Shown one piece after another: positions 1 to 61,079 of a stretch of DNA of 61,079 nucleotides. Each line of letters starts with the position of its first letter. The first letter of the stretch is position 1. Below the pieces are notes generated by a model that searched no databases, had not been told where the DNA came from, and saw nothing but the letters and a program-made list of their open reading frames with translations. Origin of the DNA: Candidatus Kuenenia stuttgartensis (lineage in GTDB: Bacteria; Planctomycetota; Planctomycetia; Planctomycetales; Planctomycetaceae); contig CAMAXD010000001.1 in NCBI GenBank assembly GCA_945861975.1, positions 1 to 61,079 of the forward strand. Reading direction: 5' to 3'. The position numbers and the translations under genes are program-made.

Positions 1-507
1 GGCAAAGCGATCATCGCAGGAATCGATTCGACGTCGCCACACACGGCGATCAGTAATGGTCGGATCTTTCGATGTCAACTTGAGACGTGCGCTGAGCTGT
101 TCCGCAATGCTCCCGCCGATGCGATTCGGATTGTGGTGGCTCATCATCCGTTTGTTCCGGCTCCGGATTGCCTGCGAGACAAACGAGTGCAACAAGCTGT
201 CCGAGCCATGAAGATCTTCGGGGAACTGAATATCGAACTGGTGCTGGGCGGACATCTGCACCGCGCCTACGCCGGTGACTCATCGGACTTTTATCCAGCC
301 ATGCCTCGCGATCGAAGCATTCGAATTGTGCACTGTGGGACGACGACTTCAAGACGCGGACGAGGCAGAGAAGCCGGCAGAAATACACTGAATCTGATCG
401 AGTTCAGAAAACAGACACTAACAGTGTCTCACTTTCTTTTCCGGGATGAGTCTCAATCATTTACGATTGAAAGTCGCCATATCTTCCAGAGGCGACAACA
501 ACCGTAG
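1..507 (+). CDS. metallophosphoesterase (calcineurin-like), C-terminal part; 5' end lies outside the window
   Basis: Frame 1 is open from base 1 to the stop at 505-507. It contains the C-terminal metallophosphoesterase block LVLGGHLHRAY (GHxH-type). The listed ORF 133..507 only starts at an internal GTG. Confidence 0.7.
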   Translation, partial: GKAIIAGIDSTSPHTAISNGRIFRCQLETCAELFRNAPADAIRIVVAHHPFVPAPDCLRDKRVQQAVRAMKIFGELNIELVLGGHLHRAYAGDSSDFYPAMPRDRSIRIVHCGTTTSRRGRGREAGRNTLNLIEFRKQTLTVSHFLFRDESQSFTIESRHIFQRRQQP

Positions 508-674
508 CGGGGTCGCTGAATCTGCGAGAATCCTGGTAGCATCGCAGATCTCGACAGTGCGCAGAATCAATACTGAAATAAACCATTACTGCAACAAACA
601 ACAGCGAGGCGTTAGGGCCTCTCAGTCGTTTCGTCAAAACGCCAATTCAGAACGTAAGCGGTATCTGCTACTCG

Positions 675-1427
675 TTACTGTGCTTTGTTCTGTCGAAGTT
701 CCTCGACGGCTTTCCGCAGCTCGTTCAGCTCGGAACGCAGATGTTCGTTTTCATTGCGAAGCTTATGAATCTCATCACCAACTTCAGGTCGAGGGGCTTT
801 CATTGAAGCCTCGATCGCATGGGCGAGCTCCTCTTTCGCCGCGTGCAACTCTTTCTCCATCGCCTCAGCACGATTCATGAGTTCATGAGCCATGTCGTGC
901 ATCTCTGCAGTCTTCAGATTCTCCGCAGCCATTCGCACGTGCCTGATTCGTCGCGATGCTTGCTCCAGCTTTTCGGCATGCTCTCGATGTTGCGGCGGAA
1001 TCTCTGACTTCTGATGACGTTTGATTAGATCGCCAAGTTTGCGCTCCGTACCACTGATCTGTTCGCGCAACTCACGAATCTCCTGCTCCGGGGCCTGTGC
1101 GGCCTCAGCTTTTTCTCGTGCTGCTCGAAGATCCTGCAGCCGTTCTTTCAGATGAGCAATATCCGGATTCTCTGATCCATGATTTGGCCCCTTCTTTCCG
1201 GATAGCTCAATGGCCCGAGCCATGAGTTCCTTTGATTCCTGAAACAGCTGCTCGGCTTCATCCTTATGACCGTTCTCAAGCAATTGAGCTGCCTCAGATT
1301 TCACAGCATGGGCTCGCGATGTCAGTTCTTCCGCTTCATCGGCGTTCACGAATCCCAGCGAGACCAAGACAACTGCTGACAAAATGAGACTGGCAAGCGT
1401 GGCAAATCGCATGGAGTAACCTTTCAT
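675..1427 (-). CDS. secreted Glu/Ala/His-rich coiled-coil protein (hypothetical)
   Basis: 250-aa ORF. The N-terminus has a signal-peptide-like segment (MRFATLASLILSAVVLVSLGFVNA). The rest is heptad-like and charged (EELxxL, AEEL). No family recognised. The start could be the ATG at 1427 or the ATG 5 codons in. Confidence 0.65.
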   Translation of the reverse strand: MKGYSMRFATLASLILSAVVLVSLGFVNADEAEELTSRAHAVKSEAAQLLENGHKDEAEQLFQESKELMARAIELSGKKGPNHGSENPDIAHLKERLQDLRAAREKAEAAQAPEQEIRELREQISGTERKLGDLIKRHQKSEIPPQHREHAEKLEQASRRIRHVRMAAENLKTAEMHDMAHELMNRAEAMEKELHAAKEELAHAIEASMKAPRPEVGDEIHKLRNENEHLRSELNELRKAVEELRQNKAQ

Positions 1428-1577
1428 TGAGGTCGGTGCATACTACGAGGCAGGAGCTGAAGTCTAAAGACTTGCGGCACAAGCGACCAGAGGTTCTTCA
1501 GCAACGAAGCGTCTGTGTTCCAATGCTGAACCACTCTTCAAAAACACGCGAAAGCAGACCCATCAAGCACATGCAGC

Positions 1578-2681
1578 TCAGGCGATGTCAACGATCCTCG
1601 GGCCGAGAACTTCGAATCGCGGCTCTATCCCAAGCCCTGGCTTTGTGCTTGCCTGCATAAACCCGTTCACGCGCTGGGGAGCACCTGAGGCATTGCTGAC
1701 GCTGACATAGCTGTTGAAGTCCGTGCTGGTGAAACGGAATTCTTCAGGGGTACTGTGAGCCAGATGCGCGATGGCTGCAGTTGTGATGTCGCCACCCCAA
1801 CTGTCTTCAAGCGTCATTCCGATTCCCATCGACACACACAGGTCACGAACCTGTTTAGTCTTGGTCAGTCCACCGAGCTTACTGATTTTCAGATTAACAA
1901 CGTCCATCGCAAGATCCGCTTTGGCTCGCAGTAACATTTCGAGGCTGTCGACATTTTCGTCAAGGACGAAAGGATGGTCGGTGTTGCGGCGGACCGCGAG
2001 ACATTCCTCGTAAGTCAGGCAGGGTTGTTCGATATAAACATCGATATTTCGAACGGCACGAACAACTCGCATGGCCTCGTGCTGAGTCCATCCGGTATTC
2101 GCATCAGCAACCAGTCGGTCCGACGGGAGCAACATCGAACGAACAGCGTGGATCCGTTCAATATCGGTATCCGGATCGCCACCAACTTTGAGCTGAAAGC
2201 GGGTGTAGCCGTCAGCTTGATATCCGGCGACTTTGCGAGCCATCTCTTCGGCCGATTCCTGAGAGATCGCTCGGTAAAGTCGAACACTTTCGCCAAAACG
2301 GCCGCCCATCAGAACACACACCGGCAGTCCAGTGGCCTTTCCGAGGATATCCCAACAAGCGATATCGATTCCTGCTTTCACATATGGATGCCCCTTGAGA
2401 GCTGCATCCATGCGATGATTCAGGACAGAAAGCTGTCGCGGATCATAACCGATCAGATGTGGACCGAGTTCCTTCAGTCCGGCACGCACGCCTTCGGCAT
2501 AAGCTGGCAGATAGAAAGGCCCCAAAGGACACACTTCACCGTAACCGATCAGACCACAATCTGTTTCGACCCCGACGATGGTGCTGTCAAAAACAGAGAC
2601 AGACTTACCGCCAGACCACTTGTAAGTCCCCTCGTGCAACGGAAGGTCAACGCGATGCGCGAAGATACGGGCGATTTTCAT
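1578..2681 (-). CDS. enolase-superfamily enzyme (mandelate racemase / muconate lactonizing enzyme family, MLE-type KxK subgroup)
   Basis: Reads [15 protein letters not shown]...GYGEVCPLG...FQLKVGG...VADANTGW...IEQP...VLDENV...NLKISKLGG, the typical metal-ligand and catalytic Lys pattern. I place the start at ATG 2679-2681. The upstream 84 codons of ORF 1578..2933 are translation of the heptamer repeat (CSVFGVR x n), so I treat them as an artefact. Confidence 0.9.
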
Positions 2682-2804
2682 GGGAGACTCTGAAATAATG
2701 CGTTTGTGCAATAACCGAAAACCAGAAACCTGGGCGACACTGCCCTCACACCGACTTGGAACACATCGGCCTGCAACTTCATTCCTGTGCCGCGATGCGT
2801 TCGT

Positions 2805-2909
2805 CCGAACACCGAACACCGAACACCGAACACCGAACACCGAACACCGAACACCGAACACCGAACACCGAACACCGAACACTGAACACTGAACGCTGAA
2901 CGCTGAACG
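2805..2909. repeat. heptanucleotide tandem array: 11 perfect CCGAACA units, then CTGAACA x1 and CTGAACG x3
   Basis: Read directly. Units start at 2805, 2812 ... 2875 (perfect), and at 2882, 2889, 2896, 2903 (degenerate). The array lies in the 262-nt spacer between the argC stop and the enolase-family start. On the gene strand the unit is TGTTCGG. Confidence 0.95.
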
Positions 2910-2943
2910 CCCTAACCGGTCGGCTAACGCCACACGGCTCGCC

Positions 2944-3963
2944 TTAGTCCGGCAATAACATCCCGGTTCTTTGATCCAGGCCCAGCATGATATTCATATT
3001 CTGTACGGCAACTCCACTGGCCCCTTTGATCAAATTGTCAATCGCGGCAAACACGACCAACTGATCTCGATTGAAGCGGACTGAGATGTCACAGAAGTTT
3101 GTATATGAGACGTCTTTTGTGTTTGGGATATGATCAACAATTCGAATGAATGGCTGCCCAGCATAGAAGCTGCGGTAGATCTCCAGCAATTGACCGCGCG
3201 TCTGGGTCGCTTTCAAGCGAGGATAAATAGAACAGAAGATTCCTCGATCCATCGGCATCAGATGAGGATTGAAGGCAACCTGAACGTCGGCACCACAGAC
3301 ATCCGAGAGAACCTGTTCAATCTCTGGCGTATGTCGATGGTTGCCAATGCTGTACGCGGTCACAGACTCATTGCACTCAGAGAACAAGTTGGACAGTTTT
3401 GGCGTCCGCCCTGCTCCGCTGATGCCGCTCTTTGCATCGATAATGATTCCAGTGGGTTCAATCACTTTTGCCTGAAGCAGCGGAGCCAGAGCCAGAATGG
3501 ACGTACTGGTATAGCAACCAGGATTCGCAACCAGCTCCGCATTCGGAATACGATCGGCATAAATCTCCGGCAGGCCATAGACCGCAGTGCTCAGACGCGT
3601 CGGGTCCGTGTGAACATGCTCGTACCAGGTTTCATAAACGCCCGGATCTCGCAAGCGATAGTCCGCACTGAGATCAACAACGCGACAGCCGGCCTCAAGC
3701 AACTGCGGGATCGCCTCCATGCTCGCCGTGTGCGGCAGACAGCAGAACGCAATGTCACACAGCTTTCCGGCCTGCTCTGCCGAGAGGTTTTCGCATTGCA
3801 AATTGAACAGCCCTGTTAGCGACGGGTGAACTTCGCTCAAAAGGGGTTTGTTCTCCTGGCGAGTCGTCGCAGCAACAACTTCCGCCTGCGGATGGCGGGC
3901 GAGGATCTTCAGGAGTTCAAGAGCCGTGTAGCCGGTTGCACCGAGAATCGCGATTCGAGCCAT
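2944..3963 (-). CDS. argC: N-acetyl-gamma-glutamyl-phosphate reductase
   Basis: Reads [25 protein letters not shown] (NAD-binding GxTGYxG), NPGCYTTS-like active-site block ([10 protein letters not shown]), and C-terminal DNLIKGASG. Start taken at ATG 3961-3963. The upstream extension to 4128 has no homology-like character. Confidence 0.93.
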
Positions 3964-4425
3964 GTGGGTCGCCGTAGCGGAAAGAGGGGTTTGGGAAGAG
4001 TTGATAATCTTCGTGGCCTTGGAGTATAGAGGTCGACACCTGTCACTCAACGACAGCATATCAACCGTCCGGCAGTTTCTGCGGATTCGGAGTCTTCGGG
4101 TTACCCAAAAAAAGGCCGGAGAAGCCACATCGCCGCTCCGAGTCCCTGGAGCAAAAAACGCCTCCGCGACCGACGACCGCCTCGAAATCCGGCAGCGATA
4201 GCACGATCCAGGTCATTGGCCGCAGGATTTGCTCGTCTAGCACGCCAAAATACTTATTCAGCATCACGACCGGCGCTTTCAGCAGAAGTGTCAAATCCGG
4301 AATCATCCGCACATCCCTTACATTTTAACTCAACAGAACAGGTTTGAACCGCCGATCGATATGAGTAACCGTCACTGCCGGCGCATCCGGCACACATTCT
4401 CTGTACGGCTCGATCGGAACAATCG

Positions 4426-7400
4426 ATGAAACCCATACGAATCTTTGCCACGGCTTCTCTGATCATCAGCAGCGTTGCTCTGATAACAGCCGCCAGTATC
4501 TCCGTCGGAGATGAACCCGGTGTTGTCCGGATGGCAGCGTTTAAGCCACAGGACGGAGCAACTGCTCCGGCTCCGACACCGGATCCCGTTGGATCAGATG
4601 GTGTGGCTACCATGAATCAGCCAGAGGCTACCCCCGAGCTTTATCCTCAGCCCGGGAGTTACTCTCCTTACTTTGAGCGTTCATTTGCCGTGACGGAAGC
4701 CGTGCCAAACGTCTTCTATCAGCCGGTTCAGCCATTCGGCCCCATCGTCATGTTCGAAACGAACACCGATGACGGAATCGGATTCAACAATGGCTACCAG
4801 CGAGTGAATGCCCGATTGCCGTATCACATCATTCCTAACACGAATGTGCTGATCACGGATTTGTCGGCATCGGTAACATTCGACGGGTTGCCGGTCGCGA
4901 ATGGCGGCCTTGTGTACCGTCGCTACGACGACGCCTACAACCGCATTTTCGGTGTAAATGCCTTCCTCGATTACGACAAAGGATACGGCTACAACGAATG
5001 GTACCGGGGAACGCTGGGTTTTGAATCACTCGGTCGCTACGTCGACTTCCGTGCAAACGGTTATTTCATGCTGGGTGATGACACATCCATTTTGAGTAAC
5101 ACGCTGCTCGCAGGTCTGCAATTGCAGGGCAACAACGCATTTAATCAGCGTCAGCAGGTTGCTTCAAATGCCTACTCTGGATTCGACCTTGAAACTGGCG
5201 GACCAATCCCATTGCTTGGTCAGTATGGTCAAAACCTCTACGGCGGAGCCTACTACCTGACCAACAATAACGGTGGCGACACGGTTGGGTTCCAGGCTCG
5301 ATGGGAGGCCCTGATCACTCAGAACCTCACCGTCAACACACGCTTGACATCAGACGACACGTTTGGCACGAACATCTGGACGGCATTGCAGTACGAGATT
5401 CCGAACTACAAGGATCGAAGAATTCTGCGACCGCACTCTTCCGTGCGTGAACGCCTGCAGGATCCAGTGTATCGTCATAACCGAGTCCACGAAAGCATCG
5501 ATACGACGGTCACGCTGGAAGCCCTTGTCAACCATGGCGAAGACTTCAATAACAACGGGCTGCTGGATGCCGGCGAAGATATCGACTGCGACGGGATTCT
5601 GGATACAGGCAGTGCACTGCCCTACTTCCTGACCCATATTGATCCCAATGCAACCAACCCGGGTACAGGTACCGTTGAAGATCCATTCAGCACTCTTCAG
5701 GCTGCCGCTCTTGCGAACAATGCAGGCATCGATATTTTCCGAATTGCACCACGAGCCGACGACTCAGGTACGGGGCTGACAGTCAACGGCGGATTCTCTC
5801 TGTTTGATGATCAGATCATGTTGTCCTCGATCCAGGACTACAACCTCGGTGCTCCCGGCACAACCGGAAGCGTAATCCTCGGCGTTCCGACGACAACAAA
5901 TCTGGGACCACTGATCAGCAACCCCACGATGGGTGTTGGCGGCAGCGTGATTCATCTTGCCAATAACAACCGCGTCATTGGAATGCGACTCGACGGTGCG
6001 AATGCTGCCGGTACGATCTTCGGCGATGGCTTCCAGAATGCTTTGCCGATCACGAATTCCTACCTGACATCCAACGTTGTCACAAACTACTCAACTGGTG
6101 CAAATCTTCAGGATGTGTCCGGGAAAGTTGAGATTGTCGGCAATCAATTCAACGGCTTGCTGGGCCCATCAATTGATGGCCTCAACCTGTCTTCCGCTGC
6201 TGGAAGCGACACGGACCTGCTGCTGACAAACAACATCTCGAGCAACAACAGCGGTTCGGGTTTCGTTGTCACAGCGAAAGCTGGAAGTACAATTAACGCT
6301 GATGATCCCGACGGAGCTCATTGCGTGACCGGCATTTTGAACAACACCGCAAATGACAACGGTGCCGGTATGGTTATCGAAGCTCAGGCCGGAGCCACGA
6401 TCAATGCCGTTGTTGAAGGTAACACGACTCTCAGAAATACCTTCGACGGACTGTCCATGACTGCAGACGGCGGTACATTCAATCTGGCCAGCCTCTCAGG
6501 CAACACCTTCAGCCGAAACCTCAACAACGGCACTCTGATCCATTACCTGAATGGCGGACTGTTCCGCTCACTCTCAGAAGATCTTGATGGGGACGGAATT
6601 CTGGATGTTGGTGAAGACCTGAATGGCAACGAACGTCTCGACAGCGGCATCGTTTCCAACACGATGAACGACAATATTTTCGCAGGCCTTCAAATCACCG
6701 GTGAGGATGCCAGCGTCGGCGAATTCGACATCGGTGGACCAATGCCAACTCTGGGGAACACTTTTATAGGAAACTCTGAAGGAGGCATCCTTGTCGACCT
6801 GCAGGATCAGGCGACCGCACAAGTCGATGCGTTGTTCAACACGGTCACCGGTGGCAATGCAGTTCCGGGCCTCACGATCGTGCTTGACTTCATCGATCCG
6901 GGCCAGGCATCAGAAGTTGACATCAATGGATTCCAGGTAGACACCTTCGACGTCACAAACTACGGCTTCGCAGCCACAGACTTCGATCTGGTGACGAACT
7001 CCATTCTGGCAACCCTTCAGGAGTACTACAATAACCTGCCGACGGCAGCCGACGACGTAAGAAGCCCGATCCCTGCCGGTAGCGAACTTAATCTTGACTT
7101 CGTGATTGGAGATACCGGCGTCGCTCCTTCGAATGGCGCAACGGAGTATTACGTCATGACCATCGGTGACAGCCTTAATGCCCCAGCAGGATTGGGTGGT
7201 GCAGCAGGAGACATTGGCAATATCCGAAACGCTCTCGGGCAGGGTCCTGGTCAGGGGCTGTTCGGAACTCCACAGGCCAATGGAGCCTCTGCGATGGGTG
7301 TCTACACCAACAATGTTGTGAACGATTTCGGCCCCGGAATCAATCCGCCCAATGCATTCAATGGTGGCTTAACAGTGGACGTCAATGGCTCTGCTCCTTA

Positions 7401-10400
7401 CGCCATCACAGCACTGACTTCCGGAAACCTCACGTTTACCCGTCGAGCACTCGGTTTCGTTGCTGCACACGAACTGGGGCATACCCTCTCACTTCGACAC
7501 ATCCTTGCAGCGTCCGCTGTAACACCAACGGGCCGCCAGCCGATCATGGGCACTCCGGCCTTCGATCTGTCTGTTCAGGCACTTGTTGAGCCTGTAGAAT
7601 TTGCATTCTCCGGAACAAATCCTGGTGAAATTCCAGGCGAAGCACCGTTTGTTCAGAACGACATTGCTCAGCTTGCCAGTGCGATCGGGACTCGAGTCGC
7701 CGCTGGGGAAACGAAGAATGGTATTCGGGTGAATGCTTCCGACAACGCTCGACTGCTGGCATCAACTTTCAACAACAACACGATCACGGGTGCATCAGAC
7801 GATGGAATCGCCATCCTGATGAACGACAGTGCTGTGGCTGAAGGTGTCACAATTCAAACGAACACGATTATCAACGGTGGTGGCAACGGTATCCGACTCG
7901 TGGCTGACGGTCCGAATGCGGAGATTCACGCTGACAATACGATTGGCGGAAATGGCGTCAATGTCTACAACGGTGTGAACTTCAACCAGGGTAACATTAT
8001 CAATAACAACGACGGCGATGGCTTCCGGGCACTTGCCGCCAACAATGGCTTGATCCACGGTAACCTGATTAACAACACGATCACTGACAACGGTGGAAAC
8101 GGTGCTGCTCTGATGATCGACAACGGTGGCATTGTCGACTTCGGCACGGTAGCGAACAATCGAGTCATCCGTGGCAACACAATTACCGGAAACGGCGGAG
8201 CAGGCCTGTTGTTGAATCAACTAACAAACCCGAGTACTGAGACTCAACTGGACGCCACGGTTCTTGGGAATACGCTGTCGAACAACGCGGGCGGTGGCAT
8301 CCTGTCACGCCTGAACGGAGCCAACAACAATCCGCCTGCAGCACCGGTGACACCGAACAACAATCGTCTCAATCTGGTAGTAGGCGGCACAGCGGCCACA
8401 GACGCCAATACAATCAATGCCAACGGCGACGTGGGAATTGGTGTCGTGGTTGCCGGCAACGGCTCTGCAAACGTAGCGATCACAAATACGACCGTCACGG
8501 GCACAACGAATGGTGCTGATCCACTACTCAATGGATCAGGCATTCACTTCAACCGAGCTGACTCGTCTCTCCTGACAGCGACTCTCGACAATGTCACTTC
8601 AACAGGTAATGCAGGTGATGGTCTTCGAGTAGAAACCCAGGGCAGTGACAAGACAGATCCAAACCTTCCGATCCCGAACACTCCAAATACGGTGATTGTC
8701 ACAGACAGCGATTTCTCGAACAACACTCTGAATGGTGCGTTCTTCCAGACACGCGGCGATTCAACGCTGATTGGTAACATGTCCAACAGCCAGTTTACAA
8801 ACAATGGCCAGAACGGCATCGTTGTTCAAACGGCTGAGAACTCATCGTTCGGTGACCCGACCATCGGGCTTCCTCCTGGTCAACGCTCACTGTTCAATGG
8901 TCTGATTGTTGAAGACAACGGGAATGATGGCGTGCAGATTACGGCCACTCAGAATTCTCGTACTCTTCTGGAAATCAATAGTACTGTGAACCCAACAAGC
9001 ATCTCCAACAATGGCGGAGACGGAGTTGGGATTACCACGACCGGGGGTCGTTCAGATATCCTGATTACATCGGGTCTTTTACCGGCTGTCAGAACAACAA
9101 TCGACGGTAACGGCACCACGGCCGGCGGCAATGGTGTTCGATGGGATGCCAGCGGAGCATCCGAGGGTGTTGTGCGAGTCACAAAGACAGACATCCTGGG
9201 AAGCATCGCCGGAGCTTCTGAAGATCTCAACAACAACGGCGTTCTTGACGCAGGTGAAGATCTCAACAACAACGGTGACATTGATGTCGCCGAGGGTGAC
9301 GGCATTCAGGCCAACTTCTCTGAGAACGCGACAGCAACTTTGATTGTCGGTAACGTGGGAGAAGGAAACAGGATTCAGAATAATGAAGATGACGGTATCG
9401 CGATCACGGCAACCGGTTCTGATGTCACTGGAAACCCACGACCGATTATCACCATCACGGATAATATCATTGGTGGCACACTCAACGGCCTGCAGGCCGG
9501 GAATGGTGGAGACGGTGTCAGTCTGAACGTCTTCGGTGGTACCGCCGTTGGAATTGCCTCAGGTGCGGTTGATAACTCAATCACGGCAGCTTCACCAGGG
9601 ACAGACGCGTTCAACGGAAGACTGGGTGTCTCTGAAACAGGTGCAATTCCACAATTCACCATGACGGAGAATATTGTCAGCAACAACAACGGACGAGGCG
9701 TCAACATTGCTCTAACGGGTGCTTCTGGCCGACGAGATCGCGAATTCGGCAATGCAATCTTTGATCCTGTCCGCATCCGGCTTGACGATAACACGATCGT
9801 CTCGAACGGAGCAGAAGGCATGTTCTACCGAGCAGATTCTGACATGAACCAGAGTCGCTTTGTGTTCCTGCCGAACTTCCCGGATCCTCCATTTGTAGGC
9901 TTTGACAATCAGAACTTTAGTCCGTTTCAGGCACAGTTCTTCAACTTCAACGTTGGTAGCGTGAACGGAAACACCGCTTACCTGGCTCCATACCTGAACC
10001 TCAGAACTGTCCAGAACAGCTTGTTCACTGTGACAAATAACACTGTTCAGAACAATGGTGTGAACGGGGTCACAGGGGAAGGTATCCGCATCGACGTGGG
10101 AACAGGGGCTTACGTGGCTGCTGATATCCGTAACAATGCATTGGGAGGAAACCTGCAGGAAGACCTCGTCACATCATCCTTCTTGTCAGCCGGAAATACA
10201 TTTGACTCGGTTGATGATTCCGGTGACCTGACATTCGACTATGTCTATCTGGATGATACGGCTCAGCTCGACATGCGATTCCTGAACAATAGCGGTAATC
10301 AGGTGGCTCCAAGCGACTTCGGTGCCCTCTACACGAATGCGGACCCTCTGAAGACCCAGTTCTTCGGGAACATTGGAGTCACCCAGCGAGATGCGGGTCT

Positions 10401-10566
10401 GTTCCAGGTTGATAACGGACCAAACCTGAACAATCCAAACAACGTCTTCACAAACTTTGGAGTGACGCAGGATATTCAGGCAGCGTTCACAACTGGAAAC
10501 TACAACATCCGGGCTGCGGCCGATCCTGCCTTCCCGAACCTTGGCTTTGCTCCATTCCTCCCATAA
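4426..10566 (+). CDS. giant secreted protein: signal peptide, inverse-autotransporter-like beta-barrel region, parallel beta-helix repeat passenger with Ca-binding DxDxDG loops and a HEXXH...H zinc-protease-like motif
   Basis: Uninterrupted 2046-aa ORF. N-terminal signal-like MKPIRIFATASLIISSVALITAASI. Residues about 105-326 contain NGGLVYRR...GVNAFLDYD...RGTLGFESLGRYVDFRANGYF...SGFDLE...YGGAYY, which resembles the intimin/invasin beta-domain. Dozens of NxxxNNxxxGI/NGGxG beta-helix rungs follow. HELGHTLSLRH is at 7468-7500. Confidence 0.9.
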   Translation: MKPIRIFATASLIISSVALITAASISVGDEPGVVRMAAFKPQDGATAPAPTPDPVGSDGVATMNQPEATPELYPQPGSYSPYFERSFAVTEAVPNVFYQPVQPFGPIVMFETNTDDGIGFNNGYQRVNARLPYHIIPNTNVLITDLSASVTFDGLPVANGGLVYRRYDDAYNRIFGVNAFLDYDKGYGYNEWYRGTLGFESLGRYVDFRANGYFMLGDDTSILSNTLLAGLQLQGNNAFNQRQQVASNAYSGFDLETGGPIPLLGQYGQNLYGGAYYLTNNNGGDTVGFQARWEALITQNLTVNTRLTSDDTFGTNIWTALQYEIPNYKDRRILRPHSSVRERLQDPVYRHNRVHESIDTTVTLEALVNHGEDFNNNGLLDAGEDIDCDGILDTGSALPYFLTHIDPNATNPGTGTVEDPFSTLQAAALANNAGIDIFRIAPRADDSGTGLTVNGGFSLFDDQIMLSSIQDYNLGAPGTTGSVILGVPTTTNLGPLISNPTMGVGGSVIHLANNNRVIGMRLDGANAAGTIFGDGFQNALPITNSYLTSNVVTNYSTGANLQDVSGKVEIVGNQFNGLLGPSIDGLNLSSAAGSDTDLLLTNNISSNNSGSGFVVTAKAGSTINADDPDGAHCVTGILNNTANDNGAGMVIEAQAGATINAVVEGNTTLRNTFDGLSMTADGGTFNLASLSGNTFSRNLNNGTLIHYLNGGLFRSLSEDLDGDGILDVGEDLNGNERLDSGIVSNTMNDNIFAGLQITGEDASVGEFDIGGPMPTLGNTFIGNSEGGILVDLQDQATAQVDALFNTVTGGNAVPGLTIVLDFIDPGQASEVDINGFQVDTFDVTNYGFAATDFDLVTNSILATLQEYYNNLPTAADDVRSPIPAGSELNLDFVIGDTGVAPSNGATEYYVMTIGDSLNAPAGLGGAAGDIGNIRNALGQGPGQGLFGTPQANGASAMGVYTNNVVNDFGPGINPPNAFNGGLTVDVNGSAPYAITALTSGNLTFTRRALGFVAAHELGHTLSLRHILAASAVTPTGRQPIMGTPAFDLSVQALVEPVEFAFSGTNPGEIPGEAPFVQNDIAQLASAIGTRVAAGETKNGIRVNASDNARLLASTFNNNTITGASDDGIAILMNDSAVAEGVTIQTNTIINGGGNGIRLVADGPNAEIHADNTIGGNGVNVYNGVNFNQGNIINNNDGDGFRALAANNGLIHGNLINNTITDNGGNGAALMIDNGGIVDFGTVANNRVIRGNTITGNGGAGLLLNQLTNPSTETQLDATVLGNTLSNNAGGGILSRLNGANNNPPAAPVTPNNNRLNLVVGGTAATDANTINANGDVGIGVVVAGNGSANVAITNTTVTGTTNGADPLLNGSGIHFNRADSSLLTATLDNVTSTGNAGDGLRVETQGSDKTDPNLPIPNTPNTVIVTDSDFSNNTLNGAFFQTRGDSTLIGNMSNSQFTNNGQNGIVVQTAENSSFGDPTIGLPPGQRSLFNGLIVEDNGNDGVQITATQNSRTLLEINSTVNPTSISNNGGDGVGITTTGGRSDILITSGLLPAVRTTIDGNGTTAGGNGVRWDASGASEGVVRVTKTDILGSIAGASEDLNNNGVLDAGEDLNNNGDIDVAEGDGIQANFSENATATLIVGNVGEGNRIQNNEDDGIAITATGSDVTGNPRPIITITDNIIGGTLNGLQAGNGGDGVSLNVFGGTAVGIASGAVDNSITAASPGTDAFNGRLGVSETGAIPQFTMTENIVSNNNGRGVNIALTGASGRRDREFGNAIFDPVRIRLDDNTIVSNGAEGMFYRADSDMNQSRFVFLPNFPDPPFVGFDNQNFSPFQAQFFNFNVGSVNGNTAYLAPYLNLRTVQNSLFTVTNNTVQNNGVNGVTGEGIRIDVGTGAYVAADIRNNALGGNLQEDLVTSSFLSAGNTFDSVDDSGDLTFDYVYLDDTAQLDMRFLNNSGNQVAPSDFGALYTNADPLKTQFFGNIGVTQRDAGLFQVDNGPNLNNPNNVFTNFGVTQDIQAAFTTGNYNIRAAADPAFPNLGFAPFLP

Positions 10567-10598
10567 ACTGGTTGAACAGCAAAACCTGATCTGACTCA

Positions 10599-10635
10599 CA
10601 GGAGCCCCGAATTTCGGCGGCTCCTGTTTTTTTTT
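10599..10635 (+). terminator. intrinsic terminator after the giant gene
   Basis: CAGGAGCCCCGAA / TTCGGCGGCTCCTG stem (one bulge) followed by a run of 9 T, about 30 nt after the stop codon. Confidence 0.75.
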
Positions 10636-10729
10636 AACGATCGAAGCCGCCGAACAAGATTACCGTCGTCGAGACAAATCCCGCTTCAAAGTCTGGAGAA
10701 GCGGTACATCCGAAACTACAATACAGGGC

Positions 10730-11305
10730 ATGCTGCATCTTCACTCAACATCGCCCGACCGGTGGCTTCTTCAGGTGAAACAACACCTCGCAGATGTCCT
10801 GATTGACCACGCGCACTGCGAACAGAAGGCCGCCTCAACGGCCATGGATCTGATGTTCGACTACGTCGAAAATGAAGATCTCTGCCATGAAATGACGGAA
10901 ATCGTTCGAGAAGAACTGGAACATTTTGAACTCGTCCGAAAACTGCTGAAAGACCGCGGCATTCGTTTTCTGCGACTCAAGCCCGGAACTTACGGACGGA
11001 AACTCAAGGAACTGGTTCGGCGTCAGGAACCACAGCGAGCTGTCGATCGCCTGCTGGTAGCAGCGTTGATTGAAGCTCGCAGTTGTGAAAGATTTGTGCT
11101 TCTAAGAGATCATCTGGAAGATCCTGCACTACAGGCATTTTACGGCAGCCTGTACGAGTCTGAAGCACGGCATCATGCAACCTATGTTCGTCTCGCAAAG
11201 CTATTCTCCGATGATCACTCTGTCAATCTGCGGCTGCAGGAACTGGCGGTGCTGGAAGCTGCAATTGTAGAGGAAGGCTGTGAGCTTCCTCGTGTTCATA
11301 GTTAA
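10730..11305 (+). CDS. miaE: tRNA-(ms2io6A)-hydroxylase
   Basis: Reads STSPDRWL...LIDHAHCEQKAASTA...EELEHFE...LIEARSCERF...YESEARHH, the di-iron MiaE family pattern as I recall it. 191 aa. Confidence 0.82.
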   Translation: MLHLHSTSPDRWLLQVKQHLADVLIDHAHCEQKAASTAMDLMFDYVENEDLCHEMTEIVREELEHFELVRKLLKDRGIRFLRLKPGTYGRKLKELVRRQEPQRAVDRLLVAALIEARSCERFVLLRDHLEDPALQAFYGSLYESEARHHATYVRLAKLFSDDHSVNLRLQELAVLEAAIVEEGCELPRVHS

Positions 11306-11387
11306 AGGACTAGCTGGCTAATCGTACTGGACTTCCGGCATTCATAAATAAGAGGCCCTGACAAAACCGGGACGGGCACCATCGGCG

Positions 11388-13535
11388 GTGGCTTTTCTCC
11401 ATGATTCCGGGAGCTCTGCGGGAGCCAGTCCCGATTGTGTTAGCCATTCCAAATACAATTCGCATGTCTTCCGTTTCCGTTGGTTCCCATCCGCAAATCT
11501 TTTTACGAGCCACAACGTGACATCTCCCAGCTCAGGTCATAACGAGTACGCTTTTATTCTTACCTGGGATGGAGCCAGCTGGCGTGACGTCGTACGGCTG
11601 CGTCAGGGCCACGTTACCACGATCGGTCGCTCGGCAACGAATCGGATTGTCCTTGAAGATGATGCCAGCAGCCGAAATCACTGCGAGATCTTCTTCTCCG
11701 ACAGTGAATGGCGCCTGCGTGATCTGAAGAGCCGGAACGGTACGAGCGTCCGCGGAAAGACCGTTTCCGGCGACTTCACTTTGCAGTCGGGTGATGTGAT
11801 CAGCATCGGTGAATGTCGACTGGCATTTACTACAAGCCTGGAATCAGCGCCGGTTTCTCCGCCTGGATTGCCAGGGGCACCGGGTGAGCGGGCGACGTCG
11901 CCGACGCAAGCGGCCGTCAGCCATGAACGCGAGCCCAGCATTCTGCATCGAACGGCGAAACCTGAATTCCTGTCCCCGGGCGCGGCCTCAGGAAGTGCCC
12001 TCAATTATGGTGCTGAGCTGGCCAAGCTGTATGGACTTGGACTTGAAATGGGGGCCGCCAAAACTCGCCAGCAACTGACCGATGTTGTCCTGGTCAGCCT
12101 CGCCCGTGAAACGGTTGCCAGCATCTCCGCCATTCTGCTTGCGTCGCAGGAAGCCAGCGGCCCGCCGATGCCATCTGACCTTCAGGTTGTCGCCTATCAC
12201 AGCTTGAAAGATCTGCCCTATCGACGAGTCTCCGACAACCTTTCCCGCGTTGTTCTCTCGCGCCGCGAAGCCATCCTCGCGCGCGACGTTGGTGATGATC
12301 GTCAATTGTCAGTGTTTGACAGCCTCGGAGAAATGAAAGCGCTCAGTGTCATCTGTGCGCCGATCACCTCGGCCGAACGCGTTCTCGGATTGATTCATCT
12401 GTACTCGACAAATCCTGACAATCCGCTGGATAAACATGATCTCGAATTTACACTCGCAGTGGCTAATCAGCTCGCCGTTTCACTTGGGCACCTTCAGGAA
12501 CGCGACTCGCTTCAAACAGGCCTGGCTCAGGCTCGCAGTGTTAACGAATCTCTGCGCTCTCAATTGTCGCAGGAACAAAACCTGATCGGCGAAACCGCCA
12601 GCATGACAGAGCTGAAGGAACGTATCTCGCTGATCGCCGAAACTCACGCCAATGTTTTAATTCGTGGTGAGAGCGGCTGTGGAAAAGAACTGATCGCGCG
12701 GAGCATTCATTCGCTTAGCCCACGAAAAGATGCGCCGTTTGTCTGCATCAATTGTGCGGCGCTGAATGAAAGTCTTCTGGAGAGTGAACTGTTCGGCCAC
12801 GAAAAAGGTGCCTTTACCGGCGCGGTGGATCGCAAAATCGGTCGCTTCGAACAGGCTGATGGCGGCACGTTGTTCCTTGATGAAGTCGGCGAAATGAGTC
12901 CTTCGATTCAGGCAAAGTTCCTGCGAGTTCTGGAAGGCTATGCGTTTGAGCGAATTGGTGGGCGCAAACTGATCCAGGTGAATGTTCGCATCGTGGCCGC
13001 TACGAATCGAGATCTCGAAGAGGCAGTCGAAGATGGCGACTTCCGTAAAGACCTCTATTTTCGCCTGCAGGTGGCTGAGATCACGGCCAGCCCGCTTCGT
13101 GAACGTCGAGATGACATTGAATTACTGGCCAACGCTTTCCTAAAGAAGTTTGTTGAGAAAACCGGTCGCGTCATCAAGGGCTTCACAGACGACGCGATGC
13201 AGATCCTGCGGGAATACAACTGGCCGGGCAATGTTCGAGAGCTTCAGAACACGATCGAAAGAACTGTAATTCTCTGTCGAAACGAAGTCGTTCGCGTTTC
13301 CGACATTCAGTTGTCCAGCCTGGGCAGTCGTCCTGCTGCCCCGGTCGTTGATCGTGGTACTCCCGGAGAATACCGTGAAGTTTCAATGGCCGATATTGAA
13401 CAGGAACATATCCTGAAAACCCTGGAACACACCGGTTGGAATAAGTCCAGGTCTGCTCAGATCCTGGGAATCGAGCGATCCACTCTGGACCGAAAACTGA
13501 AGCGATATCATTTCCCTCCACCTCTGACAGACTGA
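11388..13535 (+). CDS. sigma-54-dependent transcriptional activator with N-terminal FHA and GAF domains
   Basis: FHA block (TIGRS...SRNHCEI...NGTSV). GAF-like middle. AAA+ sigma54 core ([45 protein letters not shown]). C-terminal Fis-type HTH ([23 protein letters not shown]). The start is uncertain: ATG 11388 or in-frame GTG 11517. Confidence 0.9.
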
Positions 13536-13537
13536 CC

Positions 13538-13705
13538 ATGCCAATTTCATTCCAGTGCCCGCAGTGTGGCCGCCCAACTCGAGTCGCCGACGATCTTGCA
13601 GGCCGGCGCGACCATCAGCGGAATCTTCATGCGGTTGTACTGGACTCGTGTTCGAGAGCACTTCCTGCACGGCTGCGCGTTACCCGGAATTATCGTGTCT
13701 GTTGA
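13538..13705 (+). CDS. possible small zinc-ribbon-like ORF (55 aa); weak
   Basis: ATG 3 nt after the activator stop. The N-terminus MPISFQCPQCGRPTRVADDLAGRR looks like the first half of a CxxC...CxxC ribbon, but no second CxxC follows in this frame. It is below the ORF-track length cut-off. Confidence 0.25.
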   Translation: MPISFQCPQCGRPTRVADDLAGRRDHQRNLHAVVLDSCSRALPARLRVTRNYRVC

Positions 13706-13979
13706 AAACCAGTTGGTCGCATTCTGCACAGTTCTGACGCCAGGGGATGACAACTGTCCTGCGGTTCGAATTCTGCGTCAGCCGATTCACAACATGTGCG
13801 ATGGAGATCCCACGCCAGACAGAAGGACTGCATCGAATCTGGTAGAAGATGCCGGGATTTTCCGCTCGGCAAAACCCCGGCTATGTTCGCGATGGTGGCC
13901 AGTTGATTGAGTCATCGAGATTACTAAGAAGTAGGCTTCAGTGGCTTGTCTTTCCGGGGAACGACAACGGGGCTTCTCT

Positions 13980-14462
13980 ATGCTTCAGTTAATCTACACC
14001 AGTGAAGCGAAAAACAACTTCTCGCCCAGTGAACTGCAGAACCTGCTGCTGACCGTACGACGCAACAATGACCGTGACGCCATCACGGGCATGTTGCTTT
14101 ACGAGGATGGCACGTTCCTGCAGGTTCTTGAGGGTGAAAACGACGTTATCGAGTCCACCTACCAGCGAATTGCTGCTGACAAGCGACACCACAAGATCAT
14201 GCTGATTGCCCGTTTCGAAATCGACCACAGATCGTTTCACGATTGGGAAATGGGGTTCTTTGATGCCTCCGGTGGCAAACTGTTGCAACTGCCGGGATAC
14301 AGCAATTTCCTCAGCAGGAAAACAGTCGAGTTGGAGAACCTGGAAGACGGCGATAAGGCGCGGGAAGTTCTCCTGAACTTTAAGCTGGGTGCGTGGCACA
14401 GACATTCATCGCCCTTGCACGCAGCGAATCCACACCACTCCTCAACGCACCATGAACTTTAG
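13980..14462 (+). CDS. BLUF-domain blue-light photoreceptor (stand-alone, short)
   Basis: Reads MLQLIYTSEA...ITGMLLYEDGTFLQVLEGE...FHDWEMGF, which carries the conserved Tyr, Gln and Trp/Met of BLUF. Start placed at ATG 13980 rather than the GTG at 13941. Confidence 0.85.
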   Translation: MLQLIYTSEAKNNFSPSELQNLLLTVRRNNDRDAITGMLLYEDGTFLQVLEGENDVIESTYQRIAADKRHHKIMLIARFEIDHRSFHDWEMGFFDASGGKLLQLPGYSNFLSRKTVELENLEDGDKAREVLLNFKLGAWHRHSSPLHAANPHHSSTHHEL

Positions 14463-14473
14463 TATACGGGCCG

Positions 14474-15136
14474 CTATTGACGAACATCGGGCGGCTTGCG
14501 AAGGTGCTGAACCCACGCGGGCGGCACATTCAGCCAGACATTGTCTCGGCGGATGCGACAGCGGTCGCAATGTGCTTGTAGTGTATCGTCGATCGAACTG
14601 ATCCGCATTCTTTCTGCGCCGCGCGTGACTATCTTTCGAACGGGCCTCACGTACATGTATTCGAAGTAGCTGAGAACTCCACCAGGCTTCAACAGCCGGA
14701 AGTAGGTATCGGTTATCGAAGTCACAAGTTCTGCGGGAAAGTTATTCAGAGGAAGTCCGGAGATCACAAAGTCGTAGGGTTCTTCAGCAACAAAATCCTG
14801 CACGGGCAACTGGTGAAGAGTCGCCTGGGCTCGAACTCTCTGCCATTCAGCCTCGTTCTCAAAACGCTCTCTGAGGATGGCAACGAACTCTTCGTTCAGC
14901 TCAACCAGATCAAACACATCACCAGGCTGAAGCAGTTTCACAATCGACTCAGTGACCGGCCCGGTTCCTGGTCCGATCTCCAGCACGCGCACAGGGGTTG
15001 CTGAACTTCGTGCGGCCAAAAAACCAGTCATGGATCGTGCCAGAAATCGACTGCTGGGAGCAATCGCGCCGGTCGTTTCGAACCGCTGTCGAAACTGGCG
15101 AAAGAAGGCTGACTGGTTCTTCAGGGCAGAAAGCAT
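14474..15136 (-). CDS. class I SAM-dependent methyltransferase (COG3963 phospholipid N-methyltransferase-like)
   Basis: Reads TGAIAPSSRFLARSM... and the SAM motif I VLEIGPGTGPVT. 220 aa. Convergent with the BLUF gene, with an 11-nt gap. Confidence 0.8.
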   Translation of the reverse strand: MLSALKNQSAFFRQFRQRFETTGAIAPSSRFLARSMTGFLAARSSATPVRVLEIGPGTGPVTESIVKLLQPGDVFDLVELNEEFVAILRERFENEAEWQRVRAQATLHQLPVQDFVAEEPYDFVISGLPLNNFPAELVTSITDTYFRLLKPGGVLSYFEYMYVRPVRKIVTRGAERMRISSIDDTLQAHCDRCRIRRDNVWLNVPPAWVQHLRKPPDVRQ

Positions 15137-15219
15137 AGTCGCCTGTCAATCAATCCATGAATGAAGAAACCCGGCCAGAAATTTGGCCGGGCTTCGAATG
15201 CATTCAGCGTATCAATCAA

Positions 15220-15303
15220 ATGCGAGAGGGGGGAGTTGAACCCCCACGCCGTTTAAGGCACAGGATCCTAAATCCAGCGCGTCTGCCAATTTCGCCACTC
15301 TCG
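15220..15303 (-). tRNA. tRNA-Leu (anticodon UAG)
   Basis: Reverse complement reads GCGAGAG-TG-GCGAAATTGGCAGACGC-G-CTGGA-TTTAGGA-TCCTG-(long variable arm TGCCTTAAACGGCG)-TGGGGGTTCAACTCCCCC-CTCTCGC-A. The cloverleaf fits with one U-U mismatch in the anticodon stem. CCA is not encoded. Confidence 0.9.
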
Positions 15304-15511
15304 CTGCTGATGCCTACTCAGCTCCCTGAAACAACTTCCATAGTGCTGACGGCCGCTATGGTGCCAAGTCGTCGTCACGAATTCAACTGTCGACACGCAA
15401 TGTGCGCAAGGTTCGCGTCGATTCTCTTCTTTTCATGACGATTATTCTGGTTTGCCCAATCCTGGAAAGCTGAAACGCCTGCCAATAGGTCCTCTACGGA
15501 CATGGATTCAT

Positions 15512-18445
15512 TCAGGCGCTCTGGAACGACGAGGCCAGCTGCTCGATCTGATCGAGGAGCGCATTAATCTCATCTTCTAGTCCTGGCAAGGCCCGCTTTG
15601 CCTCGTCAAGATTGCCTGACACCACGGAAAGTTCGAGGGTCTTTGCATAATTCCGGAGACGAGTCCCGGCGAGATTGCCAGCACAGCCCTTGATGGTGTG
15701 TGCGACTTTCTTTGCAACCGGAGCGTCGTTAGCAGCGAGAGCAGTACTAAAAGCGGCAATGTGTCGAGGGGCATCGTCGCGGAAAGCACCAGCCAGAATT
15801 TCGATCAGTTCCTGATCGCCACCGACCCGGCTCATCAGTTCTTCACGGTTCAGAATTGCATCAGAGGCCGCATTGACCGGGGGATCGGCAACAGAACAAG
15901 CAGGATCTACTTCTGCCGCAACCACTGCATTCAACTCTTTGCCAGTCGGTTCGCTGGTGTCGGTCAGAAAAACTGAGTTCGCCCCAGGCTGTGGCTCCAA
16001 CTGCAACGGCAACGGCAGATAGCGAGACAACGTTGCGTACAACCCAGCAAAGGAAATCGGTTTCGTCACAAAATCATCCATCCCGCAGAATAAACATTTC
16101 TCCCGATCTCCGGCCATTGCATTGGCCGTCAGTGCAAGAATCGGCAGGCGATGCCCTGCCCTTGCTTTCCTTTCTGCCTTTCGAATCAACCGCGTTGCCT
16201 CGTAACCGTCCATTGTCGGCATCTGACAATCCATAAGGACGGCGTCGAACGTTTCAGTATTGAGAACTCGCACGGCTTCACTACCATCGGCAGCAATCGT
16301 GACCTCGAATCCGTCTTTGGCAAGCACTCTCATCATCAGTTGCTGGTTGACGAAATTATCTTCGACAACCAGTAGTCGACCTCGCGATCCCTGAACCTGC
16401 GAAACCTGTTCAGCCGCGACTGGAGTGGTCGACACTTCCTCAACGGCTGTATCCAGCGTAAGAATCGTCTCCAGCAACTCGGACTGATTCACTGGTTTAG
16501 TCAGATAGGCACAGATCTTTGCGTTCTTAAGACGAATACGGTGGTGAGCTGTATCGGACGAACTCAACAGGATCACTCTTGTGTCGCGTGCGCAAGACAG
16601 ACTGGCGATCATTTCAGCGACTGCAAATCCATCCATTTCCGGCATATGAACGTCCAGCAGAACAAGGCTGAATTGATTGCCGGACCGGTCAGCCGCCTCA
16701 AGTGCTTCGCGAACCAGCCTTCCCTGATCGACGGTTTCTACGTCCATTCGCCAGACTGTCAAAATCTCCTGCAGGATGAGACGGTTCGTTGGATTGTCAT
16801 CAACGACAAGAACTCGTTGTCGAGGCAGGGAATCGCACTTCTGATCCGGTGAATTTGCAATCTCCTTCGTGGCTTCATCAAGCGGTATTCGGAACGAGAA
16901 CGTACTTCCTGTTCCGGGTAGACTCCGGACGCGAATTCGACCGTTCATCAGATCCACAAGTCGAGTACAGATTGCAAGTCCCAGTCCTGTGCCACCATAG
17001 TGTCGCGTTGTACTTCCGTCAGCCTGAACGAAAGCTTCGAAGATTGATTCCTGTCGCTCCAGCGGGATACCAATACCCGTATCTCGAACCGAGAATTCCA
17101 ATTCGCGGAGATTCTCCTCCGTTGTGACATCAGCAACAGTCACTGCAACTTCACCATGATGCGTAAATTTGATGGCATTGCCGACCAGGTTGACCAGTAC
17201 CTGACGAATTCTTCCTGCGTCGCCCAATAAATGACGCGGCACTGTAGGCAGAAATCTACAGGTCAATTCCAGCCCTCTCTGTTCCGCCCGCAAACCTAAC
17301 AGCTTCATCACATTGCCGACGACTTCGCGAGGTTCAAACTCGGTCTTGTCGATCTGCAGCATGTTGGCTTCGATCTTGGAGAAGTCGAGAATATCATTCA
17401 AAACATTCATCAGGGCTTCCCCCGACGACACAACCAACTCAAGGTTTCTTCTTTGTTCTGCAGAAATCGGGGTCTGCAGCAACAGTTCCGTCAGCCCTAG
17501 AATGCCATTCATCGGAGTCCGGATTTCATGACTCATGTTCGCCAGAAACTCACTCTTAGCTCGACTTCCCTGCTCCGCCGCATCACGGGCAACGATCAGC
17601 TCAGCATTCAGGTCACTCAGCGATTCCGCTTGTTTTCTTAGCTCGCGACTCAACTTCGCCCGTTGCCTCAACTCGGCCTGCATAACTCCCACAGTGCTGC
17701 TGCTACCCATCACCGTCAGCAGTAGCGTCATCGCAAATCCAAGGATCGCAGACCGAGCCCAAAGAATCGACGCAACCCACTCGAAGCCATCAAAATCAAC
17801 ACCAACGATTCCATCAGGCTGTCCGTGCTGGTCGAAAATCGGAGCGTAAGAACTAACCCACGTCCCCCAGCGATCGGTGTACGGCACATCGTCAAAGTAT
17901 GTGCCGGGAGAATCACTGCGAAGTGCGGCCAGCAGAAGTGACGAAGGATCCTTGTAGATCTCCCCAATCGTTGTTCGCTGTTCGCGAAGCTCGTCGATGG
18001 TTCCGTTGTTGTTATAGTCTGTCTCAGAATCCACAAGCAGCCGCAGATTCCCATCCTCGCAGCGTCTGATCGTGTAAACATCATCAACGGTTTTACTAAA
18101 ACTCAGCCACTTAACTTCTTTGTTCAGCAGCATCAGGTAGGTCGGATCGTCTGCCGGTGTGAACTCGGAAATATTGTAGTGACCGTGCTCACGCATTTCA
18201 TCGGCGTAGCCCGTCGCAAATCCGTCAATCGAACTGCGCAATTGCGCGCGTTCAGTTTCCCCACATCGTATCGCGAGATAAACGCTGCCGCAGATCAGAA
18301 TCAGCGCTGAACTTCTGAGAGCGCCACGCTGCCTTTTGTCGAACGAACGACTGAAAAAATAGTGATCAGCCAGCAGTACCCCAACGAGCGTCAGAACTGC
18401 AAATGTGATGACGTCAAGATTCCATTGCAGGATCAGATTAAACAT
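15512..18445 (-). CDS. hybrid sensor histidine kinase (TM / Cache-like sensor / HisKA-HATPase / two receiver domains / Hpt)
   Basis: Reads [17 protein letters not shown] (H-box), GTGLGLAI (G2), two D-containing receiver blocks ([10 protein letters not shown]...[11 protein letters not shown]; [10 protein letters not shown]...[11 protein letters not shown]), and Hpt [12 protein letters not shown]. Start taken at ATG 18443-18445, ahead of a TM segment. The ORF stays open to 18841, so the start is uncertain. Confidence 0.9.
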
Positions 18446-18883
18446 GGAGCACGCTACTCGAAACAAAGGCCCCGGATCGCCTTTCAGCAAACCGTTGAAC
18501 AACAAGTACGGAATCCCCGACGAGATTAATCTCAAAGTAGTGAATGGCAGGATCTCTTCGCAGACATTGGCATTCGATCGAAGAGATCCAACATGACAAA
18601 TGTGTTGTCCACTTCCTGATTGCAGCGTTTTTTGTTCCGTTCGGCCCAAATTCGACCTGATAACGACGCCTCTCAACACGCTCAGCGGGATTATGCGACG
18701 CGAATTCACCAGACAGGTTGTAACGATTAGCACGGAATGTACGTCTTTTGTGGATGACAAATCGACAGCCGCAGTCGGTGATTGTCCAAAAACCTTCTTC
18801 TCTGTACGCACGTTGAAATTCTGCGACCTAGGTTTAAACATAGTCGGGCACGTAGATTCGGAAATTGAGGTGCTCCCGCTGCG

Positions 18884-21166
18884 TTGAAAATTTCACTCCC
18901 CTCACTCTGGTCGCGTCAGCAGGTCGATCCCGTGCAGTTAACTGGACAACAGCCCACGGCTAAGCTCGCAGACAAGTCGTCCGCTCAAGGCGTGTTGTCC
19001 TTGCCAGGTGAACGCGCGTTGGTGCTGGTGGTTGATGACGAGCGAATCAATCGCGAGATCCTGAGCCGGATGCTGTCACGCAATGGGCATGATGTCCTGA
19101 CTGCCGATAGTGGCGAAGCTGCACTTGAGCGTCTCGAAGAACAATTACCTGATCTGGTTCTGCTGGATGTCATCATGTCCGGCATGAGCGGATTTGACGT
19201 CCTGAAATCCATTCGCTCTCGATATCCTGACGGCGCGCTGCCCGTCATTATGGTTACGGCCGAAGCTGAACGAGAGAATGTTGTTCGAGCCTTCGCCGAA
19301 GGGGCTAATGACTACCTCACAAAGCCACTTGATCCCCAGATTACGCTGGCCCGCGTTTCTCTTCAGCTAAAGCTCAGCAGCGCCCTCTCTGAACTGAAAC
19401 GCAGTCAGGAACGTTATGCACTCGCGGCACAAGGTTCCCGGATAGGTCTCTGGGACTGGGATGTTGCTCAACGACAGATCTTTCTTTCGGCACGCTGGAA
19501 AGAGATGCTGGGCTACAGCGACAACGAACTGGATTCTTCTGTAGATTCCTGGTTTGAACGTATCCATATCGAAGATCGAGAACAGTTCACCGAATTGCTC
19601 GGAAGCCGCAGTTCACTGGAGCATGGTCGCTTCGAGACAGAAATTCGGATGCGTCATCGCGACGGCACTTTCCGCTGGATGCTGTGCAGCGGAGTTGTTC
19701 AGTCCGATACAAACGGTATACCTCGACGTCTGGCTGGTTCCCTGGCCGATGTTACCGAGGGGAAGGTTCGAGATGTCCTGACCGGCTTGCCGAATCGTCT
19801 GCTGTTTGAAGAGCAATTGAATCGGGTTCTGCATCTGGATCAGGCAACCTTTGGCTTCTCTGCCATTTTGTTTCTGGACCTCGACAACTTTAAACTGGTC
19901 AACGACAGTCTGGGCCATGACGCTGGCGACCTGCTCCTGTGCAGTGTTGCCAAGAAACTGGAGAGCTGTTTGCGTCAGACGGATGTCGTGGCCAGAAATC
20001 ACACGAAATGGTCCGTCGCACGACACGGTGGAGACGAATTCACGGTCCTGCTGCATTGTCTGCAAAGCCAAATTGACGCAGAAATAGTCGCAGAGCGTCT
20101 CATCGCAGCGCTCTCTGAGCCCTTCGCGGTGGGTGTTCATGAAGTCGCCGTCGGGGTCAGCATCGGGATAGCTTTTGGTGGTGGTGATGGCAAATCAGCT
20201 GCCGATGCAATTCGCGAAGCGGACACGGCCATGTACTACGCCAAGACAGGCGGCCGAGGTGGCTATCGCATTTTTGATCCGGAGATGCAAACAGTTGCTT
20301 CTGCCAGGCTGGCACTTGAATGTGATCTGCGCCAGGCTATCAAGAGTCATCAGTTCTACCTTGAGTACCAGCCTATCGTTCGACTCGCGACTGGCAGGGT
20401 TGAAGGATTCGAGGCCCTGTGTCGATGGAACCATCCGCGCGGCGAACGAGTCGGACCAGATGTCTTCGTGCCCGTCATTGAGTCGCTTGGTCTCATCGGT
20501 CGCCTCGGACGCATTGTTCTCGAACTGGCTTGCGATCAGGTTCAGGAATGGAATCGCAACCGTGCGGTCGATAATCTTGTCAGCGTTACCGTCAACTGTT
20601 CATCGGGAGAATTCGGGCAGCCACTGTTCCGAAACGATTTGCTGATGACCGTTGCAAGGGCGGGAATTGATCCCGGAATGCTGAAGATCGAAGTGACCGA
20701 GAGCACTCTGATGCAAAATCCGGAACTCGTCCAACAGATCATCAGTGAACTTCGCGACGCCGGGATTCGCATCGGAATCGATGACTTCGGAACAGGCTAC
20801 TCGTCACTCGCTTACCTGCATCGACTGCCGCTGGACCTGCTGAAAATTGACAAGTCGTTCGTAAGCAACATGCACACCTGCACCGATACACGGGAAATCG
20901 TCCGCACGATCATTGCGCTGGCGCAGAGCCTGAATCTTGATGTTGTTGCCGAAGGTGTTGAAACTCCGGAACAGCAACGACTGCTATTCGAAATGGGATC
21001 GACGCACGCTCAGGGTTACCTATACTCAAAACCGATGCCCGGCGATTCCGTTGAAGGCTTCCTTGGAAATTACAGCCCCCTGCTTCCGCCATCGCAACGC
21101 CGGAGACCTCATGAAAAAATCGAACAGCATCTCGAACTGGCTGCTGATTTGTTGACCCAGGAATAG
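18884..21166 (+). CDS. response regulator with PAS, GGDEF and EAL domains (c-di-GMP turnover)
   Basis: Receiver ([14 protein letters not shown]...[11 protein letters not shown]...K), PAS (RWMLCSG), GGDEF ([11 protein letters not shown]), EAL (FEALCRW...EVTES...DDFGTGYSS...KIDKSF). There is no in-frame ATG before the receiver, so TTG 18884 is assumed. Confidence 0.9.
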
Positions 21167-21726
21167 TTTTCTTCATTCTGTGTCCACTGCAGAAAACGAA
21201 TCTACCGTTCGTCTTCAACAAAAACGGCTAACTGCTGCATATCTTTTTGAGACTCCGAGTTTGAGTTTTGACTACGCCGTGAAGCAGATCGATGCCTGTC
21301 CGGCGTTCGTAAAGTGCTTTGATGCCTCAGGCAAAATCGTCCTGATTCGTGGACTGCGACTTGAATTCCGGTCCAACTGCTGGTGTCATCTTGCCGCGGA
21401 CAGCGCAGAGACAGGCTATCAGCAAGCCGTGTGCTACAGTACGCTGTGAATGGTTGTTTCCGACACCTCGCAACGTCGCTGCAGTTCAGCGAAGGCGGGC
21501 CGAAGTGAGAAGAGCTAATTTCTCAGCATCGCCGCGTGCAACGGACACGCCGGACTGCTCGCACAACAGCGATCGCCCTCGAAAAACAGCAGCGCATTTT
21601 CTTCTATCGGAAGAATCCAAAGAACAAGGCGAGGAACTTCCGTTTGATATTCCCGAGGAGTTGCTGGCGCAACTTGAAGCCGCGAGCCTTGAGAAGACAG
21701 CTCCCATCAACCCGGCAAGTCTTGCC

Positions 21727-23057
21727 ATGGATCAGGAACACTCGTCTGAACTGACAAATCAGCAACCAGGAAAATTCCGGCTTGAGTCTGAGATCTCTCG
21801 AGGCGGTATGGGAATCATTCTCAAAGCACGTGACATGGAACTTGATCGTCGCGTTGCTGTTAAGCTGCTGCGAAAGGTCCGTAAAGGCAAACTTCACCTT
21901 CATCAACAATTTACGTACGAAGCACGTATCACCGGTCGACTGCAGCATCCCGGCATCATACCAATTTATGAAACCGGATTATCGTGGGATCAACGCCCGT
22001 ACTTCGCCATGAAACTGGTTCAGGGACGGACTCTTTCCGCATTGCTGGCAGAACGCAGATCGACACAGGATGATCTTCCACGTTTGCTAAAAGTCTTCGA
22101 ACAGGTCTGCCAGACTCTTTCCTACACCCACTCGCGAGGAGTCATTCATCTCGACATCAAACCGTCCAATATCATGGTTGGTGAATTCGGTGAGGTTCAT
22201 CTCATGGACTGGGGACTTGCCCGAGCCTCAACAGAGCTTTGTGACATTCCAATCACTGGAGATCTCAATTCATCATCAACAATCCTCAGCGCAACCGAAC
22301 GACTGGCTTCTCAAGCGATTCCGGCGGAAGCTCCTGCCGGAACCATCTGGGGGACGCCGGCCTACATGTCTCCGGAACAGGCACGCGGTCAGTGCACCGA
22401 TGTTCGTTCGGATGTATTTGGACTTGGAGGAATTCTGTGTGAAATCCTGACCGGGAATCCTGACGGGGAATCCTGACGGGGCATCCACCTCATCGCGGTC
22501 GAAGTTTGATTGATGTCTGCTTCCGCGCGGCACAGGGTGATCTGAGTTTAACGTATCAGAAACTTTCGGAATGCGAAGCTGATGGCGTTCTGATCAGATT
22601 GGCTCGCAACTGCCTTGCTCCCGAAATGGACCTCCGGCCTGCTCATGCGGGCATTGTGGCTAAAGAACTGACGATGTACCTCGAGTCCATGTTGCAGCGT
22701 GCGGAAACAGACCTGAAACAATTCTTTGATCTGAGTCTTGACCTGTTCTGCATCGCCGGACTCGATGGTTACTTTCGGAGAGTGAATTCCAATTTCTTCC
22801 GAGTTCTGGGTTACAACGAAAAGTCACTGCTGTCGCGGCCATTTCTTGACTTCGTTCACCCGGACGATCGCGTTGACACGATTAGAGTGATGGGACAACT
22901 GCTGGAAGGTCGGCCGGTAGTCCAGTTTCAGAATCGATATCAGACCGAGTTCGGATCATGGCGGCGATTCGAATGGACAGCTAAATCCATTCCAGAAGAG
23001 GGTGTCATTTTTGCTGTCGCCCGCGACGTAACAGAGCAGTTAAGAAAAGCGGATTAA
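21727..23057 (+). pseudogene. Ser/Thr protein kinase with C-terminal PAS domain, reading frame broken by a 13-bp unit present three times
   Basis: Kinase motifs sit in frame 1 (GGMGIILKA...VAVK, HLDIKPSNIM, DWGLA, GTPAYMSPEQ) and end at TGA 22474-22476. The kinase C-lobe continuation (GILTGHPPHRGRSL...CLAPEMDLRP) plus PAS (FFDLSLDLFCIAG...FVHPDD) continues in another frame to 23057. The 5' start is uncertain: ATG 21727, or further upstream to 21349. Confidence 0.8.
22444..22482. repeat. 13-bp direct tandem repeat x3 (ATCCTGACCGGGA / ATCCTGACGGGGA / ATCCTGACGGGGC) inside the kinase gene
   Basis: Read directly. Deleting two units (26 bp) joins ...CEILTG to HPPHRGRSLIDV... in a single frame. 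Confidence 0.9.
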
Positions 23058-23258
23058 GCTAAATGTGAATGAACACGCAAAATGATGCCAAATTGCATCA
23101 TTGTCCTGATCTTCGGGAACTGAACTATTGATCGCGGCTCACCCTCCAAAGGGAAATCGGTGAAACCAGAAACACTTTCTGGCGACAACCTGTAAGATGC
23201 GGCTACCCTGCACAGTCAAATTCAGATAGCCCCGCCCTTGCCTGCCGATCCAGATTAC

Positions 23259-24608
23259 ATGAGAAACTTCAATCCGCATAGGTTTGTCTTCGTATTGATG
23301 GCCGGCCTTTGCCTGCTTCCTGTCGGATGTTCACAGTCACCGACGCAGGTTGCCGGAGAAACATCCGCCGCTGAAACCAAAGCGGGGTCGCCGCCAGGTG
23401 GAAATACCGGACCGCCACCAGCCCTGGTCAAAGTGGCCGTAATTCGTCAGGAGAATATCGCTCCTGAGTTTCGTGCCTTGGGCAACGTGAGACCACGCCA
23501 TTCAAGCATTGTCGCATCAGGATCCGATGGCATTGTTGAAGAGTTTCCACTCGAAATCGGGGCTTTCGTAACGAAGGGCACTTTGCTTTCCAAACTCAGG
23601 ATGGAGTCAACAGACCTGGACATTGCCGAACAGGAAGCGATCCTGACAGAACGGCGTGCTGAACTGGAAGAGATCAAGTCGCCCCGTAAAGAAGATCAGG
23701 ATGAAGCGAGTGCTCGAAAGCAAGCTGCGGAAGTTATGTTTGCCAATGCCACGCGACGCCTGGATGAGATGCTGGCGCTCAGTAAGCGTGGCGCGGCCAA
23801 TCCGACGGAGGTAAAAGATGCTCAGGATAACGTCGACTCGGCCGAGCAGAATCGGCTCGCCGCTGCCGCAGTGCTGGCGAGAATTTCTTCGCCTCGACAA
23901 GAAACAGTTCAGCAGGCCATGGCACGCGTTGAGGCTCAGGAAAAACACGTCGCCTTCCTGAAGGCCGAACGTGAAAAACGCCTGACCAAAGCACCATTCG
24001 ATGGATTCGTGGTTGAGGAACATACCTACATCGGTCAATGGCTTTCCAAAGGAGCACCGATACTGACACTGGCCAAGTTGGATGAGGTCGAAGTTGAAGT
24101 CCAGATTGATCAACAGTATATCGATCAGATTACGCCAGGCCGTCCAGTAGTTCTCGGTATTCAGGGAACCGGATCTCGCAACGGGCTCGCAAGTGACTGG
24201 GAAGGTGAAGTCGCGTCCGTTGTTCCCAGAAGTAATTGGGAAGATGGCTCTCGCAGCTTTCCGGTCATCATTCGGATCGACAACAAGATCGACACGTCGA
24301 CAACGACTCCGACTCCTGCTCTTCGTGAGGGCATGATGGCTGAAGCAAAGTTCAGCGGTCAGAATGTTGATGCCGTTTTGGTGCCAAAGGACTCACTCGT
24401 TCGAACCTCACGCGGAACATTCGTATACGTAATCAATCCAGCCTCTGAGGGTAAACCGACGAGCGTTCGCCAGGTGGTCGTAACAACCGGTGTCAGTTCG
24501 GGGACGTCAATTCAGATAATCGGTGAAGGCCTCGCGGCCAACCAGCAGGTAGTGACCGAAGGGGCGGAACGGCTTCGAGCATTTCAGACAGTGCAGATCA
24601 TGGAATAA
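23259..24608 (+). CDS. efflux RND transporter periplasmic adaptor (membrane-fusion protein, HlyD family)
   Basis: Lipoprotein-like signal MRNFNPHRFVFVLMAGLCLLPVGCS, coiled-coil hairpin region, and beta-barrel/MP domain pattern. It lies immediately upstream of the RND pump. Start at ATG 23259. Confidence 0.88.
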   Translation: MRNFNPHRFVFVLMAGLCLLPVGCSQSPTQVAGETSAAETKAGSPPGGNTGPPPALVKVAVIRQENIAPEFRALGNVRPRHSSIVASGSDGIVEEFPLEIGAFVTKGTLLSKLRMESTDLDIAEQEAILTERRAELEEIKSPRKEDQDEASARKQAAEVMFANATRRLDEMLALSKRGAANPTEVKDAQDNVDSAEQNRLAAAAVLARISSPRQETVQQAMARVEAQEKHVAFLKAEREKRLTKAPFDGFVVEEHTYIGQWLSKGAPILTLAKLDEVEVEVQIDQQYIDQITPGRPVVLGIQGTGSRNGLASDWEGEVASVVPRSNWEDGSRSFPVIIRIDNKIDTSTTTPTPALREGMMAEAKFSGQNVDAVLVPKDSLVRTSRGTFVYVINPASEGKPTSVRQVVVTTGVSSGTSIQIIGEGLAANQQVVTEGAERLRAFQTVQIME

Positions 24609-24662
24609 CACGGCCTCCCTGCTGATTCTGGCTCAAGCTCTTACCACAGCGACGAATACACT

Positions 24663-27600
24663 ATGGACCTCATAAAATTCTCCATCGAGAACCCGGTGAA
24701 ACTCACCGTCGGAGTGATTCTGTCGCTTCTGTTTGGTGTCATCGCGTATCTCGCAACGCCGGTCCAGTTGACACCGGATGTTACCGAACCAGAGCTGACG
24801 ATTACGACACTCTGGCCTGGTGCCAGTGCTCAGGAGGTGGAACGTGAGATCATTGATGAGCAGGAAGAACAGCTCAAGAGCGTGGAGGGAATGGACGAGT
24901 TCAAAAGCGAAAGCTCGGACTCGATGGGAACCATCACCATGCGTTTCGCAGTCGGAACCGATATCGCCGATGCTCGTGCAAGAGTCGCCGAGAAGCTCAA
25001 TCAGGTTCCCAATTATCCGGACGATGCTCGAGAGCCGGTGATCTCAACAGTAAATGCAAATGTCAACGCGATTGCCTGGTTTATTCTGAAACCTATCCCG
25101 CCCACCCGCGAAGATCTCAAAAACCTGATCGCTCAGGATCCCGCATTGAAGGAACCGCTGGCCCCGTTGATGGAGGGCACGAAGCCAATCAATCTACCCA
25201 AGCTGAATCTGTTGGCCGATCAGTATCCCGTACTGAAGACTTTCACGATGGGCCGCAACAATCCCGCGCTCATGCGAAAGTTTGCCGAAGAGTACATTGA
25301 AGCAGTCTTCGAGCGCGTCCCCGGCGTTGCCAACGGGAATGTGTTCGGCGGCCAGGAACAGGAGTTCCGCGTTGAAGTAAATCCAACTCGATTGGCAGCT
25401 TTTGGCGTGACAATCGATCAACTCCGCACGGCGTTGATTGCACAAAACCAGAATACGTCAGCCGGGGATATTCCCGAAGGTCGGCAGCGGAATGTCGTTC
25501 GAACACTCGGCCAATTCCAGACGCCGAAACAAGTCGAAGACACGATTATTGTTAACCGTGACAATTCGCCTGTGCGAGTCCGTGACGTGGCAACAGTTGG
25601 CGTCGCCTACAAGAAACCTGACGGTGTCGTGCGTCAGATGGGACTCAATGCCCTCGCCGTGAATGCTCAGCAGGCCCCGAATACAAACATTAAAGAAGTC
25701 ATGGGGCCGCCGCGCGAGGATCTGGACCTGAACAAGGACGGGGAGATCACTCTGCTTGAGCTCGGTGAGTGTACTCGAATCTACGGTAACAACCTTCGTA
25801 TTGCCTGCGAGGAACTGAACCTTGGAATCCTGGCGACCAAGGGCCTGTATATGGAACAGGTCTACGATCAGACCTTGTACCTGGATTCAGCAACGGCCCT
25901 CGTTGAAAGCAATGTTTATTCAGGCGGAGCGCTCGCGGTCCTGATCCTGCTGCTGTTTCTGAAGAGCGTTCGTTCAGTAATCATTATCGGCCTGTCGATC
26001 CCGATCAGCGTGATTGCGACATTTATGTTCGTCAAGATTTTCGGAAGAAGCATCAATGTCATCAGTCTTGCCGGGATGGCGTTTTCTGTCGGGATGGTAG
26101 CCGACAATGCCATCACCGTGCTGGAAAATATTTATCGACACTTTCAGATGGGCAAGTCACCTCGCGAAGCCGCGTTGCAGGGAACTCAGGAAGTCTGGGG
26201 AGCGGTGCTTGCGGCCACATTGGCGATGATCGTGGTGTTCGTTCCGGTGATCTTTGTCGAGGGTCAGGCCGGACAGCTCTTTAGAGATATCTCGATTGCA
26301 ATTGCATGCTCCGTGGGGATTTCAATGCTGGTGAGTGTCACCGTGATTCCTGCGGCGGCCTGCTGGCTCCTGAAGAATCAGAAATCTGCCAGCCTGGAAT
26401 ACGATACCAGCTACGGCTTCTCCGGACTGTTCGGACTTGTTCGAGTCAGCCACTGGATGAATGAACTATTCGCCGGCGCGATGCGGAGGATGATGTCGGC
26501 TCGTGGCAGTTGGTTCTGGCGACTTCTGGTCGTGGTGCTGTTCTGTCTGGGATCAGTTTGGAGCAGTATCTTGTTGTGGCCGGATACCGAATATCTGCCA
26601 ACAGGAAACCGCAATCTGATCATCGCCATCCTGCTTCCGCCGCCGGGTTATAACATCGACAAAATGATCGAACTGGGGGAAGGAATCGAACGACAGCTGA
26701 CCCCTTATTGGGCAGAAGATGCTTCTCCGGGTTCACCACGAATCAATGACTTCTTTTTTGTGGCTCGGGGACGAATGTTGTTCCTGGGCGCGAAAGCTGT
26801 CGACGAACTTCGTGCGGCTGAACTGATTCCGATCCTTGCCAAGGCGGCCGGCTCGCAACCCGGGGTCATTCCCATCGTGAGTCAGTCAAGCCTGTTCGAC
26901 AGTGGATTAAGTGGTGGACGAACTATCGATATTGATATCACAGGCCCGGATCTGGAGGGACTGGTCGAAGAAGCACAGAAGGCCTTTGGGCTCTGCATGG
27001 CGCAGTTCCCAATGGACCAGGGAAATCAATTACGTCCGATTCCGGGACTGGATCTGTCCAGCCCGGAAGTCCATATTATTCCGAAGCTGGAGAAGGCGGC
27101 TGAGCTGGGAGTGACATCGCAATCTCTCGGTTACGGCGTCAATGCTCTCGTCGACGGTGCATTTGCGGGCGACTACTGGCATGAAGGTCGACGCATTGAT
27201 CTCGTGATCTGTGGTGATGCAGATTATACCAGCCATTCACATGACATAGAGAACCTTCCGATCCGAACTCCGTCCGGCGAAACAGTGCGACTGTCTTCAG
27301 TGGCGGACGTTGTGCTGAGCCGCGGCCCGGAACAGGTTAACCACATTGAACGATCACGTTCCATCACCATCCAGCTTAAGCCCGCCCCGGGAGTCCCACT
27401 GGAAACGGCGATGAAAACGGTGGATGAGAAAGTTCGCGGTGTGCTGATGCAGTCTCCGCGATTCCAGAGTGGGGCGTATCAGGTCCGGCTGGCCGGCACC
27501 GCAGACAAACTGGCAGATACGTGGTATGACCTCAAATGGAACCTTTTGCTTGCTCTGCTTTTGACATATCTCTTGATGGCAGCGCTGTTTGAGTCGTTTC

Positions 27601-28142
27601 TTTATCCGCTGGTGGTCATGATCAGCGTCGCTCTGGCACTTGTGGGAGGCCTTGGCGGCCTGAAGATTATGAATCAGTTTGTCTTCCAGCCTCTCGACAT
27701 GCTCACCATGCTGGGATTTGTGATCCTGATTGGAACGGTGGTTAACAATGCGATCCTGATCGTGCATCAGGGACTCAACTACATGCGAGAAGAGGGGATG
27801 AATTCGGTCGACGCCGTGTGCGAAACAGTGCGAACTCGGATGCGACCAATTCTGATGAGTACCCTTTCAACGGTGCTCGGAATGTTTCCCTTGGTTGTCC
27901 CACTTCCGATATGGGCCGACGGCGCGTGGGTGTGGAGTGTCGGTGCCGGTAGCGAACTCTATCAGGGACTCGGGGCAGTAGTTCTTGGCGGAATGATCGT
28001 CTCCACGTTCTTCACACTCGTGCTGATTCCGGCAGGTTTCAGTCTCGTGATGGATGCTAAAGAAGCCATCGCAAGCCTACTCAGTCGCCAAAAAACAAAA
28101 CCGACCACAATGAGCCCGAGTGTCACCTCGCCTCAGGCGTGA
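24663..28142 (+). CDS. efflux RND transporter permease subunit (AcrB/CzcA superfamily)
   Basis: 1159 aa. Starts MDLIKFSIENPVKLTVGVIL, has two large periplasmic loops and 12-TM-like hydrophobic blocks (e.g. SLAGMAFSVGMVADNAI, LGFVILIGTVVNNAILIV). No outer-membrane factor gene is adjacent. Confidence 0.93.
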   Translation: MDLIKFSIENPVKLTVGVILSLLFGVIAYLATPVQLTPDVTEPELTITTLWPGASAQEVEREIIDEQEEQLKSVEGMDEFKSESSDSMGTITMRFAVGTDIADARARVAEKLNQVPNYPDDAREPVISTVNANVNAIAWFILKPIPPTREDLKNLIAQDPALKEPLAPLMEGTKPINLPKLNLLADQYPVLKTFTMGRNNPALMRKFAEEYIEAVFERVPGVANGNVFGGQEQEFRVEVNPTRLAAFGVTIDQLRTALIAQNQNTSAGDIPEGRQRNVVRTLGQFQTPKQVEDTIIVNRDNSPVRVRDVATVGVAYKKPDGVVRQMGLNALAVNAQQAPNTNIKEVMGPPREDLDLNKDGEITLLELGECTRIYGNNLRIACEELNLGILATKGLYMEQVYDQTLYLDSATALVESNVYSGGALAVLILLLFLKSVRSVIIIGLSIPISVIATFMFVKIFGRSINVISLAGMAFSVGMVADNAITVLENIYRHFQMGKSPREAALQGTQEVWGAVLAATLAMIVVFVPVIFVEGQAGQLFRDISIAIACSVGISMLVSVTVIPAAACWLLKNQKSASLEYDTSYGFSGLFGLVRVSHWMNELFAGAMRRMMSARGSWFWRLLVVVLFCLGSVWSSILLWPDTEYLPTGNRNLIIAILLPPPGYNIDKMIELGEGIERQLTPYWAEDASPGSPRINDFFFVARGRMLFLGAKAVDELRAAELIPILAKAAGSQPGVIPIVSQSSLFDSGLSGGRTIDIDITGPDLEGLVEEAQKAFGLCMAQFPMDQGNQLRPIPGLDLSSPEVHIIPKLEKAAELGVTSQSLGYGVNALVDGAFAGDYWHEGRRIDLVICGDADYTSHSHDIENLPIRTPSGETVRLSSVADVVLSRGPEQVNHIERSRSITIQLKPAPGVPLETAMKTVDEKVRGVLMQSPRFQSGAYQVRLAGTADKLADTWYDLKWNLLLALLLTYLLMAALFESFLYPLVVMISVALALVGGLGGLKIMNQFVFQPLDMLTMLGFVILIGTVVNNAILIVHQGLNYMREEGMNSVDAVCETVRTRMRPILMSTLSTVLGMFPLVVPLPIWADGAWVWSVGAGSELYQGLGAVVLGGMIVSTFFTLVLIPAGFSLVMDAKEAIASLLSRQKTKPTTMSPSVTSPQA

Positions 28143-28737
28143 AGCGAGTAGACTGGAATACGCAAGCAGTGATGCTGAGCATTACGGTTGGTGATTTCGG
28201 AAGCTAGCCCTCGACATCGGACCGGGATGTTCGTGTTAAACAGACGGCAGCAGTCCGTTGCAGTTGGGCGATGCCATCAAACTCCTTCACATCGAAATGC
28301 TGAAAGCCAACACTCTGGATCATGTTTGAGCGGGAAAGCGAACACTCGTCAATCGGCCAAATCGTCAAAGTGAGCAACGCCAGGGCAGCACGACCGGCAC
28401 GAGCAATATCTCACTGGCCCCTTTTAGTCTGGGTTCACCGCACCCCCAGGATGCACGGCGCAGCAAGCCCAGAAAAGCCCCGACTGGTCACGCGATCATT
28501 GGAAGGCGTCAGGATTCACGGATTTTGCCTCTGAACTTTGATTCTTCGGCCGAAGAACCCCGATGAACCGCTTTTCCTGTCTGGCTCTTCCTTCTAGAAT
28601 CGGACCCTCCGATTCATTCGCGGTGTTATGATTGCCTTACGAGCAGGCATCAGCGGCGAAGCCTGATTGGAAAATTCGGGGATTCCCCACCTTCGATACA
28701 CCTATCGAACGTTTCACTGAATTGAAGGAAATCTGGA

Positions 28738-29082
28738 ATGCAGGTTGCTATCACCTGTCGACACGGCAGTATCCGACCGGAACTACGAGAGCACATCACT
28801 CAAAAAGCGGAGAAACTTCTTCGCTACTTGAACACGGTCAGCGAAATCGACGTCACTCTGGAGTTTGAAGGCCCTCGGGTTGACGTGGAAATGCTGGTAG
28901 AAATCGATGGTTTCCACACCATTGTGGCCCAAGTTGAAGGCGAAGACGCGAGTGCAACATTCGATAAATGCCTTCACAAGATGGAGCATCAGGTCCACAA
29001 GCACAAAGAGAAACACCGAGACCACAAGCATCAGCCTTCCATTAAAGACATGCCCACCAAAATGGACGATCCGATCACCTAA
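28738..29082 (+). CDS. hpf: ribosome hibernation-promoting factor (short HPF / RaiA family)
   Basis: Reads MQVAITCRHGSIRPELREHITQKAEKLLRYL...VDVTLE...FDKCLHKMEHQVHKHKEK, a typical sigma54-modulation/S30EA fold sequence. 114 aa. Confidence 0.88.
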   Translation: MQVAITCRHGSIRPELREHITQKAEKLLRYLNTVSEIDVTLEFEGPRVDVEMLVEIDGFHTIVAQVEGEDASATFDKCLHKMEHQVHKHKEKHRDHKHQPSIKDMPTKMDDPIT

Positions 29083-29165
29083 GCGAGACGGTGTAAAACT
29101 CAATTGCTGCTCATGTGAACTGTGCTCTGTTCGCGTCTGAGAAGTCTATCTGCCGAGAAAGAATT

Positions 29166-29190
29166 CGTTGATGCTTAAAGTACATCAACG
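29166..29190 (+). terminator. hairpin downstream of hpf (possible weak terminator/attenuator)
   Basis: Perfect 8-bp stem CGTTGATG / CATCAACG with a 9-nt loop, followed by TCTTT. The U-tract is poor. Confidence 0.35.
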
Positions 29191-29343
29191 TCTTTGACTT
29201 GCTGATGCCTGTGGGCACAATGTCTCGATATATTGTTTACCGTTCTGCACAGTTTAGGTTTGACACTGTCGGCAGAAGTCAAAAGGCCTTTTTCTGGCGA
29301 CCACTTCTTGGTTGCGCCTGCTTGTTAAGTTGAGAGAGTTGCA

Positions 29344-29820
29344 ATGAAATTGACTGAATTCGTTATTCGCGATGCCATCCTTCCGGATCTTAAATCATCT
29401 AGAAAAGAAGATGTGATACGGGAAATGGTGGCCAGCCTGAAAGCCACTGGGGCAATCAAGGCTGCTGAAGAAGAGGCCGTAATTGCGGCGATTCTGAAGC
29501 GAGAAGAGCTGGGATCTACCGGGATTGGTAACGGTGTTGCAGTCCCGCACACCAAGCACGCCTCGGTCGAAAAGCTGTCCGCGACAGTTGCGATCTCCCG
29601 AAATGGCGTCGACTTCGCGAGCCTGGACGGAGAAGACGTATTCATTCTGTTCTTGTTGGTTTCTCCGCCTGACCGTCCGGGCGATCACCTTCGTGGACTT
29701 GAAAACATCTCCCGCCACCTTCGCAGCCAGGACTTCTGCAACTTCCTGAAGCAGTCCATGACGACAGCGGACATCTGGGATCTGCTCGCGGAAGCAGATG
29801 ATGGCGATCGAGATGCTTAA
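29344..29820 (+). CDS. ptsN: PTS EIIA-Ntr type nitrogen regulatory protein
   Basis: Reads [20 protein letters not shown] (phosphorylatable His in the GxAxPH context) and [10 protein letters not shown]. 158 aa. Typical position downstream of hpf. Confidence 0.88.
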
Positions 29821-29915
29821 GTTGAGTCTGCCCTGAATCGTATGCACGAAGTTCAGGCCTGATTCATGGGCGTGAAGGCAAGTCTGGAACTGCCACGCCC
29901 CGCGGAGGATTCACT

Positions 29916-30212
29916 ATGCAATCGGAGGACGTCGTCCGACGACAGGTCAAGGTTACGCCCGAGGAAGGTCTGCACCTGCGTCCGATCACCCTGCTGGTGC
30001 GCTGCGCTACGACATTTTCTTCGTCAATCTCCCTCTTCTTTGACGGTCATCGGGCTGATGCGAAATCAGCATTTGACCTGATGCTCATGGCCGTGCCTAG
30101 TGGTGCAATCCTGAACGTGGAGGTCGCCGGAGCGGATGCGGAGGCGGCTGCCGACGCGATATGCCGCCTTTTCGAAGACGGCTTTTCCGTTCCGGGTACT
30201 GATCACCGCTGA
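29916..30212 (+). CDS. HPr-family phosphocarrier protein (HPr/NPr)
   Basis: Has the EGLHLRP motif (His15 equivalent). 98 aa. Lies between ptsN and the EI gene. Confidence 0.85.
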   Translation: MQSEDVVRRQVKVTPEEGLHLRPITLLVRCATTFSSSISLFFDGHRADAKSAFDLMLMAVPSGAILNVEVAGADAEAAADAICRLFEDGFSVPGTDHR

Positions 30213-30323
30213 AGTGGCTAAGCCGAGTCGTGGTTGATTGTCCTGCAAGTTTGCCGGGGCTAGACTACCGGCTGAACGTTGTCCGCTTGTGTCACGGCTA
30301 TCAGAAAAGACTCGCCAGCGCCA

Positions 30324-32084
30324 ATGAAGGTTTTCTCGGGAATTGCGGTTTCGCCAGGAATGGTTTCCGGCCCAGCGTTAGTGCTGGGCTCCGAGAACTT
30401 CCGCATCCCGCGAAAGTTTGTCAGCAAAGACGCGATCGATGCTGAACTCCAGCGTTTTCATATCGCGTTGGACTTGGTCTGCAAAGATATCAAAGGCAAT
30501 GAGCAACTGGTTTCTTCCCAGCTTGGTGCTCAGTACGGCGCAATTTTTTCTGCACATTTACAGATGGCGCAGGACCCGCGGCTGATTCGCGAAGTTGAGT
30601 CGCTGATTCGCGACCAGTGCCGCTCCCCGGAATTTGCCGTCAGCCGAGTATTACGCAGTTACGCGGAACAACTTCAGAAAATGGGTGACCGCTATTTATC
30701 AGAGCGTGCTCTCGACATCTTTGATCTTGAGAAACGACTTCTCCGCAAACTCCTTGGCGAAAGTCGGGAAGAGCTGAGCAACCTGACGGAACCAGTAATC
30801 ATTCTGGCTCATGATCTGACGCCGGGAGAGACCGCAACTCTTAACACGAAGTATGTGCTCGGCTTTGCCACCGAAGTGGGCGGTCACACGAGTCATACCG
30901 CGATCCTCGCAGGGGCTCTGGAGATTCCAGCGATTGTTGGATTGGGGCGATGCCTTGCTGAAATCTCCGGGGGAGAATCCGTTATTTTGGACGGTGATCA
31001 TGGCCGTGTGATCATTGATCCGGACGACGAAACGCTTGCCAGAGTTCAGCATTCACAGGCACGCAGCCAGCGTGTTCGTGATCGACTTGGCGAAATGGGT
31101 TCGCTGCCATCAGAGACACAGGATGGCCAACGCGTCACAATCTGCGGAAACATTGAGTTTCCCGAAGAGGTTCGACAGTGCATTAAACGCGGCGCGGATG
31201 GTGTCGGACTGTACCGAACCGAATTCTTGTTTCTCAGCGGAAATCGTGAACCGTCAGAATCAGACCACTACGAAGCCTACTGCCGCGTGGTCGAGGCTTG
31301 TGGCGATCTACCGGTCGTCATCAGAACACTGGACATCGGGGCCGATAAGGTTCCACAGTTAATGGCCGACCAGTTTGCCGAAAGCGCAAACCCGATGCTG
31401 GGACTGCGAAGTATTCGTCTGAGCCTGCGAAACACGCAGATGTTCAAGAGGCAACTGCGGGCCATCCTGCGAGCTTCGGTTCATGGCAATGTTCGCATCA
31501 TGTTTCCCCTGGTTGCCACACTGCTGGAATTCCGACAGGCGAAGATGATTCTGATGGACGTTATGGAGGATTTAGAGGACGAGGGGATCCCTTTTCAGCG
31601 AAACGTACCCATAGGAATGATGGTTGAGGTCCCGTCAGCCGTGATTCTGGCTGAAGAATTCGCAAGAGAAGTCGACTTCTTCTCGATTGGTACAAACGAT
31701 TTGATTCAATACACTCTCGCGTGTGATCGTTCGGATCCGACGGTGGCGCACCTGTATCGTTCAGGCGACCCGTCAATCCTGCGACTCATCCAGATGGTGC
31801 TTCGCGCCGCAGAAAAGCATGGGAAACCAGTGACGGTCTGCGGGCAAATGAGTTCTGATCCGCGGTTCATTCCGCTGCTGCTGGGCATGGGTTTGAGAAG
31901 TCTGAGTGCAACGCCTCAGGCGATTCCTCGACTGAAGGAGGTCGTCAGAAACCTGTCCATCACAGAAGCCGAACGAATCTCGCAACACGCGTGTTCGCTG
32001 GATCTGGCTCGGGACGTTGAACATTATTTGCAGGGCGAGTTATCACGGCTGTGCCCTGATCTTGTTGATGAAGTTGGATTTTAA
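30324..32084 (+). CDS. ptsI: phosphoenolpyruvate-protein phosphotransferase (PTS enzyme I, no N-terminal GAF domain)
   Basis: Reads MKVFSGIAVSPGMVSGPALV, GGHTSHTAILAGALEIPAIVG (active-site His), GLYRTEFLF, FFSIGTNDLIQYTLA, VCGQMSSDP. Start at ATG 30324. Confidence 0.92.
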   Translation: MKVFSGIAVSPGMVSGPALVLGSENFRIPRKFVSKDAIDAELQRFHIALDLVCKDIKGNEQLVSSQLGAQYGAIFSAHLQMAQDPRLIREVESLIRDQCRSPEFAVSRVLRSYAEQLQKMGDRYLSERALDIFDLEKRLLRKLLGESREELSNLTEPVIILAHDLTPGETATLNTKYVLGFATEVGGHTSHTAILAGALEIPAIVGLGRCLAEISGGESVILDGDHGRVIIDPDDETLARVQHSQARSQRVRDRLGEMGSLPSETQDGQRVTICGNIEFPEEVRQCIKRGADGVGLYRTEFLFLSGNREPSESDHYEAYCRVVEACGDLPVVIRTLDIGADKVPQLMADQFAESANPMLGLRSIRLSLRNTQMFKRQLRAILRASVHGNVRIMFPLVATLLEFRQAKMILMDVMEDLEDEGIPFQRNVPIGMMVEVPSAVILAEEFAREVDFFSIGTNDLIQYTLACDRSDPTVAHLYRSGDPSILRLIQMVLRAAEKHGKPVTVCGQMSSDPRFIPLLLGMGLRSLSATPQAIPRLKEVVRNLSITEAERISQHACSLDLARDVEHYLQGELSRLCPDLVDEVGF

Positions 32085-32085
32085 T

Positions 32086-32112
32086 TTTCCGCCGGGCCTG
32101 TCCCGGCGGAAA
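32086..32112 (+). terminator. GC-rich hairpin 2 nt after the ptsI stop (terminator-like, no clear U-tract)
   Basis: Perfect 11-bp stem TTTCCGCCGGG / CCCGGCGGAAA with the 5-nt loop CCTGT. Confidence 0.45.
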
Positions 32113-32652
32113 GTAACATTTCTGGTGGGTTGTCTCCGACCAGTCGGACGGCTGTCAGCGAAAAAAAGCAACAGTCCTCTGCCGATCGCCGGCAACATCG
32201 CCGATTCAAATTGATGAATATTCGTGTTGGGCGACGTTCGCTCAACCATGAAGAAACGGAATGCCGGGTCGAACCGGCGAAAGAAATGATCATCGCGTCA
32301 TGAACCAGTCGAAAGCGGCCACGACAATCCGAACGACGAGTCCCCCATTGGGCTTCCGTGTCGCCGTAATGTCGTCCGCTTCGCCTCTTCTGTTCCGTTC
32401 GCTTCCGACCACAAATGCACTCACAAGCAGTTTACGAACCATGTCATGCAGCCCGCGATTAACGCCCGCTGCCACTGTCCCGCTTTGCGGCTCACGGATT
32501 GAACAGTACCGACCTCGCGTTATGCGATTTCCAGTCGGAGATTCTTTCAATGAGGACATGCTTCGAATTCGCTTTCAGGACGCTGCTGCGATTCGGAAGA
32601 TGGAACCGGCCATGATGCAGACTGATCGTTCGTAAGAACGAAAGTTGTGACA

Positions 32653-34224
32653 ATGAAAAAAGAGATGCTGATCAATGTCCTCCAGCCGGAGGAAAGCCGA
32701 ATTGCCATCGTAGAAGATGGGATTCTTGAGGAGTTGTACGTCGAACGCAGCAGTGCGGAAAACTACGTCGGCAATATCTACAAGGGAAAGATCGTCAATA
32801 TCGAGCCCAGCATTCAGGCGGCCTTCGTCGACTTTGGTGTGGGACGAAACGGTTTTCTTCATATTAGTGATGTCGAATACCAGTACTACAAACATCTGGT
32901 TAAGGACGAGCCGGAAGAAGAAGAAGATCGCGAAGCTGGTCGTGGTGGCCGCCCCCCAAAACATCTCAATGAACGCAACGCACGTAACAAACCGCCGATT
33001 CAGCGAGTTTTCCAGCGTGGCAGCGAAGTCCTGGTGCAGGTGATCAAAGAGGGAATTGGAAACAAAGGCCCGACTCTTTCCACGTACATATCGATTCCGG
33101 GCCGATATCTGGTTTTGATGCCAGGCCTTCAGCGAGTTGGTGTCAGCCGCAAAATTGATGACGAGAAAACTCGTCGCCAACTTCGTCAGACAATGAAAGC
33201 CATCCAGCCGCCAAACGGCCTGGGCTTTATTATCCGCACCGCTGGTATCGACCGCGAAGAAGCAGATCTGCGACGCGACCTCAACTATCTGCTGCGGCTG
33301 TGGGAGACGATCGTCAAACGATTGAAGAATACTCCTGCACCCGCCGGATTGTACGAAGAAAGCGACATGATCATTCGTACGATCCGAGACATCTACAACA
33401 ATGAGATTGACTCCGTCCTGATCGACGAAGACGGTGCTTTTGAACGCGCTCGTGAGTTCATGAAAATCGTCATGCCAACTCACGTCAATCGCGTGCAGCG
33501 TTACGAGGGCGGAGAGCCTCTCTTCAATCAATACGGCATCGAAGAAGAGATTGCTCGTATTCAGGATCGCCACGTGCCTCTGCCCGGTGGTGGATCACTC
33601 GTGATTGATCAGACGGAAGCCCTTGTTGCCATTGACGTCAACAGCGGAAGCTTCAGAGCCGACAACGACGCTGAAAAGAGTGCGTATCAGATGAACCTGA
33701 AGGCGGCCAATGCGATTGCTCGCCAGATTCGTCTGCGTGACCTGGGCGGTGTCATCGTGAACGACTTTATCGACATGCGTGAAGAACGCCATCGTCGTGG
33801 AGTTGAGCGCGCATTGCGTGATGCAGTCATGCGAGATCGAGCAAGAACGCGAGTGCTCCGGATCAGCCCGTTCGGACTGATTGAAATGACACGTCAGCGA
33901 ATTCGACCTTCTCTGCGCCGCAGTGTGTACGAGAACTGTCCGGCCTGCAATGGCGTTGGTCAGGTGAAGACGGCTGAAAGCCTCTCGATTGAAGTCATGC
34001 GTCTTGTCATGTCTGCTTCAAGTCAGGAAAACGTCGTTAAGATTCAGATCGAAGTTCATGATCGCGTCGGCAATTATCTGAATAATCGCAAACGTAAGGA
34101 ACTGATCCGGATTGAAGAGGAAAATAAAGTGGAGATCGTGATCGTTGCGAAGTCAGATGTTTGTCTCGAACACATGACATTTCGCTGCGAAGATACAAAC
34201 GGCAGGGAACTGAATCCAAACTGA
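32653..34224 (+). CDS. ribonuclease E/G family endoribonuclease (catalytic domain only, RNase G-sized)
   Basis: Reads MKKEMLINVLQPEESRIAIVEDG...VGNIYKGKIVNIEPSIQAAFVDFG (S1 domain), IDQTEALVAIDVNSG, VIVNDFIDM, and CPACNGVG (Zn-link). Start at ATG 32653. Confidence 0.9.
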   Translation: MKKEMLINVLQPEESRIAIVEDGILEELYVERSSAENYVGNIYKGKIVNIEPSIQAAFVDFGVGRNGFLHISDVEYQYYKHLVKDEPEEEEDREAGRGGRPPKHLNERNARNKPPIQRVFQRGSEVLVQVIKEGIGNKGPTLSTYISIPGRYLVLMPGLQRVGVSRKIDDEKTRRQLRQTMKAIQPPNGLGFIIRTAGIDREEADLRRDLNYLLRLWETIVKRLKNTPAPAGLYEESDMIIRTIRDIYNNEIDSVLIDEDGAFERAREFMKIVMPTHVNRVQRYEGGEPLFNQYGIEEEIARIQDRHVPLPGGGSLVIDQTEALVAIDVNSGSFRADNDAEKSAYQMNLKAANAIARQIRLRDLGGVIVNDFIDMREERHRRGVERALRDAVMRDRARTRVLRISPFGLIEMTRQRIRPSLRRSVYENCPACNGVGQVKTAESLSIEVMRLVMSASSQENVVKIQIEVHDRVGNYLNNRKRKELIRIEEENKVEIVIVAKSDVCLEHMTFRCEDTNGRELNPN

Positions 34225-34256
34225 TTACAGAACTGCTTAAGAATCCCGAATCCTTA

Positions 34257-34288
34257 AGCCCGGCATTCTTTAATGCCGGGCTTTTTTT
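34257..34288 (+). terminator. intrinsic terminator after the RNase E/G gene
   Basis: Perfect 11-bp stem AGCCCGGCATT / AATGCCGGGCT, loop CTTT, followed by a T7 run. Confidence 0.8.
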
Positions 34289-34499
34289 CTGCTGGTTCAT
34301 ATCTGTTATCAACTTATTCCGCCCCCAGAAAGAACAGGGAACCGTGCAAAGAATCATGACCGTGCTTCAGATTCAAAATCTTGGCCACAGCCAGCAACGT
34401 GAGGTGCAAACTTAAATTTGCCATCGAGCTCGCTTAATGTCACGATATGACCTCAAGGCAATACTCTGCCGGCCCTTCCACCACTGGGACAACGCCCTC

Positions 34500-37400
34500 A
34501 TGCGATCCGCCAATTTATTCATCCCGCTCGCTGTTGTTTTCATGTTGGCTCTGCCCTGCCCTGCTCAGGAAGAACGAATTCCTCATGCTCAGGACAAATC
34601 ACCGGGACCGGCTCTCAGCCCTGCTGAAGCAATCGCGAAGATGACTGTGCCCGAAGGATTTTCGGTTGAACTGGTGGCTTCTGAACCTGACATCGTCAAT
34701 CCGGTTGCGATGACGATTGATGAACGAGGCCGCTTCTGGATCACCGAGTCGCTCGAATATCCGCGACGTTCGCCGGGACCGGGTAAGGATCGCGTCAAAA
34801 TTCTGGAAGACACCGATGCGGATGGCAAGGCCGACAAGTTCAGCGTGTTCATGGAAGGCCTGAACATCCCGAGCGGCATTGCTGTCGGACATGGCGGAGT
34901 CTGGATTGCGAATTCGCCCGATATCCTGTTTGTGCAGGACACCGACGGCGATGGCAAGGCCGATACGTCGGAAGTTGTCGTCACCGGTTTTGGTCGCGAT
35001 GACACTCACGAACTTCCGAACTCACTGACCTGGGGACCGGATGGCTGGCTGTATGGGCTCAACGGCGTTTTCAATCCCGCCCATGTTGTTTACGGTCCGA
35101 AGAATCCGAACTTCGAAGACGGTCAGAAGCCATGGGACTTCACTTGTGCGATGTTTCGCATTCACCCGAAGACTCGCGAGTTCCAGGTCTTCTGTGAAGG
35201 CACAAGCAATCCATGGGGCATTGCGTTCAACCATGAAGGAGAAGCCTTCATCAGCGCGTGCGTGATTGATCACTTGTGGCATCTGACGGAGACGGGTTAC
35301 TACCATCGTCAGGGCGGACCGTATCCGCCGTTCACGTGGAAGATCGAAAGTATCGTCAGCCACAAACATCAGAAGGCCGCGTATTGCGGCATTCACTGGT
35401 ACGACAGCGATGCCTATCCTGAGCAATACCGCAAGAAGCTCTACATGGGCAACATCCACGGAAGCTGCATCAACAGCGACAGCATTGAACGCTTCGAATC
35501 CACATACAAGGCGACACCGGAAGCAGACCTGCTAAGCGCAAATGATGCGTGGTTTATGCCGGTGGTTCAGAAGACAGGTCCGGATGGTTGTCTTTACATT
35601 CTCGATTGGTACGACCGCTATCACTGCTATCAGGATGCAAATCGTGATCCTGCCGGCATCGACCGCCTGAAGGGACGACTGTATCGGCTGCGATACAAGG
35701 ACACGCCGCGTGCAAAGCCGGAGGACATGGCGAAGCTCGATGATCAGGCGCTTGTCACTCGACTCGGATCAGGCAACGGCTATCACCGAGACATCGCTCA
35801 ACGGTTGCTGACCGAGCGAATGCTGCTGGACAGCGACCACAAACAACTCGTGGAGAATCTGACTTTGGCTTTGTTTCTACCTGGCCCGGATGAACGGTTG
35901 ATGCCTGCATTGGGAGTACTCAGCGCGAGCAACCACCTGTCGAACGAGCTGAGTCAGGCATTGATGAAGAATGGAGTAGTGCCTGTTGCCAAAGCCTGGG
36001 TTGTTCGTTCTGCGGGTGATTTAGATACGTTGCCAAAGCCGATTTCAGACGAGATCTTCGAACTCCGCAACGATCCATCACCGCAGGTTCGTCTGCAAGT
36101 TGCAATCGCCGCCGCCAAGCAGGAATCTATTCCAACCATTCCGACTCTCGTTGCTGTGCTGGCTCAAGCTGGCGACGATCCGCTGGTGCCGCGAATTGTC
36201 TGGCAGAATCTGCATCCGCTGCTCGAAAAGCAGACGGCGGAGTTCGTGGCGGAAGTTCAGAAGCTGCGCGCGGTCGACACAGGAACATTTCCCAAACCTG
36301 TCATTGAACTGCTTCCTCGTGCTGCAGATCGAATTCTTTCGACCAGTAAGCCGGATACTCTGGCTGTCGCGGAACTCGTCAAGCTGATGCTCAGCACTGA
36401 AGCCACGGATGAATCGGCCGATCGATGCCTGCAGTTGCTGACCGCTCGAATTCGATCGGGAGAAATCACGGGCGACTCGCTGGACAGTATTCGAAAAGAA
36501 CTGGAAGAGTCACTCAATTCGGCAATGAAAGCCAATGCCTCGCGACCATCCACGTTGTCCGCGATCGAACTTGCGGCGTCGTTGAAAATGGAAGATGCGA
36601 TTATTCGAGCTCGTCAAGTGGTGCCGCAGACAAAGGACGATACGATTGCGTTGCGGCTCGTCAACGCTCTGGTCACAGCTGGTTCTGAAGATGGGCTGAC
36701 GTTTGCCGAGAAGATTCTGGTTTCGGACAGATCGGCTGATGTGCGTCGACGAGCCGTTCAAGCCATCGGGCGAATTGGCTCAACGGCGAGCACATCAGCG
36801 ATGATCAGTCATCTTGCCGAACTTCCCGCCGATGTTCAGCCTGCAGCGATCGAAGCTCTCACCGATCGAGCGGACTCCGCCACCGAATTGCTTAGGCTCG
36901 TTCGCGAGGGCAAGGTGCCGTCAACGCTGATCAACGCGAATCAGGCTCAGAAGATGCTAAGTCTAAAGAGCAAGCCGCTGGCCGATCTGGTCACCAAGCA
37001 CTGGGGAATCGTTCGCACCGAACGCGATCCGGCGCGAGTCGAATTGATTGCTCGCATGCGGAACGAACTACGAACCAGCGACGGCGATCCTGTCACTGGC
37101 CGAGTCGTCTTCAAGAAGCTCTGCGCACAGTGTCACAAGATGTATGGTGAGGGAGCCGAAGTCGGGCCGGATATCACTCGCAACGGCCGAGCGTCGTTTG
37201 AACAGTTGCTGTCGAACGTGTTTGACCCAAGCCTTGTGATTGGATCCGCGTATCAGGGTCTGACGGTGGTTACAAAAGAAGGACGAGTCGTTTCTGGTCT
37301 GCCTGCCGAAGACAGTCCGCAGCGAGTTGTTCTGAAGGTACAGGGCGACAAACAAGAGATCATCGCGCGGAGCGATATCGACGAAGTTGTTCCCAGCAAG

Positions 37401-37979
37401 TTATCGCTGATGCCTGAAGGGATCGAAAAGCAACTGCACTCCCAGGAGCTTCATGATCTGTTCGCGTTCATCACACTCGATAAGCCACCCGAAGATCCAA
37501 ACGCGAGGTTACTGGCAGGCTCGCGAATTGTGCCGGGAGAGTCATCAAAGTCTGACGAGTTCCCGGCATTGCTGGAGCAACTGCTGCCAGGCTTCGCGAC
37601 ATCGATGGTCGGCGAAGGTGGAGTCGCCGTTCTGGCAGACTATCACGGTCGCCCGGCCGTTCGAACTCATCCCGTTTCACGTTCAGAAGTCTGCCGCCTG
37701 ACATCTTCCACAACGCTGCCGTCGGCAGCAAAAGTTACATTGCGACTGAGTGTTGCGTCACATGCTCACGGAGACTGGCAACTCACCGTTAACGTAAACG
37801 GTGAGATTCGCCACCAGTCCATCGTGAAATGCAAAGGTAAGGAAGTGGACTGGAAGGAGATCACTATTGACCTGACAGATCTCGCCGGCCAATCGGTCAC
37901 GCTGGAACTGCTCAACAAAGCGAATGACTGGTCGAATGAGTTTGGCTACTGGAACGCAGCGGAGATCCTCACGGAATAG
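34500..37979 (+). CDS. PVC-type heme-binding CxxCH protein (membrane-bound-dehydrogenase-like beta-propeller, HEAT repeats, cytochrome c domain)
   Basis: Signal MRSANLFIPLAVVFMLALPCPAQ. Reads FSVELVASEPDIVNPVAM, DTDGDGKAD x2, a HEAT-like middle, and the heme motif CAQCH at 37122-37136 followed by SLMPEG. Start at ATG 34500. Confidence 0.9.
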   Translation: MRSANLFIPLAVVFMLALPCPAQEERIPHAQDKSPGPALSPAEAIAKMTVPEGFSVELVASEPDIVNPVAMTIDERGRFWITESLEYPRRSPGPGKDRVKILEDTDADGKADKFSVFMEGLNIPSGIAVGHGGVWIANSPDILFVQDTDGDGKADTSEVVVTGFGRDDTHELPNSLTWGPDGWLYGLNGVFNPAHVVYGPKNPNFEDGQKPWDFTCAMFRIHPKTREFQVFCEGTSNPWGIAFNHEGEAFISACVIDHLWHLTETGYYHRQGGPYPPFTWKIESIVSHKHQKAAYCGIHWYDSDAYPEQYRKKLYMGNIHGSCINSDSIERFESTYKATPEADLLSANDAWFMPVVQKTGPDGCLYILDWYDRYHCYQDANRDPAGIDRLKGRLYRLRYKDTPRAKPEDMAKLDDQALVTRLGSGNGYHRDIAQRLLTERMLLDSDHKQLVENLTLALFLPGPDERLMPALGVLSASNHLSNELSQALMKNGVVPVAKAWVVRSAGDLDTLPKPISDEIFELRNDPSPQVRLQVAIAAAKQESIPTIPTLVAVLAQAGDDPLVPRIVWQNLHPLLEKQTAEFVAEVQKLRAVDTGTFPKPVIELLPRAADRILSTSKPDTLAVAELVKLMLSTEATDESADRCLQLLTARIRSGEITGDSLDSIRKELEESLNSAMKANASRPSTLSAIELAASLKMEDAIIRARQVVPQTKDDTIALRLVNALVTAGSEDGLTFAEKILVSDRSADVRRRAVQAIGRIGSTASTSAMISHLAELPADVQPAAIEALTDRADSATELLRLVREGKVPSTLINANQAQKMLSLKSKPLADLVTKHWGIVRTERDPARVELIARMRNELRTSDGDPVTGRVVFKKLCAQCHKMYGEGAEVGPDITRNGRASFEQLLSNVFDPSLVIGSAYQGLTVVTKEGRVVSGLPAEDSPQRVVLKVQGDKQEIIARSDIDEVVPSKLSLMPEGIEKQLHSQELHDLFAFITLDKPPEDPNARLLAGSRIVPGESSKSDEFPALLEQLLPGFATSMVGEGGVAVLADYHGRPAVRTHPVSRSEVCRLTSSTTLPSAAKVTLRLSVASHAHGDWQLTVNVNGEIRHQSIVKCKGKEVDWKEITIDLTDLAGQSVTLELLNKANDWSNEFGYWNAAEILTE

Positions 37980-38158
37980 TGGACGACTCAATAAGCAGAA
38001 GAGACATAAACCACTTGCCAACAATGGTTTACAACAAAACCTCGATCCAGCTGCGCCAGAAAACTGTGCTTTCCTGAATTATTGAGCCTCGAATAGACTT
38101 TGTTCTCAAAACTCCGCCGAAGCGATCGGTCAGATTTTGTTGAAGGGGGCTTCTGGCT

Positions 38159-39217
38159 TTGACAAGGATTCGTCAATGCCAATGGCTGATTGCAGCCGTC
38201 GTTTTGATTCTAAGCGTCAGTGGCTGTGCGCATCATCAGGCACCTCTGCCGTCAGGGTATCGGTCTGCGCAAACTCTTGACGGACGAGCACTCCCGCCGG
38301 GAAGAAATTACTGGGCTGCCTTCAGCAATCCTTCACGCTTTAACGCGAATGGTTTGTATCTCCTGCGTCCCTATCACCCGGGCCGAACGCCTCTCGTACT
38401 CATCCATGGCCTGGCATCAGATGCATTCACCTGGGAACAAGTTGTAACAGCCCTGGACTCAGATCCAACGATTGCGTCGCGATACCAGATCTGGCTTTAT
38501 CAGTACCCGACCGGACTCTCTTATCTTCGAACGGCGGCCGATCTTCGCAGAGAACTGATGTCGACTCGAGAAATCATTGATCCGCAAAAGCTGGACCCCG
38601 CGATCGATCAGACAGTGCTTGTTGGCCATAGCATGGGAGGGCTGCTTGCGAAGCTCCAGGTGAGCTACAGCGATGATCAACTTTGGCGAGCGATCTCCGA
38701 CGTCCCGCTGAATGATGCTCTCAACACAGGTCCGATTCCGGATGACACGGTTTCCGCATTTCTGTTTCAACCCGTGCCTCATGTGAAACGAGTTGTCTAC
38801 ATGGCAACGCCACATCAGGGTTCGAACTGGACACAACAACCCCTCGGACGACTGGGGCGCTGGTTGATCAATGTCCCGGACAACACTCTGGTCGAATATC
38901 GCAGGCTGATACGAGGCAATCCGGGCCTGTTTCGAAATCCGGGGCCGACACCGCCGACCAGCCTCGATCATCTGATCCCCGGAAATCCCGTAATCCGTTC
39001 CTCAAACTCTCTGAGATATTCAGACGCGGTCCTCACCCATTCCATTATAGGTACTGGATATCAGTCGCCCGATGGATTGATTGGAGACGGCGTCGTTCCG
39101 GTTATCAGTGCGCATCGCCCTGACGTCAGAACTGAACGACTTGTCAAAGCCACGCATTCCGGAATCCTGCAAAACGCCGTAGCTGTAGCCGAGCTAAAAT
39201 GCATCCTCTTGCAGTGA
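38159..39217 (+). CDS. alpha/beta-hydrolase lipoprotein (esterase/lipase family)
   Basis: Lipobox-like LSVSGC. Has LVLIHGLASD and the nucleophile elbow GHSMGG. There is no in-frame ATG near the 5' end, so TTG 38159 is assumed. Confidence 0.78.
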   Translation: MTRIRQCQWLIAAVVLILSVSGCAHHQAPLPSGYRSAQTLDGRALPPGRNYWAAFSNPSRFNANGLYLLRPYHPGRTPLVLIHGLASDAFTWEQVVTALDSDPTIASRYQIWLYQYPTGLSYLRTAADLRRELMSTREIIDPQKLDPAIDQTVLVGHSMGGLLAKLQVSYSDDQLWRAISDVPLNDALNTGPIPDDTVSAFLFQPVPHVKRVVYMATPHQGSNWTQQPLGRLGRWLINVPDNTLVEYRRLIRGNPGLFRNPGPTPPTSLDHLIPGNPVIRSSNSLRYSDAVLTHSIIGTGYQSPDGLIGDGVVPVISAHRPDVRTERLVKATHSGILQNAVAVAELKCILLQ

Positions 39218-39309
39218 TCCGTCTGGATCACTCTGCTATTCCGGCGAATCGGCTACAACTTCGTTTCTGAACACGGAATTCAATCTGTCTCTCAGCCGAA
39301 AGTTGTGCC

Positions 39310-40266
39310 ATGCCGAACTCCAGCATTCCTCGACGGACATTTCTTGGTACCACTCTGAGCGTCGTTGCGGCGGCGGCGACATGCAACGCTCAGGCAAATT
39401 CGGTGGATCAATCCGACGATTTGGAGATCATTGATTGCCATACTCATTTTTATGACCCGACGCGTCCTGAAGGGGTCCCATGGCCATCTCCTGGTTCTTC
39501 ACTGTATCGAACCGTACTTCCGAAACATCTGCGGGAATTGAAACAGTCTCGCAAAATCACTGGTACTGTGATCGTCGAAGCAAGCCCTCTGGTTGAAGAC
39601 AACGCCTGGCTGCTGGATCTGGCCAAAGAGGATCCCTTTATCGTTGGCATCGTCGGAAATCTACTGCCTGGGAAAGATGAGTTCGCAGGACACCTTGATC
39701 GCTTCGTCAGAAGTCCTCTGTTCCGTGGCATTCGGGTTTCTTCGAAAACAGTGACTGATCTGCTGAACTCATCATCACTCGATGATCTCAAAAAGATGAT
39801 CGATCATGATCTGTCATTGGATGTTAACGGAGGCCCTGATACTCCCGGCATCGTGGCACAACTGGCCGAGAAACTTCCAGCACTCAGAATTGTTCAGAAC
39901 CACATCGGCAATGTGCGCATTACGGTCGATCCTCCACCTGCCGACTGGAAAGCTGGTATTGAGGCTGCTGCAAAGCACGCCAATGTGTTCTGCAAGATTT
40001 CGGCACTGGTTGAAGCGGCATCACGAGACGGACAAAAGGCTCCTGCGGAGATGAGCTTCTATAAGCCCTACATCGATGTTGTCTGGAACGCCTTTGGTGA
40101 TGATCGCGTGATTTATGGGAGCAACTGGCCGGTTTCCGAGAGCTCCGCCGACTATGAAACGCTGCAGAGAATCGTAATGGACTATGCGGCTGAACGTGGC
40201 AACGATGCGACTGCAAAGTTTTGCTCAAAGAACGCAGCTGGTGCCTACAAATGGGTTCGACGCTAA
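39310..40266 (+). CDS. amidohydrolase-2 family metal-dependent hydrolase with Tat-type signal
   Basis: Has the twin-Arg signal RRTFLGTTLSVVAAAA, IIDCHTHFYDP (HxH metal motif), and a C-terminal YGSNWP. Confidence 0.85.
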   Translation: MPNSSIPRRTFLGTTLSVVAAAATCNAQANSVDQSDDLEIIDCHTHFYDPTRPEGVPWPSPGSSLYRTVLPKHLRELKQSRKITGTVIVEASPLVEDNAWLLDLAKEDPFIVGIVGNLLPGKDEFAGHLDRFVRSPLFRGIRVSSKTVTDLLNSSSLDDLKKMIDHDLSLDVNGGPDTPGIVAQLAEKLPALRIVQNHIGNVRITVDPPPADWKAGIEAAAKHANVFCKISALVEAASRDGQKAPAEMSFYKPYIDVVWNAFGDDRVIYGSNWPVSESSADYETLQRIVMDYAAERGNDATAKFCSKNAAGAYKWVRR

Positions 40267-40374
40267 GCGTCGTCTATTCAGGTCAATAGGGTACTCAGTG
40301 AGTGGCGATCACCAGAAGAACGACGCCTGACACTGCGATTTGCGATGATCCATCTGCTGAACTAAATTGCGTCC

Positions 40375-41169
40375 ATGGAACTCTGGCAGACCTATCTCAT
40401 ACTGTGTCCAGCTGCGGCAATCGCCGGAGCTATCAATTCCGTCGCTGGCGGAGGCACATTGGTTACTTTTCCGGCATTGATGTGGGCTCTGGGCAACGCA
40501 CCCGGCGCTGCAATCATCGCCAATGCGACGAATACCGTCGCTCTTTGCCCCGGTGCGTTTTCGGGATCGTGGGGTTATCGACGCGAACTGAAACAGATGT
40601 GGGACTGGGTTCGCTGGCTGGCCATCCCCAGTATTCTGGGAGGTATCGCCGGTTCAACGATCGTTGTGCTGGCTCCGGAGTCTTCGTTCAAGGCCATGGT
40701 CCCATGGCTGATCGCTCTGGCAACTCTGCTCTTCATTCTGCAACCTCGCCTGACCCCAAAAGCTCCGGCGGAATCCTCATTGGCAAGCCGCAGCCAACGT
40801 TCACAATGGCTGGTCTTCGTGCTGCAGTTGGTTATTGGAATCTATGGCGGATACTTCGGAGCAGGAATTGGGATCCTGATGCTGAGTTCGCTCAGCCTGT
40901 TAAATCTTGGCAACATTCATCACGTGAACGGCCTGAAGACTGTATTGGCCGGATTGATTAATGGCGTGTCTGTGGTCGTGTTCGTCGGCACCGGGAAAGT
41001 GAATTGGGTGCTGGCAATTCCGATGATCGCTTCAGCAATGCTCGGCGGCTGGCTGGGTGCCTCCTGGGCTCGCAAGCTCGACAAGAAGATCATTCGCCGT
41101 GTGGTCATCAGTATCGGGGTTGTTCTGACGGTTTGGTATTTTGGAAAGATGTGGCTAATTGATAGATGA
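40375..41169 (+). CDS. TauE/SafE family sulfite/anion exporter (DUF81)
   Basis: Has the motif INSVAGGGTLVTFPAL and its internal repeat GGYFGAGIGILM. About 8 hydrophobic segments. 264 aa. Confidence 0.88.
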   Translation: MELWQTYLILCPAAAIAGAINSVAGGGTLVTFPALMWALGNAPGAAIIANATNTVALCPGAFSGSWGYRRELKQMWDWVRWLAIPSILGGIAGSTIVVLAPESSFKAMVPWLIALATLLFILQPRLTPKAPAESSLASRSQRSQWLVFVLQLVIGIYGGYFGAGIGILMLSSLSLLNLGNIHHVNGLKTVLAGLINGVSVVVFVGTGKVNWVLAIPMIASAMLGGWLGASWARKLDKKIIRRVVISIGVVLTVWYFGKMWLIDR

Positions 41170-41235
41170 GGATTCAATTTCAACTGTCGGGTGCGTCTGA
41201 ATGAAGACACAAAGAACTCTCGTTTAGGCAGCTTA

Positions 41236-42810
41236 CTAGTTCTGAACAGGAGCAGCAGTTTTCGAGTAGAGCCCGTTGCAAGTCGGATCAAACAACCCAA
41301 CCTGATTCCACGGAGCCACTGCAGAGCTCAGCCATGACTCAAACGCCTGTTCTGCATTTGTTCGATCAGCCGGATCAGCATGACGCGCGACGGCAAGTCG
41401 ATCTCGGGCTTCTTTCAGCATACCTCGAAAATCAGGGTCGTTTGCTCGCAAAAAACTGGTGCGTCCTGAGGCTCCGTCCAGCGACTGCTCCATACTGGTT
41501 GCTGCTGCAAAGTAGAGCATTCCCCAGAGACACCATAAGCGAAATGACGGGATCGCTTCGTAGCAGCCTTCAACCAGCTCATCGACGCAGCGAATCTCTT
41601 CGATCAACGAATCCGAATACCTCCGCAAACCACCATCGCGTTCAACAGCATGCCCCGGCATTAACAGGATCTCAGCCAATCGCGAAACACTGAATAGCGT
41701 ATGAGCAATCCCGGTGCTGTGCAGAGGATCAATGAACCCGGCAGTGTTTGTGATCGCAGCCCAGTTCGAACCTGCAGCCTGCGATGCCAGTCGCTGAATT
41801 CGAGAAGTCTGCTGCAGGCCTGAGTCCGGGCGAACAATGTGAGCATTCCTGAACTGTCGAGTCAGAAATGGTGCTCTCCGAATCCGCCAGTCCCATTCTT
41901 CCTGAGGCGTTGAAAAGGAGCGTCGTACACGCTGAGCACTCGGCCGTTCATCAATCATAAACCCCGCGCTGAGAGTATCGTCGTCGTATCGCAACTGCCA
42001 CATCCATCCGTCCGGACAGACCTGATGAACGGCCGCATCATCGCAGTGATAAGAAAAAACGCCGACGTTAATCTGGCTATCTTTCAACAACTGCTCACAA
42101 GCCGTGGCTCCTTCAAAGTGCGCGAACAAGGATCGCGAATGAGTTTTAAGTGATGCCGTTTGATCGGCAATCCCGAGCGTACTCAGTATTCCCTTTGTGG
42201 AGCCCGTCGCATCGACAATAAACGGTGCCTTAACAAGATACTCCCCGGAAGACTCCAACGTTTCCATTCGCATAGAAGCATTCGACAAGACTGGCTCATC
42301 ACTGGAATCCACTTTCAGGATCCATTCGTCGTCAACCATATCCAGCTGATAAGCACAATTCTGAAAGGTTGCGACACCAGAGGCATTCGCGAGGCGAAAG
42401 ATGAACTGGTCGATATCGCTGCGGAGCCAATGAGTGTCTGAGTACTCGTCGTTGACGCTGGCAGAAACCAGCAGGCGACGGTGATCGAAATTTACAATGG
42501 AAGTATCTTCATCGCTGGTCTGATCAAAGTAGGTAAAGCCTCGTTTCTTGCCACACAGAAGATCCGGATACACACGTTTCCATGATCCCCAATGACACAG
42601 CGGACGCAACTCGGGGAGTTGATAACGATCAGCCATCTGAGCCAAAGTGCGATCCGCCAGCGGGGTCGATGATTCTCCGATCGCGAATCGAGGATGCCGG
42701 CTACGATCCACCATGACCACCGACTTGCCCGCACGAGCCAGTATCAGGGCCAGTAGACTTCCGCCGAATCCGGAGCCGAGAATTAAGACATCGGGAGAAA
42801 GTACAGGCAT
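41236..42810 (-). CDS. FAD-dependent oxidoreductase, flavin-dependent-halogenase-like
   Basis: Has the N-terminal dinucleotide fold DVLILGSGFGGSLLALILARAG, FAIGESSTP, and a degenerate halogenase-like W-x-W motif (DGWMWQLR). 524 aa. Confidence 0.82.
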   Translation of the reverse strand: MPVLSPDVLILGSGFGGSLLALILARAGKSVVMVDRSRHPRFAIGESSTPLADRTLAQMADRYQLPELRPLCHWGSWKRVYPDLLCGKKRGFTYFDQTSDEDTSIVNFDHRRLLVSASVNDEYSDTHWLRSDIDQFIFRLANASGVATFQNCAYQLDMVDDEWILKVDSSDEPVLSNASMRMETLESSGEYLVKAPFIVDATGSTKGILSTLGIADQTASLKTHSRSLFAHFEGATACEQLLKDSQINVGVFSYHCDDAAVHQVCPDGWMWQLRYDDDTLSAGFMIDERPSAQRVRRSFSTPQEEWDWRIRRAPFLTRQFRNAHIVRPDSGLQQTSRIQRLASQAAGSNWAAITNTAGFIDPLHSTGIAHTLFSVSRLAEILLMPGHAVERDGGLRRYSDSLIEEIRCVDELVEGCYEAIPSFRLWCLWGMLYFAAATSMEQSLDGASGRTSFLRANDPDFRGMLKEARDRLAVARHADPADRTNAEQAFESWLSSAVAPWNQVGLFDPTCNGLYSKTAAPVQN

Positions 42811-42858
42811 GACGGATCTGTCACTGAGATGGATAAGGTGGAAGCAGCATCACAATTT

Positions 42859-43761
42859 TCAGGTAACGGATTGTGTCAGATTCATCTGTTCAAGTCTTGA
42901 GATCTGCAACACGGCCGTCTCGGGAGAATCTGCAAACTGTGCGGCATCCCACAAATCGGCAAACACTCGACCACGATTCCAGGACATGGTTTCTCGCAGC
43001 ACGATCTCCAGCGAAGACAAACGAGGCGGTGAGAACAGCCCGACAGACGCAAGTTGCTCCATAATTCCGTTGCCGGTTCTTACCGGAATCACGGCACAAC
43101 AATCAACGCCACACTCGAATGCAAAGCGGACCGAGTCGATGGCCCGCTCAATCCCCTGCTCTTCCGATGTCTCTGGTGGTTTCAACAAAACAAACGCTCG
43201 AATCAAGATGTTCTGCTTCAGCAGCGACTCACAGGCGCGAGCAAAATCATCAACCGTCATTTGTTTGTTGAGTCGCGCGAGCGTTTGCGGATGCGATGTC
43301 TCCAGCCCCAGAGCAACTTCCAGTTGTGTCTCGCACAATTGCTGAAACTCGCCGCAACGGTCATTGCATAACGAAGGATGGTTTTCCACGATCACAGTGT
43401 CAAAGTGTCGGACCCGCTCGGCAATTTCAGACCAATCAGCACGCGGGATCGCTTTCGGATCGAAGAAGTTTCCACTGTTGTACAGCTTGATGTGCCGAGC
43501 AACCGGCAACTGCTGCAGAGCAAAGTCAATCTGCTCCGGAATCGCTCCCACTGGAGTAGCCTGCTCTGTCGTGTTCTTCCAAAGATCGCACATGAGGCAA
43601 TGAAATGGACACTCACGATTAGTGAGAAACACCGTGGCGACGCTCTCTACACAATGATGACGCGAAAACTCATTCTCTACCAGAAAATGGTAGGGGCGAA
43701 ACACATTCACGGCGTTTCGGGATCCGCGGGCGGAGAGAATGTCAGCAGTATTGAATCTCAA
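42859..43761 (-). CDS. radical SAM protein (small, about 300 aa, no SPASM-type C-terminal Cys cluster seen)
   Basis: Has the CxxxCxxC motif in FLTNRECPFHCLMCDLW and a GNFFD (GGE-like) block. The start is uncertain: TTG at 43761, or a GTG 16-18 codons in. Confidence 0.8.
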   Translation of the reverse strand: MRFNTADILSARGSRNAVNVFRPYHFLVENEFSRHHCVESVATVFLTNRECPFHCLMCDLWKNTTEQATPVGAIPEQIDFALQQLPVARHIKLYNSGNFFDPKAIPRADWSEIAERVRHFDTVIVENHPSLCNDRCGEFQQLCETQLEVALGLETSHPQTLARLNKQMTVDDFARACESLLKQNILIRAFVLLKPPETSEEQGIERAIDSVRFAFECGVDCCAVIPVRTGNGIMEQLASVGLFSPPRLSSLEIVLRETMSWNRGRVFADLWDAAQFADSPETAVLQISRLEQMNLTQSVT

Positions 43762-43812
43762 ACGACCTCCGGCAGCATCGAATATCTGATTGCGAAAAAC
43801 AGTCCCATCAAT

Positions 43813-44214
43813 TTAAGGCCAGCTGGTCTCACAGTCCCGTAGTCCGGAAACTTTGTTGAGCCAGAACCAGGCAGAAGTCTCCACCCCGTCAAAGGGAGGC
43901 TGCAGCTTGATGACTCGGCGAGCATACAGCCCTTCATCGACGCCCTCGGCTTCATCAAGTCTCTTGAGGCACTCCGTATCCACCTCATACACCTCGCCCT
44001 GCACCGCAAGTCCTTCTGGCCAGTCTACGAGACCGGGATAAGATCCGAGGTCAAAAATACGGTAGAGCGGACACGTCGTCGCAGGGCCACGAAAGACCTG
44101 TCCCTCAAGAAGATGATGTAGCCCGTGACCGCGTTTGAGAGAACCATAGACAAAGATCAGCGACTTAGGGTCGCGACCATGAAACTCTGCCGAATCACTT
44201 GATGCCGCCGCCAT
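43813..44214 (-). CDS. gamma-glutamylcyclotransferase / AIG2-like family protein
   Basis: Reads IFVYGSLKRGHGLHHLL...YPGLV...GEVYEV, the classic GGACT/AIG2 pattern. 133 aa. Confidence 0.8.
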   Translation of the reverse strand: MAAASSDSAEFHGRDPKSLIFVYGSLKRGHGLHHLLEGQVFRGPATTCPLYRIFDLGSYPGLVDWPEGLAVQGEVYEVDTECLKRLDEAEGVDEGLYARRVIKLQPPFDGVETSAWFWLNKVSGLRDCETSWP

Positions 44215-44264
44215 AAAAGAAGAACCTGCTTCCGATCGTTTTCAATGCACCCAACTCACAAACC

Positions 44265-44690
44265 ATGATTTCATCCCGAACCATGATCACTAAGCACTCT
44301 ACCGAGATTCGCGTCCGCTACAACGAGACGGACGCTATGGGATTCCTGCACCACTCAAACTACCTCTGCTATTTCGAAGTCGGAAGGACGGAACTCTTTC
44401 GAGCACAGGGTGGCAGCTACCGACGGATGGAAGACCTCAAGCTTTACTTTGTCGTCGCCCGGATTGACGTTCGGTACCGCCGACCTGCGAGATACGACGA
44501 CTTGTTGACTTTGCATACGGAAATTGCCCGAGTCACCCCGGCAAAGCTGGAACATTCGTATCGACTCTGTCGAGGCGATGAATTGCTCGCAGAGGCAAAT
44601 TCTGTCATTGCCTGCGTCAACGAAGCCGGCGAAGTTCAGAGAATTCCTGAGGATTTGGTTGGCCTCACCTCCGACACCAGGGCCGAATGA
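44265..44690 (+). CDS. acyl-CoA thioesterase, YbgC/4HBT hot-dog family
   Basis: Reads IRVRYNETDAMGFLHHSNYLCYFEVGRTELFR, with the catalytic Asp in the ETD context. 141 aa. Divergent from the GGCT gene with only a 50-nt spacer. Confidence 0.85.
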   Translation: MISSRTMITKHSTEIRVRYNETDAMGFLHHSNYLCYFEVGRTELFRAQGGSYRRMEDLKLYFVVARIDVRYRRPARYDDLLTLHTEIARVTPAKLEHSYRLCRGDELLAEANSVIACVNEAGEVQRIPEDLVGLTSDTRAE

Positions 44691-44844
44691 TGGAAAAATA
44701 GGTGGGTTGTTTGACAGATTCCGGTCAGTCAATATAGGGTGTATATGAGTTTCGAGTGGCCAACGGGGTTTGGAAGTGTTTTCCAGAACCCTGCACAGGC
44801 CAACTGGCTGAAACACAGCCGTGAAGAGAACAAGGGGTTTTACC

Positions 44845-45258
44845 ATGCGAACATTCGGTCTCGTCCTCGCGTTGGCAGCATTGCTGCTCACCAATACTGC
44901 AGAAGCCGGTCAAAGCTGCTGCAAGCCTGCTAAGTGCAAGCCGGTTAAGTGCAAAATCCAGAAGTGCAAGCCAGCCCGCGTAAAGTGCTGCAAGCCAGAA
45001 CCAACCTGCTGCGAAGCTGCTCCAACATGCTGCCAGGCAGCACCAAGCTGTGAATCATCATGCGGTCGCAGCTGCGGCACACCAAGCTGTGAGTCATCAT
45101 GCGGTTCAGCATGTGGCGCCAGCACTGGTTGTGCAAGCGGGGCTTGTGGAACAGCTGCACCAGCTGCCGCTCCAGCAGCAGCTCCAGCCGCCGTTGATGC
45201 ACCTGCACCTCCAGCTGAAGCAGCTCCGGCAGCTCCAGAAGCTGCGCCAGCCAAGTAA
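44845..45258 (+). CDS. exported cysteine-rich repeat protein with Ala/Pro-rich tail (hypothetical)
   Basis: Signal MRTFGLVLALAALLLTNTAEA. Then 19 Cys in about 85 aa arranged as CKPxK / CCxxxPT / CxSS pentamer-like repeats. Then AAPAAAPAAAPAA...PEAAPAK. Start at ATG 44845 preferred to GTG 44821. Confidence 0.7.
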   Translation: MRTFGLVLALAALLLTNTAEAGQSCCKPAKCKPVKCKIQKCKPARVKCCKPEPTCCEAAPTCCQAAPSCESSCGRSCGTPSCESSCGSACGASTGCASGACGTAAPAAAPAAAPAAVDAPAPPAEAAPAAPEAAPAK

Positions 45259-45425
45259 TTTGGACCCGCTTTGGTTCGTAGAATCATCGTTTTCGGATCG
45301 CCAGCCTCCTGCTCACACAAGGTTCTGGATGCTGGCGAATGCGGGTCTCAGAGAGATCTCCGAAATGGGGCCTAAAGGTCCCTTTTAAGCATGTTTCTGC
45401 ATTAATAACCAATGGCTCAACGTTG

Positions 45426-45448
45426 AAACGGCAGGGATGCCGTTTTTT
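45426..45448 (+). terminator. intrinsic terminator between the Cys-rich gene and marR-like gene
   Basis: 8-bp stem AAACGGCA / TGCCGTTT, loop GGGA, with the T-run continuing to 45448. Confidence 0.55.
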
Positions 45449-45501
45449 CATGCGCAGACGCTTGTCTTGACAAGTGTCGTCGAAACGTCCATGCTTTCTT
45501 T

Positions 45502-45993
45502 ATGACATCGTCAGCCAAGCCGAAGAGTGGAAAGCGATTTGATTCCCCGGAACAGGAAGCCTTCCTGAACCTCTGGAGAACCTATGACTGCCTGAAAGCT
45601 CTGGAAGACGAACTGTTTGGCACCTACCAGCTATCTGCTCAGCAATACAATGCACTGCGTTTATTGAGATCTGTACATCCGGCTTCGATGCAAACGTTGG
45701 CACTTGGCAAGCGGCTGATCTCCCGCGGGCCGGACACCACCCGAATGCTCGATCGTCTGGAGCAGCGCCAGTTCATCGTCCGGGAACGGCGTAGTGAAAA
45801 CCGCCGAGTCGTTGAGATCGCTATCACAACACAGGGCCTCGCGCTCCTGGATGAAATGACAAAAACCGTTCGAGAAATGCACGAACGGCAACTTGGACAC
45901 TTAAGTCGTACCGAACAGCAGGATCTTATCACGCTGCTGAAGCGGATTCGTGAACCTCATGAAGATGCCAGTTGTGACTGGTTGGACGAATAA
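45502..45993 (+). CDS. MarR family transcriptional regulator
   Basis: Winged-helix pattern LSAQQYNALRLL...TLALGKRLISRGPDTTRMLDRLEQRQFIVRERRSENRRVVEIAIT. 163 aa. Lies 18 nt upstream of the next gene. Confidence 0.88.
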   Translation: MTSSAKPKSGKRFDSPEQEAFLNLWRTYDCLKALEDELFGTYQLSAQQYNALRLLRSVHPASMQTLALGKRLISRGPDTTRMLDRLEQRQFIVRERRSENRRVVEIAITTQGLALLDEMTKTVREMHERQLGHLSRTEQQDLITLLKRIREPHEDASCDWLDE

Positions 45994-46011
45994 CACGAGA
46001 GGGCGAACACC

Positions 46012-48195
46012 ATGAAAACCTCATTCCTGACAATTCTGGGCATCTATGCAGTCAGTGCTGCGGCATTGGCTGAGGACTGGCCACACTGGCGCGGTCCTCA
46101 TCATGATGGCCAGTCGTTTGAGACCAATCTTCCGGACAAATGGTCTCCCAAAGGCGAGAACCTGCTTTGGCGCAAGGAGGAATTTGCCAGCCGCTCTTCA
46201 CCAGTCGTGATGAATGATCGCGTCTATCTCGTCTGCCGTGCTTTCCCTGAGACGGAGAAAGAGGGCGAAAAAACAGTCTGCCTGAATGCAAAAACAGGCG
46301 AACTGATCTGGGAGAGCATTCACAACATCTATCTATCCGACGCACCAGCAGAGCGTGTTGGCTGGTCCAGTGTTGTTGCTGATCCTGCGAGTGACACCGT
46401 GTTCATTTTAGGACTCGGTTGTGTTTTCCAGTGTCTTGATGGCAAGACCGGAACAGTGCTGTGGGAACACTCCATGAGCGAAGAATACGGGATGCTTTCG
46501 ACCTACGGTGGCCGAACCAACTTTCCCGTTGTCTTTGAGGATCTGGTTATCATCAGCGGAGTCATGACGGGCTGGGGAGAAACCGCCGTTCCCGCTCATC
46601 GCTTCGTGGCATTTGATAAGAAGACAGGCGTCGCTCAGTGGCTCAAGAGCACCAAACTGCGCCCGGAAGACACCACTTACAGTACACCTGTCCTTACAAC
46701 ATTCAAAGGTCAGGCTGCAATGGTCGTCGGTGCCGGTGATGGAGCGTTTTACGCGATCCAGCCCCGTACTGGAAAAACGATTTGGAAGTATCAGGCGTCA
46801 ACTCGAGGTCTGAACACGAGCGCATTAATTGACGAAAATGGTATCGTTTACTGCGGACATGCTGAGCAGAACGCTAACGACACAACGACTCTGGGTGCGA
46901 TCTTTGCCTTTGACGGAAATGTCGAAGGCGAAATCACCGAAGACAAACTTTTGTGGAAGATCCCCAAACGAGCTGTTGGCCGAAACTGTGCCGTCAAACT
47001 TGGCGACCGCGTTTACTACATCGAAGACGGTGCCACGCTGGTCATTGTAGATGCAAAGACCGGTGAGCTGGTCGGTCAGAAAAAGCTTGGTCGTATTATG
47101 TTCGGCAGCCCAATGGTGGCCGATGGCAAGATCTATGTCGCAGAGAATACGGGTCGGTTCTATGTCCTGAAGCCGAGTGAAAAAGGTGTAGACGTGGTCA
47201 GTGAAGCTCGACTCGGTCAGGGCGAAGAGGTCTTCGGTTCACCAGTCGTCTCCAATGGGCGAATCTTTCTCCCATCGATTGAGGCTCTGTACTGCATCGG
47301 AAAGCCTGACGCATCGGCAACGAAACCAACGCGTTCGAAACTTGCAGACGAAACACCAGCCGCCAGCGACAAGAAGGTGGCTCAGATTCTGCTCACGCCA
47401 GCTGAACTGTTGATTGGAACCGGCGAAAAGGCCAGCCTGCAGGTCAAAGGATACAACAAGAGTGGTCAGTTCGTGCAACTCATGAAGGATGCCACGATCA
47501 CTGCCGAGGGCGGCGGTTTGGTTTCAAAAGACGGCTCTTATACAGCCCCGGCTTCTGGTCATTCAGCGGTCGTGCTGACAGCAAAGTCCGGCGAAATGAC
47601 AGCCGCGGCCAGAATTCGAGTGGTCCCGCCGCTTCCATGGAAATTTGATTTTTCTAATGACAAAGTCCCGGCAACCTGGATTGGTGCTGACTATCGCCAT
47701 AAACCCGCACCATTGGATGGTGAAAAAGGCCTTGTCAAGATCAGCACAATTCCAAAGGGAACTCGTAGTCAGTCATGGATGGGCTGGACAAATCTGCATG
47801 ACTACACGATTCAGGCGGACTTCAAAGCCACCGAAAAGAACGGACGCCTCCCTGACCTTGGTTTGATCAATCAGCGATACACCATGGACCTGCAGGGTTC
47901 ACAGCGGCTTCAGATTCGCTCGTGGGTTGCACGCCTTGAGCTTCGGTTTGCGAAGACGATCGATATGCAGTGGTCGGCCGACACCTGGTACACGATGAAG
48001 TTTCAAAGTGAAACGAAGGACGGCAATGTCATACTGCGTGGCAAAGTCTGGCGACGTGAAGAAGCAGAGCCCGCAGAGTGGCAAATCGAAGCGGCCGATG
48101 CAACTCCGAATCTGAGTGGAAGTCCAGGGCTCTTTGGAAACGCAACGGACGCAGAATTCTTCGTCGATAATGTTCAGGTCATGTCGAACAACTAA
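46012..48195 (+). CDS. secreted PQQ-like beta-propeller repeat protein with C-terminal Ig-like and concanavalin/LamG-like region
   Basis: Signal peptide, then EDWPHWRGPHHDG and repeated propeller blades (G.V.W...). The C-terminal roughly 270 aa are beta-rich. Confidence 0.88.
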   Translation: MKTSFLTILGIYAVSAAALAEDWPHWRGPHHDGQSFETNLPDKWSPKGENLLWRKEEFASRSSPVVMNDRVYLVCRAFPETEKEGEKTVCLNAKTGELIWESIHNIYLSDAPAERVGWSSVVADPASDTVFILGLGCVFQCLDGKTGTVLWEHSMSEEYGMLSTYGGRTNFPVVFEDLVIISGVMTGWGETAVPAHRFVAFDKKTGVAQWLKSTKLRPEDTTYSTPVLTTFKGQAAMVVGAGDGAFYAIQPRTGKTIWKYQASTRGLNTSALIDENGIVYCGHAEQNANDTTTLGAIFAFDGNVEGEITEDKLLWKIPKRAVGRNCAVKLGDRVYYIEDGATLVIVDAKTGELVGQKKLGRIMFGSPMVADGKIYVAENTGRFYVLKPSEKGVDVVSEARLGQGEEVFGSPVVSNGRIFLPSIEALYCIGKPDASATKPTRSKLADETPAASDKKVAQILLTPAELLIGTGEKASLQVKGYNKSGQFVQLMKDATITAEGGGLVSKDGSYTAPASGHSAVVLTAKSGEMTAAARIRVVPPLPWKFDFSNDKVPATWIGADYRHKPAPLDGEKGLVKISTIPKGTRSQSWMGWTNLHDYTIQADFKATEKNGRLPDLGLINQRYTMDLQGSQRLQIRSWVARLELRFAKTIDMQWSADTWYTMKFQSETKDGNVILRGKVWRREEAEPAEWQIEAADATPNLSGSPGLFGNATDAEFFVDNVQVMSNN

Positions 48196-48416
48196 TTGCT
48201 ATTCCTCGGGCGGCATAAATTGAGGCCGGGCGTTCGCGGGATACCTTTAGAAGTAAGCCTCAATCGTGGCCCCGCACAGTATAAGTTGACTAAAATCGGT
48301 GCAGACGAATAAAGCTCTGCAACTGGCGAAGCAGGTCTTCCGGAAAAGCGAAAGTGCTATTCGTGGCCAGACTTCGACTCGCCTGATTCTTACTTCAATC
48401 CATAAGGAACCGTTCC

Positions 48417-50081
48417 ATGTTGAAATTCAGAATCTGCCTAAACGTCGCATTGTGCCTGACAGTTGCGGCGGCAGTACAGAAGACTGCCGTGTCCGGAGAG
48501 AACCCCACTGAAACAGCCCTGAGCAAGATTGCGAAGATGAAAGTGGGGCCAAAGGACTGGCCGCAATGGGGCGGTAGCTACTCCCGCAACAATACTCCGG
48601 AAGGCAAAAATATCCCGACAACATGGGATGTTAACAGCGGTGAAAACATAGCGTGGTCAATGCCACTCGGATCAGAAACCTACGGCAATCCTGTCGTGGC
48701 AAACGGCAAGGTCTTCATCGGAACGAATAACGGTAACGGCTACATCAAGCGTTACCCAAGCTCGATCGACCTCGGGTGCCTTATCTGCATTGATGAAAAG
48801 TCTGGTGAGTTCCTTTGGCAGCACTCCAATGAAAAGCTTTCTACCGGCCGCGTTAACGATTGGCCTCATCAGGGCATTTGCTGTTCTCCGTACGTTGAAG
48901 GCGACCGTGCGTGGTACGTCAGCAGCCGCGGACACGTAGTCTGCCTCGATACAGACGGCTTTCGTGATGGAGAAAACGACGGTACTGTGACCGATGAGAA
49001 GGTTCAGGAGAAGGACGAGGCTGACGTTGTCTGGTCTCTCGATATGATGAAAGACCTGAAAGTTTCACAGCATAATATGTGCAGTTGCTCGGTAACCTGC
49101 GTCGGCGACCTTTTATTCGTCAATACAGCCAACGGTGTTGACGAAGGCCACATTACAATTCCCGAAGAGAAAGCCCCCAGCTTTGTCTGCCTGAATCGTG
49201 AAACAGGAAAAGTCCTCTGGACAGACAACTCCCCTGGCACAAATGTATTGCATGGTCAGTGGTCATCTCCAGCTTTTGGAGTTTTTGACGGAGTTGCTCA
49301 GGTCCTGTTTGGCGCCGGTGACGGCTATCTGTACAGCTTTGCCGCAGAGGGCAAAGACGGAAATGCAGAGTTGCTGTGGAAGTTTGACTGCAATCCAAAG
49401 GAGTCCATCTATCTGCTTGGCGGTCGGGCCACTCGAAACCATCTGATTGCTACTCCTGTCGTCTATGACGGCCTCATCTATATCGGCGTTGGCGAAGATC
49501 CTGAACATGGCGAAGGTCAGGGACATCTGTGGTGCATCGACCCGAAGAAACGCGGGGACGTTAGCCCAACCCTGGTCTTTAATTCCAAGGACCCGAAAAC
49601 CCCAATTACTCATAAACGACTTCAGGCCCTGGATGACAAGGCCGGGGACTTTGAACGTGAGAACCCGAACTCTGCCGCAGTTTGGCACTACACAGGAACT
49701 GATCCTTCTGTTTTCGAAAGCACGATGCACCGCACTTGTGGAACTGTAGCAATCAAGAATGACCTGCTGTTCGTTGCAGACTTCAGCGGACTGCTTCACT
49801 GCCTGAATGCAAAGACCGGTGAACCTCACTGGACTTACGACATGTTCGCAGCCTCATGGGCCTCTCCACTGATCGTCGAAGATCGGGTCTACATCGGCGA
49901 CGAAGACGGTGACATCGCCATCTTCAACCTGTCAGCCGAAATGGAAAAACTCGGCGAAGAGATCAACATGGGCTCATCCGTCTACACGACACCTGTCGTT
50001 GCCAATGACACCATGTTCATCGCCAATCGCAACCGCATCTACGCCATCAAAGAAGGCGCAAAGAGCGAACCTGCGAAATAG
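48417..50081 (+). CDS. secreted PQQ-like beta-propeller repeat protein (paralogue of the preceding gene's propeller)
   Basis: Signal MLKFRICLNVALCLTVAAAV. Has KDWPQWGGSYSRNN and blade repeats (GKVLWT, GEPHWTY, DRVYIGDEDG). Confidence 0.88.
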   Translation: MLKFRICLNVALCLTVAAAVQKTAVSGENPTETALSKIAKMKVGPKDWPQWGGSYSRNNTPEGKNIPTTWDVNSGENIAWSMPLGSETYGNPVVANGKVFIGTNNGNGYIKRYPSSIDLGCLICIDEKSGEFLWQHSNEKLSTGRVNDWPHQGICCSPYVEGDRAWYVSSRGHVVCLDTDGFRDGENDGTVTDEKVQEKDEADVVWSLDMMKDLKVSQHNMCSCSVTCVGDLLFVNTANGVDEGHITIPEEKAPSFVCLNRETGKVLWTDNSPGTNVLHGQWSSPAFGVFDGVAQVLFGAGDGYLYSFAAEGKDGNAELLWKFDCNPKESIYLLGGRATRNHLIATPVVYDGLIYIGVGEDPEHGEGQGHLWCIDPKKRGDVSPTLVFNSKDPKTPITHKRLQALDDKAGDFERENPNSAAVWHYTGTDPSVFESTMHRTCGTVAIKNDLLFVADFSGLLHCLNAKTGEPHWTYDMFAASWASPLIVEDRVYIGDEDGDIAIFNLSAEMEKLGEEINMGSSVYTTPVVANDTMFIANRNRIYAIKEGAKSEPAK

Positions 50082-50106
50082 TCGGCTGCACCTCACTGAA
50101 AAGCTT

Positions 50107-50143
50107 AGACCCCGTGTCAGATCATTCTGAGCGGGGTCTTTTT
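50107..50143 (+). terminator. intrinsic terminator after the second propeller gene (possibly bidirectional)
   Basis: AGACCCCG...TCAGA / TCTGA...CGGGGTCT extended stem followed by TTTTT. It abuts the 3' end of the minus-strand kinase remnant. Confidence 0.7.
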
Positions 50144-51385
50144 ATTGGGGAAGTTTGGATGGAACTTCCGCTGGCAGCTTCGCAGGATCAAGTTGATCAA
50201 CAAGTCCGGACAAATCCTGGCGTTTGCATAGCTCACAATACTCTGCAGAAGACCTGAGCCGTTTCCGGGTAACTGACAGCAAACAATTCCGTGTGGTGTT
50301 CAGCCCTACGCAAAGACGCCTCGGACTCTTCAAACTGACCGTACGTATATTGAAGCATCGCCAGCAGCCGATCAGCCTTCGGCAGTTGCCGATAGCTCTG
50401 CGCGCCATCAACCGTACCGATGATCATCTTTTCTAACAAAGCAACTGCATTCTTAAGATCCTTCTCAGCCAGTCTCAGATGTCACCTGCGCGTGTGGATC
50501 GCATCGCGACGAATCTGCATACCACCAAGCAGTTGCTTGAGATTCGCATAGGCCTCCCAGGCAACAGGATCAAACGCCTCTGCCTCTTTGACGAGAACAG
50601 GTGTGAGCACAGCGATTCCCTTATTCGCGGCCTTCTCGGCTGCTGCCAGTTCTCCAAAGTTCTGCATGGAAAGACCGACGTCAACGAGCGTAGAGGCACT
50701 TTACCGACGGTAATCTGCCTGATCGGTCTCTTTAGGAGTTTCTGGTAGATCTTTGCGGCCGCTTCAAATCGTGCGAGAGCCTCCTGTTCTTCGGAGAGTT
50801 GCAGAAGAACGTGCCACTCTGCTGCAGACCTTCGGCGCGTATCACACGACTCTCGATCGAATCGCCTTTCAGACTGGCGAATGTCTCGTACTTCTGCAGA
50901 AACTCACGATCCGAATCTATCAGCTCAGCCTGCGATCCTAACTTTTAGGCAACGACATCGTCAAAAAGGGTCCTTAAAGCCTGAAGAGTTCGAATATTAG
51001 TGGAATGAGAATCCTCCATCGCCAATTCAAGCTTCTCATATTGTTGGACTGACGTTCCTGATTCTTCTGCCCCAGAGCGACGGTTCCTGCTGCTCCTGCC
51101 AGTGAAGCGATCAACACTCCCGTCGCCGACGCAGCAGCAAGTCCGGGCCGGCGACGAATCCATCGCCCCAGCCTGATAAAGATCAAGTCACGGCAGACAT
51201 TGACTGACTCTCCTGCAAGATATCGCTCAATATCCTGAGCCATAGAAACAGCCAAGACGTAACGATCTGCCCGACGGATCTCCATCGCCTGGCAACAGAT
51301 GGCCTCCAGAGCAACCGGAATCACAGGATTCACTTCATGCAATGAAAAACCGCCGTCCCAGCTTAGTCGTCCCTGGAAAAGTCGC
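50142..51385 (-). pseudogene. remnant of a Ser/Thr kinase gene: the last kinase subdomains, a TM segment and a TPR-like tail scattered over at least 3 frames; catalytic core absent
   Basis: ORF 50974..51342 reads VNPVIPVALEAICCQAMEIRRADRY...AQDIERYLAGE then RWIRRRPGLAAASATGVLIASLAG, a typical STK end plus TM. Downstream pieces (50945..51163, 50475..50699, 50482..50667, 50233..50439, 50142..50411) continue TPR-like text in shifting frames. An in-frame stop lies at about 51385 and there is no N-lobe. Confidence 0.6.
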
Positions 51386-51403
51386 TAACCGGTTTTCGAA
51401 GAA

Positions 51404-51937
51404 TTGGCTCGACGTGATCTTAAGGGGTCGTTTTGTTTCCGCCTTATTCTTTTGTCTCAGATCAGCGGCACCATAACGAAGCAGCCCGGATTGGAAACAG
51501 CTGTTTTCTTCAGACTCCCTCGAAGAACCATTCTGTCAATCGTCGAAAAACATTCAAAGATTACCCTGACCACAAATGAGGGCAATTCGTTGTCGCTGGA
51601 GGAACTCTTCGACGGATATTTTCAGATCGTCGTCAATGAAAATCCGTCAGAAGCCACGATCACCCTCAGGAGTGCTGAGCTTCCGGCTAAGTCGACGAGC
51701 AATTTCCTTATCGACGGCACGTTTATTCTTATCACAAGAGCCGACCTTAAGACCGTCGACGTAGACCTGAAACTGGTAGAGGGCACGAAGATTAAATTCG
51801 GCCCAGCCCAACTAAGCGTCAATCAGATTGGTCCGGCATTTGAGGGGACCCTTTCAAGCAGTCATTCAAACTCAGTGGTCCCCAACCAGCCAATACGATC
51901 CAAAAGGTCGAATTTCTTTACGATAAGGACGAGGTGA
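51404..51937 (+). CDS. hypothetical protein (weak; no ATG anywhere in the ORF)
   Basis: 177-codon ORF starting at TTG. The composition is beta-rich and protein-like, but I recognise no motif and it has no internal Met. It could be a gene fragment. Confidence 0.3.
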   Translation: MARRDLKGSFCFRLILLSQISGTITKQPGLETAVFFRLPRRTILSIVEKHSKITLTTNEGNSLSLEELFDGYFQIVVNENPSEATITLRSAELPAKSTSNFLIDGTFILITRADLKTVDVDLKLVEGTKIKFGPAQLSVNQIGPAFEGTLSSSHSNSVVPNQPIRSKRSNFFTIRTR

Positions 51938-53011
51938 TTGAGAGCAGTAAGAGCGGTTCTGGTAGCTTTGGAGTCGGTGAGAAAAGACTTCTTCGAAGTC
52001 GTGGCAAATCGCAACCGACGCCAAAACGTCGAAGGCTCGCGTGTCCTGCTTCAGCAAGACCGCCCCTGCAAACCTGACGTTTGACATGCATGGAGCTCTG
52101 AAATGATCCTTCACACTCCCCAGACCATGCCTTGTAGCTCAATAGAGTGCGAGGTGATCATTGCTTAAGGGTGCATCGGTGGGGATCAATCCGCTTCGGA
52201 GCTTCGCAACATCCCAAAGATTTAAACGATGTCATCGTGGTGCCCATGCAGTGCATGCCTCTTCAACCACGAATTACGCACTTTGAGAAGCTGCACTCAA
52301 TCGCAAACGGCCTGTCCCACCCACAGAAAGTTGCCGGAAAGTCGCACGATACGAAGATGCGGCAGAACCTGAGCCTGTGGCATGACACCACTGACCTGTC
52401 TTTTCGATTCCGCTGAGCACCGCTACTCGCGAAAAACGCCGCAGAAGTAAATCCACTAACTAGCGCAACGTAAGCCCTCGGAATTTTCACTTCCGATTAA
52501 AGCGACAACTCGTCGCATAAGAGACCGTTTTCCGCGATCTGCCGAAAACGGGGGCGCCCGCCAATGACTAGCCCTTGCGATGTCGAATTTTTGCGCGCAT
52601 ACGGCGCTTCTTGCGACCAATTTTTCGTCGACCTTTGCCCGTCTTCTTCGTACCCATGAGCCAATAATCTCCGGACTTCGAACTTGAGTGCCACTTCGGA
52701 AGGGGCGAAGAATAACAATCCCTGGCAATTCATTCAAATCACGATCGCTGCCGTTCTTTCGACAAAGAGAAACCCGCAACTTTGACATCTTCTAACCGGC
52801 AGCGAAATTAGGAGAATCAGCACGGCAAAGGATTGCGGGTTGACGCACACCTGAGTTGCCAACGTTTTTGCGACTTTCAGCCAGAATCGACAAGAAGTAG
52901 GTCGTCAAAAAGGCTTGAAAGAGGAAAGGCCAGCCTGAAAATGCCTGATTGCTGTCAGACAAACTCCGGCTGGCCTCGTCGTTCGAATCGCGATCACTAA
53001 CAAAAAAGAAG

Positions 53012-53425
53012 TTATTCTTTAGTGAGGGTGCACGTCTGCGTGATGTTGTAACCCGCGCAAAAACGCATTAATCCCCAGGAAACGTTGGTGGCGGGAACTG
53101 ACACTGTCGCAGTCGCCGTTGTAGCGGCATTGACAATAGTACAACTCGCGCCCGTTCCCAGACCAACGATGTTCATCTGTCGCAACCCCTCGGACTGCGC
53201 CTGAGCCACCGTCCCACCCGGTATGATGAGTTTGCGAGCGGCCTCGTACGAAGCATTCCCTGCGGTTTGACGAGCAAAATTCAGAGCTGTTAACTCCAAT
53301 CCACCAAGGAACAGAAGGAAGATCAGAGGAGCAACGATCGCAAATTCAACAGTAAGTACTCCCCTGCGGCTAGTGCCCACGCGAGGAGAATGCTGAATCT
53401 TGTTTTCTACGTTATTCATGGTCAT
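53012..53425 (-). CDS. TadE-like (Flp pilus assembly / pseudopilin-like) protein
   Basis: N-terminus RRGVLTVEFAIVAPLIFLLFLGGLEL, the TadE family signature. 137 aa. Confidence 0.8.
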   Translation of the reverse strand: MTMNNVENKIQHSPRVGTSRRGVLTVEFAIVAPLIFLLFLGGLELTALNFARQTAGNASYEAARKLIIPGGTVAQAQSEGLRQMNIVGLGTGASCTIVNAATTATATVSVPATNVSWGLMRFCAGYNITQTCTLTKE

Positions 53426-53453
53426 CTCTTAATATTTAGTCCAGCCAGCGTGA

Positions 53454-54674
53454 TCAGTCTGTCAACACGATTGGAAGCTGTTTCGCCAGGTCACGAAACG
53501 CTTGCTGCAATTGAGCAGCATTCTGCGTCGCGTAATACTGACCTCCTGTGATCGCTGCGACTTGCGTCAACGTTGCCTGCGTCGATGTCATCATGCTCAC
53601 ACAGTGAACCGTAATCCCTGCGGCAGCCGCGTCCTGTGCAGCAAGCACCGGATCTCGTCCCGCATTCCACTGACCATCCGTTAACAGAATAATGACCTTG
53701 CTGGATAAAGCTCGACCATTCGCACCCATCAACACAGAGACAGCCCGATCAAGACCTGCCGAAAGCGTTGTGCCACCACCGATCGCACTGTTGGAACGAG
53801 TCGCAATAACGTTCTCAATCGCAGTTCGATTGGTCGACCAGACAAAAGAGCCCGCCGCCGGCAGGTTGTAATCTGTGTCCACAAGCGTGTAGCTCGTGTA
53901 GGGATGATAAGGAAGCGTCATGGCACTGCTCCAGGTGACAAGAGCTGTACGCGGCGGGTACTGAAACTGTCCGGCTTCATCAAGAAAGATGTTGACCGCA
54001 CTTCTCATGATAGCCCACCGGCTGGCGGTGGTCTGTGGAGGCGAACAGTAGTTCCGATACATCGAGTTCGGATAAAAACCCGACGAGTACAGTAACGGAT
54101 TTGGCGATGGGTACGACCAGTCATTTCCCGTCATATCGAACATCATCGAACCAGAACGGTCGATGCACAGGCAGACCTCAACTTCCTGCTGTCCTGCGGT
54201 TGCCTGAGCTGCAGTGGAAAACGGAGCATGTCCAAGTGCCGGAGCAAAGAACATATCCATGGCTGGTGTCACCCCACCGTTGCCAATTTTCGCGTTCACT
54301 CGAACTGAGTTGAACGGCGTGGCATTCGCAGTGAACGTCCAGGTTCCGTTCGTTTGCCCGGTGACTCGACCAAGCGTTACGTCATTCGTGGTAATTGCGT
54401 AGGTACGACCACCAACTTTGTTGAGCCCGGCATATTGAACTGCCGCAGCCTTGGCCTCATTCCCATCCTGGGTTCGGGCCAGTGCTTCTGCACCAGCCTT
54501 TGCCGCAGCATCGGTCGCCGTTCGCAGCTCTGTTCGAATCAGTTGCATGTAGGCAAAGTCGACGGTCATTGCCGCCACCAGCACAAAAGTAAATAACATC
54601 GCGGCAATCAACACATGGGCCGCTCCATGTCGCTGACGATCAGTGTAACGCTGAAATCGAAACGAACGTTTCAT
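53454..54674 (-). CDS. TadG-like N-terminal domain protein with C-terminal von Willebrand factor A domain
   Basis: Has RHGAAHVLIAAMLFTFVLVAAMTVDFAYM (Tad/pilus-assembly N-terminal motif) and the vWA MIDAS-like motif CIDRSGSM, with later LLTDGQ. Confidence 0.85.
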   Translation of the reverse strand: MKRSFRFQRYTDRQRHGAAHVLIAAMLFTFVLVAAMTVDFAYMQLIRTELRTATDAAAKAGAEALARTQDGNEAKAAAVQYAGLNKVGGRTYAITTNDVTLGRVTGQTNGTWTFTANATPFNSVRVNAKIGNGGVTPAMDMFFAPALGHAPFSTAAQATAGQQEVEVCLCIDRSGSMMFDMTGNDWSYPSPNPLLYSSGFYPNSMYRNYCSPPQTTASRWAIMRSAVNIFLDEAGQFQYPPRTALVTWSSAMTLPYHPYTSYTLVDTDYNLPAAGSFVWSTNRTAIENVIATRSNSAIGGGTTLSAGLDRAVSVLMGANGRALSSKVIILLTDGQWNAGRDPVLAAQDAAAAGITVHCVSMMTSTQATLTQVAAITGGQYYATQNAAQLQQAFRDLAKQLPIVLTD

Positions 54675-54749
54675 ACCTAAACCCTTTCATCACAGCTCAC
54701 ATTCGACGGACTCACGCAGCCGCCGCGAACTTGTAAATTGCAAGTTTCA

Positions 54750-55148
54750 CTACAGCCGAACCATCACCACAGTTGTGCTGAGTGTCTTCCCGGTCATGAA
54801 CTGCATCGGACCATAAGACAGATTCGACGCGGGTGCTGACAAGGTCACTGCCACCTGAGTTCCACGTGCGGTTGCAGTCGTCACGGTTGGAGAAAACGTC
54901 AGCGTATATGTACTCACTTTGCGAACAGTCATGATCTCCTGGCAACGAGTTCGAGCCAACACTTCGTTCGTTCCAGGACGAGTGATCACCTTGGCGGCTT
55001 CGTATGCTGCCATGTTCATGGACTGCCGCAGGAATACAGCGTTTGCCATTTCCATCGCGCCAAAGACAAGCGTAATCAGCAATGGCAGAGAAACGGCCAT
55101 CTCAAGAACCGCAGTGCCGCTTCGCCTCAAGACTCCACGCTTATTCAT
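54750..55148 (-). CDS. TadE-like protein
   Basis: Has RRSGTAVLEMAVSLPLLITLVFGAMEM. Start placed at ATG 55146-55148. The ORF is open to 55238. Confidence 0.8.
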   Translation of the reverse strand: MNKRGVLRRSGTAVLEMAVSLPLLITLVFGAMEMANAVFLRQSMNMAAYEAAKVITRPGTNEVLARTRCQEIMTVRKVSTYTLTFSPTVTTATARGTQVAVTLSAPASNLSYGPMQFMTGKTLSTTVVMVRL

Positions 55149-55451
55149 GTGCAGACAGGAAACTTCGCTTTGCAGAGTTGTATTGATCTTTTTCACTGGA
55201 AAAACTCTGACTGGAGTCAGGAAACCAGAAACCACCATGTGATCTGTAGGTCGAAATCCGCCCTACCATGACAAGTTCCTGCCGTAACAATCAGAGAAAT
55301 CACTCCAGCCGTACGAACATGAGGGATATCAACAGCGTGAGGATCATTCAGAACTCAACGACGTGTTGATCTCCGGCATCACCCCTCACAAAAACAAGTC
55401 GATTTGAATGCTTTTTGCATCTCAACCTTACGGAAACCTGACCACAGTACG

Positions 55452-55483
55452 AAAAAAAAGCCTGCCCCGGAGAAGGACAGGCT
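55452..55483 (-). terminator. intrinsic terminator of ndk (minus strand)
   Basis: On the minus strand: AGCCTGTCC / GGGCAGGCT stem (one mismatch) followed by T8. About 80 nt after the ndk stop. Confidence 0.7.
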
Positions 55484-55563
55484 CTTGAATCAGGATCTGG
55501 TTAAGCAGGATCGATGTCACCACCGCCTGAGCATCCAAAAACACCGACAATTTGCTTCGTCAA

Positions 55564-56031
55564 CTATTCCTCTTCCTTCGCCCACAAATGCGATGTCAAC
55601 GCATCTGGCGCTGAAACAATTTCTTCTGATCGGAAATAGGTTGCGATCTCTTTCGAGGCTGCATCGGGACCATCGCTGCCATGGATCAGATTCATCTGGC
55701 GACTTGCTCCCAGATCACCACGGATCGTTCCCGGTGCTGACTCACGCGCATTCGTCTTACCCATGAGCGTTCTCATGACAGTAATGGCTTCCGGACCTTC
55801 AACAACCATCGCCACAACCGGGCCTGACGTAATGAAGGCTTCCAGTTCCTTGTAAAAAGACTTGGCGACATGCTCGGCATAGTGCTGCTTGCTCAGTTCT
55901 GGAGTGACCTGCAACATCTTCATCCCGACGATGCTCAGACCCTTGTCTTCAATTCGCGAAACAATCCGTCCAATCAGACGTCGCTGCACACCGTCTGGCT
56001 TCACAAGTATCAGAGTTCGCTCAATCGCCAT
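55564..56031 (-). CDS. ndk: nucleoside-diphosphate kinase
   Basis: Reads MAIERTLILVKPDGVQRRLIG...GPVVAMVVEG...GTIRGD...NLIHGSD (active-site His). Start at ATG 56029-56031. Confidence 0.93.
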   Translation of the reverse strand: MAIERTLILVKPDGVQRRLIGRIVSRIEDKGLSIVGMKMLQVTPELSKQHYAEHVAKSFYKELEAFITSGPVVAMVVEGPEAITVMRTLMGKTNARESAPGTIRGDLGASRQMNLIHGSDGPDAASKEIATYFRSEEIVSAPDALTSHLWAKEEE

Positions 56032-56131
56032 TTCAAGAACCTTTAAGATCAAATAAGTGGGTTAACAAATCGACTGCACCACGCAGATTTTCAGCAGCAG
56101 CCACGAAAAAATCGGTACAGGCCCCGAAACA

Positions 56132-57271
56132 TCAGGCAGGAGTACCCTGCATCATTTCAAGAAACTCAGTGAACAGGTAGTGACTATCATGAGGTCCAGC
56201 GGCCGCTTCCGGATGATACTGAACACCAAAAGCCTGATGGAGCTTATGGCGAATCCCCTCAACTGTCTGATCGTTGAGATTCACGTGGGTTACTTCCACA
56301 TCGTCCGGCAGAGTGGCTGCATCGACCGCAAAGCCGTGGTTCTGTGATGTAATTTCCACTTTTCCGGTTCGACGGTTCAGCACCGGCTGATTGGCTCCGC
56401 GATGCCCAAACCGAAGCTTGTACGTCTTGCCTCCGAAGGCCAGACCCAACAACTGCAGCCCAAGGCAGATCCCGAATACAGGCTTCTTACCAAGCAGTCC
56501 CTGAATAGTTTCAATCGCGTAAGTCAATGGCTCCGGATCTCCCGGACCATTCGACAAAAACACTCCATCCGGATTAAGGGCCAGAATCTGCTCGGCCGTT
56601 GCCGTTCCCGGCACCACGGTCACTCGACATCCTGCGTCGCGAAGATAACGAGCAATGTTCCACTTCATTCCGTAATCAATCGCGACGACGTGCGGACCAT
56701 CCGTTCGCTCAGCACCAGACACAAAGTCCGACGGCCTGCCCAGCTCACTGAGTGGTGCATCCCAACCACATGACTCCTGAGGCATTACCTCCTGAACAAG
56801 GTCGCGACCCACCAGGGCAGGAGCCTCCTGAACCTTTTTCAACAAAGAAGCATCATCCAGATCCACGGTGGACAACACACCTTTCATGGCACCCTGTGTG
56901 CGAATCTGACGAACCAATGATCGTGTATCAATGCCCTGAATCCCGACGATCCCGTTTCGCTTGAGATAGCTATCCAATGATTCCGAGGATCGATAGTTAC
57001 TGGGAATCTCGCATAACTCTTTGACGATAAAACCTTTAAGGAACAGACCCCTGCTTTCAACATCCTCCTGATTGACTCCATAGTTTCCAATCAGTGGATA
57101 GGTCATCGTGACAATCTGACCGTTGTACGAGGGATCTGTCAAAATCTCCTGATACCCAGTCATACTTGTATTGAACACAACTTCCCCGTGCACTTCGCCG
57201 TCTGCACCAAAGGCTGTTCCGGTATAGATTTTCCCGTTCGCCAGTACCAGCTTTGCAGGACGACTTGCCAT
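56132..57271 (-). CDS. carA: carbamoyl-phosphate synthase small (glutaminase) subunit
   Basis: Reads LVLANGKIYTG..FG...GEVVFNTSMTGYQEILTDPSY.GQIV, GICLGLQLL (catalytic Cys), and QYHPEA. Start at ATG 57269-57271. carB is not adjacent. Confidence 0.93.
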   Translation of the reverse strand: MASRPAKLVLANGKIYTGTAFGADGEVHGEVVFNTSMTGYQEILTDPSYNGQIVTMTYPLIGNYGVNQEDVESRGLFLKGFIVKELCEIPSNYRSSESLDSYLKRNGIVGIQGIDTRSLVRQIRTQGAMKGVLSTVDLDDASLLKKVQEAPALVGRDLVQEVMPQESCGWDAPLSELGRPSDFVSGAERTDGPHVVAIDYGMKWNIARYLRDAGCRVTVVPGTATAEQILALNPDGVFLSNGPGDPEPLTYAIETIQGLLGKKPVFGICLGLQLLGLAFGGKTYKLRFGHRGANQPVLNRRTGKVEITSQNHGFAVDAATLPDDVEVTHVNLNDQTVEGIRHKLHQAFGVQYHPEAAAGPHDSHYLFTEFLEMMQGTPA

Positions 57272-57544
57272 GCCAAAATTCTCCCAGGGTCCGCGCGTAG
57301 AACGACCGCAGTTGAAAAACACCTTTGTTTGTGAAATCTACCAAGCGATCGGAGGAGCTTAAAGCTGTCGACCGGCTGGACCCTGAGTTTCGCAAATTTC
57401 GTAGTACCGTTATTCTTCCACCTCAGACAACTGAGAGACTCGAATTCAGGTCCGCTACAGACCCGCAGTGCCCTGCAGGCCCCTGGAAATTCCTGCCTGA
57501 TCTGTCGTGAATGACTCGGGCAATCCCGTCGCCAGCAAAAGAAC

Positions 57545-58405
57545 ATGACCGTACCCGTCGTAACCAGATTCGCTCCCAGCCCGACAGGCCTGCTCCACAC
57601 TGGCCACGCATTTTCAGCCTTATTCACCTATGAATCCGCCCGAAGATCTGAAGGACCGTTTATCCTCAGGATCGAGGATCTCGATTTCACTCGATGTCGG
57701 CCGGAATTCGAAACCGCCATTGAAGAGGACCTGGGCTGGCTGGGGATCACATGGGAACTCCCAGTCCGTCGACAGTCAGATCACCTGTCAGATTTCGCAG
57801 CAGCGGCTGATTCCCTGCAACAACAAGGTTTGCTCTATCCCTGCTTCTGCACTCGAAAAGACATCCAGCAGGAAATCAACGCCGCCGGAGGCGCGCCACA
57901 CGGTCCCGATGGCCCCGTTTATCCCGGTACTTGTAAACACCTTTCCCCCGCAGAACGTGACGACCGCATCGCCGCAGGACAGTCATTTGCTCTCAGGCTG
58001 AATCTTGAAAAAGCGATCAGGATCACAGGCTCTGACCTGCCATGGCGAGATCTCGCCAAAGGCTGGCAGACGGCGAGGCCGGAGATCTTCGGGGATATCG
58101 TTCTGATCCGAAAAGATATTGGATCGAGCTACCATCTGGCGGTCGTTCATGATGATGCGCTTCAAGGTGTTACTCGTGTGACACGCGGAATGGACCTCTT
58201 CAGTGCGACTCACATCCAAAGAGTTCTGCAGTCACTACTGGTCCTGCCGACTCCCGAATACCATCATCATCAACTCATCTGCGATAACAATGGGAAACGT
58301 CTCGCCAAACGGGACAATGCTGAAAGCCTGCGATCGATACGAGATCGTGGAATCACGGCCCAAGAGCTTCGTGCGAAGCTCTTCGCAGACATGCCGTACA
58401 AGTGA
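57545..58405 (+). CDS. gluQ: tRNA glutamyl-Q(34) synthetase (truncated GluRS paralogue)
   Basis: Has RFAPSPTGLLHTGH (HIGH-type), ILRIEDLD, and YPCFCTRKD (Zn site). 286 aa with no anticodon-binding domain, as expected for GluQRS. Confidence 0.88.
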   Translation: MTVPVVTRFAPSPTGLLHTGHAFSALFTYESARRSEGPFILRIEDLDFTRCRPEFETAIEEDLGWLGITWELPVRRQSDHLSDFAAAADSLQQQGLLYPCFCTRKDIQQEINAAGGAPHGPDGPVYPGTCKHLSPAERDDRIAAGQSFALRLNLEKAIRITGSDLPWRDLAKGWQTARPEIFGDIVLIRKDIGSSYHLAVVHDDALQGVTRVTRGMDLFSATHIQRVLQSLLVLPTPEYHHHQLICDNNGKRLAKRDNAESLRSIRDRGITAQELRAKLFADMPYK

Positions 58406-58687
58406 CAATACTGCTGGACAGCCTCAGTCACAGCAAAGGCTCAGTCAATTCATAGCCTGAGAAAAATTCGGCCGCAATACAGTTAGTACAGAAAAAGCCA
58501 TTTGGCCCCCATACTTCCCGCTTCGAGCAGAACATCGCTTCCGCTACCACTCAACCGCGCGACGCCACTTAAGAAGAACACTGGAGTTCGCGTAACGGAC
58601 GGACTGCTCATTTTTCACTCGGTACTCTCAGAATCTCAACCACATCACTCAGGCAGATGTGAATCATAAAATTCTATCGAGGCAAAG

Positions 58688-60964
58688 CTACTTCGGCTCT
58701 TTCAGGTCCTGACCCGGATCAGCCGCTTCCGACTCATGAGCTTGCGGAACAGGCGCCGAAATAGATATGGCTTCAGCACTTCCTGCTTCCGCCCGTTCAG
58801 GCAACAACGGTCTGTAGCGGTAGTAGACTTCCAGAGTCAGCGTCGCAAGACAAGTCGTCAATAATCTTCCACCGGCTCTGCTGTAGTCGTCACGATCACG
58901 CGGCGCCCAACTGCCTTTTTCGTCGCCCTCGACTCCCTGCCAGGCGATCAAGTCATCTCGCAATCGCCCGTTCCAGCGATCCCACTCGGCTCCACCCCAG
59001 TTCTTCATGACTTGCGTGGCAAAATAGTTGTAATAGAGATTGCTGTAAGGGCCACGCTTGTCAATTAGCGCAACGCCTGCGCGAAGGTCGTTGTCATCAC
59101 GATTCTTCCCGAGATACATACGGCTCAGTAAAGCCATGGAAGTCACCGAGATCGCATAGGACTTCTTCTCGATCTCGTATCCGTATCGCCCTTCTCCATC
59201 GACAGCGACACTGTCAAGGTAATAAGTCACGCCTTTCCATGTCACGTCCGGTACTTTAATGCCAGCCTTCTCTCCAGCCTTTAATGCCATCAACTGAATT
59301 GCCGTAGCAGATGTCGATCCCGGCTGCTGTGGATTGTACCGCCAGCCTCCTCCGCGAGGATCCTGCGAATTGACCAGAAACGTCACCGCACCTTCCGCAT
59401 AAGGCTTCAGCTTGCGATCTTTGGTCATTCCGTAGGCTTCGCACAAAGCCAGAGTCGCAGCCCCATGAACGTAGTAAGCGTAATTGGGGTCTTCATCGTC
59501 ATCGGCTTTGTTGATAACCCCTCGAAGGTCATATCCCGCTGGTGCAGTCACGCCAATGGATGTCAAAAACTCCAGACCTGCCAACACCGACTTACGATAT
59601 TGCCCGTCTTTGTGCGTCTGTCCGGCCGCAAGAAAGGGCAACAATGCGTAGGCTGTTCCGCCTATCGGATTATTAACTGTCCCAGGATTTCGACAGGGAC
59701 CCACATCAATAAAGTCCCATGTGCCGTTTGCTCGCTGTCTCGCCGCAAGCCACTCCAGAGCATGCCCCACCGCAGATTCGCTTGCAGCAGAACCGCCGTA
59801 TTTCTCCACCATCAGCTTCCGGCCTGCATCACTGCGATGATCAACGGCCGACGTAGTTGCTCCCTCGGCAATACTCGTCCCCGCAGCGATTGTTCCATCG
59901 GGCGTCTCCGGCAACTCTGTTTCAGCCATCTCCGTTTCAGCGACAGGCATTGGCTCCGGCATTGGCTCTGGCATTGGCTCTGGTTCCGGCTCTGGCTCCT
60001 CCACCATTTCTTCCGGAGGCTCTTCGATGGGCTGCTCAAGCTGTTTTCCCACTTCTTCAGCAGGCGGCTCGATCGGAAACGATTCTTCGACAGGCTCAAT
60101 CGTCTCAGAGAACCCGGCCACCAGCGGAGGCAGAGTCACTTCTTCCACGATCTCCAGCCTTGCCAGTGTCAATAGAAACATCACCAGCCCTGTCAATACA
60201 GTACTGATGGCCGCTGGCCGACGACTCCGTTTCAGTTCAAGTTTCACTTCCTCGGTCGTGGTTCGCAGCTTTGGCTTCAAATCGGATTTTCGGGCTCTGA
60301 CTCGGACTCGCTCAGCCTGCTCCAAAGTGACCAATCTAGCCCGCTCAATAATCTTTCGCAGCGATATTCGAGCACGTCGCTTCTTCGGAACACTCTTCCT
60401 CCCGGTCGGTGATTGCGATCCATCACCAGCGTTACGGCTTATCGCAGCAGGATCTTCTTCACTCTCTTCAGGGACGTTCGAAATTTGACTGGTCTGCGAA
60501 GGTGCTTCAACAATCGCCCCGGCAGCCGCAAGTCTCGCTGGCGGAGAGAAGAAGAGCGGCTTTTCACTCGGCTCTCCAGAATGGGCGTCAGCGACTGAAC
60601 TCGCATCCACTGGGGAAACCGCAGTGCTCACAGAAACCGCAGTGGTTGCCGAAGAGAAATGAGGACCAGCGCTAACGGCATCGCCACGCCCAGCATTTTG
60701 TGTCCAAACGATCTGCTGCTGAACGCCAATCGGTCCGGCTGGCGCACCAGTCGCGGCCTCTCGTTCAAGTTGCTGAGCAGACAAAGTGACCGCAGACGGA
60801 TTTCCTATGGCCTGCTCTGCCAGCGCAGAGAACTTTTGTGCAAGCGTCAAGTATTGCTGTGAGAGCGATGCATGATGAACAGAAGCAGCGACAGCCTCTT
60901 CCGTTCGAACTCGCAAAGCCGCAGCAAATTGCTCCGGAGTCTGACTCTTCGGCGGGTTGCTCAT
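58688..60964 (-). CDS. membrane-anchored protein with C-terminal prenyltransferase/squalene-oxidase-repeat (alpha/alpha-toroid) domain
   Basis: 758 aa: disordered N-terminus, one TM (AAISTVLTGLVMFLLTLA), an acidic Pro/Glu linker (EPEPEPMPEPMPEPMP), then ALEWLAARQRANGTWDF...QDPRGGGWRY...AIQLMALK, which are repeats typical of terpenoid-cyclase-like toroids. Confidence 0.8.
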   Translation of the reverse strand: MSNPPKSQTPEQFAAALRVRTEEAVAASVHHASLSQQYLTLAQKFSALAEQAIGNPSAVTLSAQQLEREAATGAPAGPIGVQQQIVWTQNAGRGDAVSAGPHFSSATTAVSVSTAVSPVDASSVADAHSGEPSEKPLFFSPPARLAAAGAIVEAPSQTSQISNVPEESEEDPAAISRNAGDGSQSPTGRKSVPKKRRARISLRKIIERARLVTLEQAERVRVRARKSDLKPKLRTTTEEVKLELKRSRRPAAISTVLTGLVMFLLTLARLEIVEEVTLPPLVAGFSETIEPVEESFPIEPPAEEVGKQLEQPIEEPPEEMVEEPEPEPEPMPEPMPEPMPVAETEMAETELPETPDGTIAAGTSIAEGATTSAVDHRSDAGRKLMVEKYGGSAASESAVGHALEWLAARQRANGTWDFIDVGPCRNPGTVNNPIGGTAYALLPFLAAGQTHKDGQYRKSVLAGLEFLTSIGVTAPAGYDLRGVINKADDDEDPNYAYYVHGAATLALCEAYGMTKDRKLKPYAEGAVTFLVNSQDPRGGGWRYNPQQPGSTSATAIQLMALKAGEKAGIKVPDVTWKGVTYYLDSVAVDGEGRYGYEIEKKSYAISVTSMALLSRMYLGKNRDDNDLRAGVALIDKRGPYSNLYYNYFATQVMKNWGGAEWDRWNGRLRDDLIAWQGVEGDEKGSWAPRDRDDYSRAGGRLLTTCLATLTLEVYYRYRPLLPERAEAGSAEAISISAPVPQAHESEAADPGQDLKEPK

Positions 60965-61079
60965 AAAGCACCGACAAACTTAACGGCGGCAGGACGTGAC
61001 ACACTACCACGGAAGCCACAGAGGCACACGGGTAGTAGTCAATCTACAACACTACTCACCCATACACAAATACACCCCC

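What the first reader, a model, noticed from the sequence alone, without database searches (positions are those of the whole stretch)
4426..10566. 2046-aa protein combining an intimin/invasin-like N-terminal beta-barrel with a parallel beta-helix passenger
After a signal peptide, residues about 105-326 (nt about 4738-5403) carry a string that closely tracks my memory of the inverse-autotransporter beta-domain consensus. The hallmark stretch at nt 4951-5064 is NGGLVYRR / GVNAFLDYD / RGTLGFESLGRYVDFRANGYF / SGFDLE / YGGAYY, against consensus NlGlGyR / G.NaFyDyD / R.GvGaEyw.dylklsaNgY / G.Dl / Y.qYyG. Classical type Ve passengers are chains of Ig-like (Big) domains ending in a lectin domain. Here the roughly 1700-aa passenger is instead built from dozens of right-handed beta-helix rungs (NNxIxxNxxxGI), the fold typical of classical type Va autotransporters. 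It also has Ca-binding loops and a protease-like motif. If the barrel assignment holds, this is an unusual hybrid architecture in a phylum where outer-membrane secretion is poorly characterised.
Basis: partly seen in the sequence, partly recalled or inferred. Interest (0 to 1): 0.7.

Follow-up and report, generated by a model that had tools for sequence, protein, structure and literature searches.

The report
Planctomycete inverse autotransporter with beta-helix passenger
This 2046-residue gene most likely encodes an outer-membrane surface protein of a freshwater planctomycete: an intimin/invasin-type barrel at the front and a long beta-helix stalk carrying a swappable protease-like module, a design that is real but already annotated and widespread in this bacterial group.

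Summary
ORF 4426-10566 (+) encodes 2046 aa. Residues 144-277 hit Pfam IAT_beta above its curated cut-off (E 1.7e-9). An AlphaFold model of residues 1-400 finds the invasin and intimin barrels as its three best PDB matches (E 1e-9 to 8e-8, TM 0.70), well ahead of all other barrels. The passenger hits Pfam Beta_helix (E 4e-12), and two modelled stretches fold as three-strand rungs at pLDDT 76-97.

It is not rare or new. The barrel profile finds 3417 protein clusters, mostly 1300-3200 aa; 19 of 25 sampled carry Beta_helix. Seventy related loci, nearly all labelled Planctomycetota, hold it. NCBI names orthologues "inverse autotransporter beta domain-containing protein". Heinz et al. 2016 reported invasin_beta barrels fused to pectin-lyase-fold passengers.

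Two refinements:
- The helix is the PbH1/NosD sugar-enzyme type, not the pertactin type, so I see no sign of a Va/Ve recombinant.
- The centre (residues about 815-1090) is an autonomous metzincin-like module (HExxHxxSLxH plus Met-turn). In close relatives it is replaced by a NIDO domain or an unknown domain between 92-100% identical flanks.

Verdict: new member of a known kind. No member of the beta-helix group has, to my knowledge, been characterised experimentally.

The parts
4426..10566 (+). Whole gene, 2046 aa plus stop; apparently monocistronic, divergent from asd upstream and followed by miaE
4426..4503 (+). Sec-type signal peptide (res 1 to about 26): MKPIR, then a hydrophobic stretch and AAS. 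No lipobox Cys.
   Evidence: Read from the sequence; modelled as helix 3-24; conserved in orthologues. No signal-peptide predictor was available, so the cleavage site is inferred.
4504..4650 (+). Pro/Ala-rich variable spacer, presumably periplasmic (res 27-75), beginning with the conserved ISVGDEPGVVRM. No LysM domain.
   Evidence: Alignment; pLDDT below 50; no Pfam hit
4651..5532 (+). Conserved inverse-autotransporter beta-domain block (res 76-369). Barrel strands run from about res 124 to 324, followed by the linker (res 325-369) with a short helix at 340-345 and a strand at 356-366.
   Evidence: Pfam IAT_beta E 1.7e-9; conserved block; AF2 model; Foldseek best hits 4e1t, 4e1s, 5g26; family profile's only PDB sequence hit is invasin 4e1t
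5542..5604 (+). First double DxDxDG-type acidic loop (res 373-393), an insertion absent from most orthologues
   Evidence: motif level only
5623..6861 (+). Beta-helix N-cap (IDPNATxxGTGTVEDPFSTLQAA...) and first stalk (res 400-812). It includes a DxDxDG-type motif at res 719-727 (nt 6580-6606) within an acidic Asp/Gly-rich loop running to about res 741.
   Evidence: AF2 pLDDT 76-97 over res 532-812 with a three-strand rung pattern; fold matches are all right-handed beta-helices but weak; rung motifs
6868..7695 (+). Central autonomous module (res about 815-1090), metzincin-like. Zinc motif HELGHTLSLRH at res 1015-1025 (nt 7468-7500); conserved Met-turn PIMGT about 20 residues later.
   Evidence: The same module sits at the N-terminus of the unrelated protein P0027. 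It is replaced in relatives. AF2 confidence is low here.
7696..9825 (+). Second beta-helix stalk (res 1091-1800). It holds the best Pfam Beta_helix stretch (res 1173-1300) and a third acidic loop pair at res 1600-1620.
   Evidence: (res 1102-1250 at pLDDT 68-96)
9826..10563 (+). Conserved C-terminal domain (res 1801-2046) ending in ADPAFPNLGFAPFLP. No Pfam match. It would be the distal tip and the last part secreted.
   Evidence: 44-96% identity across full-length orthologues and a conserved terminal motif; a consensus C-terminal region also appears in the alignment of distant members; no Pfam hit

Best explanation
The gene encodes a type Ve (inverse autotransporter) style outer-membrane surface protein of a freshwater Planctomycetaceae bacterium.

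Proposed mechanism:
1. A Sec signal peptide takes the chain to the periplasm.
2. Residues about 124-324 insert into the outer membrane as an intimin/invasin-like barrel of probably 12 strands.
3. The linker (res 325-369) runs back through the pore.
4. The roughly 1680-residue passenger is threaded out from N to C and folds outside. It forms a rigid right-handed PbH1-type beta-helix stalk interrupted by acidic, probably calcium-binding loops.
5. The stalk displays a central metzincin-like zinc-protease module and a conserved C-terminal tip.

The likely role is a cell-anchored protease and adhesin. The central working module is exchanged by recombination between lineages: metzincin-like in 29 of 37 full-length orthologues, an unknown domain in 6, and a NIDO domain in 2.

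Shown: the domain identities, their order, the size of the family and the mosaic centre. Inferred: membrane topology, translocation through the barrel's own pore, metal binding, catalysis and biological role.
For: Barrel:
- Pfam IAT_beta scores 38.1 bits against a cut-off of 22.3. Thirteen of 25 distant family members also hit it, best E 5.9e-17.
- The family profile's only PDB sequence hit is invasin 4e1t.
- The AF2 model has pLDDT 60-84 over res 150-320. Its best Foldseek hits are invasin 4e1t (E 1.1e-9, TM 0.70) and intimin 4e1s and 5g26. The next fold, FapF, scores only 5e-4.
- The strand count fits 12 if strands 237-260 are read as one kinked strand and the low-confidence strand 107-113 is left out. 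That is my reading.
- A helix at 340-345 and a strand at 356-366 follow the barrel, as in the intimin linker.

Order: the barrel lies N-terminal to the passenger in essentially all hits.

Passenger:
- Pfam Beta_helix, E 4e-12.
- High-confidence rungs in the AF2 model.
- Every fold hit is a right-handed beta-helix.
- Rung motif 27 times against 4.5 expected.
- Only 2 Cys in 2046 residues. This is typical of passengers that cross the outer membrane unfolded (established knowledge for type V).

Protease module:
- HExGHxxSLxH is invariant and a Met follows about 20 residues later in 36 orthologues.
- All 77 PDB hits of its profile are metzincins, the best being MMP-16 at E 0.0043.
- Pfam metzincin families match members.
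- Leishmanolysin (M8) or matrixin (M10) domains occur in other family members.

Mosaic centre.
Against: - The IAT_beta match covers only profile positions 81-191 of 279.
- The first barrel strands (res 107-150) are modelled at pLDDT 37-59, and overall pLDDT is 52.6.
- I could not inspect coordinates, so barrel closure and the path of the linker through the pore are not verified.
- Foldseek matches for the passenger model are weak; the best E is 6.6e-3.
- The metzincin assignment rests on about 55 residues. The rest of the module has no recognised relative and was modelled with low confidence.
- The canonical Gly of HExxHxxGxxH is Ser here.
- No experimental data were found for any member.
- No BAM, TAM or chaperone gene is nearby, though none is required to be.
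Confidence: 0.8

Rival explanations
1. The protein is an inverse autotransporter, but the passenger works on carbohydrates. The PbH1-type beta-helix itself would be a polysaccharide lyase, epimerase or glycan-binding surface, as in alginate lyases, AlgG/AlgE and phage tailspikes. The central module would be accessory.
For: The helix matches Pfam Beta_helix and, in relatives, NosD. The best fold matches are PL6 alginate lyases, mannuronan C-5 epimerases, GH87 glucanase and tailspikes. From general knowledge, planctomycetes are noted polysaccharide degraders.
Against: Fold matches are weak (E at least 6.6e-3) and reflect the generic fold. No CAZy-type catalytic motif was identified; for example, no DPHD. 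The helix segments are conserved like a scaffold, while the centre is the part that varies.
Confidence: 0.15
2. The central metzincin-like module is catalytically dead and serves as a binding or adhesion head. On this view it is functionally interchangeable with the NIDO and unknown cassettes found in its place.
For: It is replaced by NIDO, an adhesion-type domain, or by an unknown domain in close relatives. The motif has Ser in place of the canonical Gly. Only the zinc helix and Met-turn are recognisable. The AF2 model is poor.
Against: His-Glu-His-His and the downstream Met are invariant across orthologues down to 35% module identity, and in the unrelated protein P0027. That is the expected pattern for a maintained active site.
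Confidence: 0.25
3. The N-terminal barrel is only a membrane anchor or a pore for something else. The large C-terminal part stays in the periplasm or leaves by another route.
For: Topology was not tested. [quoted passage not shown]
Against: The passenger is fused in cis. It has almost no Cys. It starts straight after a conserved linker. No partner or other secretion genes are adjacent. The whole large family keeps the order barrel then giant beta-helix.
Confidence: 0.05
4. The barrel similarity is chance or compositional, and the N-terminus is not a beta-barrel.
For: The Pfam hit is partial, and a single-sequence search of PDB sequences found nothing relevant.
Against: The Pfam score is above the curated cut-off in this protein and in 13 of 25 relatives. 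The independent fold search ranks invasin and intimin first by four orders of magnitude or more.
Confidence: 0.02

Closest known systems
Intimin (EHEC EaeA) and invasin (Yersinia), type Ve inverse autotransporters; beta-domain structures 4E1S and 4E1T
   Same: N-terminal signal peptide, then a Pfam IAT_beta barrel, then a linker, then a large C-terminal passenger. The predicted barrel fold superposes best on these two structures.
   Different: About 15% identity over the barrel. There is no LysM periplasmic domain. The passenger is a PbH1-type beta-helix with a metzincin-like insert instead of Big/Ig-like domains capped by a C-type lectin. The host is an environmental planctomycete, not an enteric pathogen.
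The invasin_beta plus 'pectin lyase' (IPR011050) group of the inverse autotransporter superfamily noted by Heinz et al. 2016 (PMC4943183, section 10 and Fig. 6)
   Same: The same architecture in outline: an IAT barrel fused to a pectin-lyase-fold (right-handed beta-helix) C-terminal domain.
   Different: The paper gives no sequences or taxa in the text I could read, and its supplements are not held. I therefore cannot show that this protein belongs to that exact group. The central swappable module is not mentioned in the passages retrieved.
Classical type Va autotransporters with beta-helix passengers (pertactin, Ag43, AIDA-I; SPATEs with a protease domain)
   Same: A 12-strand barrel plus a long beta-helical passenger that can carry a protease, with very few Cys. 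Ag43 appears among the weak fold matches.
   Different: The domain order is inverted. The barrel belongs to the IAT family, not the Autotransporter family; AIDA-I and EspP barrels score only 6e-4 or worse. The helix matches PbH1/NosD models, and no autotransporter passenger family was matched. The protease is a metzincin placed mid-stalk, not an N-terminal serine protease.
Metzincin zinc proteases (matrixins M10, adamalysins M12B, leishmanolysin M8, Pfam DUF4953 Met-zincin)
   Same: An HExxHxxxxxH zinc site followed by a conserved Met.
   Different: Ser replaces the canonical Gly. Similarity is limited to about 55 residues. The preceding 190 residues of the module have no known relative.

Membership tests
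Inverse autotransporter (type Ve) superfamily | Match to the Pfam IAT_beta (PF11924) beta-domain above the curated threshold | tested here: met
   38.1 bits against a cut-off of 22.3, E 1.7e-9, but only profile positions 81-191 of 279. Thirteen of 25 relatives also match, best E 5.9e-17.
Inverse autotransporter (type Ve) superfamily | Barrel fold like intimin/invasin (12 strands) | tested here: met
   The AF2 model's top three PDB matches are 4e1t, 4e1s and 5g26 (E 1.1e-9 to 7.5e-8, TM 0.69-0.70 on the target), with the next fold at 5e-4. Confidence is moderate (pLDDT 60-84 in the core, under 60 in the first strands). The count of 12 strands is my reading of the DSSP string.
Inverse autotransporter (type Ve) superfamily | Inverted order: signal peptide, then barrel, then passenger at the C-terminus | tested here: met
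   Barrel at res about 100-330 of 2046. The same position is seen in the listed family hits.
Inverse autotransporter (type Ve) superfamily | Linker with a short helix occupying the barrel pore | tested here: inconclusive
   A conserved segment at res 326-369, with a predicted helix at 340-345 and a strand at 356-366, follows the last barrel strand. pLDDT there is 47-62, and coordinates could not be inspected.
Inverse autotransporter (type Ve) superfamily | Passenger exposed on the cell surface, with BAM/TAM-dependent assembly | not testable with these tools
   No proteomic or experimental data were found. No BAM or TAM gene lies in the window.
Intimin/invasin proper (classical type Ve adhesins) | Passenger made of Big_1/Big_2 Ig-like domains ending in a C-type lectin-like domain (Intimin_C) | tested here: not met
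   No Big or Intimin_C hit even at E up to 10; Beta_helix is found instead.
Intimin/invasin proper (classical type Ve adhesins) | Periplasmic LysM domain (present in intimin, optional in the superfamily) | tested here: not met
   No LysM hit. Res 27-75 are Pro/Ala-rich and predicted disordered.
Classical type Va autotransporters | C-terminal Autotransporter beta-domain (PF03797) and a pertactin/AIDA/PATR-type passenger | tested here: not met
   No such Pfam hit. The C-terminal 246 aa have no Pfam match. Va barrels rank far below invasin in the fold search.
Right-handed parallel beta-helix (PbH1 / pectin-lyase fold) proteins | Pfam Beta_helix match and a three-strand rung architecture | tested here: met
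   E 4.1e-12, five stretches. AF2 rungs at pLDDT 76-97. All fold matches are beta-helices, though weak. Rung motif is enriched sixfold over shuffles.
Metzincin metalloproteases | HExxHxxGxxH zinc site plus Met-turn within a metzincin catalytic fold | tested here: inconclusive
   The motif (with Ser in place of Gly) and the downstream Met are invariant in 36 orthologues. DUF4953 scores 24.9 against a cut-off of 24.2 on a segment, and 21.8 on the whole protein. PDB profile hits are all metzincins, but the best E is 0.0043. The fold was not confidently modelled.

The most novel reading that the evidence does not exclude
This family may be a natural cassette-display system. It has a conserved barrel, two conserved beta-helix stalk halves and a conserved tip, and these frame a central slot. 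Lineages swap unrelated working modules into that slot by recombination: metzincin-like, NIDO or an unknown domain. Cassette history does not follow flank history: the L004 and L011 NIDO cassettes are 84% identical, while their barrels are 97% and 66% identical to the window's. The family would also be the natural test of whether vectorial beta-helix folding can drive secretion in the N-to-C direction. That question has so far been studied only C-to-N, in type Va.
Probability: 0.35. Interest if true: 0.55.

Novelty: new member of a known kind. Interest (0 to 1): 0.35.

Why it matters
It confirms that planctomycetes carry a large, conserved family of type Ve-like surface proteins. That supports the view that they have a conventional outer membrane with barrel-based secretion.

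The family offers two experimental openings. First, it is a beta-helix passenger that would be secreted in the inverse direction, which is useful for testing folding-driven secretion models. Second, it has a conserved scaffold whose central module is naturally exchanged, which is of interest for surface-display engineering and for understanding how environmental bacteria diversify their exposed proteins.

None of this changes current concepts. The architecture has been noted in the literature and is annotated in public databases.

Tried and rejected
- NCBIfam scan of the whole protein and of res 1-400: no hit.
- Single-sequence phmmer of res 1-400 against PDB sequences: only irrelevant weak hits to carbamoylases. 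The nine-sequence profile was needed to bring up invasin, and that hit is still weak at E 0.093.
- Exact-sequence look-up of the window protein in the assemblies index: not on record, so the source contig was not identified directly. The closest loci are lake MAGs at 98% identity over the barrel block.
- Supplements of Heinz et al. 2016, wanted to learn which taxa form their pectin-lyase group: not held.
- AF2 of res 373-1250: the central module and res 373-494 came out at low confidence, so there is no fold evidence for the metzincin assignment. Foldseek on that multi-domain model gave no hit at E 0.001 or better.
- Promoter and terminator scans around the gene: counts are within about 1.5 sd of the shuffle means.
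- Search for a second copy or silent cassettes in the window: none.
- Search for adjacent BAM, TAM or chaperone genes: none. The two PQQ_2 (BamB-like propeller) ORFs, 35 kb and 38 kb downstream of the gene's stop codon, are generic propellers and I do not count them as evidence.
- Idea that the gene is a recent Va/Ve fusion: rejected, because neither the barrel nor the helix matches type Va families.
- Idea that the locus is a conserved operon: rejected. Synteny with asd, miaE and the sigma-54 activator holds only among close relatives.


Full report
**1. The observation**

The ORF is real and sits exactly where stated: 4426..10566 on the + strand, ATG start, 2046 codons. All the quoted peptide strings are present. 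They span residues 159-277 (nt 4900-5256).

Base composition is even across the window (GC 0.51-0.55). Nothing marks the gene as foreign.

**2. The N-terminal domain**

Pfam IAT_beta (PF11924) matches residues 144-277 with 38.1 bits (curated cut-off 22.3) and E 1.7e-9. The match covers only profile positions 81-191 of 279. NCBIfam has no model for it, and a single-sequence search of PDB sequences finds nothing relevant.

Eight close homologues were found (44-63% identity over the N-terminal region). Two are named by NCBI [quoted passage not shown]. Their alignment shows a tightly conserved block from residue 76 to 369. A profile of that block has a single PDB sequence hit, the invasin beta-domain 4e1t. 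The hit is weak (E 0.093) but falls on the same strands as the Pfam match.

An AlphaFold2 model of residues 1-400, built on a nine-sequence alignment, has the following features:
- mean pLDDT of only 52.6, because residues 1-126 and 368-400 are disordered;
- pLDDT of 60-84 across residues 150-320;
- a run of antiparallel strands from 107 to 324, then a short helix (340-345) and a strand (356-366).

Foldseek against the PDB puts invasin 4e1t first (E 1.1e-9, TM 0.70 on the target). Intimin 4e1s (1.9e-8) and 5g26 (7.5e-8) follow. The next fold, FapF, scores 5.4e-4, and type Va barrels such as AIDA-I and EspP score 6e-4 or worse.

The strand count fits 12 if strands 237-249 and 251-260 are read as one kinked strand and the low-confidence strand 107-113 is left out. 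That is my inference. I could not inspect coordinates, so barrel closure and the path of the linker are not verified.

**3. The passenger**

Pfam Beta_helix (PF13229) matches with E 4.1e-12 in five stretches, the best at residues 1173-1300.

An AF2 model of residues 373-1250 gives pLDDT 76-97 for residues 532-812 and 68-96 for 1102-1250. Both stretches show the repeating three-strand pattern of helix rungs. Every one of the top 50 PDB fold matches is a right-handed beta-helix protein: PL6 alginate lyases, AlgE4/AlgG epimerases, GH87 glucanase, phage tailspikes and Ag43. None reaches E 0.001, probably because much of the model is disordered.

A loose rung motif occurs 27 times in the passenger against 4.5 +/- 2.3 in shuffles.

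The helix is thus of the PbH1/NosD type. No Pfam autotransporter passenger family matches. Combined with the barrel result, the protein shows no sign of being a Va/Ve recombinant. It resembles type Va only in overall design.

Only two cysteines occur in 2046 residues. This fits a chain that crosses the outer membrane unfolded (established knowledge for type V passengers).

Five DxDxDG-type acidic motifs fall in three clusters: residues 373-393, a single motif at 719-727, and 1600-1620. No calcium-binding Pfam family matched, so calcium binding is a motif-level inference.

**4. The central module**

Residues about 815-1090 interrupt the helix. The zinc motif HELGHTLSLRH lies at residues 1015-1025.

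Evidence that it is metzincin-like:
- Pfam DUF4953 (Met-zincin) scores 21.8 bits on the whole protein, below its 24.2 cut-off. It scores 24.9 bits on a 300-residue segment, just above. Weaker hits to matrixin, M57 and reprolysin models fall on the same place.
- Across 36 orthologues, HExGHxxSLxH and a Met about 20 residues downstream (PIMGT) are conserved.
- A 15-sequence profile of the module hits 77 PDB sequences. All are metzincins, the best being MMP-16 at E 0.0043, with alignment through the Met-turn.

Only about 55 residues are recognisable, and AF2 modelled the module poorly. "Metzincin-like, probably an active zinc protease" is therefore a reasoned inference and not a demonstration.

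The module is autonomous. It also occurs, at 43% identity, at the N-terminus of P0027, a protein with FG-GAP, VCBS, dockerin-type and SpaA-type domains and no barrel.

**5. Relatives and spread**

A scan of one genome per GTDB species returned 70 loci. Nearly all are from MAGs labelled Planctomycetaceae, Planctomycetota or Fuerstiella, many from lakes (Erken, Lac Pavin; others carry ME-prefixed lake-series isolate names). Three loci (L001-L003) are 97-98% identical over the barrel block.

Reading the ORFs gives 37 full-length orthologues of 1836-2155 aa with the same segment order. They share a conserved C-terminal motif, ADPxFPNxGFxPFLP. A more distant set has 31-37% barrel identity and lengths of 1350-1730 aa.

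An exhaustive profile search of 1.84 billion cluster representatives found 3417 proteins at E 0.001 or better, 1428 at 1e-10 and 200 at 1e-30. Most listed hits have the barrel near residues 50-400 of a 1300-3200 aa protein. Pfam families among 25 sampled members:

| Pfam family | Members matching (of 25) |
|---|---|
| Beta_helix | 19 |
| IAT_beta | 13 |
| NosD | 3 |
| NIDO | 2 |
| Peptidase_M8 (leishmanolysin) | 2 |
| Peptidase_M10 (matrixin) | 1 |

The named members are from Planctomycetota. One full-length orthologue (MFN9719024.1) is already annotated as an inverse autotransporter beta domain-containing protein.

**6. Mosaic centre (my addition)**

In 50-residue bins, L002 and L004 are mostly 92-100% identical to the window protein over residues 1-500 and from about 1250 (L002) or about 1500 (L004) to the C-terminus. 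In the centre, identity drops to 38-78% for L002 and 10-48% for L004.

In L004 the centre is a NIDO domain (Pfam E 1.7e-20). Among the 37 full-length orthologues, the centre is metzincin-like in 29, an unknown domain in 6 and NIDO in 2.

The NIDO cassettes of L004 and L011 are 84% identical to each other, yet their barrels are 97% and 66% identical to the window's. Cassette history and flank history therefore disagree. This points to recombinational exchange of the exposed module. No formal recombination test was run.

**7. Context**

| Window position | Strand | Gene or domain |
|---|---|---|
| 2944-4128 | - | asd (aspartate-semialdehyde dehydrogenase), upstream and divergent |
| 1578-2933 | - | enolase-superfamily gene |
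| 10730-11305 | + | miaE, downstream |
| 11388-13535 | + | FHA-GAF sigma-54 activator |

Further downstream lie a BLUF protein, a methyltransferase and a hybrid histidine kinase.

None of these relates to secretion. No BamA, TamA or Skp-type gene lies anywhere in the 61 kb window. Synteny is kept only among close relatives. The window holds no second copy or silent cassette.

**8. Mechanism**

The most likely route is Sec export, then BAM/TAM-assisted insertion of the N-terminal barrel, then hairpin formation by the linker. The passenger would then be threaded out from N to C. The conserved N-cap (IDPNATxxGTGTVEDPF...) would fold first outside and seed the helix. The finished protein would be a rigid stalk bearing a zinc-protease-like head mid-way and a conserved tip.

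The domain facts are shown. Topology, secretion route, metal binding and catalysis are inferred from the known behaviour of intimin and invasin and of type V passengers.

**9. What is already known**

- Heinz et al. 2016 (PMC4943183) reported a defined group of invasin_beta proteins with a C-terminal "pectin lyase" (IPR011050) domain and compared them with pertactin.
- General type V reviews still describe type Ve passengers as Ig-like plus lectin (PMC6555100).
- I found no experimental study of any beta-helix inverse autotransporter.

**10. Verdict**

The structural interpretation is supported, but the claim of unusualness is not. This is a new member of a known, database-annotated kind.

Two refinements stand: the PbH1-type helix shows no type Va ancestry, and the central module looks naturally exchangeable. 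The second deserves a formal recombination analysis.

Interest is 0.35.

Noticed in passing
L004 res 830-1040; L011 res 830-1039; L009, L015, L022, L033, L045, L048 centres: Orthologues replace the metzincin-like centre with a NIDO domain or with an unknown domain of about 230 aa that has no Pfam match. The NIDO cassettes of L004 and L011 are 84% identical although their barrels are 97% and 66% identical to the window's.
   Followed up: partly
P0027 res 44-290: The same metzincin-like module (43% identity) sits at the N-terminus of a 1299-aa protein that has FG-GAP, VCBS, dockerin-type, GEVED and SpaA-type domains and no barrel. The module therefore moves between architectures.
   Followed up: partly
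L005 and L007 (both MAG JBIIIF01, ME2001-08-28pf bin45): One MAG carries two copies with 92-96% identical barrels. L005 has the unknown-type centre. L007 lies in the asd-syntenic position but is cut before the centre. These may be paralogues or two strains binned together.
   Followed up: no
L012, L017, L026 (titled 'uncultured Chitinophaga sp.'); L027, L053, L054 (titled 'Candidatus Kuenenia'): These loci hold 56-62% identical orthologues of a protein otherwise seen only in Planctomycetaceae and Fuerstiella MAGs. The organism names in these record titles look unreliable.
   Followed up: no
window 4504-4539 (res 27-38) and 10519-10563 (res 2032-2046): Two short motifs are strongly conserved across orthologues without a known role. 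ISVGDEPGVVRM follows the signal peptide directly. ADPxFPNxGFxPFLP forms the extreme C-terminus.
   Followed up: partly
window 46012-48195 (+) and 48417-50081 (+): Two adjacent ORFs of 727 and 554 aa carry PQQ_2 (BamB-like) beta-propeller repeats. They lie 35 kb and 38 kb downstream of the gene's stop codon, and no link to it was found.
   Followed up: no
window 23238-24608 (+) and 24663-28142 (+): A HlyD-family membrane-fusion protein followed by an AcrB-type RND transporter. No outer-membrane factor gene was seen next to them among the ORFs scanned.
   Followed up: no
window 53454-54674 (-): A 406-aa ORF with Tad_C and VWA domains (TadG-like), suggesting a Tad/Flp pilus locus nearby.
   Followed up: no
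window 58688-60964 (-) and 42859-43761 (-): ORFs of 758 and 300 aa have no Pfam hit at E 1e-5 or better.
   Followed up: no
window 11388-13535 (+), 13941-14462 (+), 15512-18841 (-), 18884-21166 (+): A dense signalling cluster lies just downstream of the gene: an FHA-GAF sigma-54 activator, a BLUF blue-light sensor, a hybrid histidine kinase with Hpt, and a REC-PAS-GGDEF-EAL protein. The sigma-54 activator stays next to the gene in close relatives.
   Followed up: partly
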